Assembly: GCF_054482595.1 (NCBI RefSeq) | Contig: NZ_CM137008.1 | Reading direction: 5' to 3' (one strand) | Length of the DNA: 64,000 nt | Shown here: positions 1 through 64,000 of the stretch, one piece after another | Layout of the letters: each line of letters begins with the position of its first letter | How positions within the stretch are numbered: position 1 is the stretch's first letter | Translations under genes and position numbers: made by a program | The notes under the pieces: generated by a model | Databases searched by the model: none | What the model saw: the letters and a program-made list of their open reading frames with translations, nothing else | Told to the model about the DNA's origin: nothing

Positions 1-27
1 AAAACCTCATCTTTTAATATCAGTTAA

Positions 28-297
28 TTATTCAGCTTCACCGAAGCGGTCGCGAAATAAGTCGGTGAGAGTCTGTATGGCCTCGTTTTCATCATCACCG
101 TCGCAGCGTATTTCCACCGTTTTTCCGCCTTTTATTCCGGCGCGCATAATATTCATCATGCTGGTGGCATTAATATCATTACCCTCATAGTGCAGCGTCA
201 CTTTACAGCTATATTTTTTGGCGGCTTTCGCCAGACAGGCCGCCGGACGTGCATGCAGGCCAGTACTGTTTCTGACCTCCACGGTTTTATTCAACAT
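28..297 (-). CDS. HPr-like PTS phosphocarrier protein (89 aa)
   Basis: ORF with the HPr phospho-His signature GLHARPA near residue 15; ATG at 297 preceded by GGGAGG; overlaps the stop of the upstream kinase gene by 11 nt, so co-transcribed. Confidence 0.8.
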   Translation of the reverse strand: MLNKTVEVRNSTGLHARPAACLAKAAKKYSCKVTLHYEGNDINATSMMNIMRAGIKGGKTVEIRCDGDDENEAIQTLTDLFRDRFGEAE

Positions 298-1795
298 AGT
301 GTTCCTCCCGATGATGTAATGGCATCACGCCTTCTTGTTGTAATTTCAACTGATACCAGCTTTTCCATTTGTGCTGATAACGCTGTAATTGATGGTATCT
401 CGCCCGATTCGGTAACAAACGTTGGGCTATAGCGACTGGCGGCGGTGGAATATCCGGTGCGGCGGTTAATAATGCTCCGACAGAAACCGCCTCGTTAAAT
501 GCAATTGCTTCAACCGGACGCTGTAAAATATCCGCCTTTAATTGCAGCCAAAGAGGATTATGGGTTGCCGGACCGATCACTTTTAACGCGCTGGTGCCAG
601 GCACGTTAAAACAGGCGAAGCAGTTGGCAAATTCCATGGTTAATCCCAGTGATACGCTGGCAATTAACATGTCGATACTTAACGTATCGCCAAGCCCATA
701 AAATAATCCACGGGTATGGCGATTTTTATAGGGCGAACCCGAACCGCGAAGATGTGGAATAAAGACGGGAATGTCATCGAGCAACCAATTCCCCGCCAGA
801 TAATCAGCATGTCCGCGAGTAAGTGATGCGGCGATCTCCTCATCGGTTAGCCGGAACGTGTTGCGCAGCCACTCCAGCGCGAAACCGCCCACGGGCAGCG
901 ACGCAAACAGGGTGAACTGGTTGGCAAGTGAGTAACAGCCGTTTGCCAGCTTGTCACGTTTAGCCTGTTCATCCAGCGTCGGTTGTGTATCCAGTTGCAG
1001 AATGCCTTCCGTGGTCCCCGTCGAGTTAAGGATATCGCCTGGCATCATCTGCAACGCTCGCGCACCCACCATATGGTCATGTCCGGCCAGCGTCACGCTG
1101 ACCGGTTGCGAGAACCCAAGCGTCTTGCAAAGTGACTCGCTGACCCATCCGGCGTGCTCGCCTGGCTGCACCAATGGCGCAAATGCCGTACAGGGAACGT
1201 GTAACAACGCCGCCGCTTTCGCTGACCATTCGCCTTTGCGCACGTCCAGACACAGCGTGCGGCTGGCTAAGGTGATATCCGTGCGCTGTTCGCCAGTCAG
1301 CCGCCAGAGCAGCACTTCCGGCGCATGTAGCCAGCGCAAGCTGCGGCGATTACGCAGCGGGTAATGTTCCAGCAACCAGCGCATTTTGAAGGCAGAGTAA
1401 TTACTGTGTAGTGGTAGACCGCAGATGTCATAAAGTGCCGCACTGTCTGCCTCGCTAAGCGTTGCCAGATACTCTTCACCGCGACGGTCATACCATGCCA
1501 GCATTGGCGTCAGGATCTCGCCATGCTCGTCAAGGAACACGCCTGATTCGCCAAAACTGGCAATGCTGATCCGTCTGACTGGCAGCGGCGAAGCGGCGTT
1601 CAGTTGCGCTATCGCCTGGCGGACCTCCTGCCAGAGGGCGTCGATATCGAAATCGACATCGCCCTGTGGGGAGATCTGCTTTGCCGTCACGAATTTATGC
1701 GCGCCCAACGTCGTTGCGTCCAGGCAGGAAAAGCAGGTGACTTTGCAATTGGTGGTGCCAATATCGATAACGATAGCTGCGCTGTTATCAGGCAT
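287..1795 (-). CDS. FGGY-family carbohydrate kinase (xylulokinase/ribulokinase-like, 502 aa)
   Basis: N-terminal IDIGTTNCK motif typical of FGGY kinases; length typical of the family; start overlaps the stop of the upstream IIC gene. Confidence 0.8.
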   Translation of the reverse strand: MPDNSAAIVIDIGTTNCKVTCFSCLDATTLGAHKFVTAKQISPQGDVDFDIDALWQEVRQAIAQLNAASPLPVRRISIASFGESGVFLDEHGEILTPMLAWYDRRGEEYLATLSEADSAALYDICGLPLHSNYSAFKMRWLLEHYPLRNRRSLRWLHAPEVLLWRLTGEQRTDITLASRTLCLDVRKGEWSAKAAALLHVPCTAFAPLVQPGEHAGWVSESLCKTLGFSQPVSVTLAGHDHMVGARALQMMPGDILNSTGTTEGILQLDTQPTLDEQAKRDKLANGCYSLANQFTLFASLPVGGFALEWLRNTFRLTDEEIAASLTRGHADYLAGNWLLDDIPVFIPHLRGSGSPYKNRHTRGLFYGLGDTLSIDMLIASVSLGLTMEFANCFACFNVPGTSALKVIGPATHNPLWLQLKADILQRPVEAIAFNEAVSVGALLTAAPDIPPPPVAIAQRLLPNRARYHQLQRYQHKWKSWYQLKLQQEGVMPLHHREEHYVE

Positions 1796-3146
1796 AAACC
1801 GTGCTCCGCGTCATTCGGAAAATGCCATACAGTACCAGGGCGATAACCGGCACCAGACCAATGGCGATGATATTGCCGTTGAAGATTTCCAGCAGCCAGA
1901 AGCGGAACGGGTTACCGCCATCAAGGAAACTGGAAACCTGGCCGCTGGAGCCTTCGGCAAATTTGAAGTTAACGTCTTTCGCCATGCCGGTAATAAACGG
2001 TGCGATTTTAGTCGCAATCCACAGGTCGGCAATAATCACCGGGATCGCCGCCAGAACGGTGCGGAAAATATTGCCACGGCTGGCTAAAGCAATCATCGAC
2101 GCCATTACCGCCAGGTTGGCAAGGTCGCCAAGTGGCAGGACTTCATTACCTGGGAGGACAAACGCGATAAAGACCGAGATTGGCGTTAGCAGCAGGGCGG
2201 TGGAGATAATCGCCGGGTTACCTACGGCAACGGCGATATCCAGTCCGATATAGAGATCGTCACGGTCAGGGTATTTGGCATTGAGATACTTTTTAATAGC
2301 TTCAGACAGCGGTAATAAACCTTCCATCAGGATGCGTACCATGCGTGGCAGGATGAACATCACACCGCCAATGCTGATGCCAAGCAGCAATACTTTTTTG
2401 AAATCGTATCCGGCAATTACGCCGAGCAGAATGCCCAGAATGGTGCCAACCATCATCGGTTCACCGAAGATGCCAAACTTTTTCTGTACGGTTTCCGGGT
2501 CGATATGAATACGATTGAGGCCAGGGATATGGTCGATGATTTTGTCGACCAGCAGACCGACCGGGAAGAACACCACCGAAGAGAGCGTCGGCAATGAGAT
2601 CCCTTCCAGGCCAAAGTATTTTTGTACCAGTGGCGCAGACCAATCGGCGAGTTTAAGTACTACCACCGCAGCAATCGCCGCCGCCAGCAAACCAAAAAAC
2701 AGGCTGCCGGTGCTGTAATAAACCAGCGTACCAGCAAGGGCAAAATGCCAGTAGTTCCACATATCTACGTCAACGGTGCGGGTTTTATTTAACGCCAGCA
2801 TCGCCACGTTAATCAGAATGGTCAGGGGAATAACAAACGGGGCAATTGGCGAACCCCATGTAATAGCGGAAAGCGGCGGCCAGCCTAAATCTACCACCGG
2901 TAAATTAATTCCGGTGCGTTCAACCATCGCCTGGGCCGCTGGCCCGACATTGCTGGTCAGAATATCGAAAATGGCATAAATACCGACAAAACCAATGCCG
3001 ACTGTTAATGACGAACGTAAGGCTTTAGCGGGTTTTACTTTAAAACAGAGAGCAAGAATAAATAACACCAACGGCAACATTACCGTCGGGCCAAATCCCA
3101 ATATATATTGCACAATATTATAGAGGGTATGCGCGATATCGTTCAT
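1788..3146 (-). CDS. PTS EIIC component, galactitol (Gat) family
   Basis: Polytopic membrane protein with GatC-like sequence (LGFGPTVMLP, GEPMMVG, NLFRT); chosen start is ATG at 3146 (MNDIAH) with AAGAGG 7 nt upstream; the ORF track begins 30 nt further upstream. Confidence 0.8.
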   Translation of the reverse strand: MNDIAHTLYNIVQYILGFGPTVMLPLVLFILALCFKVKPAKALRSSLTVGIGFVGIYAIFDILTSNVGPAAQAMVERTGINLPVVDLGWPPLSAITWGSPIAPFVIPLTILINVAMLALNKTRTVDVDMWNYWHFALAGTLVYYSTGSLFFGLLAAAIAAVVVLKLADWSAPLVQKYFGLEGISLPTLSSVVFFPVGLLVDKIIDHIPGLNRIHIDPETVQKKFGIFGEPMMVGTILGILLGVIAGYDFKKVLLLGISIGGVMFILPRMVRILMEGLLPLSEAIKKYLNAKYPDRDDLYIGLDIAVAVGNPAIISTALLLTPISVFIAFVLPGNEVLPLGDLANLAVMASMIALASRGNIFRTVLAAIPVIIADLWIATKIAPFITGMAKDVNFKFAEGSSGQVSSFLDGGNPFRFWLLEIFNGNIIAIGLVPVIALVLYGIFRMTRSTVYA

Positions 3147-3222
3147 AATAAACCTCTTTTTCAGGCGAGAGCGCACCTCGCGTTAGCGCCTGATGGAGTG
3201 GGTTGAAATTAATTATTATTAA

Positions 3223-3504
3223 TTACTTTTTAAGGATCGAAACAATTTGCGCCAGTACTTTCTCTTCGCCAATACCGGTAATAATAGGCAAGCCGTTAAC
3301 CACCGGGACGTCGAGTTCATAAGGCACTTTAGTCGTTGAGACTACCAGTGCTACGCCGTCAGTATTTCCAGGTAAAGAGGCAACGTTGGTTTGGGAATAA
3401 TTGACGTTAAGACCTTGCTCTTTGCAATATTCCATGACTTTTTCTGTTACCGCCGTGGATGTGGCAATACCCGTGGCGCAGACAAATAAAATGGTTTGAC
3501 TCAT
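3223..3504 (-). CDS. PTS EIIB component, galactitol-type (93 aa)
   Basis: Small protein with N-terminal active-site Cys context ILFVCATGIATS typical of GatB-like IIB domains; 4-nt overlap with the IIA gene stop. Confidence 0.75.
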   Translation of the reverse strand: MSQTILFVCATGIATSTAVTEKVMEYCKEQGLNVNYSQTNVASLPGNTDGVALVVSTTKVPYELDVPVVNGLPIITGIGEEKVLAQIVSILKK

Positions 3505-3974
3505 ATTTCACCTCGTTCTTTCATTTTGTTTAAGATTACTGTGTGTATTTCTGTTGTTTCCATCGTAAGCAGGGCTTGCATAAAGGGCGTATCCTGAATC
3601 ATTTCCATAATCCAGCCCAGGGCATTTAATTGTTTGTTACTTTCGCTTAAGGCGAGCAAAAAAATCACCCTGACAGGTACGGGGTCAGGATCGCCGCCCA
3701 TATCGGCAAACTCTACCGGTTCCGGCAGGATGCCGACGGCAATTGCATTGTGCCTGACATGTTTATGGTCCGTGTGTGGAATAGCGACGCACGGTGGTTC
3801 GGTAGGCAGCCCCGTTGGGTACGTCGCCTCACGTTTCAGTACGTGATCGGCAAAGTCAGGGACCACCAGCTCGGCGGCAACCAACGGTTGCGCTAACTGA
3901 CGGATGATCTGTTCAACGCTTAACCCTGCCGGAAGTCGTTGAATATAATTTTCCTGAAACTGTATGCCTTGCAT
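3501..3974 (-). CDS. PTS EIIA component (type-2, mannitol/fructose-like, 157 aa)
   Basis: Size and His-containing core (AIPHTDH) consistent with the EIIA-2 family; first gene after the regulator. Confidence 0.7.
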   Translation of the reverse strand: MQGIQFQENYIQRLPAGLSVEQIIRQLAQPLVAAELVVPDFADHVLKREATYPTGLPTEPPCVAIPHTDHKHVRHNAIAVGILPEPVEFADMGGDPDPVPVRVIFLLALSESNKQLNALGWIMEMIQDTPFMQALLTMETTEIHTVILNKMKERGEI

Positions 3975-3998
3975 TTTATTCCTCTTAAAAAAGTGTAC

Positions 3999-4745
3999 TT
4001 AACTCACTTCCCGCCGTTGCAGCACGGTGCCAAGATAATATTTATTTCCTTTTAACCAGACGTTGCCAAACTCAACGGGTAATCCTCGGGAGAAAAAGAC
4101 TAACTGCTCCAGATGCAAAACGGGTGCATCTTCACTGATATCTAAAAAATGACCGCGTTCATTACCAATTAATCGCGCGGCATAGCGACTTTCCGAGTAA
4201 CGAATTTTTCTTTGCGACAAACTTTCTATTGTTGGAAATAAATTGTGTTGATTAAAATCGATTTCCGCGATGCCGGGGCATAGCTCAATATTGATACGGT
4301 TCTCTATCAGCATCGCTTTTTCATCACCAATCGAACGTAAACGTTCAAGGTAAAGAATATCCTGACCGGGCGTTATTCTTAATTTCTCTGCTACATAACG
4401 ATTAGCCGGTTCAATCCGTGACGTAATAACTTCAGTGGTAAAATGTATTTTCTGGCTTTCCAGCGATTCCGCGAATGACAATAATCCTTCACCTAACGGA
4501 TAGGCCACGTTCTCTTTTTTGACAAATGTTCCCTTGCCCTGGACCTGAATCAACACGCCTTCTTTTACCAGTTGGGCGACCGCTTTTTTAACGGTTCCCC
4601 GACTGACTTCCAGCATATCCATAATCTGGTATTCCGAAGGGATGCGATCGTCTTCCACCAGATCTCCGGTATAAATACTTTCTCTTATCCACTCCACCAC
4701 TTGTTGATAGAGCGGTATTTGTGACGACTTACTTAATGATTTCAT
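3999..4745 (-). CDS. GntR/HutC-family transcriptional regulator
   Basis: N-terminal winged-HTH (IPSEYQIMDMLEVSRGTVKKAVAQLVKEG) plus C-terminal effector-binding region; start chosen at ATG 4745 (MKSLSK) with AGGTG upstream rather than the GTG at 4754. Confidence 0.75.
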   Translation of the reverse strand: MKSLSKSSQIPLYQQVVEWIRESIYTGDLVEDDRIPSEYQIMDMLEVSRGTVKKAVAQLVKEGVLIQVQGKGTFVKKENVAYPLGEGLLSFAESLESQKIHFTTEVITSRIEPANRYVAEKLRITPGQDILYLERLRSIGDEKAMLIENRINIELCPGIAEIDFNQHNLFPTIESLSQRKIRYSESRYAARLIGNERGHFLDISEDAPVLHLEQLVFFSRGLPVEFGNVWLKGNKYYLGTVLQRREVS

Positions 4746-4768
4746 GGCGCGCACCTGAACATTTACAG

Positions 4769-4792
4769 TTGTCTATGGACAATCATGGACAA
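4769..4792. promoter_or_regulatory. Candidate operator: palindrome TTGTCTATGGACAA overlapping two ATGGACAA direct repeats
   Basis: Seen directly 25-45 bp upstream of the GntR-family regulator start; GT-N-AC palindromes are the usual HutC/GntR operator form; function inferred. Confidence 0.35.
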
Positions 4793-4943
4793 CTTCAAGC
4801 GTATAGTAGGTGAACAGGCGAAAAAGAGGATCGAAGCGTCTCACATTTTGAGGGACCAAATCGTGATCAAAAAAATGTGATGGAAGTCGAAGTTTGGCAG
4901 GAATTTACTGCGCCGTGAGGAAATAACGGCGCGTTGGGAGGTG

Positions 4944-7747
<2,804 letters not shown>

Positions 7748-7751
<4 letters not shown>

Positions 7752-8692
7752 GCGTGCGCTCCTTCATGACGACGAATGCGCGGGTCCAGCGCGGCGTTGA
7801 GCAAATCGACAATCAAATTACAGACCACAAAAACCACCACCATCATCAGCGTAAAGCACTGGATCACCGGATAGTCACGGTTAAAAATCGCCGACACCGC
7901 ATAGCGCCCGACGCCCGGCCAGGCAAAGATGTTTTCGATAATCATCGTCCCGCCAATCAGTTCGCCGATGTGCATCCCCACGGCGGTGATCATCGGCAGC
8001 GAGGCATTGCGCAGGATGTGGCGACGTTCGGTCTGTTTGTCATTCAGGCCGCGTAGCCGCGCCCAGGTGACGTGACGCTGACCGGCTACGTCCAGCATAC
8101 TGGCGCGCAGCAGCCGCGCGTTAATCGCCAGCGACATAAAGGCAATGGAAACCGCAGGCAAAATGATGTGCTGCCAGCCGCCGTAACCCATCGCGGGTAG
8201 CCATTGCAGATACACCGAAAACGCCATCACCAGTAAAAACGCCAGCCAGAAGTTAGGCATCGACACGCCAAGAAACGCGATGAAACGTACGGCGAAATCC
8301 GGCAGACGGTCACGATGGCGCGCCGCCCAGATACCGAGCGGTACGGAAGTGAGCAGAATTAATACCAGCGCCGCACCCGCCAGTTCCAGCGTAGCAGGCA
8401 GGAAGTTCAGCATATCGTCCAGCACCGGGCGCTGCGTGGCAAATGAGATGCCGAAATCAAGATGCAGCGCCTTCCACAACCAGGTGCCGTACTGCACATA
8501 CAGCGGCTGATCCAGTCCGAGCATGGTGCGGGTAGAGGCCAGCATCTCTGGCGTCGGCGGCAGGTTAGACAGACGCAAATAATCGAGCGCCGGGTCGCCG
8601 GTACCGAGGCGCAGCATCAGAAAAATGATCACCGAGGCGGCGAGCACCATGGGGATCAGCAGCAGAAAGCGGCGTAATACGTAACGCAACAT
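7748..8692 (-). CDS. nikB: Nickel ABC transporter permease NikB
   Basis: Polytopic permease; overlapping start/stop with nikC and nikA. Confidence 0.95.
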
Positions 8693-10266
8693 TAAGGTTT
8701 CACCGGTTTAATCTGTTCGAACGGAATTTCGGTGGCGATCGGCGCGTAGGGGATGTTACCCAGCTCCGGTTTTGATACCACCATCATTGAGATGTAACTG
8801 ATAGGCAGATAAACCGCCTCGTCATGCAGACGGGTCAGAATGTCGCGATACAGCGCCTGACGTTGCGTTTCGTCATGGGTCGCCAGCACTTCGCCGATCT
8901 CTTTATCAATCAGCGGTTTGTCGGCTAATCCTTGCTGTGCCTGGAAGTCAGCGTGTGACGGTACGCGCATTGAACTGAGGAAGGCGTGTGGATCGTATGG
9001 CGCGCCCCAGGTGCGGTGGAAAATCATGCCAAAACGACCGTCGCGCTGACGAGCATAGATACTGCTCTCTTCTTCGCCAATCAGCGAGACATCTGCGCCA
9101 ATCTGGCGCATATCAGCCTGAATGATTTCCGCCATCGATTTGCTTAACGCATCGGTGCCGATGAACGACAGTTCAATGCGCAGCGGCTGACCATTTTTCT
9201 CGCGGATGTCTTTGCCCGCAGGCAGCGTCCAACCGGCTTTTTCCAGCAACGCTTTCGCTTTCTGCGGATCGTACTGGCGCGGTTTCAGGCCGAGGTTGGC
9301 GTAGGGCACAGAAGGGGCAAACAGGGTGTCGGCGACCTGCTGGGTGCCATACAACGCGTTATCAATCAGCGATTTTTTGTTTACCGCGTAATTAAGAGCT
9401 TCACGTACTGCCAGCTCATTGGTGGGGGCTTTGGCGGTATTGAGCGCCAGCATCACGGTTTCGATCGGCTGTGACAGTTGGGTGTGGTAAGCCGGGTTCT
9501 GGCTAAAGCGGGCGAAGGTATCGAGCGGTAATAACCCTTCGTTTCCGTACAGCAGGTCGATATCGCCAGTTTCAAACGCCACCGCGCGGGTAGTCGGGTC
9601 CGGGATCACGTTAAAAGTGATCTTCTTAATCGCCGGCTTTTCGCCCCAGTAGTTTTCGTTACGGACGAAGACATCGTACTGATTCAGTTTCGATTCCTGC
9701 AAAACCCACGGCCCGGTGCCAATCGGCGCTTTAATCCCGTTCATGGTTTCATGGTTTTTAAACTGCGAGGGGGCGATAAAGCGGAAAGGGCGCGGCAGGG
9801 CCAGTTCTTGCAGGAAAGGATAGTAGGCGCTTTTCAGGGTGATTTGCAGCTCTGTTTTACTGAGTGCTTTGACATCAACAATCTGGTTTGCCAGCTCCAG
9901 CCAGGCGTGACGTTGACGGTTATCGAGCACTGCGCGGAAGTTTTCTGCCGCTGCCTCTGCATCAAACGGTTCGCCGTTGGAGAATTTCACGTCATCACGC
10001 AGGGTGAAGGTCCAGGTTTTACCATCTTCTGAATGAGTCCAGCTTTTTGCCAGCCACGGGATCACCGAACCGTCTGCCTGATATTTCACCAATGGTTCAT
10101 AAACCATGCTCTGGGCGAACATCTGGTTAGGCGTGTAAAGGTGCGGGTTTAGTGGCCCGACATTCACCGGCCAGGCGGTGGTGATTTCATCTGGTGCAGC
10201 GGCATGGACGATAAAAGACGCACAAGCCAGCAGCGCAAATAGAGTGCGGCGGAGTGTGGAGAGCAT
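8692..10266 (-). CDS. nikA: Periplasmic nickel-binding protein NikA
   Basis: 524-aa family-5 solute-binding protein with signal peptide; first gene of the nik operon. Confidence 0.95.
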
Positions 10267-10303
10267 GGTAACCCCAATGGATTAAAATAGATGGCGGAAA
10301 TAA

Positions 10304-10331
10304 GTATGACGATTTTAAGTATTCGTCATAC
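10304..10331. promoter_or_regulatory. NikR operator (GTATGA-N16-TCATAC) in the nikA promoter
   Basis: Exact dyad GTATGA (10304-10309) and TCATAC (10326-10331) with 16-bp spacer, 38 bp upstream of the nikA ATG; matches the established NikR operator. Confidence 0.85.
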
Positions 10332-10376
10332 TGATTACCTGTTCTGGATCAATAGATGGGCAGTCGGGTGGGCGGA

Positions 10377-10964
10377 TCAGTTAACTGAATCGATCCATTG
10401 CACACTGTCGGCGGTGAGCGTAAAGGGGGTGGGGGTGCAGATCGCAAGGCTTAAATTTTCTAGCTGACAATGGCTGACTGACAGCGAGGAGTGATAGGTG
10501 CTATCTACGCTGACGATTTGCCAGGCGCTGCCGCCACGCTGTTTAACGATGGCTTCTTTGCGCGTCCAGATGCGCCAGAACATTTCCAGTTGCTGATCAG
10601 GATGCACGGCGTCCATCTCAGCGTGTTCCCCGAGGCTGAATACGGCGTTCGCCAGCCAGCGCCAGTTGGCGCGCGGGCGAATCACTTCGATATCGCAGCC
10701 GACTTCGCCTTCATCACTCAACAGCAGAGCGATATCGTCACCGCTATGGCTTAAGTTGAACCATAGCGGCGTTTCCGGCGCGAATGCAGGTTTGCCTTGT
10801 TCGCCATAGATGATCTCCGGTAGCGGGGAAAGCGTGTGCGAAAGCAATGCACGCCCCGCCAGCCAGCGTTCGCGTCGTGGACCTTGCGGTGCTTGCTCGC
10901 GTAAACCCGGTGGCAGTGGAGCTGCGCTTAAGGTCGAAACTTTCCCCAGAACTATCCGATACAT
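10377..10964 (-). CDS. acpT: 4'-phosphopantetheinyl transferase AcpT
   Basis: 195-aa PPTase; start taken as ATG 10964 (MYRIVLGK), 1 nt after the stop of the upstream ketosynthase gene, so it is the last gene of the APE operon; the ORF track begins 120 nt further upstream. Confidence 0.9.
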   Translation of the reverse strand: MYRIVLGKVSTLSAAPLPPGLREQAPQGPRRERWLAGRALLSHTLSPLPEIIYGEQGKPAFAPETPLWFNLSHSGDDIALLLSDEGEVGCDIEVIRPRANWRWLANAVFSLGEHAEMDAVHPDQQLEMFWRIWTRKEAIVKQRGGSAWQIVSVDSTYHSSLSVSHCQLENLSLAICTPTPFTLTADSVQWIDSVN

Positions 10965-10965
10965 A

Positions 10966-12195
10966 TCAGGGCCAACGTTTAATGATGATGGATGTATTAA
11001 TGCCGCCAAAGGCAAAGTTGTTACTCTGCAAAAACTCACAATCAACCTTGCGGGCTTCATGCATGATGTAATCCAGCGCGCCACAATTCGGGTCTGGTTT
11101 ATTCAGGTTTAGCGTAGGCGCAAACCAACCTTCGCGCATCATTTGCAGACTCATCCAGGCTTCGAGCGCGCCACAGGCACCAAGCGTATGACCAAAATAA
11201 CTTTTCAGCGAGGAGAGCGGCACATTATCACCGTAAATGGTTGCTGTCGCCAGACTTTCTGCCATATCACCGCGATCGGTCGCCGTACCATGCGCTGAAA
11301 TATAGCCGATATCTTGTGCGCTTAACCCGGCGATTTTCAGCGATTGCTCCATACAATACTGCATGGTTTCGCGCTGCGGCTGGGTAATATGTGCCGCGTC
11401 GCAGTTAGTCGCAAAGCCGACGATTTCACCGTAAATGGTCGCGCCGCGCGCTTTGGCGTGCTCCAGTTCTTCGAGAATGAGCGTACCTGCGCCTTCACCA
11501 ATCACCAGCCCGTCGCGGTTTTCATCGAACGGTGAAGGTGTGGTTTTCGGCGCATCATTGTGCTGGCTGGTGGCGAAAAGCGTATCAAATACCGCTGCTT
11601 CTGAAGGACATAACTCTTCGGCACCACCAGCAACCATCACCGTTTGATAACCGTGGCGAATGGCTTCCCACGCATAACCGATTGCCTGGCTGCCGGAAGT
11701 ACAGGCGCTGGAGGTTGGGATCACCCGCCCGCGCAGGCCGAAAAAGAGGCCAGTATTAACGGCGGTGGTGTGCGGCATCATCTGCACATAGGTGGTGCCA
11801 GTGATGTTATTGGTGTGCTTTTCCGTCAGCATGGTGGCGAACTCGCTTACCGGGCCGGTACTGCCGGTCGATGAACCGTACGCAATGCCCGTTTCGCCGC
11901 TGGTTAATATCGGATCGCCAATCAACCCTGCCTGCTCTAACGCCAGCTCGCTGGCACGGGTCGACATTTGCGACACGCGGCCCATCGCACGGATACGCTT
12001 GCGGGTGTAGTGCTCCGGTAGCGTGAAATCATCAACAGGCGCGCCAAGCAGGGTGTGCAGCCCGTCGTAGACCTGCCACTCCGGCATTTTGCGCACCGCA
12101 TTTTCATACGCCAGTAAGCGTGCAGAAACGTCCTGCCAGTTTTCACCAAAGGCAGTCACGCCACCCATTCCTGTAATCACTACGCGACGTGTCAT
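10966..12195 (-). CDS. apeR: Beta-ketoacyl-ACP synthase (APE cluster KS)
   Basis: 409-aa KAS I/II-like protein with active-site Cys context (PTSSACTSGS) and the His pair; the ape letter is assigned by position in the 18-gene order as I recall it. Confidence 0.85.
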   Translation of the reverse strand: MTRRVVITGMGGVTAFGENWQDVSARLLAYENAVRKMPEWQVYDGLHTLLGAPVDDFTLPEHYTRKRIRAMGRVSQMSTRASELALEQAGLIGDPILTSGETGIAYGSSTGSTGPVSEFATMLTEKHTNNITGTTYVQMMPHTTAVNTGLFFGLRGRVIPTSSACTSGSQAIGYAWEAIRHGYQTVMVAGGAEELCPSEAAVFDTLFATSQHNDAPKTTPSPFDENRDGLVIGEGAGTLILEELEHAKARGATIYGEIVGFATNCDAAHITQPQRETMQYCMEQSLKIAGLSAQDIGYISAHGTATDRGDMAESLATATIYGDNVPLSSLKSYFGHTLGACGALEAWMSLQMMREGWFAPTLNLNKPDPNCGALDYIMHEARKVDCEFLQSNNFAFGGINTSIIIKRWP

Positions 12196-12923
12196 AACAT
12201 CCCTCCGTTGATGGAAATAACCTGGCGGGTGACGTAACCCGCAATATCAGACATTAAATAACTGGCAAGCCCGGCAACTTCTTCCGCCTGGCCCATACGT
12301 TTCATGGGGATCATCGACATTGCCTCTTTCAGAGCGCTCTCTTCCATTTCGATCATCCCGGTATCAATAAGCCCTGGCGCGATGCAATTGACGGTGATTT
12401 TGCGCTTTGCGAGTTCGATAGCCAGCGCTTTTGTTGCGCCGATAATTCCGGCTTTGGCAGCGCTGTAATTCACCTGGCCGCGATTGCCCATTACGCCGGA
12501 AACCGAGGACAGCGTGATGATGCGCCCACCCTGGCGCGCGCCGATCATTGGCATAATGCACGGCTGAATGACGTTGTAGAAACTGTCGAGATTGGTGTGG
12601 ATCACCGCATCCCAGTCGTCATCGCTTAAAGCCGGAAAAGCGGCATCGCGGGCGATCCCGGCGTTACTGACCACGCCGTACCAGGCACCGTGTTGCGCGA
12701 TCTCATGCTCCAGCACTTCCCGACACTGTTCGCGGTTTGCGACGTCGAAACTGAGCAAACGCCCGTTACCCCCGTTGGCGACAATGGCATTCAGCGTTTC
12801 CTGAGCGCCTGTGGCGTCACGGTGATAGTGAACGCCAATGTTAAAGCCGTCTGCCGCCAGTTGGCAGGCGATGGCGCGACCAATGCCTTTGCTGGCACCA
12901 GTAACCAGAACTGAACGACTCAT
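12192..12923 (-). CDS. apeQ: 3-oxoacyl-ACP reductase (SDR family, FabG-like)
   Basis: Rossmann motif TGASKGIGRA and SDR catalytic YSAAK; 4-nt overlap with the neighbouring gene. Confidence 0.85.
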   Translation of the reverse strand: MSRSVLVTGASKGIGRAIACQLAADGFNIGVHYHRDATGAQETLNAIVANGGNGRLLSFDVANREQCREVLEHEIAQHGAWYGVVSNAGIARDAAFPALSDDDWDAVIHTNLDSFYNVIQPCIMPMIGARQGGRIITLSSVSGVMGNRGQVNYSAAKAGIIGATKALAIELAKRKITVNCIAPGLIDTGMIEMEESALKEAMSMIPMKRMGQAEEVAGLASYLMSDIAGYVTRQVISINGGML

Positions 12924-13387
12924 CAGGACGCTCCTTGTTGAAACAGGGTGGTAAGTTCTTCCGCGGTCGGCTGGAAGGTGTTAATGCGGCCCGTCGCCTC
13001 GCCGTCGTTGATGCTGCACTCAAAACTGCCGAAGCGATCGTCCTGCATCAGCAGTTTGACGGTAATGGTCAGCGTCTGGCCTGCGGGCAGAATGCCAGCG
13101 GCGCAAAGCAATTCACGCGCGCCCAGTATCATCCCTAACTCAATACTGTTTTTGCCCTGCTGGTGGCGATGCCAGCCAGACCAGACGCCGACGGTTTGCG
13201 CCATCAGTTCAAGGGCAAACCAGCCAGGGAGATTGCCGTCCGGGTCGAGAAACGGTGCCAGTACGCCACTGGGCGAAACCGTCACGCGGCACACCGCGCT
13301 GTCATCGCTGACGCTCACCACGTCTTCCAGCAGTAACATGGGCGCGTCGTGGGGCAGATAAGCGCCGGGGGATAAATAGTGGCTCAC
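12923..13387 (-). CDS. apeP: Hotdog-fold 3-hydroxyacyl-ACP dehydratase
   Basis: 154-aa hotdog-fold protein; partners with the second dehydratase (apeI) in APE clusters. Confidence 0.75.
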   Translation of the reverse strand: MSHYLSPGAYLPHDAPMLLLEDVVSVSDDSAVCRVTVSPSGVLAPFLDPDGNLPGWFALELMAQTVGVWSGWHRHQQGKNSIELGMILGARELLCAAGILPAGQTLTITVKLLMQDDRFGSFECSINDGEATGRINTFQPTAEELTTLFQQGAS

Positions 13388-14562
13388 GAAACCCTCCCGA
13401 GCAGAATGCTGGCGTTATTGCCGCCAAAGGCGAAGGAATTGGACAGGATCACCGGACGTGCCAGCGGCTGCGGTTTTTCGATAATGCCGCAGGGTGGCAG
13501 CGTGGGATCGCGTGGCGACAGGCTGAAATCTTGGGCGGGCAGCGGTAAATCACGCTGTAAGATCAACATACTGATTGCTGCTTCGGTAATGCCCGCCGCG
13601 CCCAGCGTGTGGCCGGTCAAATGTTTGGTGGAGCTGCACGGTACGCGTTCGCCAAACAGGGCGTTAACCACCATCGATTCAATCTGGTCGTTGAGTTGCG
13701 TGGCGGTGCCGTGCAGGTTGATATAGCCGACGTCATCTGGCGTAAGCTGCGCATCGGTCAGTGCCTGATTAATGGCGCGGATCGCCCCTTCGCCCTGCGG
13801 ATGCGGGGCCGAAATATGGTAAGCGTCACTCGATTCACCAACGCCCAGCAATGCGATGGGCTGCGGTTCGCGGGTTAATAACATCAGCCCCGCGCCTTCG
13901 CCAATGGTGATACCTGCGCGGTCACGACCGAACGGCTGACATAAAGTTGGCGAGAGCGATTCGAGGCTGTGAAAACCGTTAATCGGCATCCGGCTCAGGG
14001 TGTCTGCGCCACCCACAATGGCGGCATCGACCAGCCCCGTCTCGATAAGCCTGCGCCCGCTGATCATCGCTCTGGCGCTGGAGGAGCAGGCGGTTGAAAG
14101 GGTATAGGCCGGGCCGTCGAGCGCCAGCCAGTGGCTGAGAAAACGCGACGGATCGCCAAGTTCCTGTTGTGCGTAGTGCCATGTGGTGCTCGGCAGCCCG
14201 TGGGTGCGCAGGTTAACGTGCGTGTCGCCTTCATGCAGGCCGGAGGTGCTGGTGCCAAGTACAATCGCGATGCGCTCGCGACCATATTTCGCTATAGCGT
14301 CATCAACCTGCGGCTGGAGCTGCGCCAGCGCCGCCAGCAGGATCTGATTGTTGCGCGAGCGATGCGCAGCGAATTTTTCCGGGATAAGCGGAAGCTCGCC
14401 ATCCACGCCAGCCAGGACCGCCTGCGGATGCCCCTGCAACCAGCCTGCGCGTGGGCGCATTCCGGGGGCGACACCGCGAGCCAGGTTGGCTGCGATTTCG
14501 TCAAGATTATTTCCCAGGGCGTTGATCATGCCGACGGCGGAAATATAAATCATATCAGTCAC
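13384..14562 (-). CDS. apeO: Beta-ketoacyl-ACP synthase (APE cluster KS)
   Basis: 392-aa KS-family protein with conserved Cys (LSTACSSSARA) and C-terminal SNSFAFGGNNA. Confidence 0.85.
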   Translation of the reverse strand: MTDMIYISAVGMINALGNNLDEIAANLARGVAPGMRPRAGWLQGHPQAVLAGVDGELPLIPEKFAAHRSRNNQILLAALAQLQPQVDDAIAKYGRERIAIVLGTSTSGLHEGDTHVNLRTHGLPSTTWHYAQQELGDPSRFLSHWLALDGPAYTLSTACSSSARAMISGRRLIETGLVDAAIVGGADTLSRMPINGFHSLESLSPTLCQPFGRDRAGITIGEGAGLMLLTREPQPIALLGVGESSDAYHISAPHPQGEGAIRAINQALTDAQLTPDDVGYINLHGTATQLNDQIESMVVNALFGERVPCSSTKHLTGHTLGAAGITEAAISMLILQRDLPLPAQDFSLSPRDPTLPPCGIIEKPQPLARPVILSNSFAFGGNNASILLGRVS

Positions 14563-15139
14563 CTAAGTATTGAATGGTGATGTGGTATTTAAAGACATGC
14601 TGTTCAATGCTGATTGGCACGCGTTTGCCCTTGCGATTCAGATAGGTGATTTCCGTGACCAGCTTGCCGCTGGCGTTACGCAGCTCGCGTTTGTCACCGT
14701 TGTCGCGAAGTGTCCAGCCAGTGGGAAGTTGCGGTTGCCAGGCGCTAATCGGCCAGTGGCTGAGCATTACGTCAGCCAGCACCTGACTTGCGGGCGGCAA
14801 CTGTGGGACGACGATGGATTGCTCGGCGCGTAGCCCTTGCGCATCGTAGGTCAACAGAAACAGGCGAATGCCGACCGACGACAGCCCGGCAAGGGTGATT
14901 TTCTGGTCGTCGGCGTTAAGCATCACTAACAGCGACTGGGTTTTGCCGTTGAAGCTGCCGGTCAACAGTTGCTGGGAATTGACGGCGGGTGAAATCCCTG
15001 GTGCCGGCAGCGTGATGCGCGTGCCAGGTTGCAGCCACGCCTGCGGGCGGCCTTCCTGTTCCGGTTGCGAGTGGCTACAGCCGGTGAGGATAAGCGTAGC
15101 GGTCAGGGCGAGCGCTCGCCAGAATGTGGGTTTGATCAT
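14555..15139 (-). CDS. apeN: Lipoprotein, APE-cluster associated
   Basis: Signal peptide with lipobox LTGC; conserved position between the KS and MMPL genes. Confidence 0.7.
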   Translation of the reverse strand: MIKPTFWRALALTATLILTGCSHSQPEQEGRPQAWLQPGTRITLPAPGISPAVNSQQLLTGSFNGKTQSLLVMLNADDQKITLAGLSSVGIRLFLLTYDAQGLRAEQSIVVPQLPPASQVLADVMLSHWPISAWQPQLPTGWTLRDNGDKRELRNASGKLVTEITYLNRKGKRVPISIEQHVFKYHITIQYLGD

Positions 15140-17454
15140 TTTTTTGTTCTCTTTTTATCGGGCATCGCCAGCGGCGAAAGCAGGAAGGCGGTGAAAATAC
15201 CGCTCACCAGCACAATGCCAAAACTGCTGATGGCCTGGGTGGCGCTGAATACCAGCATTCCCAGCGTCAGCAAGGTGGTGAGCATTGCCAGCGTGATCGC
15301 CAGTAGCGAAGTTAATGGTGTACCGCGCGGATTACTGAAAAACAGCGTGTAGTTGATGCCGATGCCAAGCACCAGCACCAGCGCCAGCAGCGAAAAGAGA
15401 TTCACCGCCTGCCCGCTCATCGCCAGCACCGCCAGACCACAACCCAGCGAAAGCACCGAAGGTACAAGGCTGATAAGCCCTTTGCGCCAGCCGAGACGGG
15501 CCACTGCGCCGCAGGCAATCACCGCCAGCGCCACCAGCAACAAGCCGGTTAAGACATAACGGTAAAGCGCGAACAACTCATCAAAGGTGCTTTTGCGATC
15601 AACCCAGGCAATGCCGCAAGGGTAATATGTGGCGATTTCCTGCATCAACGCGCTACTTTTAACCCCTTCAACCGGCACCAGTACGCCGCTTTCGCCGTTT
15701 TCCAGCGTCAGCCACAGCAGACGCCAGCCTTCACTGGCGGGGCTTGCCAGCCATTCATCAACGTTCACTGGCATGGCGTTGAGATCCGGGTTCACTGCCG
15801 TCAGCCCGGCATTTTGCAGCGCTTTTGTTACTGTCGGGGCCGCCGTTTTCAGCAGTTGTAAATCTTCCTCCTGCCGCGCAAGGGAGTTCAGCGGAATGGT
15901 GCGGTAGTTGCTGATAAGCCCCTCTTTTTTCGCATACTCAAGTGAGGCGGTATATTTCTCCAGTCGCCGCAATGTTTGCTGTGGCGAATCGCCGTAAACC
16001 ACAAACCATTTTTGATCGACGCTTTGTCCGGTCAGGGCGGTAATGGCTTTCTCCTGGGTCAGAATATGCTGCGGCAGCGCCTGTAACTGCGAGATATCGT
16101 CATCGACGCGCAGCATTGACATCCCCGCCAGCGAAAACAGCGCCAGCGCGACGGGCAGACCCAGCGACAGTTTTTTATTGCGCCGCCACGCTGCCAGCCA
16201 GCGCAGCATCAGCGCCATCGCCGGAACCGGACGCACCGGCAGGCCACGGCACAGCCACGGATGCCAGAACAGGACGGTCAGACAGGAGGCGCTCAACCCG
16301 ACGGCGGCAAAAATCGCCATCTGGCGAATGCCGGGGAAGGGGGCGAGCATCATAATCAGATATGCCGCCACGGTGGTGAGCAGCGCCAGCAGCAGGGCAT
16401 TGCGTACTTTCGCCAGGCTTTGCCACGGCGAAACGTCGTTGCCGTGCACCATCCGCTCGGTGAGATAATAGAGCGTGTAGTCAGCGGAAATGCCGATAAC
16501 GCTCATGCTCATCACCAGCGTCATCAGGTGTAATTCACCGAAAATCAATAAAGTGGCGACCGTTCCCGCCAGCGCGCCGATGCCGATGGAAATCACGCAA
16601 AGCAGCAACGGGCGCAAAGAGCGGAACACCGCCACAATCAGCAATATCACCCCCAGCAGCGTTGCCACGCCCAGGGTTGAGATATCCTGCTTCGCCTGTT
16701 GGCTGGCGTAATCGCTGTAAAACACCGTGCCGCGCGAAAGCAGCTGCGCCTGCGGGTAACGCGTTTTCAGATCCTTTTCCAGCGTATTCAGGGTCGTGAT
16801 GAGCTGGTGGGTTTGCTGCATATCAAACGACGATCCCGCCAGTTCACCGTGCAGCAGATACCAGTAGTTGCCCTGGGGATCCTGCGTCACCAGCCAGCCG
16901 TCCATCAGCCGCAAACGCTGGCCGTTTTTCGCCATCGCCAGCTGCGAGCCGCGCATTAACATCAGCGGATCGTTTTGCAGCTCCTTGCCGCTTACCCCGG
17001 AGAACGCAGAATAAAGCTGGGAGAGGATCCACTGCGCCTGCGCTTCGCCGCCGTTTTGCAGGCGCGCGCGGGTGTCGGGGTCAATCAGGCCGTTGCGGTG
17101 CTGCCAGAAAAACGCTCCCCACGCTTGCTGGCTGGCGGCATCCATTGGCCCTTTAACGTCGCCGAGCGCAGCGGATTTTTGCAGCAGCGTCAGCCACTCC
17201 TGAGCGACCCTGGGATTAGCCTCTTTACCGGGGCTGACCAGCCACACCAGTTGGCGGTCCAGACGCTGCATAAAGCCGTCATTCAGCGCTGGGGGAATAT
17301 CGCCCATAGCCTGTTTGGGTAACATAGCCAGCACGCTACTGTTCAGCCGTGATTGCGGCAGCAGGATCAGCAACGCCGCCGCCATGACCAGGCAGACTAG
17401 CCCCCATAACAGCGCGGGGCGTTTACTGGGCGGCAAAACGTTGGCGTTCGTCAT
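15136..17454 (-). CDS. apeM: MMPL/RND-family membrane exporter
   Basis: 772-aa protein with two hydrophobic bundles separated by periplasmic domains, typical of MMPL transporters. Confidence 0.8.
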   Translation of the reverse strand: MTNANVLPPSKRPALLWGLVCLVMAAALLILLPQSRLNSSVLAMLPKQAMGDIPPALNDGFMQRLDRQLVWLVSPGKEANPRVAQEWLTLLQKSAALGDVKGPMDAASQQAWGAFFWQHRNGLIDPDTRARLQNGGEAQAQWILSQLYSAFSGVSGKELQNDPLMLMRGSQLAMAKNGQRLRLMDGWLVTQDPQGNYWYLLHGELAGSSFDMQQTHQLITTLNTLEKDLKTRYPQAQLLSRGTVFYSDYASQQAKQDISTLGVATLLGVILLIVAVFRSLRPLLLCVISIGIGALAGTVATLLIFGELHLMTLVMSMSVIGISADYTLYYLTERMVHGNDVSPWQSLAKVRNALLLALLTTVAAYLIMMLAPFPGIRQMAIFAAVGLSASCLTVLFWHPWLCRGLPVRPVPAMALMLRWLAAWRRNKKLSLGLPVALALFSLAGMSMLRVDDDISQLQALPQHILTQEKAITALTGQSVDQKWFVVYGDSPQQTLRRLEKYTASLEYAKKEGLISNYRTIPLNSLARQEEDLQLLKTAAPTVTKALQNAGLTAVNPDLNAMPVNVDEWLASPASEGWRLLWLTLENGESGVLVPVEGVKSSALMQEIATYYPCGIAWVDRKSTFDELFALYRYVLTGLLLVALAVIACGAVARLGWRKGLISLVPSVLSLGCGLAVLAMSGQAVNLFSLLALVLVLGIGINYTLFFSNPRGTPLTSLLAITLAMLTTLLTLGMLVFSATQAISSFGIVLVSGIFTAFLLSPLAMPDKKRTKK

Positions 17455-18028
17455 CGGTCAGTTGCGCTGGCGTCAGTTGATGTTGGGTAAGAGCAATATC
17501 GGTGCGATCGCCCTGTTTATCATTAAGTTGAATGCTCTCCAGATAGGTTTTCCCGGCGAGATCGATGGTGTTGAAAATTTTATCCAGCGGCGTGGTGGTC
17601 GGCGTCAGGCGCAGCGTCCAGCGGCCTTCGCCTTTGTCAGCAAATTCGACGCGGAAGTTTTGTTCCAGCACTTTGCGATCGGCCTGGAACAGCGCGCGCA
17701 GCAGGTGGTTAAACTGGAACATCTGCGGGTTGTTTTCTGCCGTGATGATTTGCGGCGGCTGACCGTTGATCACCTGCACCATGCGTTTATCATCCAGCAA
17801 TAGCTGCATGGGGAACGGTGAGGTTTGATCCCACAATAACCCCTGGTCGCGGGCGATCAACATCTGACCCTGAGATCGCAGCGGCTGCGGCAGATCTTTA
17901 ATCGTCCGGGTTTGATCAAAATGGGCGCGGATCACCGGTTGTTCGGTAAAGCGTTGCTGAAGATCGTCCAGGGTCAGGGCGCTCACAAACGGGCTAATCA
18001 GCAGCGCCAGCAGCGGTAAAAATTTCAT
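17423..18028 (-). CDS. apeL: LolA-like outer-membrane lipoprotein carrier
   Basis: 201-aa secreted protein with signal peptide (MKFLPLLALLISPFVSA) and LolA-fold-like length/composition. Confidence 0.7.
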   Translation of the reverse strand: MKFLPLLALLISPFVSALTLDDLQQRFTEQPVIRAHFDQTRTIKDLPQPLRSQGQMLIARDQGLLWDQTSPFPMQLLLDDKRMVQVINGQPPQIITAENNPQMFQFNHLLRALFQADRKVLEQNFRVEFADKGEGRWTLRLTPTTTPLDKIFNTIDLAGKTYLESIQLNDKQGDRTDIALTQHQLTPAQLTDDERQRFAAQ

Positions 18029-18447
18029 GGTTTGACTCCCATGCGTTCAAACAGAATATCGGGGCTGACAAAGCACAGTTCGCGACTTTGCTCGTCGACC
18101 GCGACCTGAATGGTGTATCCGGTGGTGGCGCGTTTGCCCGTTTCGGCATCGAAAATCTGATAGCCAATCCGCAGACGGTTTTCGAACTCTTCGATATGCG
18201 CACGCACGCGGATGCGTTGCTCAAAGGTGAGGGCGTGGCGATATTTCACCCGCGCATCGACCACTGGCCACAAATAACCGGACTCTTTCATCTGCCGATA
18301 GCCGTAATTGAACTGGTTGAGCAGCGCCTCGCGGGCCACTTCAAAGTAGCGAAAATAGTTACCGTGCCAGGCCACGCCCATCATATCGACGTCGTGAAAG
18401 GGAATGGTCAGCTCGACTTCAGCGGTAAATCGGGGATCGTTAAGCAC
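18025..18447 (-). CDS. apeK: Hotdog-fold acyl thioesterase (4HBT-like)
   Basis: 140-aa protein resembling the YbgC/4-hydroxybenzoyl-CoA thioesterase family. Confidence 0.75.
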   Translation of the reverse strand: MLNDPRFTAEVELTIPFHDVDMMGVAWHGNYFRYFEVAREALLNQFNYGYRQMKESGYLWPVVDARVKYRHALTFEQRIRVRAHIEEFENRLRIGYQIFDAETGKRATTGYTIQVAVDEQSRELCFVSPDILFERMGVKP

Positions 18448-18450
18448 CCT

Positions 18451-20127
18451 TTACTCCTTGTCCTGAATTTCCGGCAGTTGCCAGAAATCGAAAAAATTAA
18501 ACCAGTCGAGGGGCGACTGGAGCGCGTAATGTTCCAGACGCGCGGCGTAGTGGTCGATAGCGTTTTGCAGCGCCTGCTGGCGTTCGCCACGCGGCAGTTG
18601 CAGCGGGTCGGCAAAGCTTTCGCAGTGAATATGCAGCTTGCCGTGCTGGCGTAGGGCGAAAATCAGATTCACTGGGCAGCGCAAAATAGAGGCGAGAATA
18701 AACGGCCCCTGTGGGAAGGGCGCAGGCTGGCCCATAAACGGACTCCAGCAGACGCGCCAGTCGCCGCCGCGTTGCGGGGTGACGGCGATGCGGTCACCGA
18801 CAATCGCCACCCATTCGCCGTTATCCAGCTTCTCTTTCAGCAGGATGGCGGTTTCTGGGCCGATATCTGTTACCGGCATCAGGTTAATGCCTGCCTGAGG
18901 AGCCATCTCCTGCATTATCTGTTTAAAGCGTTGGGCGTTTTCGCTAAACACCAGCGCGTTAATGGTTTTGTAGCCCTGAATTTTTGCCAGCGCCCGGCAC
19001 ACTTCCACATCGCCAAGATGCGAGGCCAGCAGCAATTTGCCGCGCGGATCGCGGACGTCAAGCGCCGCTTCTGCGCCTGGCGCAAACAGCACATCACGCC
19101 CCAGTTGTAGCTCGCCGCGCCAGCTGGCGATTTTGTCGAGCATGGCATTACCGAAACGTAGAAAGTGCTGATAGCTGTTGAGTTTTGCCGCCTGTGGTTG
19201 ATGCTGTCGTACACGGGCGAGCCAGTCTTGCGACGCTTTGCGCGCACGAGAAGCAGTGAGCCAGTAGACGCCCACCACCGGGTAAAGCAGCGCGCTAAAC
19301 GCCGTTCTTCCCAGCAGACGCCAGACCAGCAGCATCAGGCGCATTCCCCATAATCCTTTCACTTCACTCTGCCGCGCCCAGTGGCTGGAAGAGCGGCGCA
19401 TCAGCAGTGAAGGAATACGCGGTAACATGCCGAAAAATAGACGCGTGTGCATGAGCGAGATGCGGACGTTATCTTTCAGGGCATCAAAATGCGAAAGCCC
19501 GTCCAGTGGATAGGTGACGCGGGTCGGCACGAAATAGCTGGTGTTTCCCTGCCAGTAGAGGCGCACCATCACTTCAGTGTCGAAATCCATCCGCTTGCCG
19601 ATGGTGGCGTGTTTTGCCAGTTGCAGCGTTGGCGCAACCGGATAAACGCGAAAGCCGCACATGCTGTCTTTCAGTTGCAGGGAGAGCGTTTCGATCCATA
19701 CCCAGACGTGGGTGACCCAGCGCCCGTAAAGCCGTGAGCGGGGGATGGAGTCATCGTAAATTGGCTGGCCGGAGATCAGCGCCGCAGGGTGTTGTTCAGC
19801 GACTGCCAGCAGTTTGGGGATATCTTCAATCGCATGTTGACCGTCAGCATCCACCTGCACTGCATGGCTGAACCCTGCGTCTGCCGCTGCCTGTAAGCCA
19901 CGCATCACTGCCGCGCCTTTACCTGCGTTTTCTGCTAAGCGAATTAAGGTCACGCCAGGCTGTTCGCTAACCAGATTATCCAGTTGCTGTTGCGTGGCGG
20001 CATCGCTGCCGTCGTCCACCACAATACAGGGGAGATTAAATGGCTTAAGACGCGCCAGCACGCCCGGCATCATCGCGCCGTGGTTATAGCAGGGGATCAA
20101 CACGCAGGGAGAAAAGTTTACCGACAT
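18451..20127 (-). CDS. apeJ: Fusion of family-2 glycosyltransferase and LpxL/HtrB-like lipid acyltransferase
   Basis: N-terminus has the GT2 signature (IPCYN...VVDDGSD); C-terminal half resembles lauroyl/myristoyl lipid A acyltransferases. Confidence 0.75.
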   Translation of the reverse strand: MSVNFSPCVLIPCYNHGAMMPGVLARLKPFNLPCIVVDDGSDAATQQQLDNLVSEQPGVTLIRLAENAGKGAAVMRGLQAAADAGFSHAVQVDADGQHAIEDIPKLLAVAEQHPAALISGQPIYDDSIPRSRLYGRWVTHVWVWIETLSLQLKDSMCGFRVYPVAPTLQLAKHATIGKRMDFDTEVMVRLYWQGNTSYFVPTRVTYPLDGLSHFDALKDNVRISLMHTRLFFGMLPRIPSLLMRRSSSHWARQSEVKGLWGMRLMLLVWRLLGRTAFSALLYPVVGVYWLTASRARKASQDWLARVRQHQPQAAKLNSYQHFLRFGNAMLDKIASWRGELQLGRDVLFAPGAEAALDVRDPRGKLLLASHLGDVEVCRALAKIQGYKTINALVFSENAQRFKQIMQEMAPQAGINLMPVTDIGPETAILLKEKLDNGEWVAIVGDRIAVTPQRGGDWRVCWSPFMGQPAPFPQGPFILASILRCPVNLIFALRQHGKLHIHCESFADPLQLPRGERQQALQNAIDHYAARLEHYALQSPLDWFNFFDFWQLPEIQDKE

Positions 20128-20471
20128 AGGCGGATCTTCCCGCTACTGGCGGTGTGGCGGGCGTCACCGTCGTGACGCTGATAGCTAAAGCTCAGAATCT
20201 GGCGTTCTTCCTGCCAGTTAAGCGCGAGCGTGACGCGGTTTTCCGGCAGCAACGGAGACTGGAATTTTATGTTCTGAATGGAGTGAAAACGCCAGCCAGG
20301 CGCGAGCAGATTGAGCGCGTAGCTCATCGCCCAGTCGATTTGCGCAACTCCTGGGAGTAATGGTTGCACGGCAAAATGACCGCGAAACCAGAACAGATCC
20401 GCCCTGAGATGCAGAACAATTTCAAGGTGATTCGTTTGTGCCTGATGGCGCTCGATTTCATGGGGCTTCAT
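20118..20471 (-). CDS. apeI: Hotdog-fold dehydratase (FabA/FabZ-like)
   Basis: FabZ-like core (FRGHFAVQPLLPGV); start placed at ATG 20471 (MKPHEIERH) with AGGAG 7 nt upstream; the ORF track begins at a GTG 30 nt further upstream. Confidence 0.75.
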   Translation of the reverse strand: MKPHEIERHQAQTNHLEIVLHLRADLFWFRGHFAVQPLLPGVAQIDWAMSYALNLLAPGWRFHSIQNIKFQSPLLPENRVTLALNWQEERQILSFSYQRHDGDARHTASSGKIRLCR

Positions 20472-21819
20472 GAAATAACTCCTGTAATTGCGCATAGACA
20501 CGCTTGTTCATACTGTTTACTGGCATTTCATCAATAACGCGCCAGTAACGCGGAATAGCAACTGGCTCCAGCGTCGGGCGCAGTAAACGCCGCCAGGTCA
20601 TTTCCTGGCTATGCCCGCCGCCGTTCTGCCATTGCAGATGAGCTTCGTCATCCAGCACCAGCAAAACGCCTATGCTCTGACGCCCGCCGCGCGTAACGGG
20701 AACTGCCGCCGCCTCGCGAATGCCGTCCAGCGCCAGTAGACGTTGTTCTACTTCCTGGAGTGAAATACGTTTTTCTTCAATCTTAACGATGCGCCCACGA
20801 CGCCCCATCAGATGGAACTGACCATCTTCGCTAAGCTGTAAGATATCGTCGAGTAACAGGCCGTTATCTTCCGCTATCAGCGGTGAAAAGAGGCGAAAGG
20901 CATCGCCTTCGGCTTGGAACTGCATACCTGGGAGGGGTAGCCAGCGGCGTTGCTCTTGTTCGCGGTAACGCCAGGCGATGACGCCGGTTTCCGTGCTGCC
21001 GTAGATTTCATCAGGCCAGACGCGCAGCCAGCTTGCGGTGTGTTGTACATCCTGCCACGGCAGCTCACCGCCAGCAGAGAGAAGCACCTGAACGGGTGGC
21101 GGAGAAAGCTGGGTATCCAGGCGCTTCAAAAATGCCGGGCTGCTGATGAAGATATAGCGATGCTGATGACTCAACGCGGCAAACTGTTCGACATACCAGA
21201 GCATGGCGGCGTGCAGCGGTAATCCCAACGCCATGGGCAGGAAAACACGAAAAGTCAGGCCGTACAAATGCTGCGGCAATACGGAACCGACGACACGACA
21301 ACCCGCCAGACGTGCGCCTAATCGTTCAGCCAGCAGTTCTGCTTCACGATCCAGCAAATGAACAGGTTTAATCACCCGTTTCGGCTGTCCCGTGGAACCG
21401 GAGGTAAACAGCTCGATAAAAGCCTCTGGCGCTATAGCGGCAAAGGTGAAGGATTGTGTCGCGACTTGTGGGGAACTTGCTACCAACAGCCATGAACCTT
21501 GCCAGTTAAGTTCGCTGTCGCTAAGCACACCATCGAACAGTTCACGTTGCTCGTTAAGCTGGATGACACGGTTATGCCCCGGAAGCACCGGTGTTTTTCC
21601 GGCGTGTAGCGTGGCGAGCAGGGCAACGATAAACAGATAGCTGTTCTCAAAGCACAGCGCCCAGCGTTCACCCGGCTGTTGCTGCAAGCGGCAGATAAGT
21701 TGCGCGACATCGTGACGCAAATCGCCCAGCGTCCAGGTGCTTTCGTCCAGCCACGCAATGGGCGTGTCATCAGGGCGTGGCGCAGTCAGCCAGCGTGCAA
21801 GCGGTAAGGTCTGCTTCAT
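20458..21819 (-). CDS. apeH: AMP-dependent acyl/aryl-ACP ligase (adenylating starter-unit enzyme)
   Basis: ANL-superfamily motifs (TSGSTGQPK, YGSTETG); start placed at ATG 21819 forming an ATGA overlap with the upstream gene. Confidence 0.8.
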   Translation of the reverse strand: MKQTLPLARWLTAPRPDDTPIAWLDESTWTLGDLRHDVAQLICRLQQQPGERWALCFENSYLFIVALLATLHAGKTPVLPGHNRVIQLNEQRELFDGVLSDSELNWQGSWLLVASSPQVATQSFTFAAIAPEAFIELFTSGSTGQPKRVIKPVHLLDREAELLAERLGARLAGCRVVGSVLPQHLYGLTFRVFLPMALGLPLHAAMLWYVEQFAALSHQHRYIFISSPAFLKRLDTQLSPPPVQVLLSAGGELPWQDVQHTASWLRVWPDEIYGSTETGVIAWRYREQEQRRWLPLPGMQFQAEGDAFRLFSPLIAEDNGLLLDDILQLSEDGQFHLMGRRGRIVKIEEKRISLQEVEQRLLALDGIREAAAVPVTRGGRQSIGVLLVLDDEAHLQWQNGGGHSQEMTWRRLLRPTLEPVAIPRYWRVIDEMPVNSMNKRVYAQLQELFHEAP

Positions 21820-22397
21820 GCGCGATCTCTTTTCATCACCTGACGGCGCACCAGCCATTCACCAGCCATTAATGTTCCCATCAACAAATAAGCAATCATG
21901 CCGTTCCAGGCGGTCCATAACGACATATCGGCATAAAGCGCGGTAAAGAGGGCAATTCCACCGTTAATGATGAAAAAGCCGCACCAGATTTGCGTGACGT
22001 GGCGGGTATAGCGCACGCCCTTTTCCGGGAGGTCTGGCTCCTGCAACCGCGCCAGCCGCTCAACTATCGGCATTGCCGACCACAGCGAACCGCCAAAAAC
22101 CGCCAGCATGACCGCGTTAACCACTACCGGGTAAAACAGCAGTAGCTGGTGCGTTTTCAACATAAAGCTGGCGACACATAATGCGATGCCCACGACAGCG
22201 ACGAGTTGCGTGACGGCTTGTAAAGGCCCCGCCTGGCGACGGGTCTGGCGCAGACGCAACAAAAGCAGCAACGCCATTAGCGGTAACAGCCAGTGCAGGC
22301 CGTTATGCGCTAAGCCAAACCAAATCACAAACGGCCAGGCGAGCAGCAATAATCCAGTCAGCAGCTTAATCATCGGTAGCGAGCGAATGCCCGACAT
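21816..22397 (-). CDS. apeG: Integral membrane protein, APE-cluster associated
   Basis: 193-aa hydrophobic protein with several predicted TM helices; conserved position. Confidence 0.6.
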   Translation of the reverse strand: MSGIRSLPMIKLLTGLLLLAWPFVIWFGLAHNGLHWLLPLMALLLLLRLRQTRRQAGPLQAVTQLVAVVGIALCVASFMLKTHQLLLFYPVVVNAVMLAVFGGSLWSAMPIVERLARLQEPDLPEKGVRYTRHVTQIWCGFFIINGGIALFTALYADMSLWTAWNGMIAYLLMGTLMAGEWLVRRQVMKRDRA

Positions 22398-22401
22398 CAG
22401 A

Positions 22402-22653
22402 TCAGGCTTCTTGTAGCAGGCGTTCTACAGCCTCGACGACATCCTGGACTGTACGCACGGCTTTAAACTCTTCCGGCTTGATTTTCTTACCGGTTTTCTT
22501 TTGCAGGTGCACAATCATGTCAACGGCGTCGATGCTGTCCAGTTCCAGATCTTCGTACAGGCGCGCTTCAGGTTTGATGTCCTGCGGATCGATTTCAAAC
22601 AGCTTAACCAGCAGGGCTGAGACTTCCTGATAGACGGTTTGTTGTTCTGTCAT
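22402..22653 (-). CDS. apeF: Acyl carrier protein
   Basis: 83-aa acidic protein with phosphopantetheine attachment motif LELDSIDAVDM. Confidence 0.85.
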   Translation of the reverse strand: MTEQQTVYQEVSALLVKLFEIDPQDIKPEARLYEDLELDSIDAVDMIVHLQKKTGKKIKPEEFKAVRTVQDVVEAVERLLQEA

Positions 22654-22664
22654 GATGGCTTTCC

Positions 22665-22922
22665 TCAGGCACGTTGCGCAGCAATGAAAGAGGCCAGAGT
22701 GGCGACGGAGAAAAAGTGCTGACGCATCTCTTCGCTTTCCGCAGAGAGCACGATGCCGTACTCATTTTTTACTGCCAGTCCCAGTTCCAGGGCATCGATA
22801 GAGTCCAGCCCTAAACCGTCGCCAAACAGCGGCGCGTCGGTATCGATATCATCAGGCGTCAACTCGTCCAGATTGAGGGTGCTGATGATGAGGTTTTTAA
22901 TTTCCAGATAAAGCGCTTGCAT
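22665..22922 (-). CDS. apeE: Acyl carrier protein
   Basis: 85-aa protein with attachment motif LGLDSIDALEL; tandem with a second ACP. Confidence 0.85.
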   Translation of the reverse strand: MQALYLEIKNLIISTLNLDELTPDDIDTDAPLFGDGLGLDSIDALELGLAVKNEYGIVLSAESEEMRQHFFSVATLASFIAAQRA

Positions 22923-23736
22923 TATTTATTCCTGAGAGAGGTAAACAACCTTGTTGTAATTGAAGCAAAAGATGCCGGTTTAACTGCCTTGCTGCCAGCG
23001 CCGGTTCTTGTGAAGTTGCATCGTAAAATTTATTGATTTCAACCCGACCATGGACTGCAACCGTAAAAAACGGCCGGTCAGGTGGAACGTCATACCATTT
23101 ACTTTGTTTATCCAGCAGATGCTCGCTACAGCCGATCGTCACGATGCGTAAATCGCTGGCACAGCGCACGGCAATATTCGCCGCCCCGCGCTGCAGCGTC
23201 ATTTTTTCACCGGGCTTCGTTCGCGTGCCTTCGGGGAAAATCAGGATAGTGTCACCCTGTGCCAGTCGCTGTTGGCAGCGGGGTAACAGGGTTTCAGCTT
23301 CGCTGTTGATTAAATAATCTGCCGCCCGCACGACGCCGCCAAGAAAAGGATTTTTTAACAGCGCGCTTTTCACCAGGCAGTCAGTTTCTGGCATGACTGA
23401 CGCCAGCAGCACGTAATCGATCAGCGTGGGATGATTGGCTACGACGAGGCAACCGCGTTCCTGACGTAAAATTTCAGCGCCATCAATACGATAATCCAGC
23501 ACGCCAAGCCCTTTCGCGACAGTTAAAAACAGGCGAAAACTGGCGGCAATGCTGCGACGCGCCAAACGACGGCGGCGGGAAGTATCCCACACCAAAACTA
23601 ACAATATGTTAAACCACACGACAGAAAGCAGCAGGCCGCCGAGACCAAACAGGGCAAAACATAACCCGGTCATGACCAGTCGCCAGGTCCACTCCAGACG
23701 TGACAGCAGCTTACTCATCCACGGCTCCAGCGCCAC
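22897..23736 (-). CDS. apeD: Lysophospholipid (PlsC-like) acyltransferase
   Basis: N-terminal TM segment followed by an acyltransferase core with the HPTLIDY and FPEGTR motif pair. Confidence 0.75.
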   Translation of the reverse strand: MALEPWMSKLLSRLEWTWRLVMTGLCFALFGLGGLLLSVVWFNILLVLVWDTSRRRRLARRSIAASFRLFLTVAKGLGVLDYRIDGAEILRQERGCLVVANHPTLIDYVLLASVMPETDCLVKSALLKNPFLGGVVRAADYLINSEAETLLPRCQQRLAQGDTILIFPEGTRTKPGEKMTLQRGAANIAVRCASDLRIVTIGCSEHLLDKQSKWYDVPPDRPFFTVAVHGRVEINKFYDATSQEPALAARQLNRHLLLQLQQGCLPLSGINNASALSGN

Positions 23737-24437
23737 TGTACGCGCTCGCCAGGCAGTGAAAATGTGTCCGCATTTTGTAAATAGTGCTGTAAAAACAACA
23801 TGCTTTGCGGCAGTGTTGTTTCATTACCCGCAATGGCTGACTGCGTTTCACATTGCCACTCATCGCCAGCTTCAATCACCAGCGCGACGGCGTACGGCCA
23901 GGTCGGCATTTCTGCGGGCAGTTGTGGATGATAGAACTCAGGCAGAAAGCCATCAAAATCGACCATCAGCACGCGCTGGTATCCCGCTTGTAACAGGCTA
24001 AGCACTTCACACAAACCTTGCTGGAAAGTGTCGCGACCAGCAGAAAGCGATGACGAAACGATCGGCTGTTTGGCCGCAATGGTCAGGTTACCCACGGAAG
24101 AGTTGTGTACTGAAAGTGCAAAGTCGGTCGGAGAAAGCGCCTGTTCGGTTGCCAGTGCATGAACAATGCGGTAATTGCGCTCCAGTTCGCCATGACGACT
24201 GGTATACAAAACGGCGTCTGGCTGATGGCGGCGTAGCATTGCCAGACCGCATTCAACAGCCAGTTTGCTGCCTGAACTGAGGCGGCGGGCGGTCATCATT
24301 GGCAGTTCACTTAATTTTGCCAACGGCGCGGCAGGGTCAATCGCCCACGGCTGGCGCGACCATGCTTGCCATTGCTGCGCTTCGCTAAGTCCAGGCGCCA
24401 GTGCCTGCCAGTCGGTAATATTTAATGTAAATTTCAT
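23715..24437 (-). CDS. apeC: Ketosynthase-like chain-length-factor protein (no intact KS catalytic triad seen)
   Basis: 240-aa KS-related protein lacking an obvious active-site Cys context; start placed at ATG 24437 (MKFTLNI). Confidence 0.65.
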   Translation of the reverse strand: MKFTLNITDWQALAPGLSEAQQWQAWSRQPWAIDPAAPLAKLSELPMMTARRLSSGSKLAVECGLAMLRRHQPDAVLYTSRHGELERNYRIVHALATEQALSPTDFALSVHNSSVGNLTIAAKQPIVSSSLSAGRDTFQQGLCEVLSLLQAGYQRVLMVDFDGFLPEFYHPQLPAEMPTWPYAVALVIEAGDEWQCETQSAIAGNETTLPQSMLFLQHYLQNADTFSLPGERVQWRWSRG

Positions 24438-24477
24438 CAACGCGCGCCCGCGGTAAACCAAAATTATTAAGTGACGA

Positions 24478-25545
24478 TTATTTCTTTTGGCATATCAAAA
24501 GTGTATGCCCAACGCCTAAATTATCGTGGCGCTCTGCTACCTGGAATCCTGCTTTATTCAGATAGTCGTAAAATTTCTCTGCACTATAGAAACGGCTGTT
24601 ACCGTTTGCCATGCAGGTAAAATAAAGTGAGGACGCGTTCAGGCTAAATGATGCTGCTTCAAACCGCTGCGCATCCCAGAACAACTCCATGATGCAAACT
24701 TTTGCGCCAGGCTTCATTACGCTGGCAATTTTGCTGAGTATGCTAATTATTTGTTCGGGTGAAAAACAGTCTAAAAATTGGCTCATCCACCAGATATCAG
24801 CCTCGCCCGGTAATGGGGCATCGCTTAGCATATCCACCGCATGGAAATCTATGCGATCAGAAAAACCTGCATTCGCGATATTTTCTTTCGCTAGTACGAT
24901 TTGTTGTGGCAGATCTAATAACGTCACGGCGATGTTTTCATTGTATTTGCAGCAACGCAAAGCCCACTTACCCGTATTGCCGCCTACATCGTACAATGTT
25001 GTGGGGTTGTTGGCGAATACATAAGGCAGTGCGGCGTTAAATGCGCCATCTGAATAGTAATGATCAAACGCAAACCAGCTTTCACGAGCGGCGTCTGGTA
25101 ATTGCGAAAGTGCCGGATATATCGTCGACCAGTCGCCAAATACTTTTAACCCGGAAGGTTTTCCTTCATTGAGTGAATCGGCGAGGAAGAAGAGCCCCTG
25201 GTAACAGACATCCTGGGTGAAATCCATATTCACGCGAGTCATAGTGTCATGCAGGAGGTAATGACCGATTTTCGCCAGGTAATAAATTCCCTCTTTACAG
25301 GTAATAATTCGCCCGCTTAAGCCCATATCTAACAGAACGCTGGCAGCATATTCGTTGATATGGCTATGTTCGGTGATATCAGCCAGCGTTGCGCCATGTT
25401 TGCCTTGCCGATCCAGATATGAAAGTACACCCGCATTACGTAGGCAGAGTGCTGTTTGAAAAAGCATAGGGGCAAAGGCAATGCGTTGAGCTTCGGTAAT
25501 CGCATCCAGTGCGCTAAGAGAATCCTGTTCGTACATGTTGGGCAC
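24478..25545 (-). CDS. apeB: SAM-dependent methyltransferase (O-methyltransferase-like)
   Basis: Class I methyltransferase fold (VGGNTGKWA...LLDLP); an alternative ATG start lies at 25536. Confidence 0.75.
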   Translation of the reverse strand: MPNMYEQDSLSALDAITEAQRIAFAPMLFQTALCLRNAGVLSYLDRQGKHGATLADITEHSHINEYAASVLLDMGLSGRIITCKEGIYYLAKIGHYLLHDTMTRVNMDFTQDVCYQGLFFLADSLNEGKPSGLKVFGDWSTIYPALSQLPDAARESWFAFDHYYSDGAFNAALPYVFANNPTTLYDVGGNTGKWALRCCKYNENIAVTLLDLPQQIVLAKENIANAGFSDRIDFHAVDMLSDAPLPGEADIWWMSQFLDCFSPEQIISILSKIASVMKPGAKVCIMELFWDAQRFEAASFSLNASSLYFTCMANGNSRFYSAEKFYDYLNKAGFQVAERHDNLGVGHTLLICQKK

Positions 25546-25604
25546 AACCTGTTAAGAGGGAATTAAATTATTATCGGACCGCAACGGCCCGACTTTAGGA
25601 AGAA

Positions 25605-25994
25605 TTATAAATCTGCGCCCGCTGACAAATTCAGTTGAATATCTTTGTCGAGATTGCGGACCCAGCGATTGTAGTTTTTATGAATTTGTCCGCCTGACGC
25701 TTGTAGGTTCTGGCTATTTTCATAATTGATATCGTAGCTGGATGCCGTGTAGTTAATGCGTATTTCCGCTGAATGATCGCGTGACTGTTGACGTGCTTTA
25801 ATTATGCCTTGTCCGGCTTCGGACATAATCCATTTGCGTTCAACGCCAGCTTTCAGAATCGCTTTTTTCACTTGTTCCTGGGTATGACCAGCGCTGACGG
25901 TTGAGTGAACCTGATCAATTGGCGCAGTACGCGCGCAACCTGCTAAAGCACCCACAACAGCAATAGCCGCAAACCATTTCATGTAATGTCTCAT
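25605..25994 (-). CDS. apeA: Lipoprotein, first gene of the APE operon
   Basis: Signal peptide with lipobox LAGC; an alternative start (MKWFAAI) lies at 25982; followed upstream by a 380-bp AT-rich promoter region. Confidence 0.6.
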   Translation of the reverse strand: MRHYMKWFAAIAVVGALAGCARTAPIDQVHSTVSAGHTQEQVKKAILKAGVERKWIMSEAGQGIIKARQQSRDHSAEIRINYTASSYDINYENSQNLQASGGQIHKNYNRWVRNLDKDIQLNLSAGADL

Positions 25995-26323
25995 TAGAAC
26001 CCCATTAAAGTATTGTTTTTACGAGTAAAGCAAGATTTAACTGTAATTGCTGGCATCACTATTCTTTATTTAGAGAAAAAATTACTTGTGAGATAAGTCA
26101 GTAAGTGCACATCAGAGTAAAAATCTCTGAAATGACTAAATTACTGCCAGCAGGGACCAACTATAAGTGAGTGAGAAAAATGAGGCAATAAAAATAACAC
26201 AATGTTATCAGTGCATTCTTTGAGAAGGATTTAATCGCTATTCGGCGTTTATATATATTTGACTTAAGGAATGGTTTTTTTAAATTAATTTTCTGAATAA
26301 TGTTTCATCATTTCCTCAAATCA

Positions 26324-26354
26324 AATGGCCACTGTTAGATAAACGGTGGCCATT
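26324..26354 (-). terminator. Candidate terminator hairpin downstream of yhhT
   Basis: Inverted repeat AATGGCCAC-N12-GTGGCCATT 20 nt past the yhhT stop; T-rich tract is weak. Confidence 0.4.
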
Positions 26355-26373
26355 GCCTGCTCAGGAGGTGCTA

Positions 26374-27423
26374 TTAACCCGGTAACCGACTTTTCGGTCT
26401 GCCCGGCCCCAGTAAAATCGCCAGTTTGCTACCGCCTTTGGTGGTTTCCATCCAGATTTTACACACGCTGGTTAATGGCACCGAAAGTAGCATCCCTACC
26501 GGGCCGAGCAGCCATCCCCAAATTAACAATGAAAGAAATACCACCATGGTGGACATCCCCAGGCGATGGCCCATCATCCGTGGTTCTAAAATATTGCCGA
26601 TAACCATATGGACAACTAAAAACAATGCGCCGACCAGAATACATTCGTAAACACCATTAAACAGCAGCACCTGAATCATTGGCGGTACGGCGGAAATTAC
26701 CGCGCCGATATTGGGCACGTAGTTGAGCAAAAACGCCAGTACTGCCCACATCAGCGCAAACTGCACCCCCATCAGCTCCAGCCCCAGCCAGACGATGACA
26801 CCTGTCCATAAACTGAGTAGCGTCTTTAACGCCAGATAATGCGAAACGCCTTTAAGTGCGCGGTGTAATCCTGCGATGTGAATCTGTGGGTTATTCAGCG
26901 CAAAACGCATTTTGTAAGGGACGTGGCGCACTTCAAATAGCATGAAAACAACGGTCATCACCAGCAAAAGCACGCTCGCCATTGCCCCGGAAAGCCCGGT
27001 CATTAGCGCTGTGGTGAAGGTAACCACTTTTTCCGAGTCCATCCGCTGCAGCATTCGCTCCGGCGACATATGCAAATTAAGAAAAGGCAACATCTCCTGC
27101 AATTTAAAAAGTTTGCGCGTCAGCTCCTTATTAAACTTCGGCAGCATAGAGATAAATTCGTTAAACGATGCCGCCAGTACGCCGACCAGCGCGGTTAGAG
27201 TGATCAGCATCACCACCACCACAATCGTAATGGCAACGGGGCGTTTTACTCCCCGTCGAATAAACCAGGTAACGAGCGGGTTGAGGACGATGGCAAAAAA
27301 CAGCGCCAGTAACAGCTGCACAATGATATCTGCCGCTGCGTGAATGCCCGCGAGGATCACTACCAGCGAGGCCAGCTTGAGCAGAATGTGCATGCCCGTT
27401 TTATCGGGTTGAGGGGTTTCCAT
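26374..27423 (-). CDS. yhhT: AI-2E family inner-membrane transporter YhhT
   Basis: 349-aa polytopic protein starting METPQPDK; the ORF track begins 81 nt further upstream. Confidence 0.9.
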   Translation of the reverse strand: METPQPDKTGMHILLKLASLVVILAGIHAAADIIVQLLLALFFAIVLNPLVTWFIRRGVKRPVAITIVVVVMLITLTALVGVLAASFNEFISMLPKFNKELTRKLFKLQEMLPFLNLHMSPERMLQRMDSEKVVTFTTALMTGLSGAMASVLLLVMTVVFMLFEVRHVPYKMRFALNNPQIHIAGLHRALKGVSHYLALKTLLSLWTGVIVWLGLELMGVQFALMWAVLAFLLNYVPNIGAVISAVPPMIQVLLFNGVYECILVGALFLVVHMVIGNILEPRMMGHRLGMSTMVVFLSLLIWGWLLGPVGMLLSVPLTSVCKIWMETTKGGSKLAILLGPGRPKSRLPG

Positions 27424-27554
27424 TGGGGCTTCCTTGTGACTTTTTGTATTAAGTGTAGCGGGAGTCACGCCAGCAATATTCTGATTCTTACTGCTGATTT
27501 TCACGTCAGCACGTGGTAAAAATGAAACACTGTTGTAAAAATGTGGTGATCCTC

Positions 27555-28772
27555 ATGCCCGAACCCGTAGCCGAACCCGCGCTAAACGGATTGCGCCTGA
27601 ATTTGCGCATTGTCTCCATTGTCATGTTTAACTTCGCCAGCTACCTCACCATCGGGTTGCCGCTCGCTGTATTACCGGGCTATGTCCATGATGTGATGGG
27701 CTTTAGCGCTTTCTGGGCAGGATTGGTTATCAGCCTGCAATACTTCGCCACCTTGCTGAGCCGCCCTCATGCCGGACGTTACGCCGATTTGCTGGGACCC
27801 AAAAAGATTGTCGTCTTCGGTTTATGCGGCTGCTTTTTGAGCGGTCTGGGATATCTGACGGCAGGATTAACCGCCAGTCTGCCCGTCATCAGCCTGTTAT
27901 TACTTTGCTTGGGACGCGTCATCCTTGGGATTGGGCAAAGTTTTGCCGGAACGGGATCGACCCTGTGGGGCGTTGGCGTGGTTGGCTCGCTGCATATCGG
28001 ACGGGTGATTTCGTGGAACGGTATTGTCACTTATGGGGCGATGGCGATGGGTGCGCCGTTAGGTGTCGTGTTTTATCACTGGGGCGGCTTGCAGGCGTTA
28101 GCGTTAATCATTATGGCCGTGGCGCTGGTGGCCATTTTGTTGGCGATCCCGCGTCCGACGGTAAAAGCCAGTAAAGGCAAACCGCTGCCGTTTCGCGCGG
28201 TGCTTGGGCGCGTCTGGCTGTACGGTATGGCGCTGGCGTTGGCTTCCGCCGGATTTGGCGTCATCGCCACCTTTATCACGCTGTTTTATGACGCTAAAGG
28301 TTGGGACGGTGCGGCTTTCGCGCTGACGCTGTTTAGCTGTGCGTTTGTCGGTACGCGTTTGTTATTCCCTAACGGCATTAACCGTATCGGCGGCTTAAAC
28401 GTAGCGATGATTTGCTTTAGCGTTGAGATAATCGGCCTGCTACTGGTTGGCGTGGCGACTATGCCGTGGATGGCGAAAATCGGCGTCTTACTGGCGGGGG
28501 CCGGGTTTTCGCTGGTGTTCCCGGCATTGGGTGTAGTGGCGGTAAAAGCGGTTCCGCAGCAAAATCAGGGGGCGGCGCTGGCAACTTACACCGTATTTAT
28601 GGATTTATCGCTTGGCGTGACCGGACCACTGGCTGGGCTGGTGATGAGCTGGGCGGGCGTACCGGTGATTTATCTGGCGGCGGCGGGACTGGTCGCAATC
28701 GCGTTATTACTGACGTGGCGATTAAAAAAACGGCCTCCGGAACACGTCCCTGAGGCCGCCTCATCATCTTAA
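27555..28772 (+). CDS. yhhS: MFS transporter YhhS
   Basis: 405-aa 12-TM MFS protein starting MPEPVAEP; divergent from yhhT. Confidence 0.9.
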   Translation: MPEPVAEPALNGLRLNLRIVSIVMFNFASYLTIGLPLAVLPGYVHDVMGFSAFWAGLVISLQYFATLLSRPHAGRYADLLGPKKIVVFGLCGCFLSGLGYLTAGLTASLPVISLLLLCLGRVILGIGQSFAGTGSTLWGVGVVGSLHIGRVISWNGIVTYGAMAMGAPLGVVFYHWGGLQALALIIMAVALVAILLAIPRPTVKASKGKPLPFRAVLGRVWLYGMALALASAGFGVIATFITLFYDAKGWDGAAFALTLFSCAFVGTRLLFPNGINRIGGLNVAMICFSVEIIGLLLVGVATMPWMAKIGVLLAGAGFSLVFPALGVVAVKAVPQQNQGAALATYTVFMDLSLGVTGPLAGLVMSWAGVPVIYLAAAGLVAIALLLTWRLKKRPPEHVPEAASSS

Positions 28773-28775
28773 AAC

Positions 28776-29333
28776 TTACTGAATAACCAGCGTATTAATG
28801 ATGTTTTCTGCGGTTGTCTGCGCTTTTTGCTGATCGTCAGCTGGCAGCGTAATTTGCATGGTTAGCAGTTGATTACCCACGTTACCCAGAATAACGGAAG
28901 AGTACGCCGTCTGGCCTTTCGCGGAGATAATACTGTCTAACTGCTGCATTTTGTGACCTTTCAGCTCAATGGCTTTATTGGTTACCACTTGCAGCTGCGG
29001 ATCGCGGCTACGTTGCTGATCTTCCAGACGCTTCGCCAGCACCGCCAGATCTTCTTTCGGATCATCGCCCATGATGACGATGACTGCTTTCTGACCGGTG
29101 GCGTCGGACCAGACATGCATGTTATTGGCCTGCGTTCCCAGCTTACCGCTCTGGTCGGTCATATCCGCTGGCAGCGAGAAACTTAACTTGCCATCAAGCA
29201 GGTTGACGGGATTCCCGGTAGCGTTACTTTCCGCGACCGAACCCTGCGCCGTAGCGTTAGTGTCTTTATCATCACAGGCCGCAAGCCCCATAACCAGCAG
29301 GCCAATTCCGACATATTTAACCAGATTGCGCAT
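28776..29333 (-). CDS. dcrB: Periplasmic lipoprotein DcrB
   Basis: 185-aa protein starting [20 protein letters not shown] (lipobox); the ORF track begins 54 nt further upstream. Confidence 0.9.
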
Positions 29334-29405
29334 TGACTTCTTCCTTTCGATAAACGGCCATAACGGCTCATTCATCCATCTTATCACAACTCTGATAACG
29401 AACCT

Positions 29406-30071
29406 TTAACTCGCCTGCAAAGCGTTGATTTCGGATTTATCTGCCAGTCTTTTCAACAGCATATTGAGTAATACGCCATACATTGGCAGGAAGAAAACGA
29501 TACTGATTAACACTTTGAAACAGTAATCGACCAGCGCGATTTCCATCCAGTGTTCAGCCATAAAGGCATCCGGGCTACGCCAGAAGGCAATGAAGAAAAA
29601 GGCCAGCGTGTCGCTGACGTTACCGAACAGTGTGGACGCTGTCGGTGCCAGCCACCAGCGGCGACTCTGACGCAGGCGGTTAAAAACGTGCACGTCGAGG
29701 ATCTGTCCCAGCGCGTAGGCCATGAAACTGGCGGTGGCGATACGGGCGACAAACAGGTTGAAGTGGGCGAGTGCGCCGAATCCCTGCCAGGAACCCATAT
29801 AGAATAGCGACGAGATGACGTAGGAGATCAGCAACGCCGGGATCATCACCGCAAAGATGATACGACGGGCCAGCGGTGCGCCAAAAATACGTACGGTCAG
29901 GTCGGTAGCGAGAAAGATAAACGGAAAGCTAAACGCGCCCCAGGTGGTATGGAAACCAAAAATGGAGACGGGAAGCTGAACCAGATAGTTACTGGAGGTG
30001 ATCACCAGCAGATGAAATAAAGATAACCAGAACAATGCTTTATAGCGTTGAGTTTGCGAGAAAACGTTCAT
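29406..30071 (-). CDS. yhhQ: Queuosine-precursor (preQ0/preQ1) transporter YhhQ (COG1738)
   Basis: 221-aa polytopic membrane protein; synteny with tusA and dcrB. Confidence 0.9.
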   Translation of the reverse strand: MNVFSQTQRYKALFWLSLFHLLVITSSNYLVQLPVSIFGFHTTWGAFSFPFIFLATDLTVRIFGAPLARRIIFAVMIPALLISYVISSLFYMGSWQGFGALAHFNLFVARIATASFMAYALGQILDVHVFNRLRQSRRWWLAPTASTLFGNVSDTLAFFFIAFWRSPDAFMAEHWMEIALVDYCFKVLISIVFFLPMYGVLLNMLLKRLADKSEINALQAS

Positions 30072-30075
30072 ATTG

Positions 30076-30113
30076 TACCTTTTTGATTAACCATTGGGGT
30101 GAGGGAACCCAAT
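30076..30113 (-). promoter_or_regulatory. Candidate preQ1-I riboswitch aptamer in the yhhQ 5' leader
   Basis: The minus-strand leader reads UUGGG-UUCCCUCAC-CCCAA-UGGUUAAUCAAAAAGG then 6 nt then AUG: a 5-bp stem, a loop beginning UUC, and an A-rich tail ending in the Shine-Dalgarno, as in class-I preQ1 aptamers. Confidence 0.55.
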
Positions 30114-30291
30114 ACGTACGACACGTCTGTTACCTTAACATAATAACGTGCTTACCCTTTTTTCGAGCCGCCGCATGATACTGCTTTACGTTGACAATGC
30201 AATGGTTAATTTTCACGCAATCGTTAACCTGGTTTGCTTACGGACTCACAGGGCGTAAACTAGCGCCGTTTTTTTATGTGATGAGAAGAAA

Positions 30292-30537
30292 ATGACCGAT
30301 CTCTTTTCCAGCCCTGACCACACACTCGACGCACTTGGCCTGCGCTGCCCGGAACCCGTAATGATGGTGCGCAAAACAGTGCGCAATATGCAGCCAGGTG
30401 AAACGTTGCTGATTATTGCTGACGATCCGGCGACGACCCGCGATATTCCTGGGTTTTGTACCTTTATGGAACACGAACTGGTTGCTAAAGAGACGGATGG
30501 ATTGCCTTATCGTTATTTGATTCGTAAAGGCGGTTGA
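30292..30537 (+). CDS. tusA: Sulfur-carrier protein TusA
   Basis: 81-aa protein with the CPxP active-site motif ([11 protein letters not shown]). Confidence 0.95.
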
Positions 30538-30638
30538 TGGGGGCAGATTGGCTTCGATGCCGCCTTTTCCCCTCACCCTAACCCTCTCCCCAGAGGAGCG
30601 AGGGGACCGATCGCGCTCAATGTTGCGATCGGTTTGCC

Positions 30639-32837
30639 TTATCTCCTGCGCAACAATCTTAACGCATTCGCTGTCACCAGCACCGTCGCACCCGTATCTG
30701 CCAGCACCGCCAGCCATAGTCCGGTCATTCCTAACAGCGTGGTGACGAGGAAGATCCCTTTCAGCCCCAGCGCAATAGTGATGTTCTGGCGGATATTGGC
30801 GTGAGTGGCGCGTGCCAGTTCAATCATTTGCACCAGACCGCGCAGGTGGTTATGGGTTAATGCTGCGTCGGCGGTTTCCAGCGCCACGTCTGTGCCGCTG
30901 CCCATTGCAATCCCGATGGCGGCAGCTTTCATCGCTGGCGCGTCGTTAATACCGTCACCGACCATCGCCAGCGGCGCATGTTGATTCAGCTCGGTCACCG
31001 CTTTGACTTTATCTTCCGGCAACAGGCCCGCTTTAAACTCCAGCCCCAGCTCCCCGGCAATTGCCGCCGCTGCGCGTGGATTATCGCCGGTGAGGATCAC
31101 CCCTTTGACGCCCAGCGCGTTCAGTTCACTGATGGCTGTTGCAGCATCGGCGCGCAGGGTATCCTGTAACGCAATGACACCAAGCACGTCATCGTTACGT
31201 ACTACCAGCACTACCGTTTGCCCGGCGCTTTCCAGTTCGTTAATTAAACCAGCAAATGCATCAGCGGGATGTTTCCCGGCAGCGCATATCAACACGCGCT
31301 CACCGTTAACCTGCGCTTCAATGCCAGACCCGACCAGTGCCCGCTGTGATTCGGCGGCGGGAATGGCGAGTGCAGCAACCTGTGCTTCGCGCACGATGGC
31401 CTGCGCCAGTGGATGCGTCGCGCCTTGCTCGACCGCCGCCGCCAGTGTCAGCAGTTCAGATTCACTAATACCCGTTGCCGGATGAATCGCGGTAACGCGC
31501 GGTTTACCGACGGTCAGCGTACCGGTTTTATCAAACGCCACCTGGGTAACACGACCTAGCTGCTCCAGCGCCGCACCGCCTTTAATTAACGCCCCACGAC
31601 GTGCCGCTGCTGCCAGCCCGGAGGTAATCGCCGCGGGCGTGGAGATAACTAAAGCACACGGGCAGCCAATCAGCAGCAGCGTCAGCCCTTTATAAATCCA
31701 CTCCTGCCAACTTGCGGCAAACAGCAGCGGCGGCACCAGCGTTACCAGCAGGGCGACGGCCATAATCGCTGGCGTATAAATACGGCTGAAACGGTCGATA
31801 AACCGCTCAATGGGAGCGCGACGCTCTTCGGCTTCTTCGATCAGTTTCAGAATCCGGTCAATGGCGCTGGCACCCGGTTCTGACAGCACTTCCAGCGTTA
31901 CCAGACGGTCTACGCTGGTGGCTCCTGCAGGAACTTTATCGCCCGTCGCGCGCTCCACCGGAATGGATTCTCCGGTCAGGGCGCTTTCATCAAAACTGGC
32001 AAACGGTGAGAGCAGTTTACCGTCGGCAGGCAAACGTCCACCTGCGGCGACTTCAATCACATCGCCAGGGCGCAGGCTGTGAATCGCCACCTCTTCCCGC
32101 TCACCGTTACGCAGGCGCGTGGCGGTTTCTGGTTTCAGCGCCATCAACGCGCTAACGCCCTGACGCGCGCGGCTGGCGGCCCAGCCTTCCAGTCGTTCAC
32201 CAATCAAAAACAGCAGCAACACCATCGCAGCTTCAGCCGTTGCGCCAATAAACAGCGCACCAATAGCAGCTACGCTCATTAAGGTTTCAATGGCGAAGTA
32301 GCTGCCGGATTTGATCAGCCGTAATGCCTGACGAGCAATCGGGTACAGCCCAACCAGCGTGGTCGCGATAAACGCCAGTTGCCCGAACGGATGATTGAAC
32401 TGCTCCAGACCCCAGCTGATTGCCATCATCACGATTAGCGTAATCAGCGGCAGATTCTCTTTCAGGCGCGATTCTTGTGGCTCGTCGGCGGCCTGCTCAT
32501 CGCGCAGGGAATAGCCCGCTTTTTGCACCGCAGATTCAACCTGGGCACGGATGTCATTGTCGGCATCAACCACCAGTTTTTCGGTGGCGAACAGTACCTG
32601 CACCTGATTCACGCCTGCAAGCTGGCGCACGGCATTTTCTACCTTGCGCGCACAGGCGGCGCAGTCCATGCCGCTGACTTTCCAGCTATAGCGGGTGCCG
32701 GAGACGTTTTCAGAGAGCGTTGGCGTGCTGGAACATGCGCCGTCGCAGCAACAGTCGTTGGCGTTCTGTACCGTGGTTAGCGGTTTGAACGCAGCAAATT
32801 GAGGGGCTTTCTTGCCGTGATTGTCAGGAGTCGACAT
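30639..32837 (-). CDS. zntA: Zn/Cd/Pb-translocating P1B-type ATPase ZntA
   Basis: 732-aa protein with N-terminal metal-binding GMDCAAC, membrane CPC motif and phosphorylation site DKTGTLT. Confidence 0.95.
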   Translation of the reverse strand: MSTPDNHGKKAPQFAAFKPLTTVQNANDCCCDGACSSTPTLSENVSGTRYSWKVSGMDCAACARKVENAVRQLAGVNQVQVLFATEKLVVDADNDIRAQVESAVQKAGYSLRDEQAADEPQESRLKENLPLITLIVMMAISWGLEQFNHPFGQLAFIATTLVGLYPIARQALRLIKSGSYFAIETLMSVAAIGALFIGATAEAAMVLLLFLIGERLEGWAASRARQGVSALMALKPETATRLRNGEREEVAIHSLRPGDVIEVAAGGRLPADGKLLSPFASFDESALTGESIPVERATGDKVPAGATSVDRLVTLEVLSEPGASAIDRILKLIEEAEERRAPIERFIDRFSRIYTPAIMAVALLVTLVPPLLFAASWQEWIYKGLTLLLIGCPCALVISTPAAITSGLAAAARRGALIKGGAALEQLGRVTQVAFDKTGTLTVGKPRVTAIHPATGISESELLTLAAAVEQGATHPLAQAIVREAQVAALAIPAAESQRALVGSGIEAQVNGERVLICAAGKHPADAFAGLINELESAGQTVVLVVRNDDVLGVIALQDTLRADAATAISELNALGVKGVILTGDNPRAAAAIAGELGLEFKAGLLPEDKVKAVTELNQHAPLAMVGDGINDAPAMKAAAIGIAMGSGTDVALETADAALTHNHLRGLVQMIELARATHANIRQNITIALGLKGIFLVTTLLGMTGLWLAVLADTGATVLVTANALRLLRRR

Positions 32838-32872
32838 GGCATCCTCCGGTTAAGTTTTTTCTCATTAACCGA

Positions 32873-32904
32873 AGGATACACTCTGGAGTCGACTCCAGAG
32901 TCAA
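32873..32904 (-). promoter_or_regulatory. zntA promoter with ZntR operator (20-bp spacer)
   Basis: On the minus strand: -35 TTGACT, dyad ACTCTGGAGTCGACTCCAGAGT, -10 TATCCT, with the long 20-bp spacer typical of MerR-family promoters. Confidence 0.85.
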
Positions 32905-32910
32905 GTTTTA

Positions 32911-33537
32911 TCAGAGATACAGCGAGCGGACGATGAGGAAGTGACCGGCAAAGTAGCAGGCCGCAGCAATCGCGTTATCCGCACGGAAGCGTCGGCGATA
33001 GTGGCTACCCAGCCAGACAAAGTTACTGATAAACAGCAACGAAGCGCCGACAAACGCGGAGAGCGCCGGAGCGGTCGGACGGAAGAACCACAGTTCACCT
33101 GCCAGCCACACCATCACCAGCGTCATGCCGATAAACGTGCAGATGGGCCAACGATACTCTTCCAGCCGCGTCCAGATAATCGCCAGTAACAGCGCGCCCA
33201 GAACCAGCAGTACCAACGGCAGAGGCCAGAAGAAAGAGAGCGTCATCTGACTGGCGAAATAGATGGTGTACAGCAGGTGCGAGAGGAAAAACGCGCCGAT
33301 GGCGTACATCAGACGTTGACGTGGCAACAGGGTTAGCGCATCGCCCAGCAGTGAGGCGCACAGCCCCGCCAGCACCAGATAGCTAATGGCGTCGAACATC
33401 GGCGCTTGCCAGGCCAGTAACAACAGGAGAAGAAGGGTTAACGGTTTAAACACCCAGCGTTGCCAGGTTGGCCCACGATACGATGCATCCACAGATAGCC
33501 ATGCGGAAAGACAGACAGCGATAAACGACCAAAGCAT
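32911..33537 (-). CDS. yhhN: Inner-membrane protein YhhN
   Basis: 208-aa polytopic membrane protein; synteny. Confidence 0.9.
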
Positions 33538-33677
33538 CTTAGTTCCTTGAATTCGTTATTTTTTCGTAAGCGGAATGCCTACGGTCTTGCTTCCAGTTTA
33601 GTGGCGAGGGTGGACGGATGACAACACCATAACTGGCAGGGTATGCTTAATTCCGCATTTTCCGATGAGGGATAAAG

Positions 33678-34037
33678 ATGAGCAAACCACCTCTTTTCTT
33701 TATTGTTATCATTGGCTTAATCATCGTCGCCGCATCGTTTCGTTTTATGCAACAGCGACGGGAAAAAGCTGATAATGATATGGCACCGCTCCAGCAAAAG
33801 CTGGTGGTGGTGAGCAACAAGCGGGAAAAACCGATTAACGATCGCCGTTCGCGCCAGCAGGAAGTGACTCCGGCAGGCACCAGTATGCGCTATGAGGCAA
33901 GCTTCAAACCGCAAAGCGGAGGAATGGAGCAGACGTTTCGCCTCGACGCCCAGCAGTACCACGCCCTGACAGTGGGCGATAAAGGTACGCTGAGCTATAA
34001 AGGAACGCGCTTTGTTAGCTTTGTAGGCAAACAATAA
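33678..34037 (+). CDS. yhhM: Uncharacterised protein YhhM (DUF2500)
   Basis: 119-aa protein with N-terminal TM helix; synteny. Confidence 0.85.
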   Translation: MSKPPLFFIVIIGLIIVAASFRFMQQRREKADNDMAPLQQKLVVVSNKREKPINDRRSRQQEVTPAGTSMRYEASFKPQSGGMEQTFRLDAQQYHALTVGDKGTLSYKGTRFVSFVGKQ

Positions 34038-34039
34038 GG

Positions 34040-34309
34040 TTATTTTTTAACTTTAAATTTCTTCTGCCAGACCAGCAGTTCAAACACGCCGAAAAGGAAA
34101 ATCCGCACCTTTTCGGCGGTGGTCATCTGCGGGCCATCTTTCGGCAAGGTCGATTTCAACAGCGCCAGCTGCATACCATGCATCAGCACGGTAAAAATCA
34201 GCGCCACGTTAACGAAAATATTCAGCGGGCGCGGGAAGGGATGCACCAGGTTGAGGATTAAAAATCCCCAAACGCAGAGCATTAACAAACGACCAATATT
34301 AATCAGCAT
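34040..34309 (-). CDS. yhhL: Small membrane protein YhhL (DUF1145)
   Basis: 89-aa protein starting MLINIGRLL; start overlaps the rsmD stop by 11 nt; the ORF track begins 123 nt further upstream. Confidence 0.85.
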   Translation of the reverse strand: MLINIGRLLMLCVWGFLILNLVHPFPRPLNIFVNVALIFTVLMHGMQLALLKSTLPKDGPQMTTAEKVRIFLFGVFELLVWQKKFKVKK

Positions 34310-34895
34310 CACTTTCTCCTTGTGCTTCGCGTTGATACAGCCGATAAGCCACCTGACCCGCCACTTTTTCCCGATGTAACGACCAGTTTGCCGGAACAGT
34401 GGGCAGACCGTTTTCGACTTCGCTTTCGACATAAATCAGGGCTTCGTCAGCCAGCCAGCCGTTATCTTCCAGTAAATTTATCGTCTCTTCTAACAAGCCA
34501 CGGCGGAACGGTGGATCGACAAACACGATATTATGCGGTGTGCCTTTTTGCGCCAGGAATGACATTGCGTTGCTGTTCACCACGCGTGCATTGCCTGCTT
34601 TTAGTGTCGCCAGGTTCTTAATTAACTGCTGAGAAACTGCACGATCCATCTCAATCAACGTGGCCCCCGCAGCGTAGCGCGATAACGCTTCCAGCCCCAG
34701 CGCGCCGCTGCCGGCGAAGCAATCCAGACATTGGGCGTCAACAATGACCGGAGCCAGCCAGTTAAACAACGTTTCGCGTACGCGGTCGGTGGTGGGGCGC
34801 AGACCTGGACTATCAGGAACCGGGAGTTTACGGCCTCGCCACTGCCCGCCAATAATGCGGATTTGGCCGCTGCCGGAATGATTCGGTTTTTTCAT
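34299..34895 (-). CDS. rsmD: 16S rRNA (guanine966-N2)-methyltransferase RsmD
   Basis: 198-aa protein with SAM-binding motif DCFAGSGALGLEALSR and catalytic DPPF. Confidence 0.95.
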   Translation of the reverse strand: MKKPNHSGSGQIRIIGGQWRGRKLPVPDSPGLRPTTDRVRETLFNWLAPVIVDAQCLDCFAGSGALGLEALSRYAAGATLIEMDRAVSQQLIKNLATLKAGNARVVNSNAMSFLAQKGTPHNIVFVDPPFRRGLLEETINLLEDNGWLADEALIYVESEVENGLPTVPANWSLHREKVAGQVAYRLYQREAQGESDAD

Positions 34896-35044
34896 GATAA
34901 ATTGCTCAATCCGCCAGATAACACATACTTGCAGGCGGTGATGTGAATTAAGTTAAGTGATAGACTATTTCATCATTTTTTTAGCTGCTATGTACATAGC
35001 GTTAACGCTGTGCCATGAAGCAACAGCGAGGAGTGTAGTCGCAA

Positions 35045-36541
35045 ATGGCGAAAGAAAAAAAACGTGGCTTTTTTTCCTGGCTGGGCTTTGGTCAAAAAGA
35101 GCAGACCCCGGAAAAAGAGACAGAAGTTCAGAATGAACAACCGGTTGTAGAAGAAATCGTTCAGGCGCAAGAGCCTGTGAAGGCTTCGGAACAAGCCGTT
35201 GAAGAGCAGCCGCAGGCGCATACTGAAGCCGAGGCGGAAACTTTTGCTGCCGACGTTGTGGAAGTCACTGAACAGGTAGCTGAAAGTGAAAAAGCGCAGC
35301 CTGAAGCGGAAGTCGTTGCACAGCCGGAACCGGTCGTAGAAGAAACGCCGGAGCCAGTGGCTATCGAACGTGAAGAACTGCCGTTGCCGGAAGGCGTCAA
35401 CGCCGAAGAGGTTTCGCCAGAAGAGTGGCAGGCTGAAGCGGAAACCGTAGAGATTGTCGAAGCGGCGGAAGAAGAAGCGGCTAAAGAAGAAATTACCGAC
35501 GAAGAGCTGGAAGCACAGGCGCTGGCTGCCGAAGCGGCAGAAGAGGCGGTGATGGTGGTTCCTCCGGCAGAAGAAGAGCAGCCGGTGGAAGAAATCGCTC
35601 AGGAGCAGGAAAAACCGACCAAAGAAGGTTTTTTCGCGCGCCTGAAACGCAGCCTGTTAAAAACCAAAGAAAATCTCGGTTCCGGATTTATCAGCCTGTT
35701 CCGCGGTAAAAAAATCGACGATGATCTGTTTGAGGAGCTGGAAGAGCAGCTTTTGATCGCCGATGTGGGTGTGGAAACCACACGTAAAATTATCACCAAT
35801 CTGACGGAAGGCGCATCCCGCAAGCAGCTTCGTGATGCCGAGGCGCTCTATGGCCTGCTGAAAGAAGAGATGGGCGAGATTCTGGCGAAAGTCGATGAGC
35901 CGCTGAATGTTGAAGGCAAAGCGCCGTTTGTGATCCTGATGGTGGGCGTCAACGGTGTGGGTAAAACCACGACGATTGGTAAGCTGGCACGTCAGTTTGA
36001 GCAGCAGGGTAAATCGGTGATGCTGGCGGCGGGCGATACTTTCCGTGCAGCAGCGGTTGAACAGCTTCAGGTCTGGGGTCAGCGCAACAATATTCCGGTG
36101 ATTGCCCAGCATACCGGTGCGGATTCCGCCTCTGTTATCTTCGACGCCATTCAGGCAGCTAAAGCGCGTAATATCGACGTCTTGATTGCCGATACCGCCG
36201 GACGTCTGCAGAACAAATCGCATCTGATGGAAGAGTTGAAGAAAATCGTCCGCGTGATGAAGAAACTCGACGTTGAAGCGCCGCATGAAGTTATGCTGAC
36301 TATTGATGCCAGCACCGGGCAGAACGCGGTAAGCCAGGCCAAACTGTTCCACGAAGCTGTTGGCTTAACCGGCATCACGCTAACGAAACTGGACGGCACG
36401 GCGAAAGGCGGGGTAATTTTCTCGGTGGCTGACCAGTTTGGTATCCCTATCCGCTACATTGGTGTCGGCGAACGTATTGAGGATTTGCGTCCGTTTAAGG
36501 CGGACGACTTTATAGAGGCACTTTTTGCCCGAGAGGATTAA
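35045..36541 (+). CDS. ftsY: Signal recognition particle receptor FtsY
   Basis: Acidic N-terminal A domain followed by the NG GTPase domain (GVNGVGKTTTIGKLA, DTAGR). Confidence 0.95.
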   Translation: MAKEKKRGFFSWLGFGQKEQTPEKETEVQNEQPVVEEIVQAQEPVKASEQAVEEQPQAHTEAEAETFAADVVEVTEQVAESEKAQPEAEVVAQPEPVVEETPEPVAIEREELPLPEGVNAEEVSPEEWQAEAETVEIVEAAEEEAAKEEITDEELEAQALAAEAAEEAVMVVPPAEEEQPVEEIAQEQEKPTKEGFFARLKRSLLKTKENLGSGFISLFRGKKIDDDLFEELEEQLLIADVGVETTRKIITNLTEGASRKQLRDAEALYGLLKEEMGEILAKVDEPLNVEGKAPFVILMVGVNGVGKTTTIGKLARQFEQQGKSVMLAAGDTFRAAAVEQLQVWGQRNNIPVIAQHTGADSASVIFDAIQAAKARNIDVLIADTAGRLQNKSHLMEELKKIVRVMKKLDVEAPHEVMLTIDASTGQNAVSQAKLFHEAVGLTGITLTKLDGTAKGGVIFSVADQFGIPIRYIGVGERIEDLRPFKADDFIEALFARED

Positions 36542-36543
36542 CA

Positions 36544-37212
36544 ATGATTCGCTTTGAACATGTCAGCAAGGCTTATCTCGGTGGGAGACAGGCGCTGCAG
36601 GGCGTTACGTTCCATATGCAGCCGGGTGAGATGGCGTTTCTGACCGGTCATTCCGGCGCAGGGAAAAGTACCCTCCTGAAGCTGATCTGTGGGATTGAGC
36701 GGCCCAGCGCCGGGAAAATCTGGTTTAGCGGCCATGACATCACGCGTCTGAAAAACCGTGAAGTTCCGTTTCTGCGCCGCCAGATTGGCATGATTTTCCA
36801 GGATCACCATCTACTGATGGACCGTACTGTCTACGATAACGTGGCGATCCCCCTGATTATCGCTGGTGCCAGCGGTGACGATATTCGTCGCCGGGTGTCG
36901 GCGGCACTGGATAAAGTCGGGCTACTGGACAAAGCGAAGAACTTCCCTATTCAGCTTTCTGGCGGTGAACAACAGCGTGTTGGCATTGCCCGCGCGGTGG
37001 TGAATAAGCCCGCGGTACTGCTGGCGGACGAACCGACTGGTAACCTGGACGACGCGTTGTCGGAAGGGATTCTACGTCTGTTTGAAGAGTTTAACCGCGT
37101 TGGGGTAACCGTATTGATGGCAACGCACGACATCAACCTGATTTCGCGGCGTTCCTATCGCATGCTCACCCTGAGCGATGGTCACTTGCATGGAGGCGTG
37201 GGCCATGAATAA
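36544..37212 (+). CDS. ftsE: Cell-division ABC ATPase FtsE
   Basis: Walker [12 protein letters not shown], signature LSGGEQQR. Confidence 0.95.
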
Positions 37213-38263
37213 GCGCGATGCAATCAATCATATTCGGCAGTTTGGCGGGCGTCTGGATCGCTTCCGTAAATCGGTCGGCGGCTCAGGCGACGGCGGTCGT
37301 AACGCGCCGAAACGCGCGAAATCCTCGCCAAAACCGGTAAATCGCAAAACCAACGTTTTCAACGAACAGGTGCGCTATGCCTTCCACGGCGCATTGCAGG
37401 ATCTGAAAAGCAAACCGTTCGCCACGTTTTTAACGGTGATGGTTATCGCCATCTCTCTGACGCTGCCCAGCGTCTGTTATATGGTGTACAAAAACGTTAA
37501 CCAGGCGGCGACGCAATATTATCCGTCACCGCAAATCACTGTTTATCTGCAAAAAACGCTGGACGATGACGCTGCTGCGGGCGTGGTGGCACAGTTGCAG
37601 GCCGAGCAGGGCGTGGAGAAAGTGAATTATCTTTCTCGTGAAGACGCACTGGGCGAGTTCCGTAACTGGTCTGGTTTTGGTGGTGCGCTGGATATGCTGG
37701 AAGAAAACCCGCTTCCGGCAGTGGCGGTGGTGATCCCGAAACTCGATTTCCAGGGTACGGAATCACTCAATACGCTGCGTGATCGTATCACGCAGATTAA
37801 CGGCATTGACGAAGTGCGGATGGATGACAGCTGGTTTGCCCGTCTGGCGGCGTTGACCGGGCTGGTCGGGCGCGTTTCGGCGATGATCGGCGTGTTGATG
37901 GTGGCGGCAGTGTTCCTCGTCATCGGTAACAGTGTACGCCTGAGTATCTTTGCTCGCCGTGACTCCATCAACGTGCAGAAACTGATTGGTGCGACGGATG
38001 GTTTCATCCTGCGCCCGTTCCTGTACGGTGGCGCACTGCTGGGATTTTCTGGCGCATTGTTGTCATTAATTTTGTCAGAAATTCTGGTGCTGCGATTGTC
38101 ATCGGCGGTTGCGGAAGTGGCACAGGTTTTCGGAACGAAGTTTGATATCAATGGCTTATCGTTCGATGAATGCCTGCTATTGCTGCTGGTATGCTCGATG
38201 ATTGGCTGGGTGGCAGCGTGGCTTGCCACGGTACAACATTTACGCCACTTTACGCCTGAATAA
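37205..38263 (+). CDS. ftsX: Cell-division ABC permease-like protein FtsX
   Basis: 352-aa protein starting MNKRDAINH; 8-nt overlap with ftsE; the ORF track begins 27 nt further upstream. Confidence 0.95.
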
Positions 38264-38387
38264 TAAAAGCGTGTTATACTCTTTCCCTGCAATGGGTTCC
38301 GTAGCAGGGAAAGAGACCCCGTTGTCTCTTCCCGGTATTTCATCTCTATGTCACATTTTGTGCGTAATTTATTCACAAGCTTGCATT

Positions 38388-38414
38388 GAACTTGTGGATA
38401 AAATCACGGTCTGA
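38388..38414 (+). promoter_or_regulatory. Sigma-E-dependent promoter (rpoH P3)
   Basis: GAACTT (38388-38393), 16-bp spacer, TCTGA (38410-38414) matches the sigma-E consensus; about 95 bp upstream of rpoH. Confidence 0.8.
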
Positions 38415-38507
38415 TAAAACAGTGAATGATAACCTCGTTGCTCTTAAGCTCTGGCACAGTTGTTGCTACCACTGAAGCGCCAGAAGATATCGATTGAGAG
38501 GATTTGA

Positions 38508-39362
38508 ATGACTGACAAAATGCAAAGTTTAGCTTTAGCCCCAGTTGGCAACCTGGATTCCTACATCCGGGCAGCTAACGCGTGGCCGATGTTGTCGGCT
38601 GACGAGGAGCGGGCGCTGGCTGAAAAGCTGCATTACCATGGCGATCTGGAAGCAGCTAAAACGCTGATCCTGTCTCACCTGCGGTTTGTTGTTCATATTG
38701 CTCGTAATTATGCGGGCTATGGCCTGCCACAGGCGGATTTGATTCAGGAAGGTAACATCGGCCTGATGAAAGCAGTGCGCCGTTTTAACCCGGAAGTGGG
38801 TGTGCGCCTGGTCTCCTTCGCCGTTCACTGGATCAAAGCAGAGATCCACGAATACGTCCTGCGTAACTGGCGTATCGTCAAAGTTGCGACCACCAAAGCG
38901 CAGCGCAAACTGTTCTTCAACCTGCGTAAAACCAAGCAGCGTTTGGGCTGGTTTAACCAGGATGAAGTCGAAATGGTGGCCCGTGAACTGGGCGTAACCA
39001 GCAAAGACGTACGTGAGATGGAATCACGTATGGCGGCACAGGACATGACCTTTGACCTGTCTTCCGACGACGATTCCGACAGCCAACCGATGGCACCGGT
39101 GCTCTATCTGCAGGATAAATCATCTAACTTTGCCGACGGCATTGAAGATGATAACTGGGAAGAGCAGGCAGCAAACCGTCTGACCGACGCGATGCAGGGT
39201 CTGGACGAACGCAGCCAGGACATCATCCGTGCGCGCTGGCTGGACGAAGACAACAAGTCCACGTTGCAGGAACTGGCTGACCGTTACGGTGTTTCCGCTG
39301 AGCGTGTACGCCAGCTGGAAAAGAACGCGATGAAAAAACTGCGCGCTGCTATAGAAGCGTAA
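38508..39362 (+). CDS. rpoH: RNA polymerase sigma-32 (heat-shock sigma factor)
   Basis: 284-aa sigma-70-family protein containing the RpoH box ([10 protein letters not shown]). Confidence 0.97.
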
Positions 39363-39382
39363 TTTCCGCTATTAAGCAGAGA

Positions 39383-39416
39383 ACCCTGGATGCGAGTCCG
39401 GGGTTTTTGTTTTTTG
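39383..39416 (+). terminator. Rho-independent terminator of rpoH
   Basis: GC-rich hairpin CCCTGGA-tgcgag-TCCGGGG followed by TTTTTGTTTTTT. Confidence 0.8.
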
Positions 39417-39632
39417 GGCCTCTACAATAATCAATTTCCCCTCCGGCAAAACGCCAATCCCCACGCAGATTGTTAATAAACTGTCAAAATAGCTATTCCA
39501 ATATCATAAAAATCGGGTATGTTTTAGCAGAGTATGCTGCTAAAGCACGGGTAGTCATGCATAAAACGAAATAAAGTGCTGAACAACAACATCACAACAC
39601 ACGTAATAACCAGAAGAATGGGGATTCTCAGG

Positions 39633-40736
39633 ATGAACATAAAGGGTAAAGCGTTACTGGCAGGATGTATCGCGCTGGCATTCAGCAATATGGCTCTGGC
39701 AGAAGATATTAAAGTCGCGGTCGTGGGCGCAATGTCCGGTCCGGTTGCGCAGTACGGTGACCAGGAGTTTACCGGCGCAGAGCAGGCGGTTGCGGATATC
39801 AACGCTAAAGGCGGCATTAAAGGCAACAAACTGCAAATCGTAAAATATGACGATGCCTGTGACCCGAAACAGGCGGTTGCGGTGGCGAACAAAGTCGTTA
39901 ACGACGGCATTAAATACGTGATTGGTCACCTCTGTTCTTCATCAACGCAGCCTGCGTCTGACATCTACGAAGACGAAGGCATTTTAATGATCACCCCAGC
40001 GGCAACCGCGCCGGAGCTGACCGCCCGTGGCTATCAGCTGATCCTGCGCACCACCGGCCTGGACTCCGACCAGGGGCCGACGGCGGCGAAATATATTCTT
40101 GCGAAAGTGAAACCGCAGCGTATTGCTATCGTTCACGACAAACAGCAATACGGCGAAGGTCTGGCGCGAGCGGTGCAGGACGGCCTGAAGAAAGGCAATG
40201 CTAACGTGGTGTTCTTTGATGGTATCACCGCCGGGGAAAAAGATTTCTCAACGCTGGTAGCGCGTCTGAAGAAAGAGAATATCGACTTCGTTTACTACGG
40301 CGGTTATCACCCGGAAATGGGGCAAATCCTGCGTCAGGCACGCGCGGCAGGGCTGAAAACTCAGTTTATGGGGCCGGAAGGTGTGGCTAACGTTTCGCTG
40401 TCTAACATTGCGGGCGAATCAGCGGAAGGGCTGCTGGTGACCAAGCCGAAGAACTACGATCAGGTTCCGGCGAACAAACCCATTGTTGATGCGATCAAAG
40501 CGAAAAAACAGGACCCAAGCGGCGCATTCGTTTGGACCACCTACGCCGCGCTACAATCTTTGCAGGCGGGCCTGAATCAGTCTGACGATCCGGCTGAGAT
40601 CGCCAAATACCTGAAAGCGAACTCGGTTGATACCGTGATGGGTCCGCTGACGTGGGATGAGAAAGGTGATCTGAAAGGCTTTGAGTTCGGTGTGTTTGAC
40701 TGGCACGCCAACGGCACAGCGACCGATGCGAAGTAA
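39633..40736 (+). CDS. livJ: Leu/Ile/Val-binding periplasmic protein LivJ
   Basis: 367-aa protein starting [23 protein letters not shown] (signal peptide); the ORF track begins 57 nt further upstream. Confidence 0.95.
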
Positions 40737-40794
40737 TTGTTAATCGGCAACTTTGGGTTGCCGCCAAATTGCTAATATAGAGTACGTTGCTTCA

Positions 40795-40895
<101 letters not shown>

Positions 40896-40935
40896 ATTTC
40901 TCGTTGGTCATCACTTTTGAAATCAAACTTGACGA

Positions 40936-41319
40936 TTAACGCTTCTCCCAGCCGCCCTGCTGTGCCGTAAATCCCAGTGCCTGCATAAACGCCGTCATCA
41001 CACCGCGATCTTCCACGCCTACATCCGCCATCCACCAGCATGAAACGCCAGGATTGTTACGCAAAACCTCTTCCAGCAGATATTGCCCCACACCGCGACG
41101 TCGAGTGACTTCCCGCACGCGCAGGGAATCCAGTGCCCCCTCGGTGCCGCTTAAGGTTACCCGCACGGCCGCAAGCAGGCGCTCGTTAAAACGCGCGGCG
41201 TAGATGCGGTGGTTATCGTCAACCTGTAAAGAGGAAGGGGAATACTCCGGCCAGATCTTTTGCAGGTCAATCCGGTCCTGGTCGCTAAATTTTTCTAATC
41301 GAATGATGGTCAGCTTCAT
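40936..41319 (-). CDS. panM: PanD maturation factor PanM/PanZ (GNAT-like)
   Basis: 127-aa GNAT-fold protein between livJ and livK. Confidence 0.9.
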   Translation of the reverse strand: MKLTIIRLEKFSDQDRIDLQKIWPEYSPSSLQVDDNHRIYAARFNERLLAAVRVTLSGTEGALDSLRVREVTRRRGVGQYLLEEVLRNNPGVSCWWMADVGVEDRGVMTAFMQALGFTAQQGGWEKR

Positions 41320-41742
41320 GGGTAACCCGTGTAAATCACAAAAGTGGAACCAGTGTAGCGAAATAATTTAATCGGAGGCTTTCTCTTTTTTATTTCTTTT
41401 GGCAGGTGATTAATTTTTTAACAGCAATAATTACAAAGTTAAAACATTAGAGAATGAAAAATGTCCAGCATAATCCCCTGAATGATAGTGAATTATTCCG
41501 CCCTTTGTGCCGTTATTTTATGCTGACAAAGGCACTTTTTTCTGTTTATCTATCAATAAATTCAGAATATTATCTGTTCTTAATCGACTGAAAAATAGGG
41601 ATTTTAATCGCTATCATCACAAAATACTGCGCTAAACCCTTAATCAGACAGGCAAAAACAGTGCAGTATAAAAAAAGAACAGTCTGATTTGTTAACACAT
41701 AAAAACAAAGCAACACAACATCACGAATGGGGATTTTTGACT

Positions 41743-42852
41743 ATGAAACGGAATGCGAAAACTATCATCGCAGGGATGATTGCACTGGCAATTTCACACA
41801 CCGCTTTAGCCGACGATATTAAAGTTGCCGTTGTCGGCGCGATGTCCGGCCCGATTGCCCAGTGGGGCGATATGGAATTTAACGGCGCGCGTCAGGCGAT
41901 TAAAGACATTAATGCCAAAGGGGGAATTAAGGGCGACAAGCTGGTTGGCGTGGAATATGACGACGCCTGCGACCCGAAACAAGCCGTTGCGGTCGCCAAC
42001 AAAATCGTTAATGACGGCATTAAATACGTTATTGGTCATCTGTGTTCTTCTTCTACCCAGCCTGCGTCAGATATCTATGAAGACGAAGGTATTCTGATGA
42101 TCTCGCCGGGGGCGACCAACCCGGAGCTGACCCAACGCGGTTATCAACACATCATGCGTACTGCCGGGCTGGACTCTTCCCAGGGGCCAACGGCGGCAAA
42201 ATACATTCTTGAGACGGTGAAGCCCCAGCGCATCGCCATCATTCACGACAAACAACAGTATGGCGAAGGGCTGGCGCGTTCGGTGCAGGACGGGCTGAAA
42301 GCGGCTAACGCTAACGTCGTCTTCTTCGACGGCATTACCGCTGGCGAGAAAGATTTCTCCGCGCTGATCGCCCGCCTGAAAAAAGAAAACATCGACTTTG
42401 TTTACTACGGCGGTTACTACCCGGAAATGGGGCAGATGCTGCGCCAGGCCCGTTCCGTTGGCCTGAAAACTCAGTTTATGGGGCCGGAAGGCGTGGGTAA
42501 CGCGTCGCTGTCGAATATTGCTGGCGATGCTGCCGAAGGCATGTTGGTCACTATGCCAAAACGCTATGACCAGGATCCGGCAAACCAGGGCATCGTTGAT
42601 GCGCTGAAAGCAGACAAGAAAGATCCGTCCGGGCCATATGTCTGGATCACCTACGCGGCGGTGCAATCTCTGGCAACTGCCCTTGAGCGTACCGGCAGCG
42701 ATGAGCCGCTGGCGCTGGTGAAAGATTTAAAAGCTAACGGTGCAAAGACCGTAATTGGGCCGCTGAACTGGGATGAAAAAGGCGATCTTAAGGGATTTGA
42801 TTTTGGTGTCTTCCAGTGGCACGCCGACGGTTCATCCACGGCAGCCAAGTGA
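41743..42852 (+). CDS. livK: Leucine-specific binding protein LivK
   Basis: 369-aa paralogue of LivJ starting [11 protein letters not shown]; the ORF track begins 54 nt further upstream. Confidence 0.95.
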
Positions 42853-42899
42853 TCATCCCACCGCCCGTGAAATGCGGGCGGGTTTAGAAAGGTTACCTT

Positions 42900-43826
42900 A
42901 TGTCTGAGCAGTTTTTGTATTTCTTGCAGCAGATGTTTAACGGCGTCACGCTGGGCAGTACCTACGCGCTGATAGCCATCGGCTACACCATGGTTTACGG
43001 CATTATCGGCATGATCAACTTCGCCCACGGCGAGGTTTACATGATTGGCAGCTACGTCTCTTTTATGATCATCGCCGCGCTGATGATGATGGGCATTGAT
43101 ACCGGCTGGCTGCTGGTGGCGGCGGGATTCGTCGGCGCAATCGTCATTGCCAGCGCCTACGGCTGGAGTATCGAACGGGTGGCCTATCGCCCGGTGCGTA
43201 ACTCCAAGCGCCTGATTGCACTCATCTCGGCAATCGGTATGTCCATCTTCCTGCAAAACTACGTCAGCCTGACCGAAGGTTCGCGCGACGTGGCGCTGCC
43301 GAGCCTGTTTAACGGTCAGTGGGTGGTGGGCCATAGCGAAAACTTCTCTGCCTCTATTACTACCATGCAGGCGGTGATCTGGATTGTTACTTTCCTCGCC
43401 ATGCTGGCGCTGACGATTTTCATTCGCTATTCCCGCATGGGGCGCGCGTGTCGTGCCTGTGCGGAAGATCTGAAAATGGCGAGCCTGCTTGGCATTAACA
43501 CTGACCGGGTGATTGCGCTGACCTTTGTGATTGGCGCGGCGATGGCAGCGGTGGCGGGCGTACTGCTCGGTCAGTTCTACGGCGTCATTAACCCCTATAT
43601 CGGCTTTATGGCCGGGATGAAAGCCTTTACCGCTGCGGTGCTCGGTGGGATTGGCAGCATTCCGGGAGCGATGATTGGCGGGCTGATTCTGGGGATTGCG
43701 GAGGCGCTCTCTTCTGCCTATCTGAGTACGGAATATAAAGATGTGGTCTCATTCGCCCTGCTGATTCTGGTGCTGCTGGTGATGCCGACCGGTATTCTGG
43801 GTCGCCCGGAGGTAGAGAAAGTATGA
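42900..43826 (+). CDS. livH: Branched-chain amino acid ABC permease LivH
   Basis: 308-aa polytopic permease. Confidence 0.95.
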
Positions 43827-45100
43827 AACCGATGCATATTGCAATGGCGTTGCTCTCTGCCGCGATGTTTTTTGTCCTGGCGGGCGTCTTTATGGGCGTA
43901 CAACTGGAGCTGGATGGCACCAAACTGGTGGTCGACACGGCTTCAGACATCCGTTGGCAGTGGGTGTTTATCGGCACGGCGGTGGTCTTTTTCTTCCAGC
44001 TTTTGCGACCGGCTTTCCAGAAAGGGTTGAAAAGCGTTTCCGGACCGAAGTTTATTCTGCCCGCCATTGATGGCTCCACGGTGAAGCAAAAGCTGTTTCT
44101 CGTGGCGCTGCTGGTGCTTGCGGTGGCGTGGCCGTTTATGGTCTCACGCGGGACGGTGGATATCGCCACCCTGACCATGATCTACATTATCCTCGGACTC
44201 GGGCTGAACGTGGTTGTTGGTCTTTCTGGTCTGCTGGTGCTGGGGTACGGCGGCTTTTACGCCATCGGCGCTTACACTTTTGCGCTGCTCAATCACTATT
44301 ACGGTTTGGGCTTCTGGACCTGTCTGCCGATTGCCGGGTTAATGGCGGCGGCGGCGGGCTTCCTGCTCGGCTTTCCGGTGCTGCGTCTGCGCGGTGACTA
44401 TCTGGCGATCGTTACCCTCGGTTTCGGCGAAATTGTGCGCATATTGCTGCTCAATAACACCGAAATTACCGGCGGCCCGAACGGTATCAGTCAGATCCCG
44501 AAACCGACTTTCTTCGGCCTTGAGTTCAGCCGTACCGCCCGCGAAGGCGGCTGGGACACGTTCAGTAATTTCTTTGGCCTGAAATACGATCCCTCCGATC
44601 GCGTCATCTTCCTCTACCTGGTGGCGTTGCTGCTGGTGGTGTTAAGCCTGTTTGTCATTAACCGCCTGCTGCGGATGCCGCTGGGGCGTGCGTGGGAAGC
44701 GTTGCGTGAAGACGAGATCGCCTGCCGTTCGCTGGGCTTAAGCCCGCGTCGTATCAAGCTGACTGCCTTTACCATCAGCGCCGCGTTTGCCGGTTTTGCC
44801 GGAACGCTGTTTGCTGCGCGCCAGGGCTTTGTCAGCCCGGAATCCTTCACCTTTGCCGAATCAGCCTTTGTACTGGCGATAGTGGTGCTCGGCGGTATGG
44901 GCTCGCAATTTGCGGTGATTCTGGCGGCTGTTCTGCTGGTGGTGTCGCGCGAGTTGATGCGTGATTTCAACGAATACAGCATGTTAATGCTCGGTGGTTT
45001 GATGGTGCTGATGATGATCTGGCGTCCGCAGGGCTTGCTGCCCATGACGCGCCCGCAACTGAAGCTGAAAAACGGCGCAGCGAAAGGAGAGCAGGCATGA
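43823..45100 (+). CDS. livM: Branched-chain amino acid ABC permease LivM
   Basis: 425-aa polytopic permease; ATGA overlap with livH. Confidence 0.95.
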
Positions 45101-45864
45101 GTCAGCCATTATTATCTGTTAACGGCCTGATGATGCGCTTCGGCGGCCTGCTGGCGGTGAACAACGTCAATCTCGAACTGTACCCGCAGGAGATCGTCTC
45201 GTTAATCGGCCCTAACGGTGCCGGAAAAACGACGGTCTTCAACTGCCTGACCGGTTTCTACAAACCCACCGGCGGCACTATTTTACTGCGCGATCAGCAT
45301 CTGGAGGGTTTGCCGGGGCAGCAAATCGCCCGCATGGGCGTGGTGCGTACCTTCCAGCATGTGCGTCTGTTCCGTGAAATGACGGTAATTGAAAACCTGC
45401 TGGTGGCGCAGCATCAGCAACTGAAAACCGGGCTGTTCTCAGGCCTGTTGAAAACGCCGTCTTTCCGTCGCGCCCAAAGTGAAGCGCTCGACCGCGCCGC
45501 CACCTGGCTTGAGCGCATTGGTTTGCTGGAACACGCCAACCGCCAGGCGAGCAACCTGGCCTACGGTGACCAGCGCCGTCTGGAGATCGCCCGCTGCATG
45601 GTGACGCAGCCGGAGATTTTAATGCTCGACGAACCTGCGGCAGGTCTTAACCCGAAAGAAACGAAAGAGCTGGATGAGCTGATTGCCGAACTGCGCAATC
45701 ATCACAACACCACTATCTTGTTGATTGAACACGATATGAAGCTGGTGATGGGAATTTCGGACCGAATTTACGTGGTCAATCAGGGGACGCCGCTGGCAAA
45801 CGGTACGCCGGAGCAAATCCGTAATAACCCGGACGTGATCCGTGCCTATTTAGGTGAGGCATAA
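45097..45864 (+). CDS. livG: Branched-chain amino acid ABC ATPase LivG
   Basis: Walker [10 protein letters not shown]; overlap with livM. Confidence 0.95.
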
Positions 45865-45865
45865 G

Positions 45866-46579
45866 ATGGAAAAAGTCATGTTGTCCTTTGACAAAGTCAG
45901 CGCCCACTACGGCAAAATCCAGGCGCTGCATGAGGTGAGCCTGCATATCAATCAGGGCGAGATTGTCACCCTTATTGGCGCGAACGGGGCGGGGAAAACC
46001 ACCTTGCTCGGCACGTTATGCGGCGACCCGCGCGCCACCAGTGGGCGAATTGTGTTTGATGATAAAGACATTACCGGCTGGCAGACGGCGAAAATCATGC
46101 GCGAAGCGGTGGCGATTGTCCCGGAAGGGCGTCGCGTCTTCTCGCGGATGACGGTAGAAGAGAACCTGGCGATGGGTGGTTTCTTTGCCGAACGTGACCA
46201 GTTTCAGGAGCGCATAAAGTGGGTGTATGAACTATTTCCACGTCTGCATGAGCGTCGTGTTCAGCGGGCGGGAACGATGTCCGGTGGTGAACAGCAGATG
46301 CTGGCGATTGGTCGTGCGCTGATGAGCAACCCGCGTTTGTTGTTGCTTGATGAGCCATCGCTCGGTCTTGCGCCGATTATCATCCAGCAAATTTTCGACA
46401 CCATCGAGCAGCTGCGCGAGCAGGGGATGACTATCTTCCTCGTCGAGCAGAACGCCAACCAGGCGCTAAAGCTGGCGGATCGCGGCTACGTGCTGGAAAA
46501 CGGCCATGTGGTGCTCTCCGATACTGGTGATGCACTACTGGCGAACGAAGCGGTGAGAAGTGCGTATTTAGGCGGGTAA
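45866..46579 (+). CDS. livF: Branched-chain amino acid ABC ATPase LivF
   Basis: Walker A GANGAGKTTLL; start taken as ATG 45866 (MEKVML) immediately after the livG stop; the ORF track begins 12 nt further upstream. Confidence 0.95.
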   Translation: MEKVMLSFDKVSAHYGKIQALHEVSLHINQGEIVTLIGANGAGKTTLLGTLCGDPRATSGRIVFDDKDITGWQTAKIMREAVAIVPEGRRVFSRMTVEENLAMGGFFAERDQFQERIKWVYELFPRLHERRVQRAGTMSGGEQQMLAIGRALMSNPRLLLLDEPSLGLAPIIIQQIFDTIEQLREQGMTIFLVEQNANQALKLADRGYVLENGHVVLSDTGDALLANEAVRSAYLGG

Positions 46580-46697
46580 ATTATCGAATACCCGGCAGCC
46601 ACGTTCTGTCGGGCTCTTCGTCCGTATACAGACTTGTTTCAACTGACCGGGAGGATTAAAACCAGACCACTTATTTGCCACGGAAAGGTTCCCTCCC

Positions 46698-47444
46698 ATG
46701 CATTATGCCGTTGTCGCCATGCTTGAAATGCTTTGCTGTATCCACGCTTACCGTACCGGACAAGAGCGATATTGGTTTTTTATCATCTTCTGTTTTCCGG
46801 TGATTGGTTGCGTGGCGTATTTTGTCATGGTGATGCTGCCAGAAACGGGCGCTGACCGTCACGGGCGTACCTTTCTGATGCGCCTGCAGGACAAAATCAA
46901 TCCGGAACGTCACCTGCGCAAATTAACCGAAGAACTGGCGATTGCCGAGACGAATCAAAACCATTATGCGTTGGCTAATGAACTGGCGCGTCTGGGGCGT
47001 TATCACGAAGCTGTTCCCCATTATCAGCAGGCGTTAAGCGGGATATTCGCCCATGAAGCGGCAATGATGCTAAGCCTGGCGCAGGCACAGTTTGCTATTC
47101 AGGAGTTCGCCGCCTGTCAGCAGACGCTGGAAGATGTGATGCGTTATAACCCTGATTTTCAGTCGGCAGACGGGCATTTGTTATTTGCCAGAACGTTAGC
47201 CGCACAAGAAAAATACGCTGATGCGGAAAGTGAGTTTGAAGTGTTGGTTTCTTATTACCCCGGCCCGCAGGCGCGTATTTACTATGCGGAAATGCTGGAG
47301 AAAATGAGTCGGTTACGTGAAGCCAACGAGCAGTATGTTGCTGTAGTTGATACGGCTAAACGCTCAAGACCTCATTATAGAAAACACCACCGGGAATGGA
47401 TTAAGACCGCCAATGAGCGGCTGAAGCAGAGTGTGGTGCAATGA
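46698..47444 (+). CDS. Hypothetical membrane-anchored protein: PLDc_N-like hairpin anchor plus helical (TPR-like) domain
   Basis: 248-aa ORF with normal codon usage; N-terminus YWFFIIFCFPVIGCVAYFV resembles the PLDc_N membrane-anchor motif; the rest is alpha-helical repeat-like; as far as I recall K-12 annotates no gene between livF and ugpB. Confidence 0.55.
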   Translation: MHYAVVAMLEMLCCIHAYRTGQERYWFFIIFCFPVIGCVAYFVMVMLPETGADRHGRTFLMRLQDKINPERHLRKLTEELAIAETNQNHYALANELARLGRYHEAVPHYQQALSGIFAHEAAMMLSLAQAQFAIQEFAACQQTLEDVMRYNPDFQSADGHLLFARTLAAQEKYADAESEFEVLVSYYPGPQARIYYAEMLEKMSRLREANEQYVAVVDTAKRSRPHYRKHHREWIKTANERLKQSVVQ

Positions 47445-47515
47445 AAATCTTCTTTGCCGTTAGACCAGTGTCGCGGCAATCTTTTGTTAAAATTGAAAAA
47501 TGTAGCTCTCATCGG

Positions 47516-47606
47516 GCAGCAAAACTGGACGCAGAATTTGCTGCCATTTTTGCTCTTCATGGTAAGGAGTTCTGGCGATTAGCTGGCCGTTAATCGCCTC
47601 TTTTCA
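47516..47606 (+). terminator. Two tandem candidate terminator hairpins
   Basis: GCAGCAAA-N13-TTTGCTGC followed by a T-rich run, then GGCGATTA-N9-TAATCGCC followed by TCTTTTC; downstream of the 248-aa ORF and the liv operon. Confidence 0.4.
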
Positions 47607-47665
47607 GTGCATTCTCGGGATATCCGTGCCCCATCTCCCATTTTCCCTCACCCGTACCGTCACCG

Positions 47666-47745
47666 CCTTGTCATCTTTCTGACACCTTACTATCTTACAA
47701 ATGTAACAAAAAAGTTATTTTTCTGTAATTCGAGCATGTCATGTT
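47666..47745 (+). promoter_or_regulatory. ugpB promoter region with PhoB boxes
   Basis: TTGTCATCTTTCTGACAC and TTCTGTAATTCGAGCATGTCAT match the CTGTCAT-N4-CTGTCAY Pho-box pattern 60-140 bp upstream of ugpB. Confidence 0.7.
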
Positions 47746-47803
47746 ACCCCGCGAGCATAAAACGCGTGAATTCGCGCATTCGGTACAACAAGAGAGATAA
47801 ACG

Positions 47804-49120
47804 ATGAAACCGTTACATTATACAGCTTCAGCACTGGCGCTCGGACTGGCGTTAATGGGGAATGCACAGGCAGTGACGACCATTCCGTTCTGGCATTCTA
47901 TGGAAGGGGAACTGGGTAAAGAGGTGGATTCTCTGGCCCAACGTTTTAACGCCGAAAACCCGGATTACAAAATTGTACCGACCTATAAAGGCAACTACGA
48001 ACAGAATTTAAGCGCGGGGATTGCCGCATTTCGTACCGGCAACGCTCCGGCTATTTTGCAGGTTTATGAAGTTGGCACCGCCACCATGATGGCGTCGAAA
48101 GCCATTAAACCGGTGTATGACGTGTTTAAAGAGGCGGGGATTCAATTCGATGAGTCGCAGTTTGTGCCGACGGTTTCCGGTTACTACTCCGACAGCAAAA
48201 CGGGCCACTTACTCTCCCAGCCGTTCAACAGCTCGACCCCCGTTCTCTATTACAACAAAGACGCCTTCAAGAAAGCAGGATTAGACCCGGAACAGCCGCC
48301 GAAAACCTGGCAGGATCTGGCGGACTATTCTGCAAAACTGAAAGCCTCCGGAATGAAGTGCGGCTACGCCAGCGGCTGGCAGGGCTGGATCCAACTGGAA
48401 AACTTTAGCGCCTGGAACGGTCTGCCGTTTGCCAGCAAAAACAACGGCTTTGACGGCACGGATGCGGTGCTGGAGTTCAACAAGCCGGAGCAGGTGAAAC
48501 ACATCGCCATGCTCGAAGAGATGAACAAGAAGGGCGATTTCAGCTACGTCGGGCGTAAGGATGAATCCACCGAGAAGTTCTATAACGGTGATTGCGCGAT
48601 GACCACCGCCTCTTCCGGTTCTCTCGCTAATATTCGCGAGTACGCCAAATTCAACTATGGCGTAGGCATGATGCCTTACGACGCCGATGCGAAAGATGCA
48701 CCGCAAAACGCCATTATCGGCGGGGCCAGCCTGTGGGTGATGCAGGGCAAAGATAAAGAAACTTATACCGGCGTGGCGAAGTTCCTCGACTTCCTCGCTA
48801 AGCCAGAAAATGCTGCCGAGTGGCATCAGAAAACTGGTTATCTGCCAATCACCAAAGCGGCGTATGACTTGACTCGTGAGCAGGGCTTTTATGAGAAAAA
48901 CCCAGGGGCGGATACCGCGACGCGTCAGATGCTGAATAAGCCGCCGTTGCCGTTCACCAAAGGGCTGCGTCTGGGCAACATGCCGCAGATCCGCGTGATT
49001 GTGGATGAAGAGCTCGAGAGCGTGTGGACCGGCAAGAAGACGCCACAGCAGGCGCTGGATACCGCCGTTGAGCGTGGGAATCAGTTGCTGCGCCGTTTTG
49101 AGAAATCTACGAAGTCTTAA
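47804..49120 (+). CDS. ugpB: sn-glycerol-3-phosphate-binding periplasmic protein UgpB
   Basis: 438-aa solute-binding protein with signal peptide. Confidence 0.95.
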
Positions 49121-49130
49121 TCAGTGTAAT

Positions 49131-49198
49131 GTCGGATGCGTTTCGCTTATCTGACCTGGCATCGCGTGTAGGCCGGATAAGCGAAGCGCATCCGGCAC
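49131..49198. repeat. REP elements between ugpB and ugpA
   Basis: GTCGGATGCG...CTGACC and GTGTAGGCCGGATAAGCGAAGCGCATCCGGCAC, REP-consensus-like. Confidence 0.8.
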
Positions 49199-49217
49199 AG
49201 TTCAGGAATTAACCGTA

Positions 49218-50105
49218 ATGTCATCATCCCGTCCGGTGTTCCGCTCGCGCTGGCTGCCTTATCTGCTGGTCGCGCCGCAGCTCATCATCACCGTTATCTT
49301 TTTTATCTGGCCTGCGGGCGAAGCGTTGCGGTACTCGCTGCAAAGCGTCGATCCGTTTGGTTTCTCCAGCCAGTTTGTCGGCCTGGATAACTTCGTCGCG
49401 CTGTTTCATGACAGCTACTATATCGACTCCTTCTGGACGACGATAAAATTCAGCACCTTTGTCACCGTCAGCGGTTTGCTGGTATCGCTGTTCTTTGCGG
49501 CGCTGGTGGAGTACATCGTGCGCGGCAGTCGTTTCTATCAAACCTTGATGCTGCTGCCGTATGCCGTGGCTCCCGCCGTTGCCGCCGTATTGTGGATATT
49601 TTTGTTTAACCCCGGTCGCGGGCTGATCACTCATTTTCTCGCCGAGTTCGGCTACGACTGGAACCACGCGCAAAACAGCGGTCAGGCGATGTTTCTGGTG
49701 GTGTTTGCCTCGGTGTGGAAGCAAATCAGCTACAACTTTCTGTTCTTCTATGCCGCGCTGCAATCCATTCCCCGTTCGTTGATTGAAGCCGCAGCCATTG
49801 ATGGCGCAGGCCCGATTCGCCGCTTCTTTAAGATTGCGCTACCGCTTATCGCTCCGGTGAGTTTCTTCCTGCTGGTAGTGAACCTGGTGTATGCCTTCTT
49901 CGACACCTTCCCGGTGATCGACGCCGCCACGTCCGGTGGGCCGGTGCAGGCCACCACGACGCTGATTTATAAGATCTACCGTGAAGGCTTTACCGGACTG
50001 GATCTGGCTTCGTCTGCCGCACAGTCGGTGGTGTTGATGTTCCTCGTCATCGTGCTGACGGTGGTGCAGTTCCGCTATGTTGAAAGCAAGGTGCGTTACC
50101 AATGA
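49218..50105 (+). CDS. ugpA: G3P ABC permease UgpA
   Basis: 295-aa MalF-type permease. Confidence 0.95.
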
Positions 50106-50947
50106 TTGAGAACCGTCCGTGGCTGACGATATTCAGCCATACCATACTGATCCTCGGGATCGCGGTGATCCTATTCCCGCTGTACGTGGCGTTTGTCGCG
50201 GCGACGCTGGATAAACAGGCCGTCTACGCCGCGCCGATGACGCTCATCCCCGGCACGCATCTGCTGGAAAACATCCACAACATCTGGGTAAACGGGGTAG
50301 GCACAAATAGTGCGCCGTTCTGGCGGATGTTGCTTAACAGCTTCGTGATGGCGTTCAGCATTACGCTCGGCAAAATTACCGTCTCGATGCTCTCGGCATT
50401 TGCCATTGTCTGGTTTCGTTTTCCGCTACGTAACCTCTTCTTCTGGATGATTTTTATCACCCTGATGCTGCCGGTTGAAGTGCGTATCTTCCCGACGGTG
50501 GAAGTCATCGCCAACCTGAAAATGCTCGACAGCTACGCCGGTTTAACGCTGCCGCTGATGGCCTCGGCGACCGCTACCTTCCTGTTCCGCCAGTTCTTTA
50601 TGACGCTGCCGGATGAGCTGGTGGAGGCCGCGCGGATCGACGGCGCGTCACCAATGCGTTTCTTTTGCGACATCGTTTTTCCGTTGTCCAAAACTAATCT
50701 GGCGGCGCTGTTTGTGATCACCTTTATTTACGGCTGGAACCAGTATTTGTGGCCGTTGTTGATTATTACCGACGTGGATCTCGGCACCACCGTGGCAGGG
50801 ATCAAAGGGATGATCGCCACTGGCGAAGGCACCACAGAATGGAACTCAGTGATGGCGGCGATGTTGTTAACGCTTATCCCTCCGGTGGTGATTGTTTTAG
50901 TGATGCAGCGTGCCTTCGTGCGCGGCCTGGTCGATAGTGAGAAATAA
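50102..50947 (+). CDS. ugpE: G3P ABC permease UgpE
   Basis: 281-aa MalG-type permease; ATGA overlap with ugpA. Confidence 0.95.
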
Positions 50948-50948
50948 G

Positions 50949-52019
50949 ATGGCAGGACTGAAATTACAGGCAGTAACCAAAAGCTGGGATGGCAAAACCC
51001 AGGTCATTAAACCGCTGACTCTTGATGTGGCGGATGGCGAATTTATCGTGATGGTCGGGCCGTCAGGCTGCGGGAAATCGACGCTGCTGCGCATGGTTGC
51101 CGGGCTGGAGCGGGTGACGGAAGGCGATATCTGGATCAACGACCAGCGGGTGACCGAAATGGAGCCGAAAGATCGCGGGATTGCGATGGTGTTCCAGAAC
51201 TACGCGCTTTATCCGCATATGAGTGTTGAAGAAAACATGGCGTGGGGGCTGAAAATTCGCGGCATGGGCAAGCAGCAAATTGCCGAGCGCGTTAAAGAGG
51301 CGGCGCGCATTCTGGAACTGGACGGTCTGCTTAAGCGCCGCCCGCGCGAGCTTTCCGGCGGTCAGCGTCAGCGTGTGGCGATGGGCCGCGCGATTGTGCG
51401 CGATCCGGCGGTGTTCCTGTTTGATGAGCCACTCTCTAACCTCGATGCCAAGCTGCGCGTACAGATGCGTCTTGAACTGCAACAGCTGCACCGTCGCCTG
51501 AAAACGACATCACTCTACGTTACTCACGATCAGGTTGAGGCGATGACCCTCGCCCAGCGAGTAATGGTGATGAACGGCGGCGTTGCCGAACAGATTGGCA
51601 CGCCAGTTGAAGTCTACGAAAAGCCCGCCAGCCTGTTTGTGGCGAGTTTTATTGGCAGTCCGGCGATGAATCTGCTGACAGGCCGCGTGAATAATGAAGG
51701 CACGCATTTTGAACTGGACGGCGGTATCGTGCTACCGCTAAACGGTGGCTACCGTCAGTATGCCGGGCGTAAAATGACTCTCGGCATTCGCCCGGAACAT
51801 ATTGCGCTAAGCTCGCAGGCAGAAGGCGGCGTACCGCTGGTGATGGACACGCTGGAGATCCTCGGCGCAGATAACCTGGCGCACGGACGCTGGGGCGAAC
51901 AGAAGCTGGTGGTGCGACTGGCGCATCAGGAGCGCCCGACGGCAGGCAGCACGCTGTGGCTGCATCTGGCGGAAAATCAGCTGCATCTTTTTGATGGTGA
52001 AACAGGACAACGAGTATGA
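50949..52019 (+). CDS. ugpC: G3P ABC ATPase UgpC
   Basis: 356-aa MalK-like ATPase starting MAGLKLQAV; Walker [10 protein letters not shown]; the ORF track begins 39 nt further upstream. Confidence 0.95.
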
Positions 52020-52759
52020 GTAACTGGCCTTATCCCCGCATCGTCGCACATCGTGGCGGCGGTAAGCTGGCCCCGGAAAACACCCTGGCGGCAATCGACG
52101 TCGGGGCAAAATACGGTCATAAGATGATCGAATTTGACGCGAAGTTGTCGAAAGATGGCGAAATCTTCCTGCTCCATGACGACAATCTCGAACGTACCAG
52201 CAACGGCTGGGGCGTCGCGGGTGAACTGAACTGGCAGGATTTACTACGTGTGGATGCAGGCAGTTGGTACGGCAAAGCGTTTAAAGGTGAGCCGCTGCCG
52301 TTGCTTTCGCAGGTGGCGGAACGCTGTCGCGAACATGGGATGATGGCGAATATCGAAATCAAACCCACCACTGGCACCGGGCCATTAACGGGCAAAATGG
52401 TGGCGCTGGCGGCACGCGAACTGTGGGCCGGTATGACGCCGCCGCTACTGTCATCGTTTGAGATTGATGCTTTAGAAGCCGCACAACAGGCAGTACCAGA
52501 ACTGCCGCGCGGTTTGTTGCTGGATGAGTGGCGCGACGACTGGCGAGAACTGACCGCGCGGCTGGGCTGCGTCTCTATTCATCTCAATCATAAGTTGCTT
52601 GATAAAGCGCGAGTAATGCAGTTGAAAGACGCCGGATTACGGATTCTGGTTTATACCGTCAATAAACCCCAGCGCGCGGCAGAGTTGCTGCGCTGGGGCG
52701 TGGATTGCATCTGTACCGATGCGATTGATGTGATTGGTCCGAACTTTACGGCCCAATAG
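52016..52759 (+). CDS. ugpQ: Glycerophosphodiester phosphodiesterase UgpQ
   Basis: 247-aa GDPD-family protein (HRGGG motif); overlap with ugpC. Confidence 0.95.
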
Positions 52760-53186
52760 TTTTCAGCGGTATATCAGGCTGCGGCGTGCCGGGCTGATTC
52801 AGCATGTCGCCGTTTCTCCTCTCCGGCAACATATGCTGCTGATTCAACGAACTATCCGGATTACGGTTGCTGTTTAACATCCCGCCATTGGTGTTGGGCA
52901 GCATTTGCTGCCGGGCGGGATTTCGCTCCCCCGGCTGTGACTGCAACACCCGCTGAGAATTATTGTTTATCTGGTTTTCTAAATGCTGTTGTTGCAACTG
53001 AGTTTGCGTTTTCAGTTGCTGATTCAGCATCCCTTTTTGCTGGATTTGCTGAGTCTGCATCTGGGTTTGCATCCGCTGCTGACTGGGGATCTGATACCCC
53101 GGCTGGTTAGGGTTGTTCAGAGTATTAATGGGCTGTGCAAAGCCGACAAACGGCAGGAGTGCCGTAAGAATCAGAAGTCGTTTCAT
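52746..53186 (-). CDS. yhhA: Secreted Q-rich protein YhhA
   Basis: 146-aa protein with signal peptide and glutamine-rich low-complexity body; convergent with ugpQ. Confidence 0.85.
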
Positions 53187-53305
53187 CGCGTATCCTCCTC
53201 TGAAGATATTCTTTAAGTTTACTCCTTTCCTGCAATCATCAGGATTAATTCAGAGTTATATACCAGGCTTAGCTGGGGTTGCCCCTTAATCTCTGGAGAA
53301 TAACG

Positions 53306-55039
53306 ATGATAAAACCGACGTTTTTACGCCGGGTGGCCATTGCTGCTCTGTTCACAGGAAGTTGTTTTAGCGCCGCCGCTGCGCCTCCTGTTTCTTACGG
53401 CGTGGAGGAAGATGTCTTCCATCCGGTACGCGCGAAACAGGGGATGGTGGCATCTGTAGATGCTACTGCCACTCAGGTGGGGGTGGATATCCTCAAGGAG
53501 GGCGGGAATGCCGTTGATGCCGCCGTGGCTGTGGGCTACGCGCTGGCGGTAACGCATCCGCAGGCAGGGAATCTGGGCGGTGGTGGTTTTATGCTGATCC
53601 GCTCGAAAAATGGCAATACCACCGCTATCGATTTCCGCGAAATGGCACCCGCCAAAGCGACCCGCGATATGTTCCTTGATGATCAGGGTAACCCGGACAG
53701 CAAAAAATCACTCACTTCGCATCTGGCTTCCGGCACGCCCGGTACGGTCGCTGGTTTCTCGCTGGCGTTGGATAAATACGGCACAATGCCGTTGAACAAA
53801 GTGGTGCAGCCAGCGTTTAAACTGGCACGCGATGGTTTTATCGTTAACGACGCGCTGGCAGACGATCTCAAAACCTACGGTAGCGAAGTGCTGCCGAATC
53901 ACGAAAACAGCAAGGCTATCTTCTGGAAAGAGGGCGAGCCGCTGAAAAAGGGCGACAAGCTGGTGCAGGCGAACCTGGCAAAGAGCCTGGAGATGATTGC
54001 CGAAAACGGCCCGGACGAATTCTACAAAGGCACGATAGCGGAACAGATTGCCCAGGAGATGCAGAAAAACGGTGGCCTGATCACTAAAGAAGATTTAGCG
54101 GCGTATAAAGCGGTCGAACGCACACCGATAAGCGGCGATTATCGCGGGTATCAGGTTTACTCCATGCCACCGCCATCCTCCGGCGGGATCCATATCGTAC
54201 AAATCCTCAATATTCTGGAAAACTTCGATATGAAGAAATACGGTTTTGGCAGCGCCGACGCGATGCAGATCATGGCAGAAGCGGAGAAATATGCCTACGC
54301 TGACCGCTCGGAATATCTTGGCGACCCGGATTTTGTCAAAGTCCCGTGGCAGGCGCTGACCAATAAAGCCTATGCCAAATCTATTGCCGAGCAAATCGAT
54401 ATCAATAAAGCGAAACCGTCCAGCGAGATTCGCCCCGGCAAGCTTGCGCCTTATGAGAGTAATCAAACTACCCATTACTCAGTGGTGGATAAAGACGGTA
54501 ACGCCGTGGCGGTGACCTATACGCTGAACACCACCTTCGGTACGGGTATTGTCGCGGGCGAGAGCGGTATTTTGCTCAATAACCAAATGGATGATTTCTC
54601 TGCCAAACCGGGCGTACCGAACGTTTACGGGCTGGTGGGCGGTGATGCCAACGCCGTCGGGCCGAACAAACGCCCGCTGTCATCGATGTCACCAACCATT
54701 GTGGTGAAAGACGGTAAAACCTGGCTGGTCACCGGTAGCCCTGGCGGGAGCCGGATCATCACTACAGTGCTTCAAATGGTGGTGAATAGCATCGATTATG
54801 GCATGAACGTCGCCGAAGCGACCAATGCGCCGCGTTTCCACCATCAGTGGTTGCCGGACGAGCTGCGTGTCGAAAAAGGGTTTAGCCCGGATACGCTCAA
54901 GCTGCTGGAAGCAAAAGGTCAGAAAGTGGCGCTGAAAGAGGCGATGGGCAGTACACAAAGCATTATGGTTGGGCCGGACGGTGAGTTGTACGGCGCATCC
55001 GACCCGCGCTCGGTGGATGATTTAACGGCGGGGTACTAA
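53306..55039 (+). CDS. ggt: Gamma-glutamyltranspeptidase
   Basis: 577-aa protein starting MIKPTFLRR with signal peptide and the conserved Thr autoprocessing site (QTTHYSVVD); GGAGAA Shine-Dalgarno; the ORF track begins at a TTG 27 nt further upstream. Confidence 0.95.
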   Translation: MIKPTFLRRVAIAALFTGSCFSAAAAPPVSYGVEEDVFHPVRAKQGMVASVDATATQVGVDILKEGGNAVDAAVAVGYALAVTHPQAGNLGGGGFMLIRSKNGNTTAIDFREMAPAKATRDMFLDDQGNPDSKKSLTSHLASGTPGTVAGFSLALDKYGTMPLNKVVQPAFKLARDGFIVNDALADDLKTYGSEVLPNHENSKAIFWKEGEPLKKGDKLVQANLAKSLEMIAENGPDEFYKGTIAEQIAQEMQKNGGLITKEDLAAYKAVERTPISGDYRGYQVYSMPPPSSGGIHIVQILNILENFDMKKYGFGSADAMQIMAEAEKYAYADRSEYLGDPDFVKVPWQALTNKAYAKSIAEQIDINKAKPSSEIRPGKLAPYESNQTTHYSVVDKDGNAVAVTYTLNTTFGTGIVAGESGILLNNQMDDFSAKPGVPNVYGLVGGDANAVGPNKRPLSSMSPTIVVKDGKTWLVTGSPGGSRIITTVLQMVVNSIDYGMNVAEATNAPRFHHQWLPDELRVEKGFSPDTLKLLEAKGQKVALKEAMGSTQSIMVGPDGELYGASDPRSVDDLTAGY

Positions 55040-55046
55040 GGTTAGC

Positions 55047-55078
55047 GGCCCTCTTCGTGGGAAGAGGGCTGTTTTCTT
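55047..55078 (+). terminator. Rho-independent terminator of ggt
   Basis: Hairpin GGCCCTCTTC-gtgg-GAAGAGGGCT followed by GTTTTCTT. Confidence 0.8.
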
Positions 55079-55407
55079 GAACAAGATAAATTAGTGTCTG
55101 GATTGCTTTTACTATTGCTCCGTAATATATAATCATAATTATCCTGAATGCTTTTAAGGGGCTTAGGTTATGCTTTCTTTTCAAGAGTATGCAGAATAGT
55201 TTTTCATTTACCGTGAAAATAGGACGTGCGATAATTACTTCCTGATATTCAGGAAAGGAATTAACTATGCTATTAAATAAACTGTAGTTATAGTTCATTT
55301 TAGAGTGTAATTTATTGATTTAAATATCACGCTTTGTGTTGTTTATGTGCATAATGGCATTCATCATGACTTTGATCGATTTTGTAAAGTGTTTTTAAGG
55401 GGGCATA

Positions 55408-55824
55408 ATGAAAGCAAAATACGTGATTCTCTCTGTACTTAATAAACAAGAACTCTTCTATTTAAAATCAAGATACAAAGAAATGAAGAAACTTGCTAAT
55501 AAGCATGAAGTCTCTCTCGTAGAACAAAATTTCATTGATGCTATTATTTCAATGGTGGGTTATTGCTCTTTGGGGTTTGGGTTGGTAAGTATAGTTAATG
55601 GGATATTGCTTGTATTCTCATTTTTTCAGGATAACATGTTGAAAAGTTTTTTTCTGTCTTCAATCGTTAGTATTGCCATGTTCGCTATTCTTAGCATACA
55701 CAGAAAACTGGATACTAAATTCTCTTACCAATTATGCCTCAAAATGTTTTATCTTAAAATTAAGTTATTCTGTTATTGTATTCCTGCACCAGTTGTAGTT
55801 CCTGATATATTCATTAATAATTGA
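55408..55824 (+). CDS. Hypothetical small membrane protein (138 aa, two to three TM helices)
   Basis: AT-rich ORF with strong Shine-Dalgarno (AAGGGGG) before the ATG; hydrophobic segments MVGYCSLGFGLVSIVNGILLVFSFF and IVSIAMFAILSI; no family recognised. Confidence 0.55.
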   Translation: MKAKYVILSVLNKQELFYLKSRYKEMKKLANKHEVSLVEQNFIDAIISMVGYCSLGFGLVSIVNGILLVFSFFQDNMLKSFFLSSIVSIAMFAILSIHRKLDTKFSYQLCLKMFYLKIKLFCYCIPAPVVVPDIFINN

Positions 55825-55836
55825 TGTGGCATATGA

Positions 55837-56685
55837 TTATTGAGGCCATGTTTTATCCTCAAATTTGTATTTTTCATCATAAAATGTAACCTTGAATTTT
55901 TTTACAGTAGAACTAATTTGTATGATTTTTAAAGGGGTAGGTTTTAATGAGAATTTATTTTTAAAATCAACTGATGTGTAATGAAATAATCGTCCTGTAC
56001 CAGGTCTATTTCCTAATGAAGGACGAATCAATCTATTATACTTAGGTACGATTTTCATGCCTGAATATCCACCATATGCAGTAATCGAAAAGTCCACGAT
56101 GCTGTATGCATAATCAGCAGAATTAATATCACCTCCCATTTTTTTTGCTATTACTCTGTAGAGTTCACGTATTAGACCTGAATCATACTCGTTAAAAAAT
56201 AAAGGTGATAAGCTTTCATAAAAATTATTCGCCCCATGAGCAACTAATGTGACGCCTATACCTTTTATTCGGTTTGAATGCACTACCTTACCAAATTTCA
56301 ACGCGCCAACCCCGCCTACGACCTGTCCTACAGATGCAACAATATCGAAACTTAAGTTCACATATTTTATCAAACCATGTTCTTCGAAAATATCAGTAGT
56401 GATATATTTATCATAATTTCCTTGTCTGAAAAGTTGATATTCTTTTCTTGCTGTTTCTGACTCCATTTTTAATTCATTGATAAGTCGTGTTTTTTCATTG
56501 ATGTCATATGAAGAATTGAATCTGTGAGTAATATCATTAATAGTATTTTCTATTTCTTGCAGATACTCGAATCTAACTAATGGGGACTCAATAAAAAATG
56601 TTGAAGCAAGTGTTGCGGTTTTGCGTAAAGAAAGGGCATATTTGTTAAGATCATATCGTAAATGACTTATAGCTGCTGTACCCAT
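55837..56685 (-). CDS. Hypothetical protein (282 aa) with a glycine-zipper segment
   Basis: AT-rich ORF convergent with the 138-aa gene, 12 nt between stops; central motif VASVGQVVGGVGALKFG; no recognisable catalytic motif; weak Shine-Dalgarno. Confidence 0.5.
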   Translation of the reverse strand: MGTAAISHLRYDLNKYALSLRKTATLASTFFIESPLVRFEYLQEIENTINDITHRFNSSYDINEKTRLINELKMESETARKEYQLFRQGNYDKYITTDIFEEHGLIKYVNLSFDIVASVGQVVGGVGALKFGKVVHSNRIKGIGVTLVAHGANNFYESLSPLFFNEYDSGLIRELYRVIAKKMGGDINSADYAYSIVDFSITAYGGYSGMKIVPKYNRLIRPSLGNRPGTGRLFHYTSVDFKNKFSLKPTPLKIIQISSTVKKFKVTFYDEKYKFEDKTWPQ

Positions 56686-56895
56686 TAAGTAGACTCTCTA
56701 TCCATAAACAAACAGTAATAACTATTGCTTGCGAAAATATGTTCTCTTTAATAAGAAATATTAACGAGTAATGATTCAAAAGTCTCTTGATGTTACAAAT
56801 TATTTCAAAATGATGGTGGTAATATAAGGAAAAACTCAAATTAGATGAACAAAACTAATTATTCACATTGGTAACAGGCAATTTGAGAATATTCT

Positions 56896-57384
56896 TTACT
56901 TCACCCGCGCCATATAATACGCATCGACATATTCACCATTACGCAATGCGTACTTCTTACCAGTCCCTTCAATTTCAAAGCCGTATTTTTTATAGACCTT
57001 AATTGCTGGCGCGTTATCGACGAACACCGTTAGCTCGATACGATCTACCCGCAACCAGTTGTCGCACATTTCAATCATCTCTCGCATAAGGGCGCTGGCG
57101 ACGCCGCGATTCTTCCAACGGGCGTCGACACAGATACCAAAATCGGCAACATGACTGCGGCGTGGGCGCTGTTGCACGTCAATGGTGAGGTGACCCACGA
57201 CGGTTCCATCAATACAGGCAACTAACTGTTTGATGCCGGGACGATCGGCGAGTCGCTCCTGCCACATATGATCGGAAGGATGAGGCACCTGTAGTGTGTT
57301 GCAATACACCTCCGGCTGGGCGTGAATCTGCCTGATGGCCTCGTAATCGCGCGTTTCAGCATGGCGTATCACTATCTCACTCAT
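56896..57384 (-). CDS. yhhY: GNAT-family N-acetyltransferase YhhY
   Basis: 162-aa protein starting MSEIVIRHAE with AAGAGGA upstream; the ORF track begins 93 nt further upstream. Confidence 0.9.
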   Translation of the reverse strand: MSEIVIRHAETRDYEAIRQIHAQPEVYCNTLQVPHPSDHMWQERLADRPGIKQLVACIDGTVVGHLTIDVQQRPRRSHVADFGICVDARWKNRGVASALMREMIEMCDNWLRVDRIELTVFVDNAPAIKVYKKYGFEIEGTGKKYALRNGEYVDAYYMARVK

Positions 57385-57482
57385 TCCTTTGTCCTCTTTG
57401 GGGTAAATGTCCCTTTCAACATCATTGACTTTCGAATGCGAGTCAAATGCATTTTTTTTGCAAAAAGTGTTGGACAAGTGCG

Positions 57483-57504
57483 AATGAGAATGATTATTAT
57501 TGTC
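57483..57504 (+). promoter_or_regulatory. Fur box overlapping the ryhB promoter
   Basis: AATGAGAATGATTATTATTGTC matches the Fur consensus GATAATGATAATCATTATC and sits immediately upstream of the ryhB start. Confidence 0.8.
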
Positions 57505-57506
57505 TC

Positions 57507-57598
57507 GCGATCAGGAAGACCCTCGCGGAGAACCTGAAAGCACGACATTGCTCACATTGCTTCCAGTATTACTTAGCCAGCCGGGTGCTGGCTTTTTT
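57507..57598 (+). ncRNA. ryhB: Iron-starvation small RNA RyhB
   Basis: Sequence GCGATCAGGAAGACCCTCGCGGAGAACCTGAAAGCACGACATTGCTCACATTGCTTCCAGTATTACTTAGCCAGCCGGGTGCTGGCTTTTTTTTT matches the RyhB sequence as I recall it, including its terminator. Confidence 0.95.
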
Positions 57599-57718
57599 TT
57601 TGATCTTTCGTTCTCAATTTATCCTCGGGAAGTGCTTGTGTTCGTTATGCGCACTCCAGTAGGAACCACGTCCGCTTTGCGCTAAGGTGTAAATAACCAC
57701 CTTAAAAAGGACGAAATC

Positions 57719-58756
57719 ATGGTCATCAACTGCGCCTTTATTGGCTTCGGCAAAAGCACCACCCGTTACCATCTGCCGTATGTACTTAACCGCAAGGATA
57801 GCTGGCATGTCGCGCATATTTTTCGTCGCCATGCGAAGCCGGAAGAACAGGCTCCCATTTACTCTCATATCCATTTCACCAGCGATCTCGACGAAGTGCT
57901 AAACGATCCCGATGTTAAGCTGGTTGTGGTCTGCACCCACGCGGACAGCCATTTCGAGTACGCGAAACGCGCGCTGGAAGCCGGGAAAAATGTGCTGGTC
58001 GAAAAACCGTTCACTCCGACACTTGCGCAGGCGAAAGAGCTGTTTGCACTGGCGAAAAGCAAAGGGCTGACCGTCACGCCATATCAGAATCGTCGCTTTG
58101 ATTCCTGCTTCCTGACAGCGAAAAAAGCGATTGAAAGCGGCAAGCTGGGAGAGATTGTCGAAGTGGAAAGCCATTTTGACTATTACCGCCCGGTGGCAGA
58201 AACCAAACCTGGGCTGCCGCAGGATGGCGCGTTCTATGGCCTTGGTGTGCATACGATGGACCAGATTATTTCTCTGTTCGGTCGCCCGGATCACGTCGCT
58301 TATGACATCCGCAGCCTGCGCAATAAAGCCAATCCTGACGATACTTTCGAAGCGCAACTGTTTTATGGCGATCTAAAAGCCATCGTCAAAACCAGCCATC
58401 TGGTGAAAATCGATTATCCGAAATTTATCGTTCACGGTAAGAAAGGTTCGTTTATTAAATACGGTATCGACCAGCAGGAAACCAGCCTGAAGGCTAATAT
58501 TATGCCGGGCGAACCGGGATTCGCAGCGGATGATTCGGTCGGTGTGCTGGAGTATGTCAATGACGAGGGCGTGACGGTCAGAGAAGAGATGAAGCCGGAG
58601 ATGGGCGATTACGGGCGCGTTTATGATGCGTTGTATCAAACCATCACCCACGGTGCGCCAAATTACGTCAAGGAATCTGAAGTTCTTACGAATCTGGAAA
58701 TCCTTGAACGCGGATTCGAGCAAGCCTCTCCCTCCACCGTGACTCTCGCGAAGTAA
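57719..58756 (+). CDS. yhhX: Gfo/Idh/MocA-family NAD(P)-dependent oxidoreductase YhhX
   Basis: 345-aa protein with N-terminal Rossmann fold (INCAFIGFGKS). Confidence 0.9.
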   Translation: MVINCAFIGFGKSTTRYHLPYVLNRKDSWHVAHIFRRHAKPEEQAPIYSHIHFTSDLDEVLNDPDVKLVVVCTHADSHFEYAKRALEAGKNVLVEKPFTPTLAQAKELFALAKSKGLTVTPYQNRRFDSCFLTAKKAIESGKLGEIVEVESHFDYYRPVAETKPGLPQDGAFYGLGVHTMDQIISLFGRPDHVAYDIRSLRNKANPDDTFEAQLFYGDLKAIVKTSHLVKIDYPKFIVHGKKGSFIKYGIDQQETSLKANIMPGEPGFAADDSVGVLEYVNDEGVTVREEMKPEMGDYGRVYDALYQTITHGAPNYVKESEVLTNLEILERGFEQASPSTVTLAK

Positions 58757-58878
58757 GTTTGATGGCCCCTCAAATAGTTCAATTTTTTTGAACAGAGGGG
58801 TCAATTTTCACCCTCTATCATCCCAGGCAGATCGGGTCCACACTAAGCCCATCGAAATCATTCAGGGGGCGAATACAA

Positions 58879-59574
58879 ATGATCTACTTACGCAAAGCAA
58901 ATGAACGTGGTCATGCAAATCATGGCTGGCTGGACTCCTGGCATACTTTCTCTTTTGCCAACTATTACGATCCGAACTTTATGGGCTTCTCCGCGCTGCG
59001 CGTGATTAACGACGACGTGATTGAAGCAGGGCAGGGCTTCGGCACTCACCCGCATAAAGATATGGAAATTTTGACCTACGTGCTGGAAGGTACTGTTGAG
59101 CACCAGGACAGCATGGGCAATAAAGAGCAGGTTCCGGCGGGCGAGTTCCAGATTATGAGTGCGGGTACGGGTATTCGTCACTCAGAGTACAACCCAAGCA
59201 GCACCGAGCGTCTGCATCTGTATCAGATCTGGATCATGCCTGAAGAAAACGGTATTACGCCGCGTTATGAACAGCGTCGCTTCGATGCCGTGCAGGGCAA
59301 ACAACTGGTGCTTTCGCCAGATGCGCGAGATGGTTCATTGAAAGTGCATCAGGATATGGAACTGTACCGCTGGGCGTTGCTGAAAGATGAGCAGTCGGTG
59401 CATCAGATTGCCGCTGAACGCCGCGTCTGGATCCAGGTGGTGAAAGGCAATGTCACCATTAACGGCGTGAAAGCCTCGACCAGCGATGGTCTGGCAATCT
59501 GGGATGAGCAGGCAATCTCCATCCATGCGGATAGCGACAGCGAAGTGTTACTGTTCGATCTGCCGCCGGTTTAA
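58879..59574 (+). CDS. yhhW: Pirin-like quercetin 2,3-dioxygenase YhhW
   Basis: 231-aa bicupin with metal-binding His residues (HPHKDMEI). Confidence 0.9.
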   Translation: MIYLRKANERGHANHGWLDSWHTFSFANYYDPNFMGFSALRVINDDVIEAGQGFGTHPHKDMEILTYVLEGTVEHQDSMGNKEQVPAGEFQIMSAGTGIRHSEYNPSSTERLHLYQIWIMPEENGITPRYEQRRFDAVQGKQLVLSPDARDGSLKVHQDMELYRWALLKDEQSVHQIAAERRVWIQVVKGNVTINGVKASTSDGLAIWDEQAISIHADSDSEVLLFDLPPV

Positions 59575-59797
59575 AACTCAACGGCATCTTTGAAGCCTGC
59601 CCTTTTGCAGGCTTCCTCGCTCGCTCCGGTCGCGTGCTGATGTACGCTTCCGGGGTTTTGCCGCGTCGTTAGCACAATGCGATGCAATTGATTTAGTGTA
59701 TATCTAATAATTGTAAACAAGCACTGTTTTCCCCGGGAAGGTTCTGATGCGTCCGTGTTAAACTAAGAGAATCTATCTCTTTTGTACCTTCAGGACG

Positions 59798-60793
59798 ATG
59801 AAAAAGAAAAGACCCGTACTTCAGGATGTGGCTGACCGTGTAGGCGTGACCAAAATGACGGTCAGCCGTTTTTTACGCAACCCGGAGCAGGTTTCCGTCG
59901 CTCTACGCGGCAAGATTGCCGCGGCTCTTGATGAACTGGGCTATATTCCCAATCGTGCGCCCGATATCCTCTCTAACGCCACCAGCCGGGCGATTGGCGT
60001 CCTGTTACCTTCTCTCACCAACCAGGTTTTCGCGGAAGTATTACGCGGAATCGAAAGCGTCACCGACGCGCACGGTTATCAGACCATGCTGGCCCACTAC
60101 GGTTATAAACCGGAAATGGAGCAAGAACGTCTCGAATCAATGCTCTCATGGAATATCGACGGACTTATCCTCACCGAACGTACCCACACGCCGCGCACCT
60201 TAAAGATGATTGAAGTGGCGGGGATTCCCGTGGTGGAACTGATGGACAGCAAGTCGCCATGCCTCGATATTGCCGTCGGTTTTGATAACTTTGAAGCGGC
60301 ACGCCAGATGACCGCCGCCATTATTGCTCGCGGGCATCGCCATATTGCCTATCTCGGCGCACGTCTCGACGAACGTACTATCATCAAACAGAAGGGATAC
60401 GAACAGGCGATGCGGGATGCAGGCCTGGTGCCGTATAGCGTGATGGTTGAGCAATCTTCTTCTTACTCTTCCGGTATTGAACTGATTCGCCAGGCGCGGC
60501 GGGAATATCCGCAGCTGGATGGCGTGTTCTGTACTAATGATGATCTGGCGGTCGGCGCGGCGTTTGAATGTCAGCGTCTGGGGTTAAAAGTTCCTGACGA
60601 TATGGCGATTGCCGGTTTCCACGGTCATGACATTGGTCAGGTGATGGAGCCACGACTTGCGAGCGTGCTGACGCCGCGTGAGCGGATGGGCAGTATTGGC
60701 GCTGAACGCCTTCTGGCGCGTATTCGTGGCGAATCTGTGACACCGAAAATGTTAGATTTAGGTTTCACCTTGTCACCGGGCGGATCTATTTAA
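59798..60793 (+). CDS. gntR: Gluconate operon repressor GntR (LacI family)
   Basis: 331-aa protein with LacI-type HTH (VTKMTVSRFL) and periplasmic-binding-protein-like domain. Confidence 0.95.
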   Translation: MKKKRPVLQDVADRVGVTKMTVSRFLRNPEQVSVALRGKIAAALDELGYIPNRAPDILSNATSRAIGVLLPSLTNQVFAEVLRGIESVTDAHGYQTMLAHYGYKPEMEQERLESMLSWNIDGLILTERTHTPRTLKMIEVAGIPVVELMDSKSPCLDIAVGFDNFEAARQMTAAIIARGHRHIAYLGARLDERTIIKQKGYEQAMRDAGLVPYSVMVEQSSSYSSGIELIRQARREYPQLDGVFCTNDDLAVGAAFECQRLGLKVPDDMAIAGFHGHDIGQVMEPRLASVLTPRERMGSIGAERLLARIRGESVTPKMLDLGFTLSPGGSI

Positions 60794-60931
60794 GCCCACA
60801 AATTTGAAGTAGCTCACACTTATACACTTAAGGCACGGATGGATATTGCTTCTGATATTGTCCGGCCGGAGAATGTTACCGATAACAGTTACCCGTAACA
60901 TTTTTAATTCTTGTATTGTGGGGGCACCACT

Positions 60932-61459
60932 TTGAGCACGACTAACCATGATCACCACATTTACGTCTTGATGGGCGTATCGGGCAGCGGCAAATCTGCG
61001 GTCGCAAGTGAAGTGGCGCATCAACTTCATGCCGCGTTTCTTGATGGCGATTTCCTCCATCCACGGCGCAATATCGAAAAAATGGCGTCTGGCGAACCGC
61101 TGAATGACGACGATCGCAAACCGTGGTTGCAGGCGCTGAACGACGCCGCGTTTGCTATGCAGCGCACTAATAAAGTGTCGCTGATCGTCTGTTCTGCATT
61201 GAAAAAACACTATCGCGACTTGCTGCGTGAAGGTAATCCGAATCTCTCTTTCATCTACCTGAAAGGCGATTTTGATGTGATTGAAAGCCGCCTGAAAGCG
61301 CGCAAAGGCCATTTCTTTAAAACCCAAATGTTGGTGACGCAGTTTGAAACGCTGCAGGAGCCGGGTGCGGACGAAACCGATGTACTGGTGGTGGATATCG
61401 ATCAACCGCTGGAAGGTGTTGTGGCAAGCACCATTGAGGTTATTAAAAAAGGCAAATAA
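60932..61459 (+). CDS. gntK: Thermoresistant gluconokinase GntK
   Basis: 175-aa protein starting with TTG (MSTTNHDHH); P-loop GVSGSGKS; GGGGG Shine-Dalgarno 8 nt upstream. Confidence 0.9.
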   Translation: MSTTNHDHHIYVLMGVSGSGKSAVASEVAHQLHAAFLDGDFLHPRRNIEKMASGEPLNDDDRKPWLQALNDAAFAMQRTNKVSLIVCSALKKHYRDLLREGNPNLSFIYLKGDFDVIESRLKARKGHFFKTQMLVTQFETLQEPGADETDVLVVDIDQPLEGVVASTIEVIKKGK

Positions 61460-61462
61460 GTA

Positions 61463-62803
61463 GTGACTACATTAACGCTTGTTTTAACAGCAGTAGGGTC
61501 TGTTTTACTGCTGCTGTTTTTAGTCATGAAGGCGCGTATGCACGCTTTCCTGGCTTTAATGGTGGTGTCCATGGGGGCTGGCCTTTTTTCCGGTATGCCG
61601 CTCGATAAAATCGCAGCGACGATGGAAAAAGGGATGGGAGGCACCCTCGGCTTCCTGGCGGTGGTTGTCGCCCTGGGAGCTATGTTTGGCAAGATCTTAC
61701 ATGAAACCGGCGCAGTCGATCAGATTGCCGTCAAAATGCTTAAATCCTTCGGTCACAGCCGCGCGCATTATGCCATCGGCCTTGCGGGGCTGGTCTGTGC
61801 GCTACCGCTGTTCTTTGAAGTGGCGATTGTTCTGCTGATTAGCGTTGCTTTCTCAATGGCGCGCCACACCGGTACGAACCTGGTGAAGCTGGTAATCCCA
61901 TTATTCGCAGGCGTGGCGGCCGCGGCTGCGTTCCTGGTGCCAGGGCCAGCGCCAATGCTGCTGGCATCGCAGATGAACGCCGATTTTGGCTGGATGATCC
62001 TGATTGGCCTGTGTGCGGCAATTCCGGGAATGATTATTGCCGGGCCGCTGTGGGGTAACTTCATCAGCCGTTACGTTGAGCTGCATATTCCTGACGACAT
62101 CAGCGAGCCGCATCTCGGCGAAGGCAAAATGCCGTCCTTCGGATTCAGCCTGTCGCTGATCCTGCTGCCGCTGGTGCTGGTGGGGCTGAAAACCATTGCC
62201 GCGCGTTTTGTGCCGGAAGGCTCTACCGCTTACGAATGGTTCGAGTTTATTGGTCATCCGTTTACCGCGATTCTGGTTGCTTGTCTGGTAGCGATTTATG
62301 GCCTGGCAATGCGTCAGGGCATGCCAAAAGACAAAGTGATGGAGATTTGCGGTCACGCGCTGCAACCGGCGGGGATCATTCTGCTGGTGATTGGTGCGGG
62401 CGGCGTGTTCAAACAGGTGCTGGTTGACTCTGGCGTAGGTCCGGCACTGGGCGAAGCGTTAACCGGCATGGGCCTGCCGATTGCTATCACCTGCTTCGTG
62501 CTGGCAGCTGCAGTGCGCATCATTCAGGGTTCTGCAACCGTTGCCTGTTTAACGGCGGTGGGACTGGTGATGCCGGTTATTGAACAACTGAACTACTCCG
62601 GTGCGCAAATGGCGGCGCTGTCGATTTGTATCGCCGGTGGTTCGATTGTTGTCAGCCACGTTAACGACGCTGGTTTCTGGTTGTTCGGTAAATTTACCGG
62701 CGCGACCGAAGCCGAAACGCTGAAAACCTGGACCATGATGGAAACCATCCTCGGCACTGTCGGTGCCATCGTTGGGATGATTGCGTTCCAGCTGTTGAGT
62801 TAA
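61463..62803 (+). CDS. gntU: Low-affinity gluconate permease GntU
   Basis: 446-aa GntP-family transporter; GTG start 3 nt after the gntK stop. Confidence 0.9.
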   Translation: MTTLTLVLTAVGSVLLLLFLVMKARMHAFLALMVVSMGAGLFSGMPLDKIAATMEKGMGGTLGFLAVVVALGAMFGKILHETGAVDQIAVKMLKSFGHSRAHYAIGLAGLVCALPLFFEVAIVLLISVAFSMARHTGTNLVKLVIPLFAGVAAAAAFLVPGPAPMLLASQMNADFGWMILIGLCAAIPGMIIAGPLWGNFISRYVELHIPDDISEPHLGEGKMPSFGFSLSLILLPLVLVGLKTIAARFVPEGSTAYEWFEFIGHPFTAILVACLVAIYGLAMRQGMPKDKVMEICGHALQPAGIILLVIGAGGVFKQVLVDSGVGPALGEALTGMGLPIAITCFVLAAAVRIIQGSATVACLTAVGLVMPVIEQLNYSGAQMAALSICIAGGSIVVSHVNDAGFWLFGKFTGATEAETLKTWTMMETILGTVGAIVGMIAFQLLS

Positions 62804-62814
62804 TTACTGCGACA

Positions 62815-62856
62815 AATTACTGCGAGCTTGCTCGCAGTAATTCATTTCTCTTTTCT
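62815..62856 (+). terminator. Rho-independent terminator of gntU
   Basis: Perfect 13-bp inverted repeat AATTACTGCGAGC-tt-GCTCGCAGTAATT followed by a T-rich tract. Confidence 0.8.
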
Positions 62857-62942
62857 CCTCTCTTCATCTTTTTGATCTCTCTCGCAAATTTACCTGCAAA
62901 TAATCCGTTCTAATCACTGCCCAAAGATCGCAGGAGATAAAG

Positions 62943-64000
62943 ATGGAAAAGCACGCAGCTGAATTGCTTTTACAGCGGATGTTAGGAAATACCACCGCTA
63001 CTTTCAGGGAAGGGCAATGGGAAGCCATAGACGCGGTGGTGAACCAACGGCGAAAACTGCTGGTTGTCCAACGCACTGGCTGGGGGAAAAGTGCTGTGTA
63101 CTTCATCGCCAGTAAAATCTTCCGCGATCGCGGCGCTGGCCCGACAATTATCATCTCTCCTTTGCTTGCCCTGATGCGTAACCAGGTTGCCGCCGCTGAA
63201 CGGTTAGGTATTACGGCTGAAACGTTGAATTCTACAAACAGAGAAGAATGGCAGCGCATTAGCGATAAGTTGCTGCAAGGTGAGGTCGATTGCTTGCTGG
63301 TTTCCCCGGAACGTTTGGCAAACCAGGACTTTATCGAAACGGTTTTATATCCTATAGCCGATCGTATTGGCTTGCTTGTGGTCGACGAGGCGCACTGCAT
63401 CTCTGATTGGGGCCACGATTTTCGCCCGGATTACCGACGTATATTAGATATTTTGCGCCAACTACCTGCGAATACCCCTGTTCTGGGTACAACCGCGACA
63501 GCGAATAACCGTGTCGTTGAGGATATCCGTCAGCAATTGGGTGACATTGTGATTCAGCGTGGAACGCTGGCTCGCGAAAGTTTGGCGCTTGATGCCTTAG
63601 TCTTAGGTGAACAGTCATCCCGTCTGGCATGGTTAGCAACGGTTATCCCTCAGTTTTCCAAATCGGGAATTGTTTATACCCTGACTACTCGCGATGCCGA
63701 ACTTGTCGCCGAGTGGTTAAGGAAAAATGGTATCAGTGCATTTGCTTACTACAGCGGCGTGACTTGCGAAGGCGCGGAAGATTCTAATACTGCCAGGGAA
63801 TATCTGGAGCAGGCGTTGCTGGCAAATAAAATTAAAGTGCTGGTTGCGACAACGGCGCTGGGAATGGGCTTTGACAAACCGGATTTGGGGTTTGTTATTC
63901 ATTACCAGATGCCAGGTTCGATAGTTGGTTACTACCAACAGGTGGGGCGTGCCGGTCGCGGTATCGATTCTGCTGTTGGCATACTGCTTTGCGGCAGTGA
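62943..64000 (+). CDS. RecQ-family DEAH-box DNA helicase paralogue (5' portion; continues beyond window)
   Basis: Open frame to the window edge; GGAG Shine-Dalgarno 6 nt before the ATG; helicase motifs I (TGWGKSAVY), II (VVDEAHCISDWGHDFRP), III (TATA) and VI (QQVGRAGR); sequence clearly differs from housekeeping RecQ. Confidence 0.75.
   Translation, partial: MEKHAAELLLQRMLGNTTATFREGQWEAIDAVVNQRRKLLVVQRTGWGKSAVYFIASKIFRDRGAGPTIIISPLLALMRNQVAAAERLGITAETLNSTNREEWQRISDKLLQGEVDCLLVSPERLANQDFIETVLYPIADRIGLLVVDEAHCISDWGHDFRPDYRRILDILRQLPANTPVLGTTATANNRVVEDIRQQLGDIVIQRGTLARESLALDALVLGEQSSRLAWLATVIPQFSKSGIVYTLTTRDAELVAEWLRKNGISAFAYYSGVTCEGAEDSNTAREYLEQALLANKIKVLVATTALGMGFDKPDLGFVIHYQMPGSIVGYYQQVGRAGRGIDSAVGILLCGS

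Follow-up and report, generated by a model that had tools for sequence, protein, structure and literature searches.

Few biosynthetic gene clusters are as widespread in Gram-negative bacteria as those for aryl polyenes (APE), whose pigments provide oxidative-stress protection and influence the formation of biofilms in uropathogenic E. coli. The DNA analyzed here (the window, 64,000 nucleotides of contig NZ_CM137008.1, RefSeq assembly GCF_054482595.1) is E. coli chromosome and carries such a cluster. The minus-strand interval 14555-20127 comprises apeJ-apeK-apeL-apeM-apeN, the genes of the E. coli APE cluster for lipid attachment and export (Table 1). Mechanistically, we consider it likely that these gene products link the pigment to a sugar-phospholipid, which ApeM, ApeL, and ApeN then relay to the outer membrane.

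Gene content and genomic context

The first-pass annotation of this DNA described a module of four genes, for a lipoprotein, an MMPL exporter, a LolA-like carrier, and a 558-residue fusion protein. All four open reading frames are present on the minus strand, to which a fifth, apeK, has to be added, and the lipoprotein was named correctly without being recognized as a LolB-like partner. In RefSeq, a 100%-identical genome is annotated with a DUF3261 protein, an MMPL transporter, a LolA family protein, and a GT2 protein at these open reading frames.

Table 1. Position and predicted assignment of the ape genes and neighboring features in the window
Feature	Coordinates	Strand	Assignment
Whole aryl-polyene cluster, apeR to apeA	10966..25994	-	Contains apeJ-apeN; RefSeq annotation
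acpT	10377..10964	-	Phosphopantetheinyl transferase, directly downstream of apeR; RefSeq annotation
apeN	14555..15139	-	194 aa; DUF3261 outer-membrane lipoprotein, LolB-like fold; lipobox LTG-C at Cys21, outer-membrane sorting residue Ser at +2
apeM	15136..17454	-	772 aa; RND-superfamily lipid exporter (MMPL/HAE3/HpnN-like), about 12 TM helices, two large periplasmic loops
apeL	17423..18028	-	201 aa; periplasmic LolA-family carrier; Sec signal peptide, predicted cleavage after VSA at residue 17
apeK	18025..18447	-	140 aa; 4HBT/YbgC-type hotdog thioesterase
apeJ, whole	18451..20127	-	558-aa GT2-acyltransferase fusion
apeJ N-terminal domain, residues 1-246	19390..20127	-	GT-A/GT2, lipid-phosphate (DPMS/GtrB/ArnC/PpgS) type; DAD-x-QH metal/nucleotide motif D93-H98
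apeJ C-terminal domain, residues 258-558	18454..19356	-	PatA/LpxM-family (Lip_A_acyltrans) acyltransferase; catalytic-type motif H370-x4-E375
apeG	21816..22397	-	Outside the apeJ-apeN interval; small polytopic membrane protein by hydropathy
apeD	22897..23718	-	Outside the apeJ-apeN interval; LPLAT/PlsC-type acyltransferase; NCBIfam AGP_acyltrn 3.4e-15

The five genes are tightly coupled. Read from apeN to apeJ, the intergenic gaps are -4, -32, -4, and +3 nt, and with such overlaps or a spacing of 3 nt, they form translationally coupled parts of a single long operon. Most of 78 loci, which belong to Gamma-, Beta-, and Alphaproteobacteria, Myxococcota, Helicobacter, and other groups, have the genes in the same order, J-K-L-M-N, showing that the open reading frames are not there by chance. 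Around them, the annotation of the identical genome places type II PKS/FAS-like genes (KS, CLF, KR, DH, two ACPs, and an acyl-ACP synthetase), and the same neighbors are seen across the 78 loci. In 73 of these loci, the export genes are accompanied by apeG, a gene for which the NCBIfam search gave no family match. According to the literature, ApeD is the other lipid-assembly enzyme, acting upstream of ApeJ.

The cluster is an accessory island: acpT and yhhT, adjacent in K-12, are here separated by its roughly 15 kb, which have a GC content of 0.55-0.59 versus 0.48-0.50 in the flanks. The cluster is collinear with c1186-c1204 of strain CFT073 (96% nucleotide identity across apeR-apeJ by blastn), whose aryl-polyene cluster has been described (Cimermancic 2014; Johnston 2021, PMC8253772). 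The protein identities to CFT073 are 97.8% for ApeJ, 100% for ApeK, 99.5% for ApeL, 96.8% for ApeM, and 96.9% for ApeN. Each of apeJ-apeN was targeted for deletion in that strain (Johnston 2021, PMC8253772), and the five genes are thus an entity already known, named, deleted, and modelled. Clean deletions of apeL and apeN were not obtained in CFT073 (PMC8253772), so that the phenotypes reported for these two genes may be polar effects.

ApeJ fuses a predicted lipid-phosphate glycosyltransferase to a PatA/LpxM-like acyltransferase

The N-terminal domain of ApeJ matches the Pfam family PF00535 (E = 3.7e-20), and its best NCBIfam match is PpgS (2.8e-14). The profile search of the PDB returns DPMS (4e-14), GtrB (2e-12), and ArnC (2e-11), with the DADgQH motif of ApeJ aligned to DADLQH of DPMS, and GtrB and ArnC are the top Foldseek matches. 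D39, D93, D95, Q97, and H98 are invariant among the homologues. These results support a lipid-phosphate glycosyltransferase of the DPMS/GtrB/ArnC type, not one of the lipid A or core type. Predictions place a long helix at residues 216-243 and further helices at 255-336, none of which reaches the hydropathy threshold for a transmembrane segment.

Profile searches, the fold, and transitive homology bear out the earlier label of the C-terminal half as LpxL-like, whereas Pfam does not recognize such a domain in the protein itself. The Lip_A_acyltrans model PF03279 does not match E. coli ApeJ even at E<=10, whereas it matches 59 of 69 ApeJ homologues (32-48% identity; best E-value, 3.9e-19), making the membership of the E. 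coli protein one by transitive homology only. In the profile search of the PDB, the domain matches LpxM (PDB ID 5kn7; E = 9.7e-7) and PatA (0.03); the HX4E motifs are aligned, and that of ApeJ falls on HFGTWE of LpxM, the motif mutated in the E127A structure (PDB ID 5knk). The Foldseek search finds PatA with a TM score of 0.70 (E = 2e-10) and LpxM with an E-value of 2.5e-10. Within the motif S-H370-L-G-D-V-E375, H370 is invariant and E375 is present in at least 90% of 44 sequences; G372, D445, and R446 are invariant as well. Taken together, the profile searches, the transitive homology, and the fold support the C-terminal domain being a remote member of the PatA/LpxM acyltransferase family.

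The acceptor lipid

The only solved product is the APEL of Xenorhabdus doucetiae, in which the aryl polyene is attached to GalNAc-1-phosphate-glycerol at the 6-OH and for which alpha-GalNAc-1-phosphate is reported (Grammbitter 2020, bioRxiv 10.1101/2020.12.19.423268). The authors call the X. doucetiae ape cluster highly similar to the CFT073 cluster and propose that ApeJ adds first GalNAc and then the APE chain, with ApeL, ApeM, and ApeN serving export; their apeJ mutant builds up a phosphatidic-acid-type intermediate. This GalNAc-phosphate-glycerolipid fits with the structural comparison, in which the ApeJ C-terminal domain is matched best by the sugar 6-O-acyltransferase PatA. The first-pass annotation had suggested a glycolipid or lipid A-like acceptor and regarded the acceptor as the least understood part of these clusters. 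Transfer onto a glycolipid by the glycosyltransferase-acyltransferase fusion is supported, but the lipid A-like alternative is not, in view of the Xenorhabdus product, the match to PatA, and the lipid-phosphate type of the glycosyltransferase. The remark on the acceptor no longer holds for the family, the Xenorhabdus product having been solved, although the acceptor of E. coli itself is putative, a 2026 preprint still terming it “an anchor molecule”.

A lipid A or lipid A-like acceptor, which the C-terminal domain would acylate in the manner of LpxL/LpxM and which would then need a dedicated outer-membrane route, was also raised by Johnston et al. (PMC8253772). The domain does belong to the Lip_A_acyltrans family, with LpxM as its best sequence-profile match among solved structures. 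We nevertheless judge this acceptor highly improbable: in addition to the Xenorhabdus product and the type of the fused GT2, PatA fits the fold at least as well as LpxM, lipid A is already served by the Msb/Lpt route, and the cluster encodes its own PlsC-type ApeD.

The glycosyltransferase step leaves a further question, because an inverting DPMS-type GT2 using UDP-alpha-GalNAc is not expected to yield alpha-GalNAc-1-phosphate. This anomeric conflict seems not to be discussed in the published models. It speaks for a GT2 domain that makes a polyprenyl-phosphate sugar as the donor for a later step instead of glycosylating the glycerolipid phosphate directly, as do its closest relatives DPMS, GtrB, ArnC, and PpgS, all of which use polyprenyl phosphate. 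Such a donor is quite unlikely, however, given that the product holds a sugar-1-phosphate-glycerol phosphodiester, that the intermediate accumulating in the apeJ mutant is of the phosphatidic acid type, that the RefSeq annotation of the cluster includes no second transferase of the GT-C type, and that the GT2 is fused to or overlapping with an acyltransferase acting on the same sugar.

The putative export proteins ApeM, ApeL, and ApeN

ApeM is matched by the Pfam family MMPL (3.6e-8) over residues 252-395 only, and by the NCBIfam models HAE3 (1.7e-13) and HpnN (8e-13) with scores of 49.5 and 47.3 bits, far under the respective cut-offs of 352 and 752. In the PDB, it matches HpnN (PDB ID 5khn; E = 1.7e-6). 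The hydropathy profile, with TM1 at residues 11-38, a loop at 39-255, a TM cluster at 256-450, a second loop at 451-625, and a second TM cluster at 626-765, fits a protein of 12 TM helices in which TM1 and TM7 are each followed by a large periplasmic loop. The pair D325-Y326 in TM4 is kept in 66 of 67 homologues, as is Y702 in the TM10 region, and by sequence these residues appear to be equivalent to the Asp-Tyr pairs of MmpL3.

ApeL is a periplasmic paralogue of the LolA family and not LolA itself, judging from its sequence. It scores 60.4 bits (E = 1.6e-16) with the NCBIfam lolA model (TIGR00547), under the equivalog cut-off of 112, and 54.6 bits (8.7e-15) with the flexirubin LolA2 model, whose cut-off is 125. 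The best solved relative is a “LolA family” protein (PDB ID 8t5j; E = 1.2e-22), while the Xanthomonas LolA (PDB ID 8orn) is matched at 0.002. ApeL has an SPI signal peptide (MKFLPLLALLISPFVSA followed by L), a single N-terminal hydrophobic segment, and no lipobox. The X. doucetiae preprint (bioRxiv 10.1101/2020.12.19.423268) places ApeL in the cytoplasm, in contrast to this signal peptide.

The sequence of ApeN yields Pfam DUF3261 only, with no NCBIfam match and no sequence match in the PDB by which to relate it to LolB. Its predicted fold, an unclosed 11-strand beta-barrel with helices inside, is that of LolB. The lipobox is found in 48 of 55 homologues.

The pump, the LolA-like protein, and the lipoprotein had been read as a path of export to the outer membrane. 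This reading is plausible, and the same model is published for CFT073 (PMC8253772) and Xenorhabdus (bioRxiv 10.1101/2020.12.19.423268); the earlier interpretation thus repeats a published hypothesis. We infer a Lol-like export route for the APE lipid, with the outer-membrane localization of APE in E. coli being assumed by analogy with xanthomonadin.

Two other roles for these proteins were considered. As LolA and LolB are lipoprotein carriers and the cluster has two lipoproteins, ApeA and ApeN, the cargo of ApeL and ApeN could be a lipoprotein (ApeA or ApeN itself), or APE could be the lipid anchor of ApeA, an alternative mentioned by Johnston et al. (PMC8253772). We regard it as very unlikely, since ApeA is found in only 29 of the 78 loci versus 71 for ApeL, an apeA deletion leaves pigmentation near wild-type (PMC8253772), LolABCDE already serves the lipoproteins of E. 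coli, and the partner of ApeL and ApeN is an RND lipid exporter instead of an ABC transporter. Alternatively, ApeM alone could take the lipid across the periplasm, in line with the proposed shuttling of hopanoids by HpnN-type RND proteins via their own periplasmic tunnel, leaving ApeL and ApeN as accessories in assembly or quality control. ApeN is indeed detectable in only 55 of the 78 loci and thus missed in about 30%. This role is quite unlikely in view of the wide occurrence of ApeL, which adjoins ApeM with overlapping reading frames, of the lipoprotein anchor and LolB fold of ApeN, as expected of an outer-membrane acceptor, and of the similar LolA2/LolB2 pair held by flexirubin clusters.

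A model for attachment and export

In the favored relay to the outer membrane, ApeD would make diacyl-glycerol-3-phosphate on the cytoplasmic side of the inner membrane, and the GT2 domain of ApeJ would put a sugar (GalNAc in Xenorhabdus) on the diacylglycerol phosphate. The PatA/LpxM-like domain, using its His-x4-Glu dyad, would then transfer the aryl-polyene acyl chain from the carrier protein to the sugar 6-OH. ApeK, which is present in 68 of the 78 loci and matches the NCBIfam models MenI (2.7e-21) and YbgC/FadM (1.3e-16), may edit or release acyl thioesters. The finished glycophospholipid would be pulled out of the inner membrane by the proton-driven ApeM, handed over to ApeL in the periplasm, and received by ApeN for insertion into the outer membrane.

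A more specific version is that ApeM-ApeL-ApeN is a true RND-loaded Lol-type glycolipid relay and that the ApeJ GT2 glycosylates diacylglycerol phosphate to an alpha-linked sugar-1-phosphodiester. We advance this combination only tentatively and hold it to be rather doubtful. If true, it would extend Lol-type relays to a non-protein lipid, and the GT2 would be a mechanistic exception in the inverting polyprenyl-phosphate family. Both elements are implicit in the published models. The present analysis adds a sharper homology, with a C-terminal domain that is PatA-like, not lipid A-like, and a GT2 of the lipid-phosphate type. It further assigns a LolB fold to DUF3261, places ApeL in the periplasm, and points to a putative proton-relay motif in ApeM.

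Comparison with known systems

The closest system is that of CFT073, which has identical gene content and order in apeJ-apeN (c1194-c1190). The site differs, the CFT073 copy being located at about 1.14 Mb in an island linked to an integrase, and the neighbors are mosaic (ApeH, 66%; ApeI, 72%; ApeG, 81%; ApeA, 64% identity). In the window, the cluster is of the acpT-linked variant and not of the CFT073 variant that has been studied, a caveat when extrapolating from the literature, to which the anomeric conflict adds a second. The X. doucetiae cluster differs in having a solved product.

The GT2 domain of ApeJ shares with DPMS, GtrB, ArnC, and PpgS the GT-A fold, the DAD-x-Q(H) motif, and the presumed reaction logic of transferring a sugar onto a lipid monophosphate. 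It differs in having no clearly hydrophobic C-terminal transmembrane hairpin, in its acceptor, which is probably diacylglycerol phosphate instead of polyprenyl phosphate, and in the reported alpha product, which conflicts with the inverting chemistry of that family. The C-terminal domain has the fold and the HX4E motif in common with PatA, a phosphatidylinositol-mannoside 6-O-acyltransferase, and with the lipid A secondary acyltransferases LpxM and LpxL. The reaction of PatA, which places an acyl chain on the sugar 6-OH of a glycolipid anchored by a glycerophospholipid, parallels the APE transfer. The ApeJ domain is only 15-18% identical to PatA and LpxM, is fused to a GT2, and probably uses aryl-polyene-ACP as the donor, in contrast to the acyl-CoA or fatty acyl-ACP of these enzymes.

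The RND topology, a low-scoring MMPL/HpnN sequence match, and the conserved TM4 Asp-Tyr link ApeM to HpnN, which exports hopanoids, and to MmpL3 and MmpL7, although the sequence similarity is very low and ApeM has a diderm Gram-negative setting. MmpL7 works with the LolA-fold lipoprotein LppX, and the export of a polyketide-derived envelope lipid with a LolA-fold partner in HpnN/MmpL systems is what is proposed for ApeM. In the flexirubin cluster of Flavobacterium johnsoniae (PMC11885536), a LolA2/LolB2 pair with a putative role likewise lies inside an aryl-polyene-type pigment cluster. Finally, ApeL and ApeN resemble the Lol system (LolCDE-LolA-LolB) in combining a periplasmic LolA-family carrier with an outer-membrane lipoprotein of LolB fold, whereas the LolCDE ABC transporter is replaced by a proton-driven RND protein and the cargo is probably a glycolipid.

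The interval is part of the aryl polyene cluster

The interval 14555-20127 is part of the aryl polyene (APE) cluster, a known system, and contains apeJ, apeK, apeL, apeM, and apeN. The genes were named in E. coli CFT073 by Johnston et al. 2021 (PMC8253772), with apeJ (c1194) being a glycosyltransferase/acyltransferase, apeK a thioesterase, apeL LolA-like, apeM an RND protein, and apeN DUF3261/LolB-like. Each gene was deleted in that study, the apeL and apeN deletions not being clean; the apeD and apeJ mutants piled up late pigmented intermediates, and the anchor was described as "a glycolipid, potentially lipid A", with a Lol-like export being proposed (PMC8253772). The window proteins are 97.8% (ApeJ), 100% (ApeK), 99.5% (ApeL), 96.8% (ApeM), and 96.9% (ApeN) identical to those of CFT073, so that the genetic results from CFT073 carry over to this interval. 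Four of the five ORFs are present as the first-pass annotation named them, the 140-residue thioesterase gene having been overlooked, and everything in its observation and interpretation is already published for near-identical genes. A literature search for the mechanism of ApeJ, ApeL, ApeM, and ApeN returned the papers of 2020-2021 and an expression preprint of 2026, and nothing further.

Coordinates of the interval genes, neighboring features, and split ApeJ pairs
Feature	Sequence	Position	Strand	Evidence and size
apeN, DUF3261 protein (RefSeq)	window	14555-15139	minus	ORF, 194 aa
apeM, MMPL transporter (RefSeq)	window	15136-17454	minus	ORF, 772 aa
apeL, LolA family protein (RefSeq)	window	17423-18028	minus	ORF, 201 aa
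apeK, acyl-CoA thioesterase (RefSeq)	window	18025-18447	minus	ORF, 140 aa
apeJ, GT2 protein (RefSeq)	window	18451-20127	minus	ORF, 558 aa
acpT, phosphopantetheinyl transferase	window	10377-10964
apeR	window	10966-12195
RyhB small RNA	window	57536-57600	+	Rfam, 83 bits
GT2 gene, then Lip_A_acyltrans gene	L081 (APE cluster)	7234-8981
GT2 gene, then Lip_A_acyltrans gene	L082 (APE cluster)	3020-4836
GT2 gene, then Lip_A_acyltrans gene	L083 (APE cluster)	3391-5062

Genomic context and conservation

The five genes overlap by 4 to 32 nt or are spaced by 3 nt, and lie inside a run of 18 same-direction genes (10966-25994), whose GC content of 0.55 to 0.59 exceeds that of the flanks (0.48 to 0.50). RefSeq annotates the flanking genes as ketosynthases, a ketoreductase, dehydratases, two acyl carrier proteins (ACPs), an AMP-binding enzyme, and a chain-length factor, together with a PlsC-type acyltransferase, a methyltransferase, and a lipoprotein. 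The scan of 10000-26600 gave 17 promoter-like sites against 10.5±3.6 in shuffled sequence and 28 terminator-like sites against 20.5±5.4, both close to background, and no convincing signal internal to 14555-20127, so that we do not claim a separate transcription unit for the interval. A defence-system reading was rejected, as PADLOC models gave no match on seven cluster proteins. At the gathering threshold, the Rfam scan of the entire window found RyhB as the sole match, distant from the APE cluster, in a region (54-58 kb) of low GC content (0.42).

Several complete E. coli chromosomes match the interval at 100% identity, and 825 of 5426 complete genomes carry it. The island separates acpT from yhhT; in K-12 these two genes are direct neighbors, and acpT is kept there without the APE cluster. 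The start of acpT lies 1 nt past the apeR stop codon, which makes acpT in effect the final gene in the operon; its product is probably the activator of both ACPs of the cluster. In CFT073, on which all published APE genetics were done, the cluster lies on an island near 1.14 Mb with an integrase and IS remnants and without an adjacent acpT, giving two chromosomal sites in E. coli for one APE cluster (acpT/yhhT, 10377-26000 in the window, versus about 1.14 Mb in CFT073).

The window cluster is also a mosaic with respect to CFT073, most proteins being 94 to 100% identical and ApeH (66%), ApeI (72%), ApeG (81%), and ApeA (64%) diverging. Compared with L085, one of two CFT073 loci (L084/L085) from 1.127-1.159 Mb, the divergent stretches are 20118-22397 (apeI, apeH, apeG) and 25605-25994 (apeA), and nucleotide homology is absent across 20572-21569. 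ApeH is the starter-activating acyl-ACP synthetase; 569 E. coli genomes, including O157:H7, carry the window type of apeH, and 259 carry the CFT073/Nissle type.

Scanning one genome per species yielded 78 loci encoding an ApeJ relative, spanning Enterobacterales, Vibrio, Aeromonas, Shewanella, Burkholderiales, and Alphaproteobacteria, as well as Myxococcota, Helicobacter, Fibrobacteres, and Gemmatimonadota. By iterated HMM search, ApeK was detected in 68 of these loci, ApeL in 71, ApeM in 70, ApeN in 55, and ApeA in only 29. The gene order D-G-H-I-J-K-L-M-N-O is kept in 45 of the 78, most others being near variants.

ApeJ joins a glycosyltransferase to a putative lipid acyltransferase

Residues 8 to 131 of ApeJ match GT2 in Pfam (E=3.7e-20), and the best NCBIfam match is the polyprenyl-phospho-GalNAc synthase PpgS (2.8e-14), far below the PpgS cut-off. 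Searching solved structures with the single sequence matches DPMS, ArnC, and GtrB only, and a 44-sequence profile gives the same enzymes (DPMS 4e-14, GtrB 2e-12, ArnC 2e-11), with the invariant D93-A-D95-G-Q97-H98 aligned to DADLQH of DPMS. Foldseek ranks GtrB and ArnC as the best matches to the AlphaFold model (pLDDT 89.7). Because of these sequence, profile, and fold matches, the N-terminal domain is placed by prediction with the enzymes adding a sugar to a lipid monophosphate. GT2 enzymes of the DPMS/GtrB/ArnC type invert, so that a beta product is expected from UDP-alpha-GalNAc.

The C-terminal half was called LpxL-like in the first-pass annotation, a relation which stays hidden when the E. 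coli domain itself is searched against Pfam and the PDB by sequence, as no match was found; NCBIfam gives only a weak match to a phosphatidylinositol mannoside (PIM) acyltransferase (E=0.0014). The kinship is seen solely via a homologue profile, homologues scanned individually, and the fold search. Residues 240 to 558 have 3054 relatives among 1.84 billion representatives searched. A profile of 69 relatives matches Acinetobacter LpxM (E=9.7e-7) and PatA (0.03), the conserved S-H-L-G-N/D-x-E falling on the catalytic HFGTWE motif of LpxM, and 59 of these relatives match PF03279 when scanned singly. Foldseek returns PatA (TM 0.70) and LpxM (E=2.5e-10), and H370, G372, D445, and R446 are invariant. 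The label thus stands, as a remote homology. PatA acylates the 6-OH of mannose on phosphatidylinositol mannoside, a reaction of the type needed to place an APE on a GalNAc 6-OH.

About half of the best 150 of the 3054 C-domain representatives are stand-alone proteins of 300 to 335 residues. Other APE clusters have a split ApeJ (L081, L082, and L083, see table), with a GT2 gene of 251 to 279 residues and a Lip_A_acyltrans gene of 307 to 326 residues in overlapping reading frames; in the two stand-alone representatives that were looked up, the GT2 gene immediately precedes the acyltransferase gene. A conserved GT2/acyltransferase pair comes in two arrangements, the fusion being one of them, which supports both activities working on one intermediate. 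L083 further carries a gene for an aromatic ammonia-lyase, and ApeH and ApeI are fused in it.

ApeK is a 4HBT/YbgC-type hotdog thioesterase (NCBIfam: MenI 2.7e-21, YbgC/FadM 1.3e-16), and its deletion in CFT073 led to early, immature APE acids (PMC8253772).

The Xenorhabdus product and the acceptor

The Xenorhabdus doucetiae cluster is highly similar, and its product was solved by Grammbitter et al. 2020 (bioRxiv 10.1101/2020.12.19.423268): the GalNAc 6-OH is esterified with the aryl polyene, and glycerol, bearing a C14/C16 acyl and a conjugated C26:5 3-OH acyl chain, is joined to GalNAc via an anomeric phosphate. The apeJ mutant builds up acyl-cFA-glycerol-3-phosphate (same preprint). The predicted class of the ApeJ N-terminal domain fits this sugar-1-phosphate-glycerol linkage. 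A coupling J(H1,H2) of 2.8 Hz at the anomeric proton indicates alpha-GalNAc-1-phosphate (bioRxiv 10.1101/2020.12.19.423268), which is at odds with the inversion that a DPMS/GtrB-type domain should carry out. The mismatch may reflect another donor or chemistry, an exceptional ApeJ domain, or an assignment needing revision.

A glycolipid acceptor and Lol-like carriers are supported, in line with the first-pass annotation. Its lipid A-like acceptor is not supported, as family membership of the C-terminal domain does not imply lipid A and the Xenorhabdus product is a GalNAc-phosphate-glycerol lipid.

Putative export proteins ApeL, ApeM, and ApeN

ApeL has a typical Sec signal peptide at its N-terminus (MKFLPLLALLISPFVSA, followed by L), and most of the 71 homologues have signal-peptide-like N-termini without a lipobox where starts are placeable. 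It matches the LolA equivalog model (1.6e-16, 60 bits against a cut-off of 112 bits), the "flexirubin LolA2" model (8.7e-15), and the solved "LolA family" protein 8t5j (1.2e-22). On the basis of the signal peptide and these matches, ApeL is predicted to be a periplasmic LolA paralogue, which bears out the carrier proposed at first pass. The Xenorhabdus preprint, in contrast, states ApeL to be cytoplasmic (bioRxiv 10.1101/2020.12.19.423268). The 8t5j entry is itself an ApeL-type protein from structural genomics, for which a literature search found no paper. Arg43 of E. coli LolA was dropped as a criterion for ApeL, the corresponding position being variable among the homologues.

ApeN belongs to DUF3261 (Pfam, 2.5e-39) and carries the lipobox L-T-G-C21 with Ser at +2, as do E. 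coli lipoproteins sorted to the outer membrane; 48 of 55 homologues have a lipobox. NCBIfam and PDB sequence searches gave no similarity to LolB, the PDB search giving nothing meaningful. Foldseek agrees with the LolB-like label of the literature at modest TM-scores (0.40 to 0.48), so the label is supported at the level of the predicted fold.

ApeM has the hydropathy of an RND protein, with about 12 transmembrane helices and two large periplasmic loops, and matches Pfam MMPL (3.6e-8) and HpnN (5khn, 1.7e-6), widely missing every curated cut-off. D325-Y326 (TM4 region) and Y702 (TM10 region) are nearly invariant in 67 homologues of 17 to 80% identity. They resemble the Asp-Tyr proton relay of MmpL3, a likeness drawn from sequence and not from a structural alignment. 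These features favour a proton-driven export over the published model's idea of an ATP-driven one with ApeG.

Proposed route and comparison with known systems

Beside the gene identities, which are observed, we infer the following steps as most likely. ApeD would make a diacyl-glycerol-3-phosphate on the cytoplasmic side of the inner membrane, and the GT2 domain of ApeJ would add a sugar to its phosphate. The PatA/LpxM-like domain, with an H370/E375 dyad, would then transfer the APE chain from the ACP to the sugar 6-OH, ApeK editing or releasing thioesters. ApeM would extract the lipid with the proton gradient and hand it to periplasmic ApeL, and ApeN would receive it at the outer membrane. 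Compared with the Lol pathway, such a route would share the carrier and the receptor, whereas the inner-membrane engine would be HpnN/MmpL-like instead.

Follow-up and report, generated by a model that had tools for sequence, protein, structure and literature searches.

Few biosynthetic clusters are commoner in Gram-negative bacteria than those for aryl polyenes (APE), which affect oxidative-stress tolerance and biofilm formation. Such clusters generally have no regulator gene of their own, and the field states that the control of APE expression is unknown (bioRxiv 10.64898/2026.01.21.700819). The question raised by the locus described here is where the transcription of an APE operon situated directly behind yhhT would start, and by what means it would be controlled. 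The analysis was carried out on a stretch of 64,000 nucleotides (hereafter, the window), with special attention to the non-coding DNA between yhhT and apeA.

The yhhT-apeA gap and the operon behind it

Gene names and positions were taken from the list of open reading frames and from the annotation of the identical strain XH990 (NZ_CP019359.1, 288001 to 352000); the region from 25900 to 26450 is 100% identical to that of Escherichia coli XH990. Read along the minus strand, the window carries yhhT, the gap, the gene for an apeA-like lipoprotein, 17 further genes, acpT, and nikA, in this order (Table 1). The gap extends from 25995 to 26373 (379 bp), is non-coding, and is flanked on the minus strand by the stop codon of yhhT and the ATG of apeA (25994-25992). 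The form of yhhT annotated by NCBI is shorter, with its start downstream of 27504.

For its part, the lipoprotein gene starts at 25982 in the NCBI annotation of XH990, 12 nt inside the ATG at 25994. The latter is the better start codon, since the homologues of other genera are mostly 129 aa long and start at this position, and the second ATG lacks conservation, being replaced by ATA in CFT073 and by ATT in Citrobacter.

The G+C content of the gap is 0.332 (33.2%), versus 0.45 to 0.55 in the flanking genes and 0.53 in the whole window, and only 2.4% of the 379-bp segments of the 64 kb are equally AT rich. The value is nevertheless within the range of neighbouring regulatory gaps, as illustrated by the nearby panM-livK gap (0.331).

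The cluster comprises 18 ape genes plus acpT. The annotated set apeA-apeR encodes KS and CLF, two ACPs, KR, DH, AMP-ligase, acyl- and glycosyltransferases, a LolA-like protein, an MMPL transporter, a DUF3261 protein, and a lipoprotein, and it shows 92% DNA identity over 14.9 kb to the experimentally characterised cluster of CFT073, in agreement with its assignment as an aryl-polyene cluster. The genes are tightly packed, with most of them overlapping and the largest internal gaps measuring 68 and 40 nt, and the whole operon would presumably be driven from the yhhT-apeA gap. An earlier note, made from the letters of the window, had described an AT-rich gap of about 380 bp ahead of an APE operon of 15.6 kb (which corresponds to apeA through acpT) and had stated that the cluster encodes no regulator. 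Both statements were confirmed, the annotation of XH990 showing no regulator gene within the ape cluster.

At the distal end of the cluster, the ATG of acpT lies 1 nt after the stop codon of apeR (TGA-T-ATG, 10962-10968), so that the phosphopantetheinyl transferase is probably translationally coupled to the cluster that it serves.

Table 1. Features of the yhhT-apeA region and of the operon that follows it (positions in the window)
Feature	Position	Strand	Basis
yhhT, AI-2E family transporter	26374..27504	-	ORF list, XH990 annotation; stop codon 26374-26376
Stem-loop, probable intrinsic terminator of yhhT	26324..26354	-	Inverted repeat, fold energy
Interrupted U-tract UGAUUUGAGGAA	26312..26323	-	Read from sequence
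AT-rich tract, terminator to promoter	26189..26311	.	G+C 0.31-0.33 in 200-bp windows
A/T block ACATTGTGTTATTTTTA (gene strand) adjoining -35	26189..26205		ATTT 90-100% conserved in 10-sequence alignment
-35 hexamer TTGCCT (candidate)	26183..26188	-	Promoter scan; TTG invariant, 10 sequences, 5 genera
-10 hexamer TATAGT (candidate), 17 nt after -35	26160..26165	-	Promoter scan, scoring, alignment
Predicted transcription start, ~7 nt after -10	26151..26154	-	Promoter geometry
Predicted 5' untranslated leader, ~159 nt, AU-rich	25995..26153	-	Fold, Rfam, promoter geometry
Shine-Dalgarno GGGG, 5 nt upstream of apeA ATG	26000..26003	-	Columns invariant or nearly so in two alignments
apeA-like lipoprotein, first cluster gene, 129 aa, lipobox LAGC	25605..25994	-	ORF list, homologues
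Conserved GC-rich stem-loop apeA-apeB, without U-tract	25573..25593	-	Folding of region after apeA, 21 loci
apeB to apeR (end 10966) and acpT (10377-10964), rest of presumed transcription unit	10377..25604	-	Annotation

Distribution of the gap

The gap was present in 569 of 5,426 complete E. coli genomes (about a tenth), including O157:H7. In the E. coli genomes without it, the match to the window begins at 26378, in the last sense codon of yhhT. In K-12 and CFT073, acpT is found 54 nt behind yhhT with no hairpin between the two genes, and the last 19 nt of apeR (10966-10984 in the window) are kept ahead of acpT. The breakpoints fall exactly at the yhhT stop codon (26377/26378) and, on the other side, within apeR, 19 nt before its end, and the junction is joined by a 38-nt filler that was absent from the window when the K-12 version was searched for in it. 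Judged from its sequence, the yhhT-acpT junction of K-12 and CFT073 is a deletion scar and not an empty insertion site, because the last 19 nt of apeR remain before acpT. The deletion leaves acpT without its partner genes at the yhhT locus.

Of 80 loci with an ApeA relative from other species, 28 had yhhT immediately ahead of apeA and in the same orientation, and one further locus carried only a short yhhT fragment at its edge. The genera with this order include Citrobacter, Klebsiella, Lelliottia, Enterobacter, Kosakonia, Leclercia, Huaxiibacter, Superficieibacter, and Pluralibacter. The 28 gaps measured mostly 265 to 511 bp (one reached 696 bp) and had 30 to 43% G+C, versus 48 to 57% over the initial 2 kb of the same loci, counted from the start of apeA. 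A BLAST search with the gap sequence of the window against other species matched only another Escherichia, with 90% identity. Across these loci it is the layout and the composition of the gap that are conserved, not the sequence. Since the yhhT-apeA synteny is common to many enterobacterial genera and the cluster has a host-like G+C content, the ape cluster is, on this evidence, not a recent foreign island and is ancestral in the Enterobacteriaceae.

As a separate observation, the most AT-rich stretch of the window is located at 55002-57094, between ggt and yhhY, where the G+C content falls to 27%. In this variable region, which looks more foreign than the APE locus does, there are a hypothetical gene and a DUF4225 gene with a frameshift.

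Relation to the EDL933 and CFT073 clusters

The O-island 138 of E. coli O157:H7 EDL933 (Z4849-Z4866 region; ECs4324-4342 in Sakai) is the same locus, with the same genes between yhhT and acpT. Its gap is of the same length as that of the window, with one difference (at 26035) among the positions compared. Array data exist for the O-island 138 genes (PMC2907692, PMC2654852), and no promoter or start-site map for the island was found in the searchable literature.

The APE cluster of CFT073 (c1186-c1204, apeA-apeR; PMC8253772) is likewise devoid of a regulator gene and has a long gap (∼515 bp) before apeA. Most of its genes are ∼97% identical to those of the window, whereas apeA and apeH (20266-22065) show DNA identities of only ∼70% and ∼65%, respectively. 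The CFT073 cluster is located in a different island, the yhhT locus of that strain carrying the K-12-type deletion, and the DNA upstream of its apeA is not homologous to that of the window; its likely promoter is TTGACA-18-TATATT, ∼100 nt before the ATG. The two clusters therefore form a mosaic, in which the replaced patches are apeH and apeA (25400-25994) plus everything upstream, including the whole control region.

Upstream homology with CFT073 did not go beyond a 10-nt identity, TTGGTCCCTG, which probably arose by chance (∼0.2 expected matches). In the window it occupies 26151-26160, overlapping the -10 hexamer and the predicted start, and in CFT073 it lies ∼140 nt upstream of apeA, at a similar distance.

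Two consequences follow from the unrelated control regions. On the one hand, the regulation data for CFT073, such as the induction of its APE genes that follows chronic oxidative stress (bioRxiv 10.64898/2026.01.21.700819), were obtained with a different sequence ahead of apeA and are not simply transferable to the yhhT-linked cluster. On the other hand, the CFT073 copy works from unrelated upstream DNA, so that the gap DNA of the window is not essential for the cluster as such. Beyond that, the yhhT-apeA region is an ordinary one.

A conserved candidate promoter in the gap

A consensus promoter scan of the region from 25400 to 26700 gave a single match on the minus strand, TTGCCT-17-TATAGT (26188-26160), with 9 of 12 matching positions. 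The -35 hexamer is weak, with three of six matches to TTGACA. The gap was also examined with our own log-odds scoring, corrected for its AT content and compared with 1,000 dinucleotide shuffles. The same site was the top-scoring one of the gap, with 11.5 bits versus 6.9 for the next; 3.5% of the shuffles reached this value (P ∼0.035), the score in a single sequence being modestly above chance.

The scoring was extended to nine other yhhT-apeA gaps, those of E1V33 (Escherichia sp.), five Citrobacter, K. indica, K. michiganensis, and Superficieibacter. In all nine, the site that independently scored highest aligned with the 26188-26160 site of the window. E1V33 retains TTGCCT-17-TATAGT, the five Citrobacter, K. 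indica, and K. michiganensis have TTGATA or TTGATG-17-TATACT as their best site (11.4 to 12.3 bits), and Superficieibacter has TTGATC-17-TACGAT (9.9 bits). The distance from the end of the -10 hexamer to the ATG was 165 nt in the window, 167 nt in E1V33, and 182 to 210 nt in the other eight gaps. In the alignment of the ten sequences, which represent five genera, TTG and TA..T were invariant or nearly so, and the remaining hexamer positions were 60 to 90% conserved. The mean column identity was ∼0.87 for the -35 hexamer and ∼0.90 for the -10 hexamer (columns 0.7 to 1.0), versus ∼0.60 for the 17-nt spacer. Other clades had conserved candidates of their own at -117 to -178, namely, TTGCAG-17-TATCAT and TTGCCA or TTGCTA-16-TAAATT or CATAAT.

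When four Escherichia sequences were compared, one of them with differences at 37 of the 379 gap positions, the longest stretch of the gap without substitutions was 26153-26205, a segment that takes in both the promoter and its upstream A/T block. With its location left free, a run of this length is not significant (P = 0.11), yet it coincides with the independently predicted site.

The 26188-26160 site is thus a clear candidate for a sigma-70-type promoter conserved across several enterobacterial genera. Based on the scoring of the site, the cross-genus alignment, and the substitution-free run in Escherichia, transcription is predicted to start near 26153, which would give a leader of ∼159 nt; the start corresponds to about 4,420,007-4,420,011 (+) in EDL933 (NZ_CP008957.1). 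The A/T block at 26189-26205 could be an UP element or a binding site for a nucleoid protein. The whole resembles a standard sigma-70 promoter with a long leader in its 17-nt spacing, in the A/T block upstream of the -35 hexamer, and in the GC-rich hairpin and U residues after the preceding stop codon, and it differs from the standard case in its weak -35 hexamer, in the interrupted U-tract of the terminator, and in that the start is predicted only. A promoter-like site on the plus strand (26259-26286) was discarded, given that its score was no better than chance and that it points into the yhhT terminator.

The earlier note had taken this DNA for a leader and promoter region without a recognisable regulator site. 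That description was accurate, but the conserved sigma-70-type site had been missed; the interpretation was reasonable, although incomplete, since a specific conserved candidate promoter can be named.

Sigma factor, expression, and proposed mechanism

Promoters selective for sigma-S are recognised by a C at -13 and an extended -10 region of the TCTATACTT type. This hallmark was absent from the window, which reads CTTATAGTT, with T at -13; the Citrobacter versions of the -10 region are TCTATACTT or CCTATACTT. In stationary-phase EDL933, the expression of apeC, -D, -F, -G, -I, -L, and -M was 2- to 6-fold higher in an rpoS mutant (PMC2907692). In the same phase, the array signals reached log2 values of 7 to 10 for the promoter-proximal genes and were lower for the distal ones (PMC2907692). 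This pattern fits a sigma-70 promoter and a single co-regulated unit, with the cluster expressed rather than silent; given such clear signals, the cluster is not fully silent in EDL933. We infer that the sigma factor acting at 26188-26160 would be the housekeeping one.

In our judgement, the gap is probably an ordinary control region, serving both the transcription and the translation of the yhhT-linked aryl-polyene operon (apeA-apeR plus acpT). The transcription of yhhT would end, at least partly, at the stem-loop 26354-26324, behind which come ∼135 bp that are very AT rich. RNA polymerase carrying the housekeeping sigma factor would start at TTGCCT-17-TATAGT, near 26153, and the transcript would begin with an AU-rich, unstructured leader of ∼159 nt, display the GGGG ribosome-binding site before apeA, and continue through the packed genes to acpT. 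Global factors would presumably act either on the long leader or on the AT-rich sequence surrounding the promoter. Both the extent of the transcript and any regulator are what we infer from this arrangement. A named promoter and a start prediction for the yhhT-linked version ease the design of reporter fusions, pull-downs, and chromatin immunoprecipitation.

Regulator sites and possible silencing

Crude consensus strings were used to scan the gap for sites of 18 regulators (CRP, FNR, IHF, Fur, OxyR, ArcA, Fis, Lrp, LexA, RcsAB, CpxR, PhoP, OmpR, H-NS, SoxS/MarA, FadR, FabR, and NsrR) and of sigma-E, -54, -32, and -S. None of these 22 motifs matched the gap better than chance (all shuffle P values ≥0.10), in concordance, within the limits of such crude scans, with the earlier note's failure to recognise a regulator site. 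The literature found under the locus tags Z4849-Z4854 and ECs4324-4329 consisted of expression studies only, with no regulators or promoters, and no H-NS occupancy for the yhhT-apeA gap was found in the literature searched. The H-NS ChAP-seq study PMC4720273 deals with strains SE11, SE15, and K-12 and with core genes, the yhhT-apeA gap falling outside its coverage. In its S2 Table, yhhT and acpT are marked FALSE in all three logical columns, which presumably stands for "unbound".

Control of the gap by H-NS would therefore be a guess from AT content alone. A stronger form of it, which takes up a suggestion of the earlier note and which we regard as possible but rather unlikely, is that the gap is chiefly a silencing platform. 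H-NS, or a nucleoid protein related to it, would coat the AT-rich DNA and hold the operon silent, and relief would come from an anti-silencer or from a signal, for example temperature. The 67% A+T over 379 bp, a value among the most AT-rich 2.4% of the window, points in this direction, as does the conservation of AT-richness, but not of sequence, in the 28 gaps of other genera. In CFT073, the cluster shows stronger expression at 37°C than at 23°C (PMC12890032) and is cited in PMC8253772 as being induced by TosR overexpression, and APE production in Frischella perrara needs IHF (PMC10104596). However, the upstream DNA to which the data from CFT073 and Frischella apply is not homologous to the gap, the AT-rich tract is short and has genes of 50% G+C on both sides, and the stationary-phase array signals of EDL933 are clear (PMC2907692). 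Furthermore, the best match of the gap to the high-affinity motif of H-NS (TCGATAAATT-like) had 3 mismatches in 10 positions, no better than in shuffles, and the best IHF match was no better than chance. The locus is similar to H-NS-silenced promoters such as LEE1, bgl, and proU in its AT-rich control DNA and in that the cluster has no dedicated regulator, and it differs from them in that only the gap is AT rich, the genes have a host-like G+C content, the locus is ancestral, and the genes are expressed in EDL933. Silencing would in any case be compatible with an ordinary control region and does not exclude it.

A wider proposal, of which we are doubtful, is that terminator, AT tract, sigma-70 promoter, and long AU-rich leader, whose layout is conserved although their sequence is not, would act as a module providing a single control point for a cluster devoid of its own regulator. 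The module would be gated at the DNA level by nucleoid-associated proteins (H-NS, IHF), at the level of the leader by small RNAs and Hfq, or at both. A swap of this module, such as the one between the yhhT-linked and the CFT073 island copies, would then rewire the timing of APE production among E. coli lineages.

Probable termination behind yhhT and possible read-through

The hairpin at 26324-26354 begins 19 nt past the stop codon of yhhT and has the stem AAUGGCCACCGUU / AACAGUGGCCAUU, with 13-nt arms that include one mismatch and a 5-nt loop. It was the minimum-energy structure (-17.7 kcal/mol; z = -3.19), none of 200 shuffles being as stable. The U-tract behind it is interrupted (UUUGAUUUGAGG), the tail being UGAUUUGAGG, or AUUUGAUUU if the basal A-U pairs open. 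A terminator scan made no call at this hairpin, presumably because of the mismatch inside the stem. The two stem substitutions of E1V33 leave the pairing intact or better it, being a C to U that gives a G-U pair and an A to G that repairs the C-A mismatch. Most other genera have another short hairpin at this place directly behind yhhT, namely, CTACC-loop-GGTAG with TTTT after it. Since other genera carry a terminator-like hairpin at the same place, the window's hairpin probably terminates yhhT, the role to which it had been attributed before; the structure is real by its z score, and its position fits.

In many genera, a short element, CCTACCAACC-GGGTAGTTTT, in the first ∼30 nt after the yhhT stop codon is conserved in sequence, unlike the remaining gap. 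As a hairpin it is weak (5 bp), and Escherichia carries a different, stronger hairpin instead. The element may terminate transcription or serve another purpose.

Since the U-tract of the window is interrupted, some read-through from yhhT is possible and may add to expression. It is unlikely, on the other hand, that much of the transcription of the operon originates outside the gap, be it by read-through over a leaky terminator, from promoters within the cluster (such as one in apeA ahead of apeB), or from both. Besides the interrupted U-tract, this idea draws on the arrangement in K-12 and CFT073 described above, on a conserved stem-loop between apeA and apeB, and on the wording "native promoter(s)" used by the authors of the CFT073 cluster. 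Against it are the strength of the hairpin and the retention of a terminator-like one there across genera, the conserved promoter between hairpin and apeA, the size of the internal gaps (40 and 68 nt), too short for separate control regions, and the co-regulation of apeC to apeM in EDL933, which fits a single unit (PMC2907692).

The stem-loop between apeA and apeB is GUCGGGCC-GUUGC-GGUCCGAU, and the same stem, with varying loops, was found in most of the 21 loci folded, among them those of CFT073, Citrobacter, Klebsiella, Lelliottia, Enterobacter, Kosakonia, Serratia, and Pantoea. As it has no U-tract, it is more likely to be a transcript stabiliser, a processing site, or a partial terminator setting the ratio of ApeA to the enzymes. 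It could limit the transcription that reaches apeB and beyond, and it is thus relevant to whether all genes behind it are driven equally by the promoter.

The leader of apeA

That the long leader is itself a regulatory RNA (a riboswitch, a thermosensor, a target of small RNAs, or the carrier of a leader peptide whose UAAUG overlap couples it to apeA) seems very improbable: its length of 160 to 200 nt is conserved and a 21-codon upstream open reading frame (26059-25994) ends in UAAUG at the apeA start, with the three E1V33 substitutions in it all at third codon positions (one of them changing Met to Ile), but the fold was no more stable than that of shuffles (z = -0.40, no significant structure), an Rfam scan of 25000-27500 at E ≤ 1 gave no match, the reading frame has no clear ribosome-binding site and no conserved equivalent in 26 aligned gaps of other genera, and the blocks of the leader are poorly conserved. 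Being unconserved outside Escherichia, the reading frame is retained only as an improbable candidate. The sole long-range helix of the fold, of 8 bp (26152-26145 with 26055-26048), was rejected as a structured element, since it is broken in E1V33 without compensation.

When k-mers shared over 28 aligned gaps (the window included) were sought, only words of the terminator and of the ribosome-binding site recurred. The latter is the sole strongly conserved element of the leader, reading GGGG in the window and GGGAG or GGAG in other genera.

Follow-up and report, generated by a model that had tools for sequence, protein, structure and literature searches.

The yhhQ leader of Escherichia coli: very probably the known type III preQ1-I riboswitch, a translational OFF switch for YhhQ

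Does the gene yhhQ of Escherichia coli carry, just ahead of its start codon, an RNA that senses preQ1 and, if so, how could a dedicated covariance model fail to see it? The locus lies in a stretch of 64,000 nucleotides that was analysed as a whole (hereafter the window), and a sequence-only reading of it had proposed a preQ1-I riboswitch that controls the importer gene. We hold with high confidence that the element is the E. coli type III preQ1-I riboswitch, acting as a translational OFF switch for YhhQ. This riboswitch is already known and there is nothing new in the window element itself.

Identity and parts of the yhhQ leader element

The minus strand of the window from 30113 down to 30078 reads AUUGGGUUCCCUCACCCCAAUGGUUAAUCAAAAAGG (36 nt, numbered 1-36 in that direction; Table 1). 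Every letter matches the 'WT Eco riboswitch 36-mer' in Table S1 of Schroeder, Kiliushik, Jenkins & Wedekind 2023 (J Biol Chem 299:105208; PMC10622847), the source of the published Eco riboswitch data used here. The linker of that study (GGUUAAUC) and its residue numbers U7, C15, C16 and A33 also agree with the window sequence, and its construct begins at the A that is window position 30113. Compared with Eco type III (PDB 8FZA), the window element has the same 36 nt, the same downstream gene and the same organism, with no sequence difference. The assignment to the class I preQ1 aptamers, made from the letters alone, is thus borne out by this identity.

The stem had been described as UUGGG/CCCAA, and these strands (30112-30108 and 30098-30094, minus strand) do pair. 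Its length, however, is 6 bp rather than 5, since A30113-U30093 extends it, and a possible U-G pair would give 7. The resulting AUUGGG/CCCAAU has the loop-proximal G-C pairs that are typical of P1 (~4-6 bp) in this class. The other elements of the proposed layout can all be read in the sequence: a loop that starts with UUC (UUCCCUC, then AC), the tail UGGUUAAUCAAAAAGG at 30093-30078 of the minus strand, and the GG of the Shine-Dalgarno (SD), separated by UACAAU (6 nt) from the yhhQ AUG at 30071-30069. Within the window sequence C10 C11 U12 are complementary to A34 G35 G36. In the 64 kb the 15-nt core GGGTTCCCTCACCCC is present a single time, against 0.02 occurrences expected even when 2 mismatches are allowed. 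Folding of 60 nt gives a minimum free energy (MFE) of -11.4 kcal/mol with z = -0.32, a hairpin no stabler than shuffled sequence; such single-sequence folding predicts P1, the program is unable to predict a pseudoknot and the z-score is uninformative.

Table 1. Features of the yhhQ leader and gene in the window (nt, numbering of the 36-mer)
Feature	Coordinates	Strand	Basis or remark
Complete type III preQ1-I riboswitch, aptamer and expression platform	30078..30113	-	sequence read; identity to published 36-mer
P1 5' strand AUUGGG, nt 1-6	30108..30113	-	pairs with 30093-30098
Pyrimidine-rich loop UUCCCUCAC, nt 7-15	30099..30107	-	roles from crystal structure and mutants, PMC10622847
Anti-Shine-Dalgarno C10 C11 U12 in loop	30104-30102	-	roles from PMC10622847
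U7, U8, A14 and ligand-specificity base C15 in loop	30100 (A14), 30099 (C15)	-	PMC10622847
P1 3' strand CCCAAU, nt 16-21	30093..30098	-	sequence read and P1 pair counts
Variable L3 linker GGUUAAUC, nt 22-29	30085..30092	-	same linker named in PMC10622847
A-rich tail and Shine-Dalgarno AAAAAGG, nt 30-36	30078..30084	-	conservation and crystal structure
Shine-Dalgarno sequence A33 A34 G35 G36	30081-30078	-	
P2 pseudoknot pairs U12-A34, C11-G35, C10-G36			crystal structure, PMC10622847
yhhQ CDS, 221 aa, regulated gene	29406..30071	-	ORF, NCBIfam, RefSeq annotation
Putative yhhQ promoter	30175..30202	-	-35 TTGCAT 30202-30197, 16-nt spacer, -10 TATCAT 30180-30175

The downstream reading frame is the preQ0/preQ1 importer gene, as had been claimed: its product belongs to the NCBIfam equivalog NF008406, '7-cyano-7-deazaguanine/7-aminomethyl-7-deazaguanine transporter' (393 bits against a cut-off of 252, E 3.4e-118). 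The gene order is yhhS, dcrB, yhhQ (minus strand), tusA (plus strand, divergent from yhhQ) and zntA. A terminator-like hairpin, GGCGTAAACTAGCGCC followed by GTTTTTTTAT, lies on the tusA strand at 30252-30277, its end 15 nt short of the tusA start codon (30292). Six Escherichia sequences have it unchanged, and it may serve as a leader hairpin or attenuator, or else mark the 3' end of an element located upstream.

Published work has demonstrated binding, structure and reporter repression, either for the very same sequence or for near variants of it. The WT Eco 36-mer binds preQ1 with a KD of 57.9 nM and 1:1 stoichiometry (N = 0.9), and a 2.3 Å cocrystal structure (PDB 8FZA) was obtained with a 30-mer variant having a shortened linker (PMC10622847). 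In that structure the loop and the SD form the Watson-Crick pairs of P2, the first SD adenine, A33, contacts preQ1 and the SD is fully buried, so the pairing by which the proposed pseudoknot was to hide the SD has been seen directly (PMC10622847). A GFPuv reporter in E. coli delta-queC showed 6.1-fold repression with an EC50 of 291 nM; the mutants U7C, C15U, C16U and A33C lose repression, C15U moving the EC50 311-fold and C16U abolishing switching (PMC10622847). The reporter differs from the native leader in its C-G P1 closing pair, its AAGGAGG SD, its spacer and its location on a plasmid (PMC10622847).

Type III is a subgroup of McCown et al. 2014 (Chem Biol 21:880), which, as cited through PMC10622847 and PMC11625349, comprised 293 sequences in 2014, nearly all from Pseudomonadota, and is stated to control yhhQ. 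With the type II riboswitches (Thermoanaerobacter tengcongensis and the Bacillus subtilis queC leader, which form the core of Rfam family RF00522) it has in common the H-type pseudoknot, a ~5-bp P1 closed by G-C pairs, a loop that starts UUC, an A-rich L3 tail, an 'AC' ahead of the P1 3' strand whose C is the specificity base, and one ligand bound in the 'alpha' mode. The type III loop, however, is shorter, all-pyrimidine and without purine-mediated contacts, and a variable linker stands ahead of the A-tract. Moreover, in contrast to type II, type III buries all four SD nucleotides by canonical pairing, touches the ligand with the first SD adenine, discriminates much more strongly against preQ0 and scores below RF00522 detection. 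The preQ1-II (RF01054) and preQ1-III (RF02680) classes recognise the same ligand, and class II likewise occludes the SD fully, but they adopt larger folds of another kind (HLout pseudoknots), whereas the window element is a 36-nt H-type pseudoknot.

Conservation of the leader and covariation in P1

Within the species the element is nearly universal: among 5426 complete E. coli genomes, all but one (5425) have a match to the 60 nt around it (30066-30125), with an identity of 99% or more in 4873, and a 501-nt query around the site also matches 5425 of the 5426. For a wider comparison, yhhQ loci were gathered by protein similarity, with the RNA motif playing no part in their choice. One protein search returned only homologues at least 87% identical, and the informative distant loci came from a search of representatives. 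The resulting 84 type III leaders consist of a near set, from 80 species-representative Enterobacteriaceae genomes, and four distant loci, and the arrangement with the SD before yhhQ is the same in all of them.

All 80 enterobacterial leaders have GGGUUCCCU(C/A)ACCCC, then a linker, then the tail, which is AAAAAGG in 79 and AAAAAAGG in the remaining one. Mean pairwise identity among them is 99.7% in the 15-nt core and 100% in the AAAAAGG tail, compared with 34.5% in the 20 nt upstream of the core and 62.8% at the third codon positions of the first 20 yhhQ codons. Across all 84 leaders the loop is invariant save for nt 13 (C/A/U), and A14 and C15, the 'AC' motif (alignment columns 16-17), never vary. 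The linker is 4-9 nt long and takes many different sequences among relatives; the A-tract is conserved. The four distant leaders, from YhhQ proteins 53-63% identical, retain UUCCCUNAC and AAAA(A)GG, and their P1 arms differ yet are self-complementary (UGGG/CCCA, GAGG/CCUC, CGGCGG/CCGCCG and GAGGG/CCCUC).

Pairing in P1 was counted on 46 distinct sequences (alignment A3). The inner four pairs are formed in all 46 and the outer two are variable; the two closing G-C pairs are invariant and the next two show compensatory replacements (UA to AU or GC, and GC to AU or CG). In total, 11 cells are changed on both sides, and the covariation score is 0.123 against 0.027 for shuffled alignments, with none of 500 shuffles reaching the observed value. 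Sliding the helix by +3 gives a similar score (0.130), but this is not a competing helix because only 40.9% of its cells are paired. Only P1 was counted in this way, since the variable linker length causes the MAFFT alignments A2 and A3 to misplace the 3' tail; P2 was judged by direct reading. Both strands of P2 (CCU/AGG) are invariant in every leader collected, so covariation speaks neither for nor against the pseudoknot, and P2 rests on the crystal structure. The rarity of the core, the invariance of core and tail beside an upstream region that diverges, and the compensatory changes in P1 together indicate that the element is more than a chance resemblance. Its identity, position and conservation and the covariation of P1 are direct results of the present analysis.

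Not every COG1738 gene has this element: the type III motif is absent upstream of the more distant, metagenomic YhhQ homologues (L089-L094, 51% identity or less), and there is no Rfam riboswitch match upstream of them either. Several of these genes directly follow another gene in an operon-like manner.

The RF00522 covariance model and type III sequences

The sequence-only reading had put forward a scan with the Rfam preQ1-I model, RF00522, as a check, and had named the lack of a significant hit as a refutation. The scan (Rfam 15) gave no match in the 64-kb window at the gathering threshold, nor in slices of 371 and 66 nt at E<=10, and preQ1-II (RF01054) and preQ1-III (RF02680) had no matches in the same scans. 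Such a refutation is nevertheless invalid, because type III sequences escape RF00522. The model also failed to detect any of the seven other type III leaders submitted to it. As positive controls we have used IMG/VR viral contigs with a type I/II-like preQ1-I pattern: one of these (L106, 5548-5592, minus strand) scored 41.2 bits, above the gathering score of 39 that this 45-position model sets as a high threshold, and four further motif-like viral sites (L100, L101, L107 and L114) fell below it. In the sub-threshold viral sites, too, the P1 strands are complementary over 5 bp, the loop opens with UUC and the tail is rich in A. Finally, the RF00522 consensus has a 12-nt loop and the tail AUAAAAAACUAAGG, as compared with the 9-nt loop and inserted linker of type III. 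Considering that other type III leaders are missed too, that the positive control barely clears the threshold and that the consensus does not fit, the negative result is a false negative, a limitation of the model and not evidence against the RNA. The threshold belongs to a detection tool and is not a biological definition of the class.

Only one sequence in the window passes an Rfam gathering threshold, the small RNA RyhB at 57536-57600 on the plus strand (RF00057, 83.1 bits, E 3.6e-14).

That genome annotations often omit this element had also been anticipated, and the two RefSeq records inspected indeed have no riboswitch feature between tusA and yhhQ. The blindness of RF00522 fits this lack. 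Absence of a type III preQ1-I riboswitch must therefore not be concluded from a negative covariance-model scan.

Mechanism, alternatives and native context

Drawing on the published structure and reporter, we propose the following scheme. In the absence of ligand the 6-bp P1 hairpin would form and leave the A-rich 3' tail and the AAGG SD free, so that ribosomes could start at the AUG 6 nt downstream. As intracellular preQ1 rises, it would bind between P1 and the loop, where C15, U7 and A33, the first adenine of the SD, would recognise it. Adenines of the tail would dock in the P1 minor groove and C10, C11 and U12 would pair with G36, G35 and A34, closing the H-type pseudoknot. With all four SD nucleotides buried, less YhhQ would be made, a negative feedback on precursor salvage.

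The promoter is probably TTGCAT/TATCAT, which would place the transcription start near 30168 and give a leader of ~97 nt. A consensus sigma-70 scan of the intergenic region called no promoter; it missed this candidate because the -35 hexamer matches at only 3/6 positions. The hexamers and their spacing are kept in Escherichia, Klebsiella and a distant locus (L084), and the spacer sequence differs. Upstream of the putative promoter, AGGTTAACGATTGCGT at 30214-30229 (minus strand) resembles ACGCAAACGTTTGCGT, which we take to be the PurR operator consensus. Closer versions of this operator-like sequence, AACGTTTGCG, are present in Klebsiella and L084. YhhQ has been noted as a reported member of the PurR regulon (Zallot et al. 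2017, PMC5372724).

Between the aptamer and the start codon no terminator-like site is found on the minus strand, which fits translational rather than transcriptional control. It is conceivable, though unlikely, that repression works mainly through mRNA-level effects (Rho-dependent termination, or decay after a block in translation), with a contribution from the Escherichia leader and with SD occlusion not the main route. In Enterobacter and Klebsiella the aptamer starts ~13-17 nt past the -10 element, and Escherichia has ~55 extra nt between the promoter-like element and the aptamer that are lacking there; moreover, in the MFE fold the surroundings of the SD and AUG pair with an upstream GUAC/CGUGU. 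This alternative fold is, however, no better than shuffles (z = -0.32, as above), and no part of the intergenic region varies more within Escherichia than the extra segment. The aptamer with its SD was by itself sufficient for 6-fold repression in a heterologous transcript, and the crystal structure has the SD fully buried (PMC10622847), both of which favour occlusion of the SD. The same Escherichia-specific segment includes AAAAAAGGG at 30155-30163 (minus strand), ~50 nt upstream of the aptamer; it resembles the AAAAAGG tail, perhaps by chance.

It is very unlikely that the riboswitch is real but that what it senses physiologically is preQ0, or both precursors, rather than preQ1. Characterisation of YhhQ showed a transporter of preQ0 that accepts preQ1 as well (PMC5372724), a reported preference with which such a signal would agree, and the discussion of PMC10622847 relates that preQ0 binding had been suggested by in-line probing done earlier on a type III representative. 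Surface plasmon resonance (SPR) on the Eco aptamer nevertheless gave ~130-fold tighter binding for preQ1 than for preQ0, with a 20-fold slower off-rate. Furthermore, E. coli has QueF and by this established pathway imported preQ0 becomes preQ1. That the element is an ordinary 5'-UTR hairpin beside the ribosome-binding site, devoid of ligand sensing and like a preQ1 aptamer by coincidence, is hardly credible: it would agree with the missing Rfam match and with a fold no stabler than shuffled sequence, but the controls account for the former, the identical RNA binds preQ1 at 58 nM and was crystallised with it (PMC10622847), and loop bases outside the Watson-Crick pairing of P1 are invariant in 84 leaders while the neighbouring sequence diverges, an invariance that a plain hairpin would not require.

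As for the preQ1-responsive OFF switch in its native setting, we infer that the chromosomal leader behaves like the reporter construct. In the literature we found no paper that measures native chromosomal yhhQ expression against preQ1, and a paper on the transcriptome and proteome of a tgt mutant yielded nothing on native yhhQ regulation. There is a small chance that native regulation differs from that of the minimal reporter, in view of the weak native SD (AAGG with a 6-nt spacer), the ~55-nt Escherichia leader extension, the reported PurR control and an insert in L3 of relatives in Klebsiella and Raoultella.

The long-linker relatives (L076, L077, L080 and L136-L138) belong to Enterobacter sp. 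10-1, Klebsiella and Raoultella, and in them 45 or 71 nt, as against the usual 4-9, separate the hairpin of the aptamer from the AAAAAGG tail with its SD. The insert folds as a hairpin whose base brings both ends together (-12.0 and -22.7 kcal/mol; z = -1.45 and -2.2), and the 71-nt form holds a second UCCCUCAC copy of the anti-SD loop. The core of one Klebsiella leader (L136) is GGGUUCCCUCACCCC. No description of a long-linker type III form was found in the literature covered, which did not include the subgroup-defining McCown et al. 2014. If they still switch, the long-linker forms would make up a variant of type III with a structure of its own.

For annotation, the value of the locus is that an element present in essentially every E. 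coli genome is yet invisible to RF00522, which could be remedied by extending the Rfam seed with type III sequences or by building a separate model. For the biology of the organism, it would be a feedback loop in which preQ1 shuts off translation of its own importer, by a mechanism that has been solved at atomic resolution.

Follow-up and report, generated by a model that had tools for sequence, protein, structure and literature searches.

LapB (YciM) is an inner-membrane-anchored cytoplasmic TPR adaptor of E. coli that couples LpxC to FtsH. It carries one N-terminal helix and ends in a rubredoxin domain; the protein is essential, and its gene adjoins lapA. HemY, a protein of about 400 aa with a HemY_N domain, is located in the hem operon. 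YfgM, CpoB (YbgF) and NlpI are periplasmic TPR proteins, held by a single helix, a signal peptide and a lipoprotein anchor. A further described module is the PLDc_N domain, which also makes up many small stand-alone membrane proteins. It is non-catalytic and modular, and both cardiolipin synthases and small SHOCT-fused proteins carry it (PMC3581485).

In this study, we analyzed a gene located between livF and ugpB in a 64,000-nucleotide stretch of E. coli DNA (contig NZ_CM137008.1, assembly GCF_054482595.1), hereafter called the window. Like LapB, its 248-aa product would be a small inner-membrane-tethered TPR protein without an enzymatic domain, and it is predicted to face the cytoplasm. In contrast to LapB, it has a two-helix hairpin, is dispensable, and has no conserved neighbour. 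Neither the Pfam nor the NCBIfam scan found a rubredoxin domain, the adjacent genes are livF and ugpB rather than lapA, and the search for a specific sequence relationship to LapB returned generic TPR matches only.

HemY shares the order of N-terminal membrane helices followed by a TPR domain, whereas the family described here is free-standing and about 245 aa in length; the HemY model TIGR00540 matches with an E-value of 5.5e-4 and 18.8 bits, below its cutoff of 142. YfgM, CpoB and NlpI differ in their anchors, and the topology predicted for the 248-aa protein points to the cytoplasm rather than the periplasm; scores lie far below the family cutoffs (31.1 bits against 90.1 for the CpoB/YbgF model TIGR02795). 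The likeness to PLDc_N (PF13396) consists of two hydrophobic helices, a short basic loop and a W...P..G...Y signature in helix 2. On cardiolipin synthases HKD domains follow this module, whereas here a TPR domain follows; no HKD/PLDc catalytic domain was matched by Pfam after the hairpin of the 248-aa protein, and the cardiolipin synthase model TIGR04265 (bac_cardiolipin) matches the N-terminal 56 residues only (E 0.1, 11.5 bits against a cutoff of 290). A conserved histidine in helix 1, H16, also distinguishes the TPR family from PLDc_N. By analogy, the protein may be regarded as kin in kind to the membrane-anchored TPR scaffolds LapB/YciM, YfgM and HemY, and as a member of none of these families.

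The gene between livF and ugpB

The ORF lies at 46698..47444 on the + strand, as do all features given below. It begins with an ATG at 46698, ends with a TGA at 47442-47444, and encodes the putative membrane-anchored TPR protein of 248 aa, whose residues 25-43 form the hydrophobic string YWFFIIFCFPVIGCVAYFV. It is flanked by the end of livF at 46579 and the start of ugpB at 47804, which leaves a spacer of 1,224 bp. The DNA of the CDS is 100% identical to the WP_021557283.1 gene of strain XH990, and the O157:H7 orthologue is WP_000558842.1. RefSeq names both proteins 'tetratricopeptide repeat protein', and the source databases hold no more specific name for the gene. In the transcriptome numbering of strain Sakai, ugpB is ECs4299 and livK is ECs4305 (PMC2241611), so by gene order the TPR gene should be ECs4300; neither the gene nor this locus tag was mentioned in the literature searched. 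It is an ordinary, already annotated accessory gene, and its family is catalogued yet uncharacterised.

We judge the ORF to be a genuine gene and not a chance reading frame, because full-length homologues reach down to 31% identity and because its dN/dS is low. Its start codon also aligns with the starts of distant homologues. By the Nei-Gojobori method, dN/dS is 0.13 against the O157:H7 allele and 0.05-0.08 in the computable comparisons with the orthologues of C. freundii (L006) and an enterobacterial metagenome contig (L008); dS is saturated for the window or O157 against C. freundii L006, and those pairs give no ratio. Collectively, these values (0.05-0.13) indicate that the gene is under purifying selection. 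Its GC content is 49.9% and its GC3 is 52.6%, compared with a GC3 of 65-68% for the flanking transporter genes and a mean GC of 53% for the window.

Membrane hairpin and TPR domain

The architecture was examined in an AlphaFold2 model built from a 21-sequence alignment (mean pLDDT 87.9), together with profile searches. Residues 1-51 (46698..46850) form a PLDc_N-type hairpin, assigned from the modelled secondary structure, the conservation in 58 members and the Pfam PLDc_N matches. Its helices span residues 2-20 and 23-51 in the model, the second bending at P34; both helices have a mean Kyte-Doolittle hydropathy of 2.1, and the loop that joins them has 8 residues. A basic linker of lower confidence (residues 52-70, 46851..46907, pLDDT 53-67), defined from the model and from charge counts, connects the hairpin to the TPR domain at residues 71-247 (46908..47438), which was delimited by Pfam, AlphaFold and the family alignment. 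This domain contains about five helix pairs and a basic C-terminal capping helix, with a pLDDT of about 88 or higher over residues 71-240. In the model, the tandem helix-turn-helix pairs stack in a right-handed solenoid, as in TPR proteins. The family motif NPDFxSADGHLL(Y/F)AR ... YYPGPEAR falls within it.

An earlier note on this DNA had proposed a PLDc_N-type membrane hairpin fused to TPR-type repeats without an enzymatic motif, and the profile searches and the confident model agree with this description, for PLDc_N at the level of the family. The TPR assignment is significant in the protein itself (TPR_19 i-E 2.5e-6, TPR_2 1.3e-4, TPR_1 1.4e-4), and TPR_19 is matched by 47 of 58 family members at E<=1e-3. 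PLDc_N is sub-threshold in the window protein, with an i-E of 0.0099 and 16.3 bits over residues 26-43 (positions 22-39 of the 42 in the model). It recurs across the family: when 58 diverse members were scanned singly, 9 matched at E<=1e-3 and 43 at E<=0.1, the best at 1.6e-5. Moreover, a Foldseek search of AFDB50 found full-length relatives, and 9 of the top 50 are named 'Cardiolipin synthase N-terminal domain-containing protein', a name derived from InterPro. One AFDB relative is auto-named 'Lipopolysaccharide assembly protein B'.

No enzymatic motif occurs among the Pfam and NCBIfam matches, and no NCBIfam model scores above its cutoff for the 248-aa protein. None of the PADLOC defence models matched it at E<=0.1. 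In PHROGs the sole match, at E 0.078, is to a family of unknown function, which does not place the protein in a phage family. The sequence search against the PDB returned only designed or generic TPRs (E>=0.0036).

The family and its gene neighbourhoods

Homologues have E-values from 1e-156 to 1e-29 and lengths that are almost all 243-258 aa. Identity falls from 96% in E. fergusonii to 68-78% in Citrobacter and related enterics, 43% in Pseudomonas and 31% in metagenomic Proteobacteria. A profile search over 1.84 billion representative proteins yielded 674 clusters (50% identity) at E<=1e-30, nearly all of 240-255 aa and matched end to end. The hosts include enterics, Pseudomonas (P. alcaligenes and P. 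chengduensis among them), Xanthomonadales, Xenorhabdus, Gilliamella, methanotrophs and several Alphaproteobacteria. In 58 diverse members W26, G37, Y41 and A176 are invariant, and the positions conserved in at least 90% include H16, G21, P34, P48 and P69 as well as the canonical TPR alanines and glycines. The membrane hairpin is thus conserved more strongly than any other part of the protein, suggesting a role beyond that of a passive anchor.

Gene neighbourhoods were compared at 81 loci by clustering the ORFs within 4.5 kb and annotating representative neighbours with NCBIfam. No neighbour is conserved outside the enterics among these loci, and the sole gene cluster shared across lineages is of a generic sort, with the enteric ABC ATPases livF and ugpC among its members. 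The neighbours are AccA and TilS in Xanthomonadales and CtlX in another group; in Pseudomonas they are MscS, a LOG-family protein, PnuC or an FAD monooxygenase, and differ between species. In Luteimonas, Pseudoxanthomonas and Thermomonas (L048, L051, L071, L075, L087 and others), accA lies upstream and tilS downstream, a lineage-specific synteny. The gene is therefore free-standing, and because its neighbours outside the enterics are unrelated, its position between liv and ugp carries no information on function. The location between liv and the Pho-controlled ugp, which the earlier note had pointed out, is uninformative for the same reason. Guilt by association was likewise dropped as a route to function, since the 81 loci offered no conserved neighbour outside the enterics.

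Flanking signals and an antitoxin relic

A hairpin follows the livF stop codon at 46591..46613 (CCCGGCAG...CTGTCGGG; RNAfold -13.4 kcal/mol), and its stem is preserved in O157 and in Escherichia E1V33. A T-to-C change distinguishes CTGTCGGG of the window, with a G-U pair, from CTGCCGGG of O157 and Escherichia E1V33, with a G-C pair. The hairpin has a poor T tract and was not called by the terminator scan; it is possibly a weak terminator of the liv operon. Further downstream, the conserved block at 46627..46662 contains a weak sigma-70-like promoter candidate, composed of TTGTTT (46634-46639), a 17-nt spacer and TAAAAC (46657-46662). Conservation of the block (ACAGACTTGTTTCA...GGAGGATTAAA) extends over Escherichia, C. 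freundii L006 and L008, and the candidate at 46634-46662 falls below the threshold of a simple consensus scan. We infer a promoter function for this block from its sequence and conservation. A putative ribosome-binding site, GGAAAGG, was read from the sequence at 46682..46688, 9 nt 5' of the ATG; it is partly conserved in the orthologue alignment and could possibly serve as such. Rfam gave no matches at E<=1 over 46400-47900.

Downstream of the gene, the terminator scan called a terminator-like hairpin at 47574..47605, GGCGATTA...TAATCGCC followed by TCTTTTC (hairpin 47574-47598, then a T tract; RNAfold -16.3 kcal/mol), which is the probable transcript end. A second downstream hairpin is located at about 47515-47545, followed by ATTTTTGC; as a feature read from the sequence it spans 47515..47557 (GGCAGCAAA...TTTGCTGCC, then ATTTTTGCTCTT) and has the look of a terminator. 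The scan did not call it because its loop exceeds 8 nt. RNAfold of 47505-47560 gave -18.1 kcal/mol, but in a fold without the GGCAGCAAA/TTTGCTGCC stem, and the sequence of this stem is preserved in Citrobacter-like loci. The terminator-like hairpins of the earlier note are thus both present at these positions, with the correction that both sit in a segment derived from a phd antitoxin gene.

This segment was recognized in the 176 bp between the TPR stop codon and the shared region upstream of ugpB, which hold a 50-aa ORF at 47441..47593 whose ATG overlaps the stop codon of the TPR gene (ATGA). In BLASTP, its last 36 residues align to the very C-terminus of C. freundii Phd (L006 6738-6959) at E 9e-9, so that 47483..47593 matches the 3' end of a Phd/YefM antitoxin gene. 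Only these C-terminal 36 residues are represented, not a full-length antitoxin with its N-terminal DNA-binding domain, and no Doc/Fic toxin gene lies downstream in the window, unlike in C. freundii L006, where the phd-fic/doc module sits between the TPR gene and ugpB. Judged by this alignment, 47483-47593 is a relic of a toxin-antitoxin module. Escherichia E1V33 and E. whittamii lack the relic segment; across other Escherichia lineages, the phd segment is missing or a REP-like palindrome stands in its place. The 50-aa ORF is annotated as 'hypothetical protein' (WP_165388683.1) in at least one RefSeq genome. We rejected it as a small coupled gene, because other Escherichia do not conserve it and the half that is conserved corresponds to the phd relic. 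The gene content of the livF-ugpB spacer varies considerably between lineages.

Two alleles of the spacer in E. coli

Among 5,426 complete E. coli genomes, megablast found the full 1,224-bp spacer in 659. In the remaining genomes, K-12 MG1655 and Nissle 1917 among them, the match is confined to the last 183 bp, just upstream of ugpB, with the boundary at query position 1042 of the spacer. A search with the ORF alone likewise hits 659 genomes; in every case 80% of the ORF or more is covered, at 93-100% identity, all hits are chromosomal, and the rest of the 5,426 show no trace of the gene. Carriers therefore make up about one-eighth (12%) of E. coli genomes, and the gene is absent from about 88%. 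EHEC O157:H7 and O145:H28 carry it; K-12 and Nissle lack it. Alignment against K-12 and other E. coli, which had been suggested as a check, thus resolves two states of the locus.

The K-12 spacer is 398 bp long and has no annotated gene, in agreement with the earlier note, and the TPR gene is not found in K-12 at this position. A three-way alignment and the megablast boundary delimit a variable segment of 1,041 bp at 46580..47620, which corresponds in K-12 to about 215 bp of unrelated sequence comprising a hairpin and two REP-like palindromic repeats. This gene-less allele is located at L002 2786-3000 in K-12 and at L093 988-1200 in Nissle 1917. The two spacers are 98% identical and represent one gene-less allele, and neither tblastn nor sensitive blastn found a remnant of the gene in them. 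By these alignments, the difference between K-12 and the gene-bearing allele is best described as a replacement rather than a simple insertion. The common K-12/Nissle allele suggests a single replacement event followed by spread through most of the species.

The identical livF-X-ugpB slot is occupied in C. freundii and in two enterobacterial contigs of 68-78% identity, and likewise in Escherichia cryptic-clade strains, E. whittamii, Pseudocitrobacter and Citrobacter sp. NCU1. The draft genome of E. albertii has ugpB downstream of the gene, and no intact livF ORF was found upstream. Furthermore, the dS between the window and O157 is 0.12 for the TPR gene and 0.08-0.17 for livG, livF and ugpB. 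Since the relatives have the gene in the same slot and its dS is like that of the flanking genes, the simplest reading is that the gene is ancestral at livF-X-ugpB in Escherichia and Citrobacter, was lost in most E. coli, and that the gene-less allele, now predominant in E. coli, is derived. The earlier note had called this an extra gene. The gene is indeed real and K-12 lacks it, but the polarity is reversed, an ancestral and RefSeq-annotated gene having been deleted in most E. coli. Its replacement there indicates that the gene is dispensable in those lineages, and its loss from about 88% of E. coli means that its function is conditional or redundant.

Proposed role and alternative readings

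With moderate confidence, we favour the reading of a free-standing, ancestral gene with its own weak promoter, encoding an inner-membrane TPR scaffold with a PLDc_N-type hairpin. Transcription from this promoter would probably be monocistronic. The N-terminal two-helix hairpin would hold the TPR domain of about 180 residues at the inner membrane, where this domain most likely acts as a non-enzymatic scaffold that binds one or more partner proteins and keeps them there. Because the hairpin carries the most conserved residues of the family (H16, W26, P34, G37 and Y41), it may contribute specificity, either towards the surrounding lipids or towards a partner in the membrane, rather than serve as a plain anchor. 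Regarding topology, the means over 58 members are 2.2 K+R and a net charge of +1.7 for the inter-helix loop, and 5.2 K+R with 3.0 D+E for the 25 residues after helix 2; the N-tail consists of three uncharged residues. This distribution (5.2 K+R after helix 2 against 2.2 in the loop) favours N-in/C-in with a cytoplasmic TPR domain, a prediction made solely from the positive-inside rule.

The same architecture could instead place its TPR domain in the periplasm (N-out, C-out), with an envelope role like that of YfgM, CpoB/YbgF or NlpI. The inter-helix loop is itself net positive, but since the positive-inside rule favours the cytoplasmic side, we regard a periplasmic domain as rather unlikely. 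We consider it doubtful that the combination of hairpin and TPR domain, which spans at least 674 clusters at 50% identity in Gamma- and Alphaproteobacteria, defines a distinct, undescribed inner-membrane adaptor or regulator in which the hairpin would read the lipid or membrane state and the TPR domain would recruit a specific client. A role in regulating or assisting the adjacent Liv or Ugp transporters, with the position reflecting the function, would account for the same-strand adjacency to livF and ugpB in all enteric carriers. It is scarcely credible given that the neighbours beyond the enterics are unrelated and that K-12 operates both transporters without the gene; in addition, a hairpin separates livF from the TPR gene, and the ugpB promoter region lies past the terminator-like hairpins of the latter.

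Two further alternatives concern the history of the gene. A horizontally acquired insertion, by which some E. coli would have gained the gene as a small island between livF and ugpB, fits the patchy distribution within the species (12%), a GC3 below that of the neighbours, and gene neighbourhoods that vary even between Pseudomonas species. The toxin-antitoxin module in the C. freundii spacer and the relic of one here also imply a site that takes up foreign DNA. We nevertheless find an insertion very improbable, because other Escherichia species and clades, Citrobacter and Pseudocitrobacter have the gene in exactly this place at 68-97% identity, its dS against O157 matches that of the flanking genes, and no integrase, IS element or direct repeats were seen at the boundaries; the gene-less allele, being one haplotype common to K-12 and Nissle, fits a single replacement and subsequent spread. 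The gene in E. coli might also be a functionless relic near loss, intact only because little time has elapsed. Its absence from 88% of complete genomes, an IS disruption in one strain, the frameshift in the E. albertii type-strain draft and the decay of the neighbouring phd-doc module all lean in this direction. However, two E. coli alleles with differences at 12% of their synonymous sites give a dN/dS of 0.13, every one of the 659 carriers retains 80% of the ORF or more, with one disrupted copy in an evenly spaced sample of 40 of them, and the family is kept full-length across Proteobacteria. Strong purifying selection where the gene is retained argues against a dead relic, which we consider improbable.

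The practical value is modest: at a well-known position, one gene cleanly sets K-12 apart from pathogenic and other wild lineages of E. coli. The gene belongs to a large proteobacterial family that apparently nobody has studied. As natural E. coli strains exist with and without it, its role, and possibly that of the PLDc_N hairpin, is open to simple genetics. If the doubtful proposal of a distinct adaptor were true, this natural presence/absence polymorphism would provide a direct handle on the widespread, unexplained PLDc_N module. The locus also illustrates the turnover of a spacer between core operons, in which a gene, a decayed toxin-antitoxin module and REP-like palindromes replace one another.

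Sequence variants at individual loci

The C. freundii spacer (L006/L007 5850-7324) contains, in addition to the intact phd-fic/doc module, two more ORFs of 93 aa and 135 aa without Pfam matches. In the draft of E. albertii NBRC 107761 (L017), the orthologue is frameshifted near codon 186 (~6550-6570; …LISITQARRRV…), so that the copy is a pseudogene or else the draft contains a sequencing error; this locus also differs in sequence upstream of the TPR gene, and its livF ORF appears broken. In E. coli Br_112_kylling (L094 1547-3136), a partial IS4-like ISVsa5 transposase follows approximately codon 37 of the TPR gene and splits it into two annotated pseudogene fragments. The O145:H28 allele (L096 301-1050) is 750 bp in length instead of 747 bp owing to an in-frame 3-bp insertion, which is also found in H33, and RefSeq labels this allele 'hypothetical protein' rather than TPR protein.

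Follow-up and report, generated by a model that had tools for sequence, protein, structure and literature searches.

Between ggt, which ends at position 55039 of the window (the whole stretch of DNA that was analysed, 64,000 nucleotides), and yhhY, which is encoded on the minus strand and ends at 56896, lies an interval that in K-12 holds yhhZ, an IS1-split yrhA, yrhD and yrhB; a preliminary description of this DNA had correctly named yhhZ, yrhA and yrhB. K-12 homology ends at 55075 on the ggt side and restarts at 56896, the stop codon of yhhY; the content of the interval differs between strains, and the exchange of cargo at a fixed address proposed in that description is real. The features of the interval are as follows.

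55040 to 55075, plus strand: hairpin 3′ of ggt, GCCCTCTTC-GTGG-GAAGAGGGC followed by a T-run, common to K-12
55076 to 56895, no strand: variable AT-rich cassette, 1820 bp with 31% GC, in place of K-12 yhhZ-yrhA-yrhD-yrhB
55397 to 55403, plus strand: Shine-Dalgarno-like AAGGGGG, 4 nt 5′ of the ATG of the 138-aa open reading frame (ORF), read from the sequence
55408 to 55824, plus strand: candidate immunity gene, 138 aa
55837 to 56685, minus strand: putative DUF4225 toxin gene, 282 aa, 32 kDa, with a match to Pfam PF13988
55866 to 55870, minus strand: homopolymer near the toxin 3′ end, T5 on the plus strand and A5 on the coding strand, from the alignment of the window with O157:H7 SS17
56686 to 56895, minus strand: AT-rich spacer of 210 bp from the yhhY stop to the toxin start, the position of hcp or vgrG in relatives

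The ggt hairpin is the left boundary mark and lies outside the cassette. The GC content of the cassette is 0.311 compared with 0.537 in the remainder of the window, and every 300-nt segment inside the interval has a value of 0.27–0.36, against 0.51–0.57 for the flanking genes, in agreement with the low GC noted earlier. Among 5426 complete E. coli genomes, 342 (6%) carry the cassette at no less than 99% identity, with one chromosomal copy each, and these carriers include E. coli O157:H7, O55:H7 and other lineages. The two genes converge as described before, with exactly 12 nt (55825–55836) between the stop codons of the 282-aa ORF on the minus strand and the 138-aa ORF on the plus strand. A minus-strand ORF at 54963–55298 was considered as a third gene and rejected because it extends past the edge of the cassette into the 3′ part of ggt. 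None of 2000 shuffles of the interval composition reached 282 codons, and the longest ORF had at least 138 codons in 0.55% of 2000 shuffles. Scans of the cassette for repeats, terminators, promoters and Rfam families returned nothing above chance, the sole Rfam match (RyhB) lying outside it, and there is no terminator-like site on the minus strand of the spacer.

The preliminary description found no recognizable family for either protein. This stands for the 138-aa protein, which has no named family, but not for the 282-aa protein, which matches Pfam DUF4225 over residues 71–247 and model positions 2–163 of 165 (E = 4.2e-36, 124.3 bits) and is already labeled DUF4225 in RefSeq. Its predicted layout is an N-terminal three-helix bundle (residues 2–87) followed by Gly-rich hydrophobic helices (residues 108–163), and its N-terminus, as read from the sequence, is not hydrophobic in the manner of a signal peptide. 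The glycine zipper noted earlier is borne out (G120-G124-A128-G132), and the polar residues Q121, H150, N153, N154, E157 and D198 occupy conserved alignment columns. The AF2 model has a mean pLDDT of 78; its structural neighbors in AFDB50 are all DUF4225 proteins, and the fold search gave no relative of known function and no PDB fold match. NCBIfam scans of both proteins yielded nothing useful. Word-indexed searches recovered near-identical E. coli sequences only, and an exhaustive search of 1.84 billion representatives was required to find relatives, of which there are 73 at E ≤ 0.001. Two further hits were discounted: P0003, a seemingly divergent allele (83% identity) from an error-laden assembly in which all neighboring genes are fragmented, and P0008, a contig-end fragment.

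The 138-aa protein has a basic N-terminal region of about 44 residues, two transmembrane (TM) helices and a basic C-terminal amphipathic helix; the two strong hydrophobic segments, at approximately residues 45–73 and 77–97, agree with its earlier description as a membrane protein. Against a profile of eight small two-TM proteins from the gene contexts of the relatives it scores 43.6 bits, and the small proteins of a more distant plasmid group give a full-length hhalign alignment. By these comparisons it is a member of a small two-TM family encoded convergent to DUF4225 genes. Pfam searches with the 138-aa protein and with an 11-member family alignment identified no family, an NCBIfam scan of nine members gave no match, and tblastn of the 138-aa protein against plasmids gave none. 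The window protein by itself shows a weak Pfam match to the SAVED-fused 2TM effector domain (Saf_2TM, E = 0.11), and one relative is labeled SLATT 2TM effector in UniRef; this identity was rejected, as none of the 11 family members matches any SLATT or Saf family at E ≤ 0.1.

The gene neighborhoods of twelve relatives of the 282-aa protein were read, i.e., ten chromosomal or metagenomic relatives (25–46% identity) and the Pantoea and Enterobacter plasmid relatives. In all 12, a small two-TM gene converges on the toxin 3′ end, at stop-to-stop distances ranging from a 26-nt overlap to 116 nt apart, and some contexts have tandem copies of this gene, a fused form of it, or repeats of the entire module that include it. 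Such duplication, fusion and repetition are frequent among immunity genes. An hcp or vgrG gene adjoins the toxin gene in nine of the ten chromosomal or metagenomic contexts (9/12 overall), among them those of Dickeya dadantii 3937, Buttiauxella gaviniae, Enterobacter cancerogenus and Xenorhabdus taiwanensis; the tenth, contig L012, offers only 100 nt of upstream sequence. Three relatives at 24–25% identity are on plasmids, two of them without hcp, and the Pantoea and Enterobacter plasmid relatives keep intact toxin and convergent-gene pairs with no adjacent hcp. Of the seven loci of relatives whose flanks are long enough for a comparison, six have a module that is an AT-rich island; the Enterobacter plasmid is the exception. 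Genes for Hcp, VgrG or PAAR are absent beside the cassette and throughout the 64-kb window; tblastn with YhhZ and five module-linked Hcps as queries gave nothing significant across the whole window and no hcp remnant in the spacer. A search of the cassette and window for a second immunity remnant was likewise negative.

In O157:H7, one base is lost in the homopolymer; the resulting 303-aa reading frame shares 51 nt with the 138-aa ORF, and only the last 11 residues of the toxin are altered. The C-terminus encoded in the window (...FYDEKYKFEDK) aligns with YDGKYKFNDE and WDEKYKFENKY of relatives; since the C-termini of relatives match the frame of the window, the 282-aa frame is, on the evidence of these alignments, ancestral and the O157:H7 303-aa allele derived. 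An 81-nt stretch around the homopolymer is matched at ≥99% by 30 of the 342 carriers, and 312 fall in the 95–99% band; these 312 depart from the ancestral sequence there, and the ones sampled belong to O157:H7 and have the frameshifted 303-aa product, giving about 91% of carriers, mostly O157:H7, with a changed toxin C-terminus, a proportion that fits relaxed selection on the toxin. PGAP calls the DUF4225 gene of window-type genomes a frameshifted pseudogene and leaves the 138-aa ORF uncalled in O157:H7, where it remains open. The RefSeq frameshift flag on the window-type allele arises because the derived O157:H7 allele serves as reference and, judged from the aligned reading frames, is an artifact. 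This corrects a systematic RefSeq error, whereby the pseudogene flag falls on the intact ancestral allele, the derived allele is taken as reference and the candidate immunity ORF is dropped there.

A T6SS (type VI secretion system) cluster is present elsewhere in two carrier genomes, and the 159-aa Hcp of this cluster is 45–57% identical to the module-linked Hcps. The cluster of O157:H7 SS17 is apparently complete; that of XH990, which matches the window at 100% identity over 12 kb, has an internal stop in tssH and a frameshift in VasL, and delivery there may therefore be impossible.

We consider it probable that the cassette represents a type VI secretion effector–immunity module lacking hcp. 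The preliminary description had offered toxin–immunity or anti-phage defense; the former is favored by the DUF4225 domain and the convergent small TM gene, and the latter is disfavored by the lack of any PADLOC match and by the hcp or vgrG linkage of relatives. It had also suggested an undescribed system, which the cassette does not reveal, as the kind was described in 2022 (PMC9765294). In that work, DUF4225^18764 from the Hcp1b auxiliary module of V. parahaemolyticus CFSAN018764 is a T6SS1-dependent antibacterial effector that lyses cells and is toxic only if sent to the periplasm, being harmless in the cytoplasm, and it is rescued by the adjacent small TM protein Imm4225^18764 (Jana et al. 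2022, PMC9765294). The domain also occurs fused to PAAR, VgrG, Hcp and Rhs (PMC9765294). Of the traits of these T6SS DUF4225 pairs (Jana et al. 2022), the cassette has the adjacent small TM gene, i.e., the 138-aa two-TM ORF 12 nt from the toxin stop, and lacks linkage to hcp, vgrG or PAAR. Gene neighborhood makes the 138-aa protein most likely the cognate immunity protein of the 282-aa toxin; that its family of small proteins is unlike the Vibrio immunity protein in length, number of TM helices and gene orientation counts against this role.

Is the cassette instead a decaying remnant of an hcp-DUF4225-immunity module, whose toxin is no longer delivered and whose orphan immunity gene protects against related DUF4225 effectors? 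The missing hcp, the divergence of 312/342 carriers from the ancestral sequence at the frameshift site (the sampled ones being O157:H7 with the 303-aa product), the 138-aa ORF still open in O157:H7 and the two disrupted genes in the XH990 T6SS all point this way. However, the window allele retains the complete DUF4225 domain (71–247) and an intact ancestral C-terminus, the O157:H7 frameshift touches no more than the last 11 residues, and the T6SS cluster of SS17 is apparently complete. Furthermore, the existence of intact hcp-less pairs on the Pantoea and Enterobacter plasmids implies that a missing adjacent hcp is not in itself decay, and we regard the remnant as unlikely. Outright loss of function, the ORFs being accidental or dead pseudogenes within AT-rich DNA gained by horizontal transfer, would be in keeping with the PGAP pseudogene mark in window-type genomes, the uncalled 138-aa ORF in O157:H7 and the absence of a significant promoter excess in the region, but the mark is artefactual, with relatives backing the frame of the window against a derived reference, both ORFs have full-length homologues in other genera, ORFs of such length are improbable in DNA of 31% GC, and a strong Shine-Dalgarno-like sequence precedes the 138-aa ORF. 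This explanation is highly improbable.

A two-gene module that works independently of a T6SS, in addiction, abortive infection or anti-phage defense, or in the manner of a bacteriocin, with the membrane protein as antidote or effector, is a somewhat less remote but still improbable reading. It would account for the absence of an adjacent secretion gene here and in the Pantoea and Enterobacter plasmid relatives, and it draws on the weak Saf_2TM match and the SLATT label. This lead failed across the family and in NCBIfam, however, PADLOC-DB contains no family for either protein at E ≤ 1, and hcp or vgrG is adjacent in 9 of the 12 relative contexts. In addition, the characterized homologue is non-toxic in the cytoplasm (PMC9765294), which is ill-suited to an addiction or abortive-infection toxin, and no bacteriocin lysis or export gene is present.

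For the preferred effector–immunity module, the following scheme can be proposed. By analogy with V. parahaemolyticus DUF4225^18764, the only characterized member, the toxin would be harmless in the cytoplasm of the producer; an Hcp-based T6SS would export it, and a neighboring Gram-negative cell would be killed from the periplasmic side by destruction of envelope integrity. The cassette would have lost, or never had, an adjacent hcp, and delivery, if any, would have to use the 159-aa Hcp encoded in the T6SS cluster at aspV. The 138-aa protein, as cognate immunity protein, would be an inner-membrane protein whose two termini are cytoplasmic and of which no more than a short loop, a few residues long, reaches the periplasmic face. 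Its gene probably has a promoter separate from that of the toxin and is transcribed independently, and the immunity genes of pore-forming colicins have the same layout. Because the immunity protein would leave next to nothing exposed on the periplasmic side and the toxin has a conserved helical hairpin with a glycine zipper, we favor insertion of the toxin into the inner membrane, where helix–helix contact with the immunity protein would block it. Enzymatic attack on the envelope would also fit, considering the conserved H/N/N/E/D residues of the toxin. The lysis observed in Vibrio is amidase-like and unlike that of the membrane-disrupting Tme1 (PMC9765294), and as late as 2025 the DUF4225 mechanism was listed only as "cell lysis".

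A more tentative reading, which we think less likely than not, is that an opposite-strand immunity gene that always adjoins or overlaps the toxin 3′ end is a conserved design in one enterobacterial DUF4225 branch, and that DUF4225 itself is membrane-inserting (pore-forming). Under such a design, immunity would be transcribed independently of the toxin, and read-through could produce antisense RNA or transcriptional interference that dampens toxin expression, and a pore-forming DUF4225 could be neutralized inside the inner membrane in parallel to colicins. If true, this would settle the mechanism of a widespread toxin domain.

The novelty of the cassette is modest: the kind of system is known, and what is new is the convergently encoded, unnamed family of putative immunity proteins and the annotation error. 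Our analysis assigns a likely function to an uncharacterized gene pair of E. coli O157:H7, O55:H7 and other lineages, defines an unnamed two-TM family that travels with DUF4225 toxins across Enterobacterales in convergent arrangement, and offers the E. coli pair as a second, genetically tractable model for the DUF4225 domain.

Compared with Vibrio DUF4225^18764, the window toxin has the same Pfam domain, is likewise a stand-alone protein of similar size, and has a small membrane protein encoded directly after it. The Vibrio module is Hcp-linked, as are the closest relatives of the window toxin, whereas no hcp is adjacent to the cassette. The Vibrio immunity protein is encoded on the same strand and has 89 residues and three TM helices; the window candidate, from a different family, is encoded on the opposite strand and has 138 residues and two TM helices. 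The Vibrio layout recurs on a V. mimicus plasmid, where hcp is followed by DUF4225 and a same-strand TM ORF; the sequence resemblance is remote, the DUF4225 homologue there being 31% identical to the window toxin over residues 143–241 only. The accessible parts of the PMC9765294 supplements contain no match to the E. coli and Dickeya accessions.

The modules of Dickeya dadantii 3937 (Dda3937_01417), B. gaviniae, E. cancerogenus and X. taiwanensis encode toxins that are 30–40% identical to the window toxin over the full length with the same endpoint, and they share the convergent two-TM gene family and the AT-rich island composition of the cassette; in these modules hcp or vgrG abuts the toxin start, and the cassette has neither. 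The literature searched holds no characterization of these modules.

Immunity to pore-forming colicins (A, E1, Ia and others) is conferred by a small polytopic protein of the inner membrane; its gene is on the strand opposite to the toxin and faces the toxin 3′ end, and the toxins contain a hydrophobic helical hairpin. The likeness to the window pair is one of layout only: DUF4225 is the only Pfam match of the 282-aa protein, with no colicin pore-forming domain and no corresponding PDB fold, and unlike these colicins the pair lacks a lysis gene as well as domains for receptor binding and translocation.

The yhhZ-yrhA cassette of K-12 has no sequence homology to the window cassette, but shares its insertion point, left boundary hairpin, right boundary at the yhhY stop and orientation downstream of yhhY. 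A literature search on yhhZ gave nothing relevant to the window cassette. YhhZ is also of T6SS type, being annotated in RefSeq as tssD / Hcp1-family effector, and comparison of its N-terminus with Hcps gave 36–39% identity for the enterobacterial set, 33% for that of V. mimicus and 30% for the 172-aa Hcp of O157. As this main alternative cargo is annotated as an Hcp-family T6SS effector, the ggt-yhhY site is a place of exchange for T6SS-type toxin cassettes. The cargoes differ in that the Hcp of YhhZ carries a fused putative endonuclease, whose target would be cytoplasmic, whereas the window toxin is an unfused DUF4225 protein that would target the envelope.

The 64-kb window is E. coli chromosome, and the preliminary description of the AT-rich cassette between ggt and yhhY was correct at the level of sequence: two convergent open reading frames (ORFs) are present, with 12 nt between their stop codons.

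ggt, ending at 55039: left flank of the interval
55408–55824, + strand: 138-aa ORF, candidate immunity gene
55837–56685, − strand: 282-aa ORF, DUF4225 protein
yhhY, ending at 56896, − strand: right flank of the interval

By comparison with K-12 the variable segment runs from 55076 to 56895; the first 36 bp past ggt, hairpin included, are common to the window and K-12, and on the right the segment stops at the yhhY stop codon. The pronounced AT-richness is borne out, with 31.1% GC in the cassette against 53.7% in the remaining window, and 0.27–0.36 per 300-nt window inside the interval against 0.51–0.57 in the flanking genes. The longest ORF reached at least 138 codons in 0.55% of 2000 composition shuffles, and 282 in none. 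A 111-aa ORF (54963–55298, − strand) that starts in the cassette and runs antisense across the boundary into the ggt 3′ end is absent from the RefSeq annotation, and is probably spurious. Between yhhY and yhhX the window has the RyhB sRNA (57536–57600, + strand; Rfam RF00057, 83 bits), an expected feature that K-12 has in the same place and that is unrelated to the cassette.

Residues 71–247 of the 282-aa protein match Pfam DUF4225 (PF13988; E=4.2e-36), which is already its RefSeq name. The claim that neither protein has a recognizable family therefore fails for the larger gene, and stands for the smaller one, whose two-TM family has no covering model in Pfam, NCBIfam or PADLOC. Jana et al. 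2022 (PMC9765294) showed that V. parahaemolyticus has, downstream of hcp1b, a gene for a DUF4225 protein that acts as an antibacterial effector dependent on T6SS1. The protein is toxic to E. coli only if directed to the periplasm, the result being lysis; immunity is conferred by a small three-TM-helix protein encoded directly downstream of the DUF4225 gene. DUF4225 is also found fused to PAAR, VgrG, Hcp, Rhs and contact-dependent-inhibition-type N-termini (PMC9765294), and a 2025 review gives its activity only as ‘cell lysis’. Judged from sequence, the cassette belongs to this DUF4225 T6SS effector–immunity kind, but lacks hcp. The initial toxin–immunity idea was hence right in kind, given the DUF4225 effector family and the convergent two-TM family, the label of an undescribed system was not, the kind being known (PMC9765294), and an anti-phage role finds no support, neither protein having a hit in PADLOC.

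Word-indexed homologue searches with the 282-aa protein returned nothing beyond near-identical E. coli sequences; exhaustive phmmer over 1.84 billion representatives yielded 73 relatives at E ≤ 0.001, seven of them full-length (273–298 aa, 30–46% identity). Named relatives come from Buttiauxella gaviniae, Enterobacter cancerogenus/asburiae, Dickeya spp. including D. dadantii 3937, and Xenorhabdus taiwanensis, and structure search added Phytobacter, Serratia, Photorhabdus and Pectobacterium. The neighbourhood set comprised nine representative relatives (25–46% identity), amounting to ten module copies, and three plasmid homologues (24–25% identity). Of the ten chromosomal or metagenomic contexts, nine have an hcp or vgrG gene adjoining the toxin gene, and in most of the nine it abuts the toxin start; in the tenth (L012) the contig holds merely 100 nt upstream of the toxin. 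The product of the linked hcp is 159 aa long, except in one context, where it has 157 aa. On Pantoea agglomerans and Enterobacter asburiae plasmids the toxin gene has no adjacent hcp; on the former, a recombinase-family (resolvase/invertase-like) gene (L005, 3336–3917) lies directly upstream of the hcp-less DUF4225 gene, a hint that the two-gene unit may be mobile.

A small opposite-strand ORF of about 105–136 aa converges on the toxin 3′ end in 12 of 12 contexts, the stops overlapping by up to 26 nt or lying up to 116 nt apart. Buttiauxella and the Enterobacter plasmid have tandem duplicates of the small gene, Enterobacter cancerogenus repeats it along with the entire module, and in Xenorhabdus taiwanensis (L018, 5966–6760, − strand) its counterpart is a 264-aa fusion of two tandem two-TM units (two HMM domains). 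Duplication, fusion and repetition are typical behaviour of immunity genes. In two relatives (L028, 161–1783; L029, 98–1737), hcp and the small two-TM gene both lie on the strand opposite the DUF4225 gene; the L029 copy is on a small mobilisable plasmid, and its small ORF of about 105 aa, with the motif LLESNFKRKDLKELK, was missed by the gene finder.

In pairwise BLAST the 138-aa protein matches the small proteins of the relatives only weakly; a profile HMM built on eight of these, with the window protein excluded, matches it across its length (43.6 bits; E=1.8e-15, one-sequence search). All members share a basic N-terminal region of about 40–55 residues with the loosely conserved motif IL.SGF..kEL..lK (VILSV-LNKQELFYLK in the window), two TM helices with a short loop between them, and a basic amphipathic C-terminal helix. 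Profile–profile comparison aligns the 109-aa plasmid group (Pantoea and Enterobacter) with the family over 94 columns (probability 80%, E=1.4e-5). A weak match to the SAVED-fused 2TM domain (E=0.11) and the UniRef label ‘SLATT’ on one relative both failed when all members were scanned. A Shine-Dalgarno-like AAGGGGG stands 4 nt ahead of the ATG of the 138-aa ORF. Based on the conserved neighbourhood and architecture, we conclude that this ORF is genuinely a gene and that it is the best immunity-gene candidate.

In genomes identical or near-identical to the window, the DUF4225 gene bears a PGAP frameshift flag; in O157:H7, PGAP annotates a 303-aa protein (WP_001302024.1) and leaves the 138-aa ORF uncalled. 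The RefSeq records concerned are NC_017656.1, NZ_CP019359.1 and NZ_CP008805.1. The alleles differ by one homopolymer base, T5 at 55866–55870 in the window versus T4 in O157:H7. Since the C-terminus in the window frame (...TFYDEKYKFEDKTWPQ) aligns with ELYDGKYKFNDE, LFWDEKYKFENKYN and ELILGGYKYQDE of the 273–298-aa relatives, and the O157:H7 tail (NTNLRIKHGLNNHMPHQLL...) has no match among the relatives' C-termini, the alignment identifies the 282-aa form as ancestral and complete, and the O157:H7 form as the frameshifted one. The flag is thus a reference artefact, because the reference WP_001302024.1 is itself the frameshifted allele. O55:H7, the accepted progenitor lineage of O157:H7, has the window's allele. 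Over an 81-nt stretch around the run, 30 of the 342 carriers match at ≥99% and 312 do not; in a spread sample the shorter O157:H7-type allele occurs in 35 of 40 carriers, most labelled O157:H7. The 138-aa ORF is still open in O157:H7, with one substitution, and the pair may still be in use in E. coli or be a mere remnant retained for immunity.

The cassette is present at ≥99% identity and in a single chromosomal copy in 342 of 5426 complete E. coli genomes, and was not found outside these; apparently divergent alleles were rejected as assembly artefacts or contig-end fragments. Occupants of ggt-yhhY were surveyed in E. coli with a 12-kb query spanning the locus, whose ranked matches were sampled at even spacing. 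Most sampled genomes have the K-12-type cassette, which in K-12 holds yhhZ, IS1-split yrhA, yrhD and yrhB, in agreement with the preliminary description; its yhhZ is annotated as a tssD/Hcp1-family effector. Three loci (L019, L020, L021) are IS1-mediated deletion derivatives that keep yrhB, with or without yrhD, and have lost yhhZ; in L021 the IS1 abuts the yhhY 3′ end and seems to alter it. Near-empty alleles exist as well, with 60 bp between ggt and yhhY in L030 (5050–5109), where the hairpin differs from the post-ggt hairpin of the window and K-12, and the left junction common to these two cassette types is absent. Cargo swapping at a fixed address is thereby confirmed, and the window and K-12 cargo are both T6SS-type toxin cassettes, which makes ggt-yhhY a site that swaps such cassettes.

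No Hcp-like sequence was found in the cassette or anywhere in the 64-kb window. In O157:H7 SS17 a T6SS cluster that appears complete is located at the aspV tRNA and includes two hcp genes, vgrG and Rhs; XH990, which shares 100% identity with the window across 12 kb, has the same cluster (L025, NZ_CP019359.1 3863000–3900000), with an internal stop in tssH and a frameshift in a VasL-domain gene that could be real decay or sequencing errors. The cluster's 159-aa Hcp shares 45–57% identity with the Hcps that accompany DUF4225 genes in the relatives, the second Hcp merely 26–36%, and delivery of the toxin by the 159-aa Hcp is plausible. This hcp is followed downstream by a small, disrupted ORF and by genes for a 198-aa hypothetical protein and a DUF1311 protein (L022, 8264–7137; L025, 24918–26266), which may be another Hcp-linked effector–immunity set. 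A complete lateral flagellar cluster (Flag-2, lafA; L024, NZ_CP019359.1 3814000–3850000) near the XH990 T6SS island is unrelated to the cassette.

The AlphaFold2 model of the 282-aa protein (55-sequence alignment, mean pLDDT 78) is all-helical, with a confident N-terminal three-helix bundle (residues 2–87), a low-confidence linker, long helices 108–135 and 138–163, and more helices thereafter. The glycine zipper noticed initially is confirmed as G120-G124-A128-G132 within helix 108–135. Reading of the sequence revealed no signal-peptide-like hydrophobic N-terminus, in keeping with export through a contractile system. By prediction, all that the putative immunity protein presents to the periplasm is a loop of few residues, and for this reason we favour a mechanism in which the toxin would insert into the inner membrane and be neutralized inside the bilayer. 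Conserved family-wide are Q121, G125, G144, H150, G151, N153, N154, E157, G184, Y194 and D198. The polar ones among them would fit an enzymatic toxin too, and the published lysis phenotype is closer to that of an amidase than to that of the membrane disruptor Tme1 (PMC9765294).

Modestly new are an unnamed two-TM family convergent with DUF4225 genes in all 12 contexts, the corrected frameshift direction, with the O157:H7 allele as the derived form, and the view of ggt-yhhY as a swap site for T6SS-type toxin cassettes. A Vibrio mimicus plasmid has the published layout of hcp, DUF4225 gene and TM ORF on the toxin strand, whereas the small gene is on the opposite strand in the 12 other contexts. 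The immunity gene of pore-forming colicin operons is likewise on the opposite strand; the likeness lies in this convergent layout, however, as the window toxin has neither sequence nor fold similarity to colicins.
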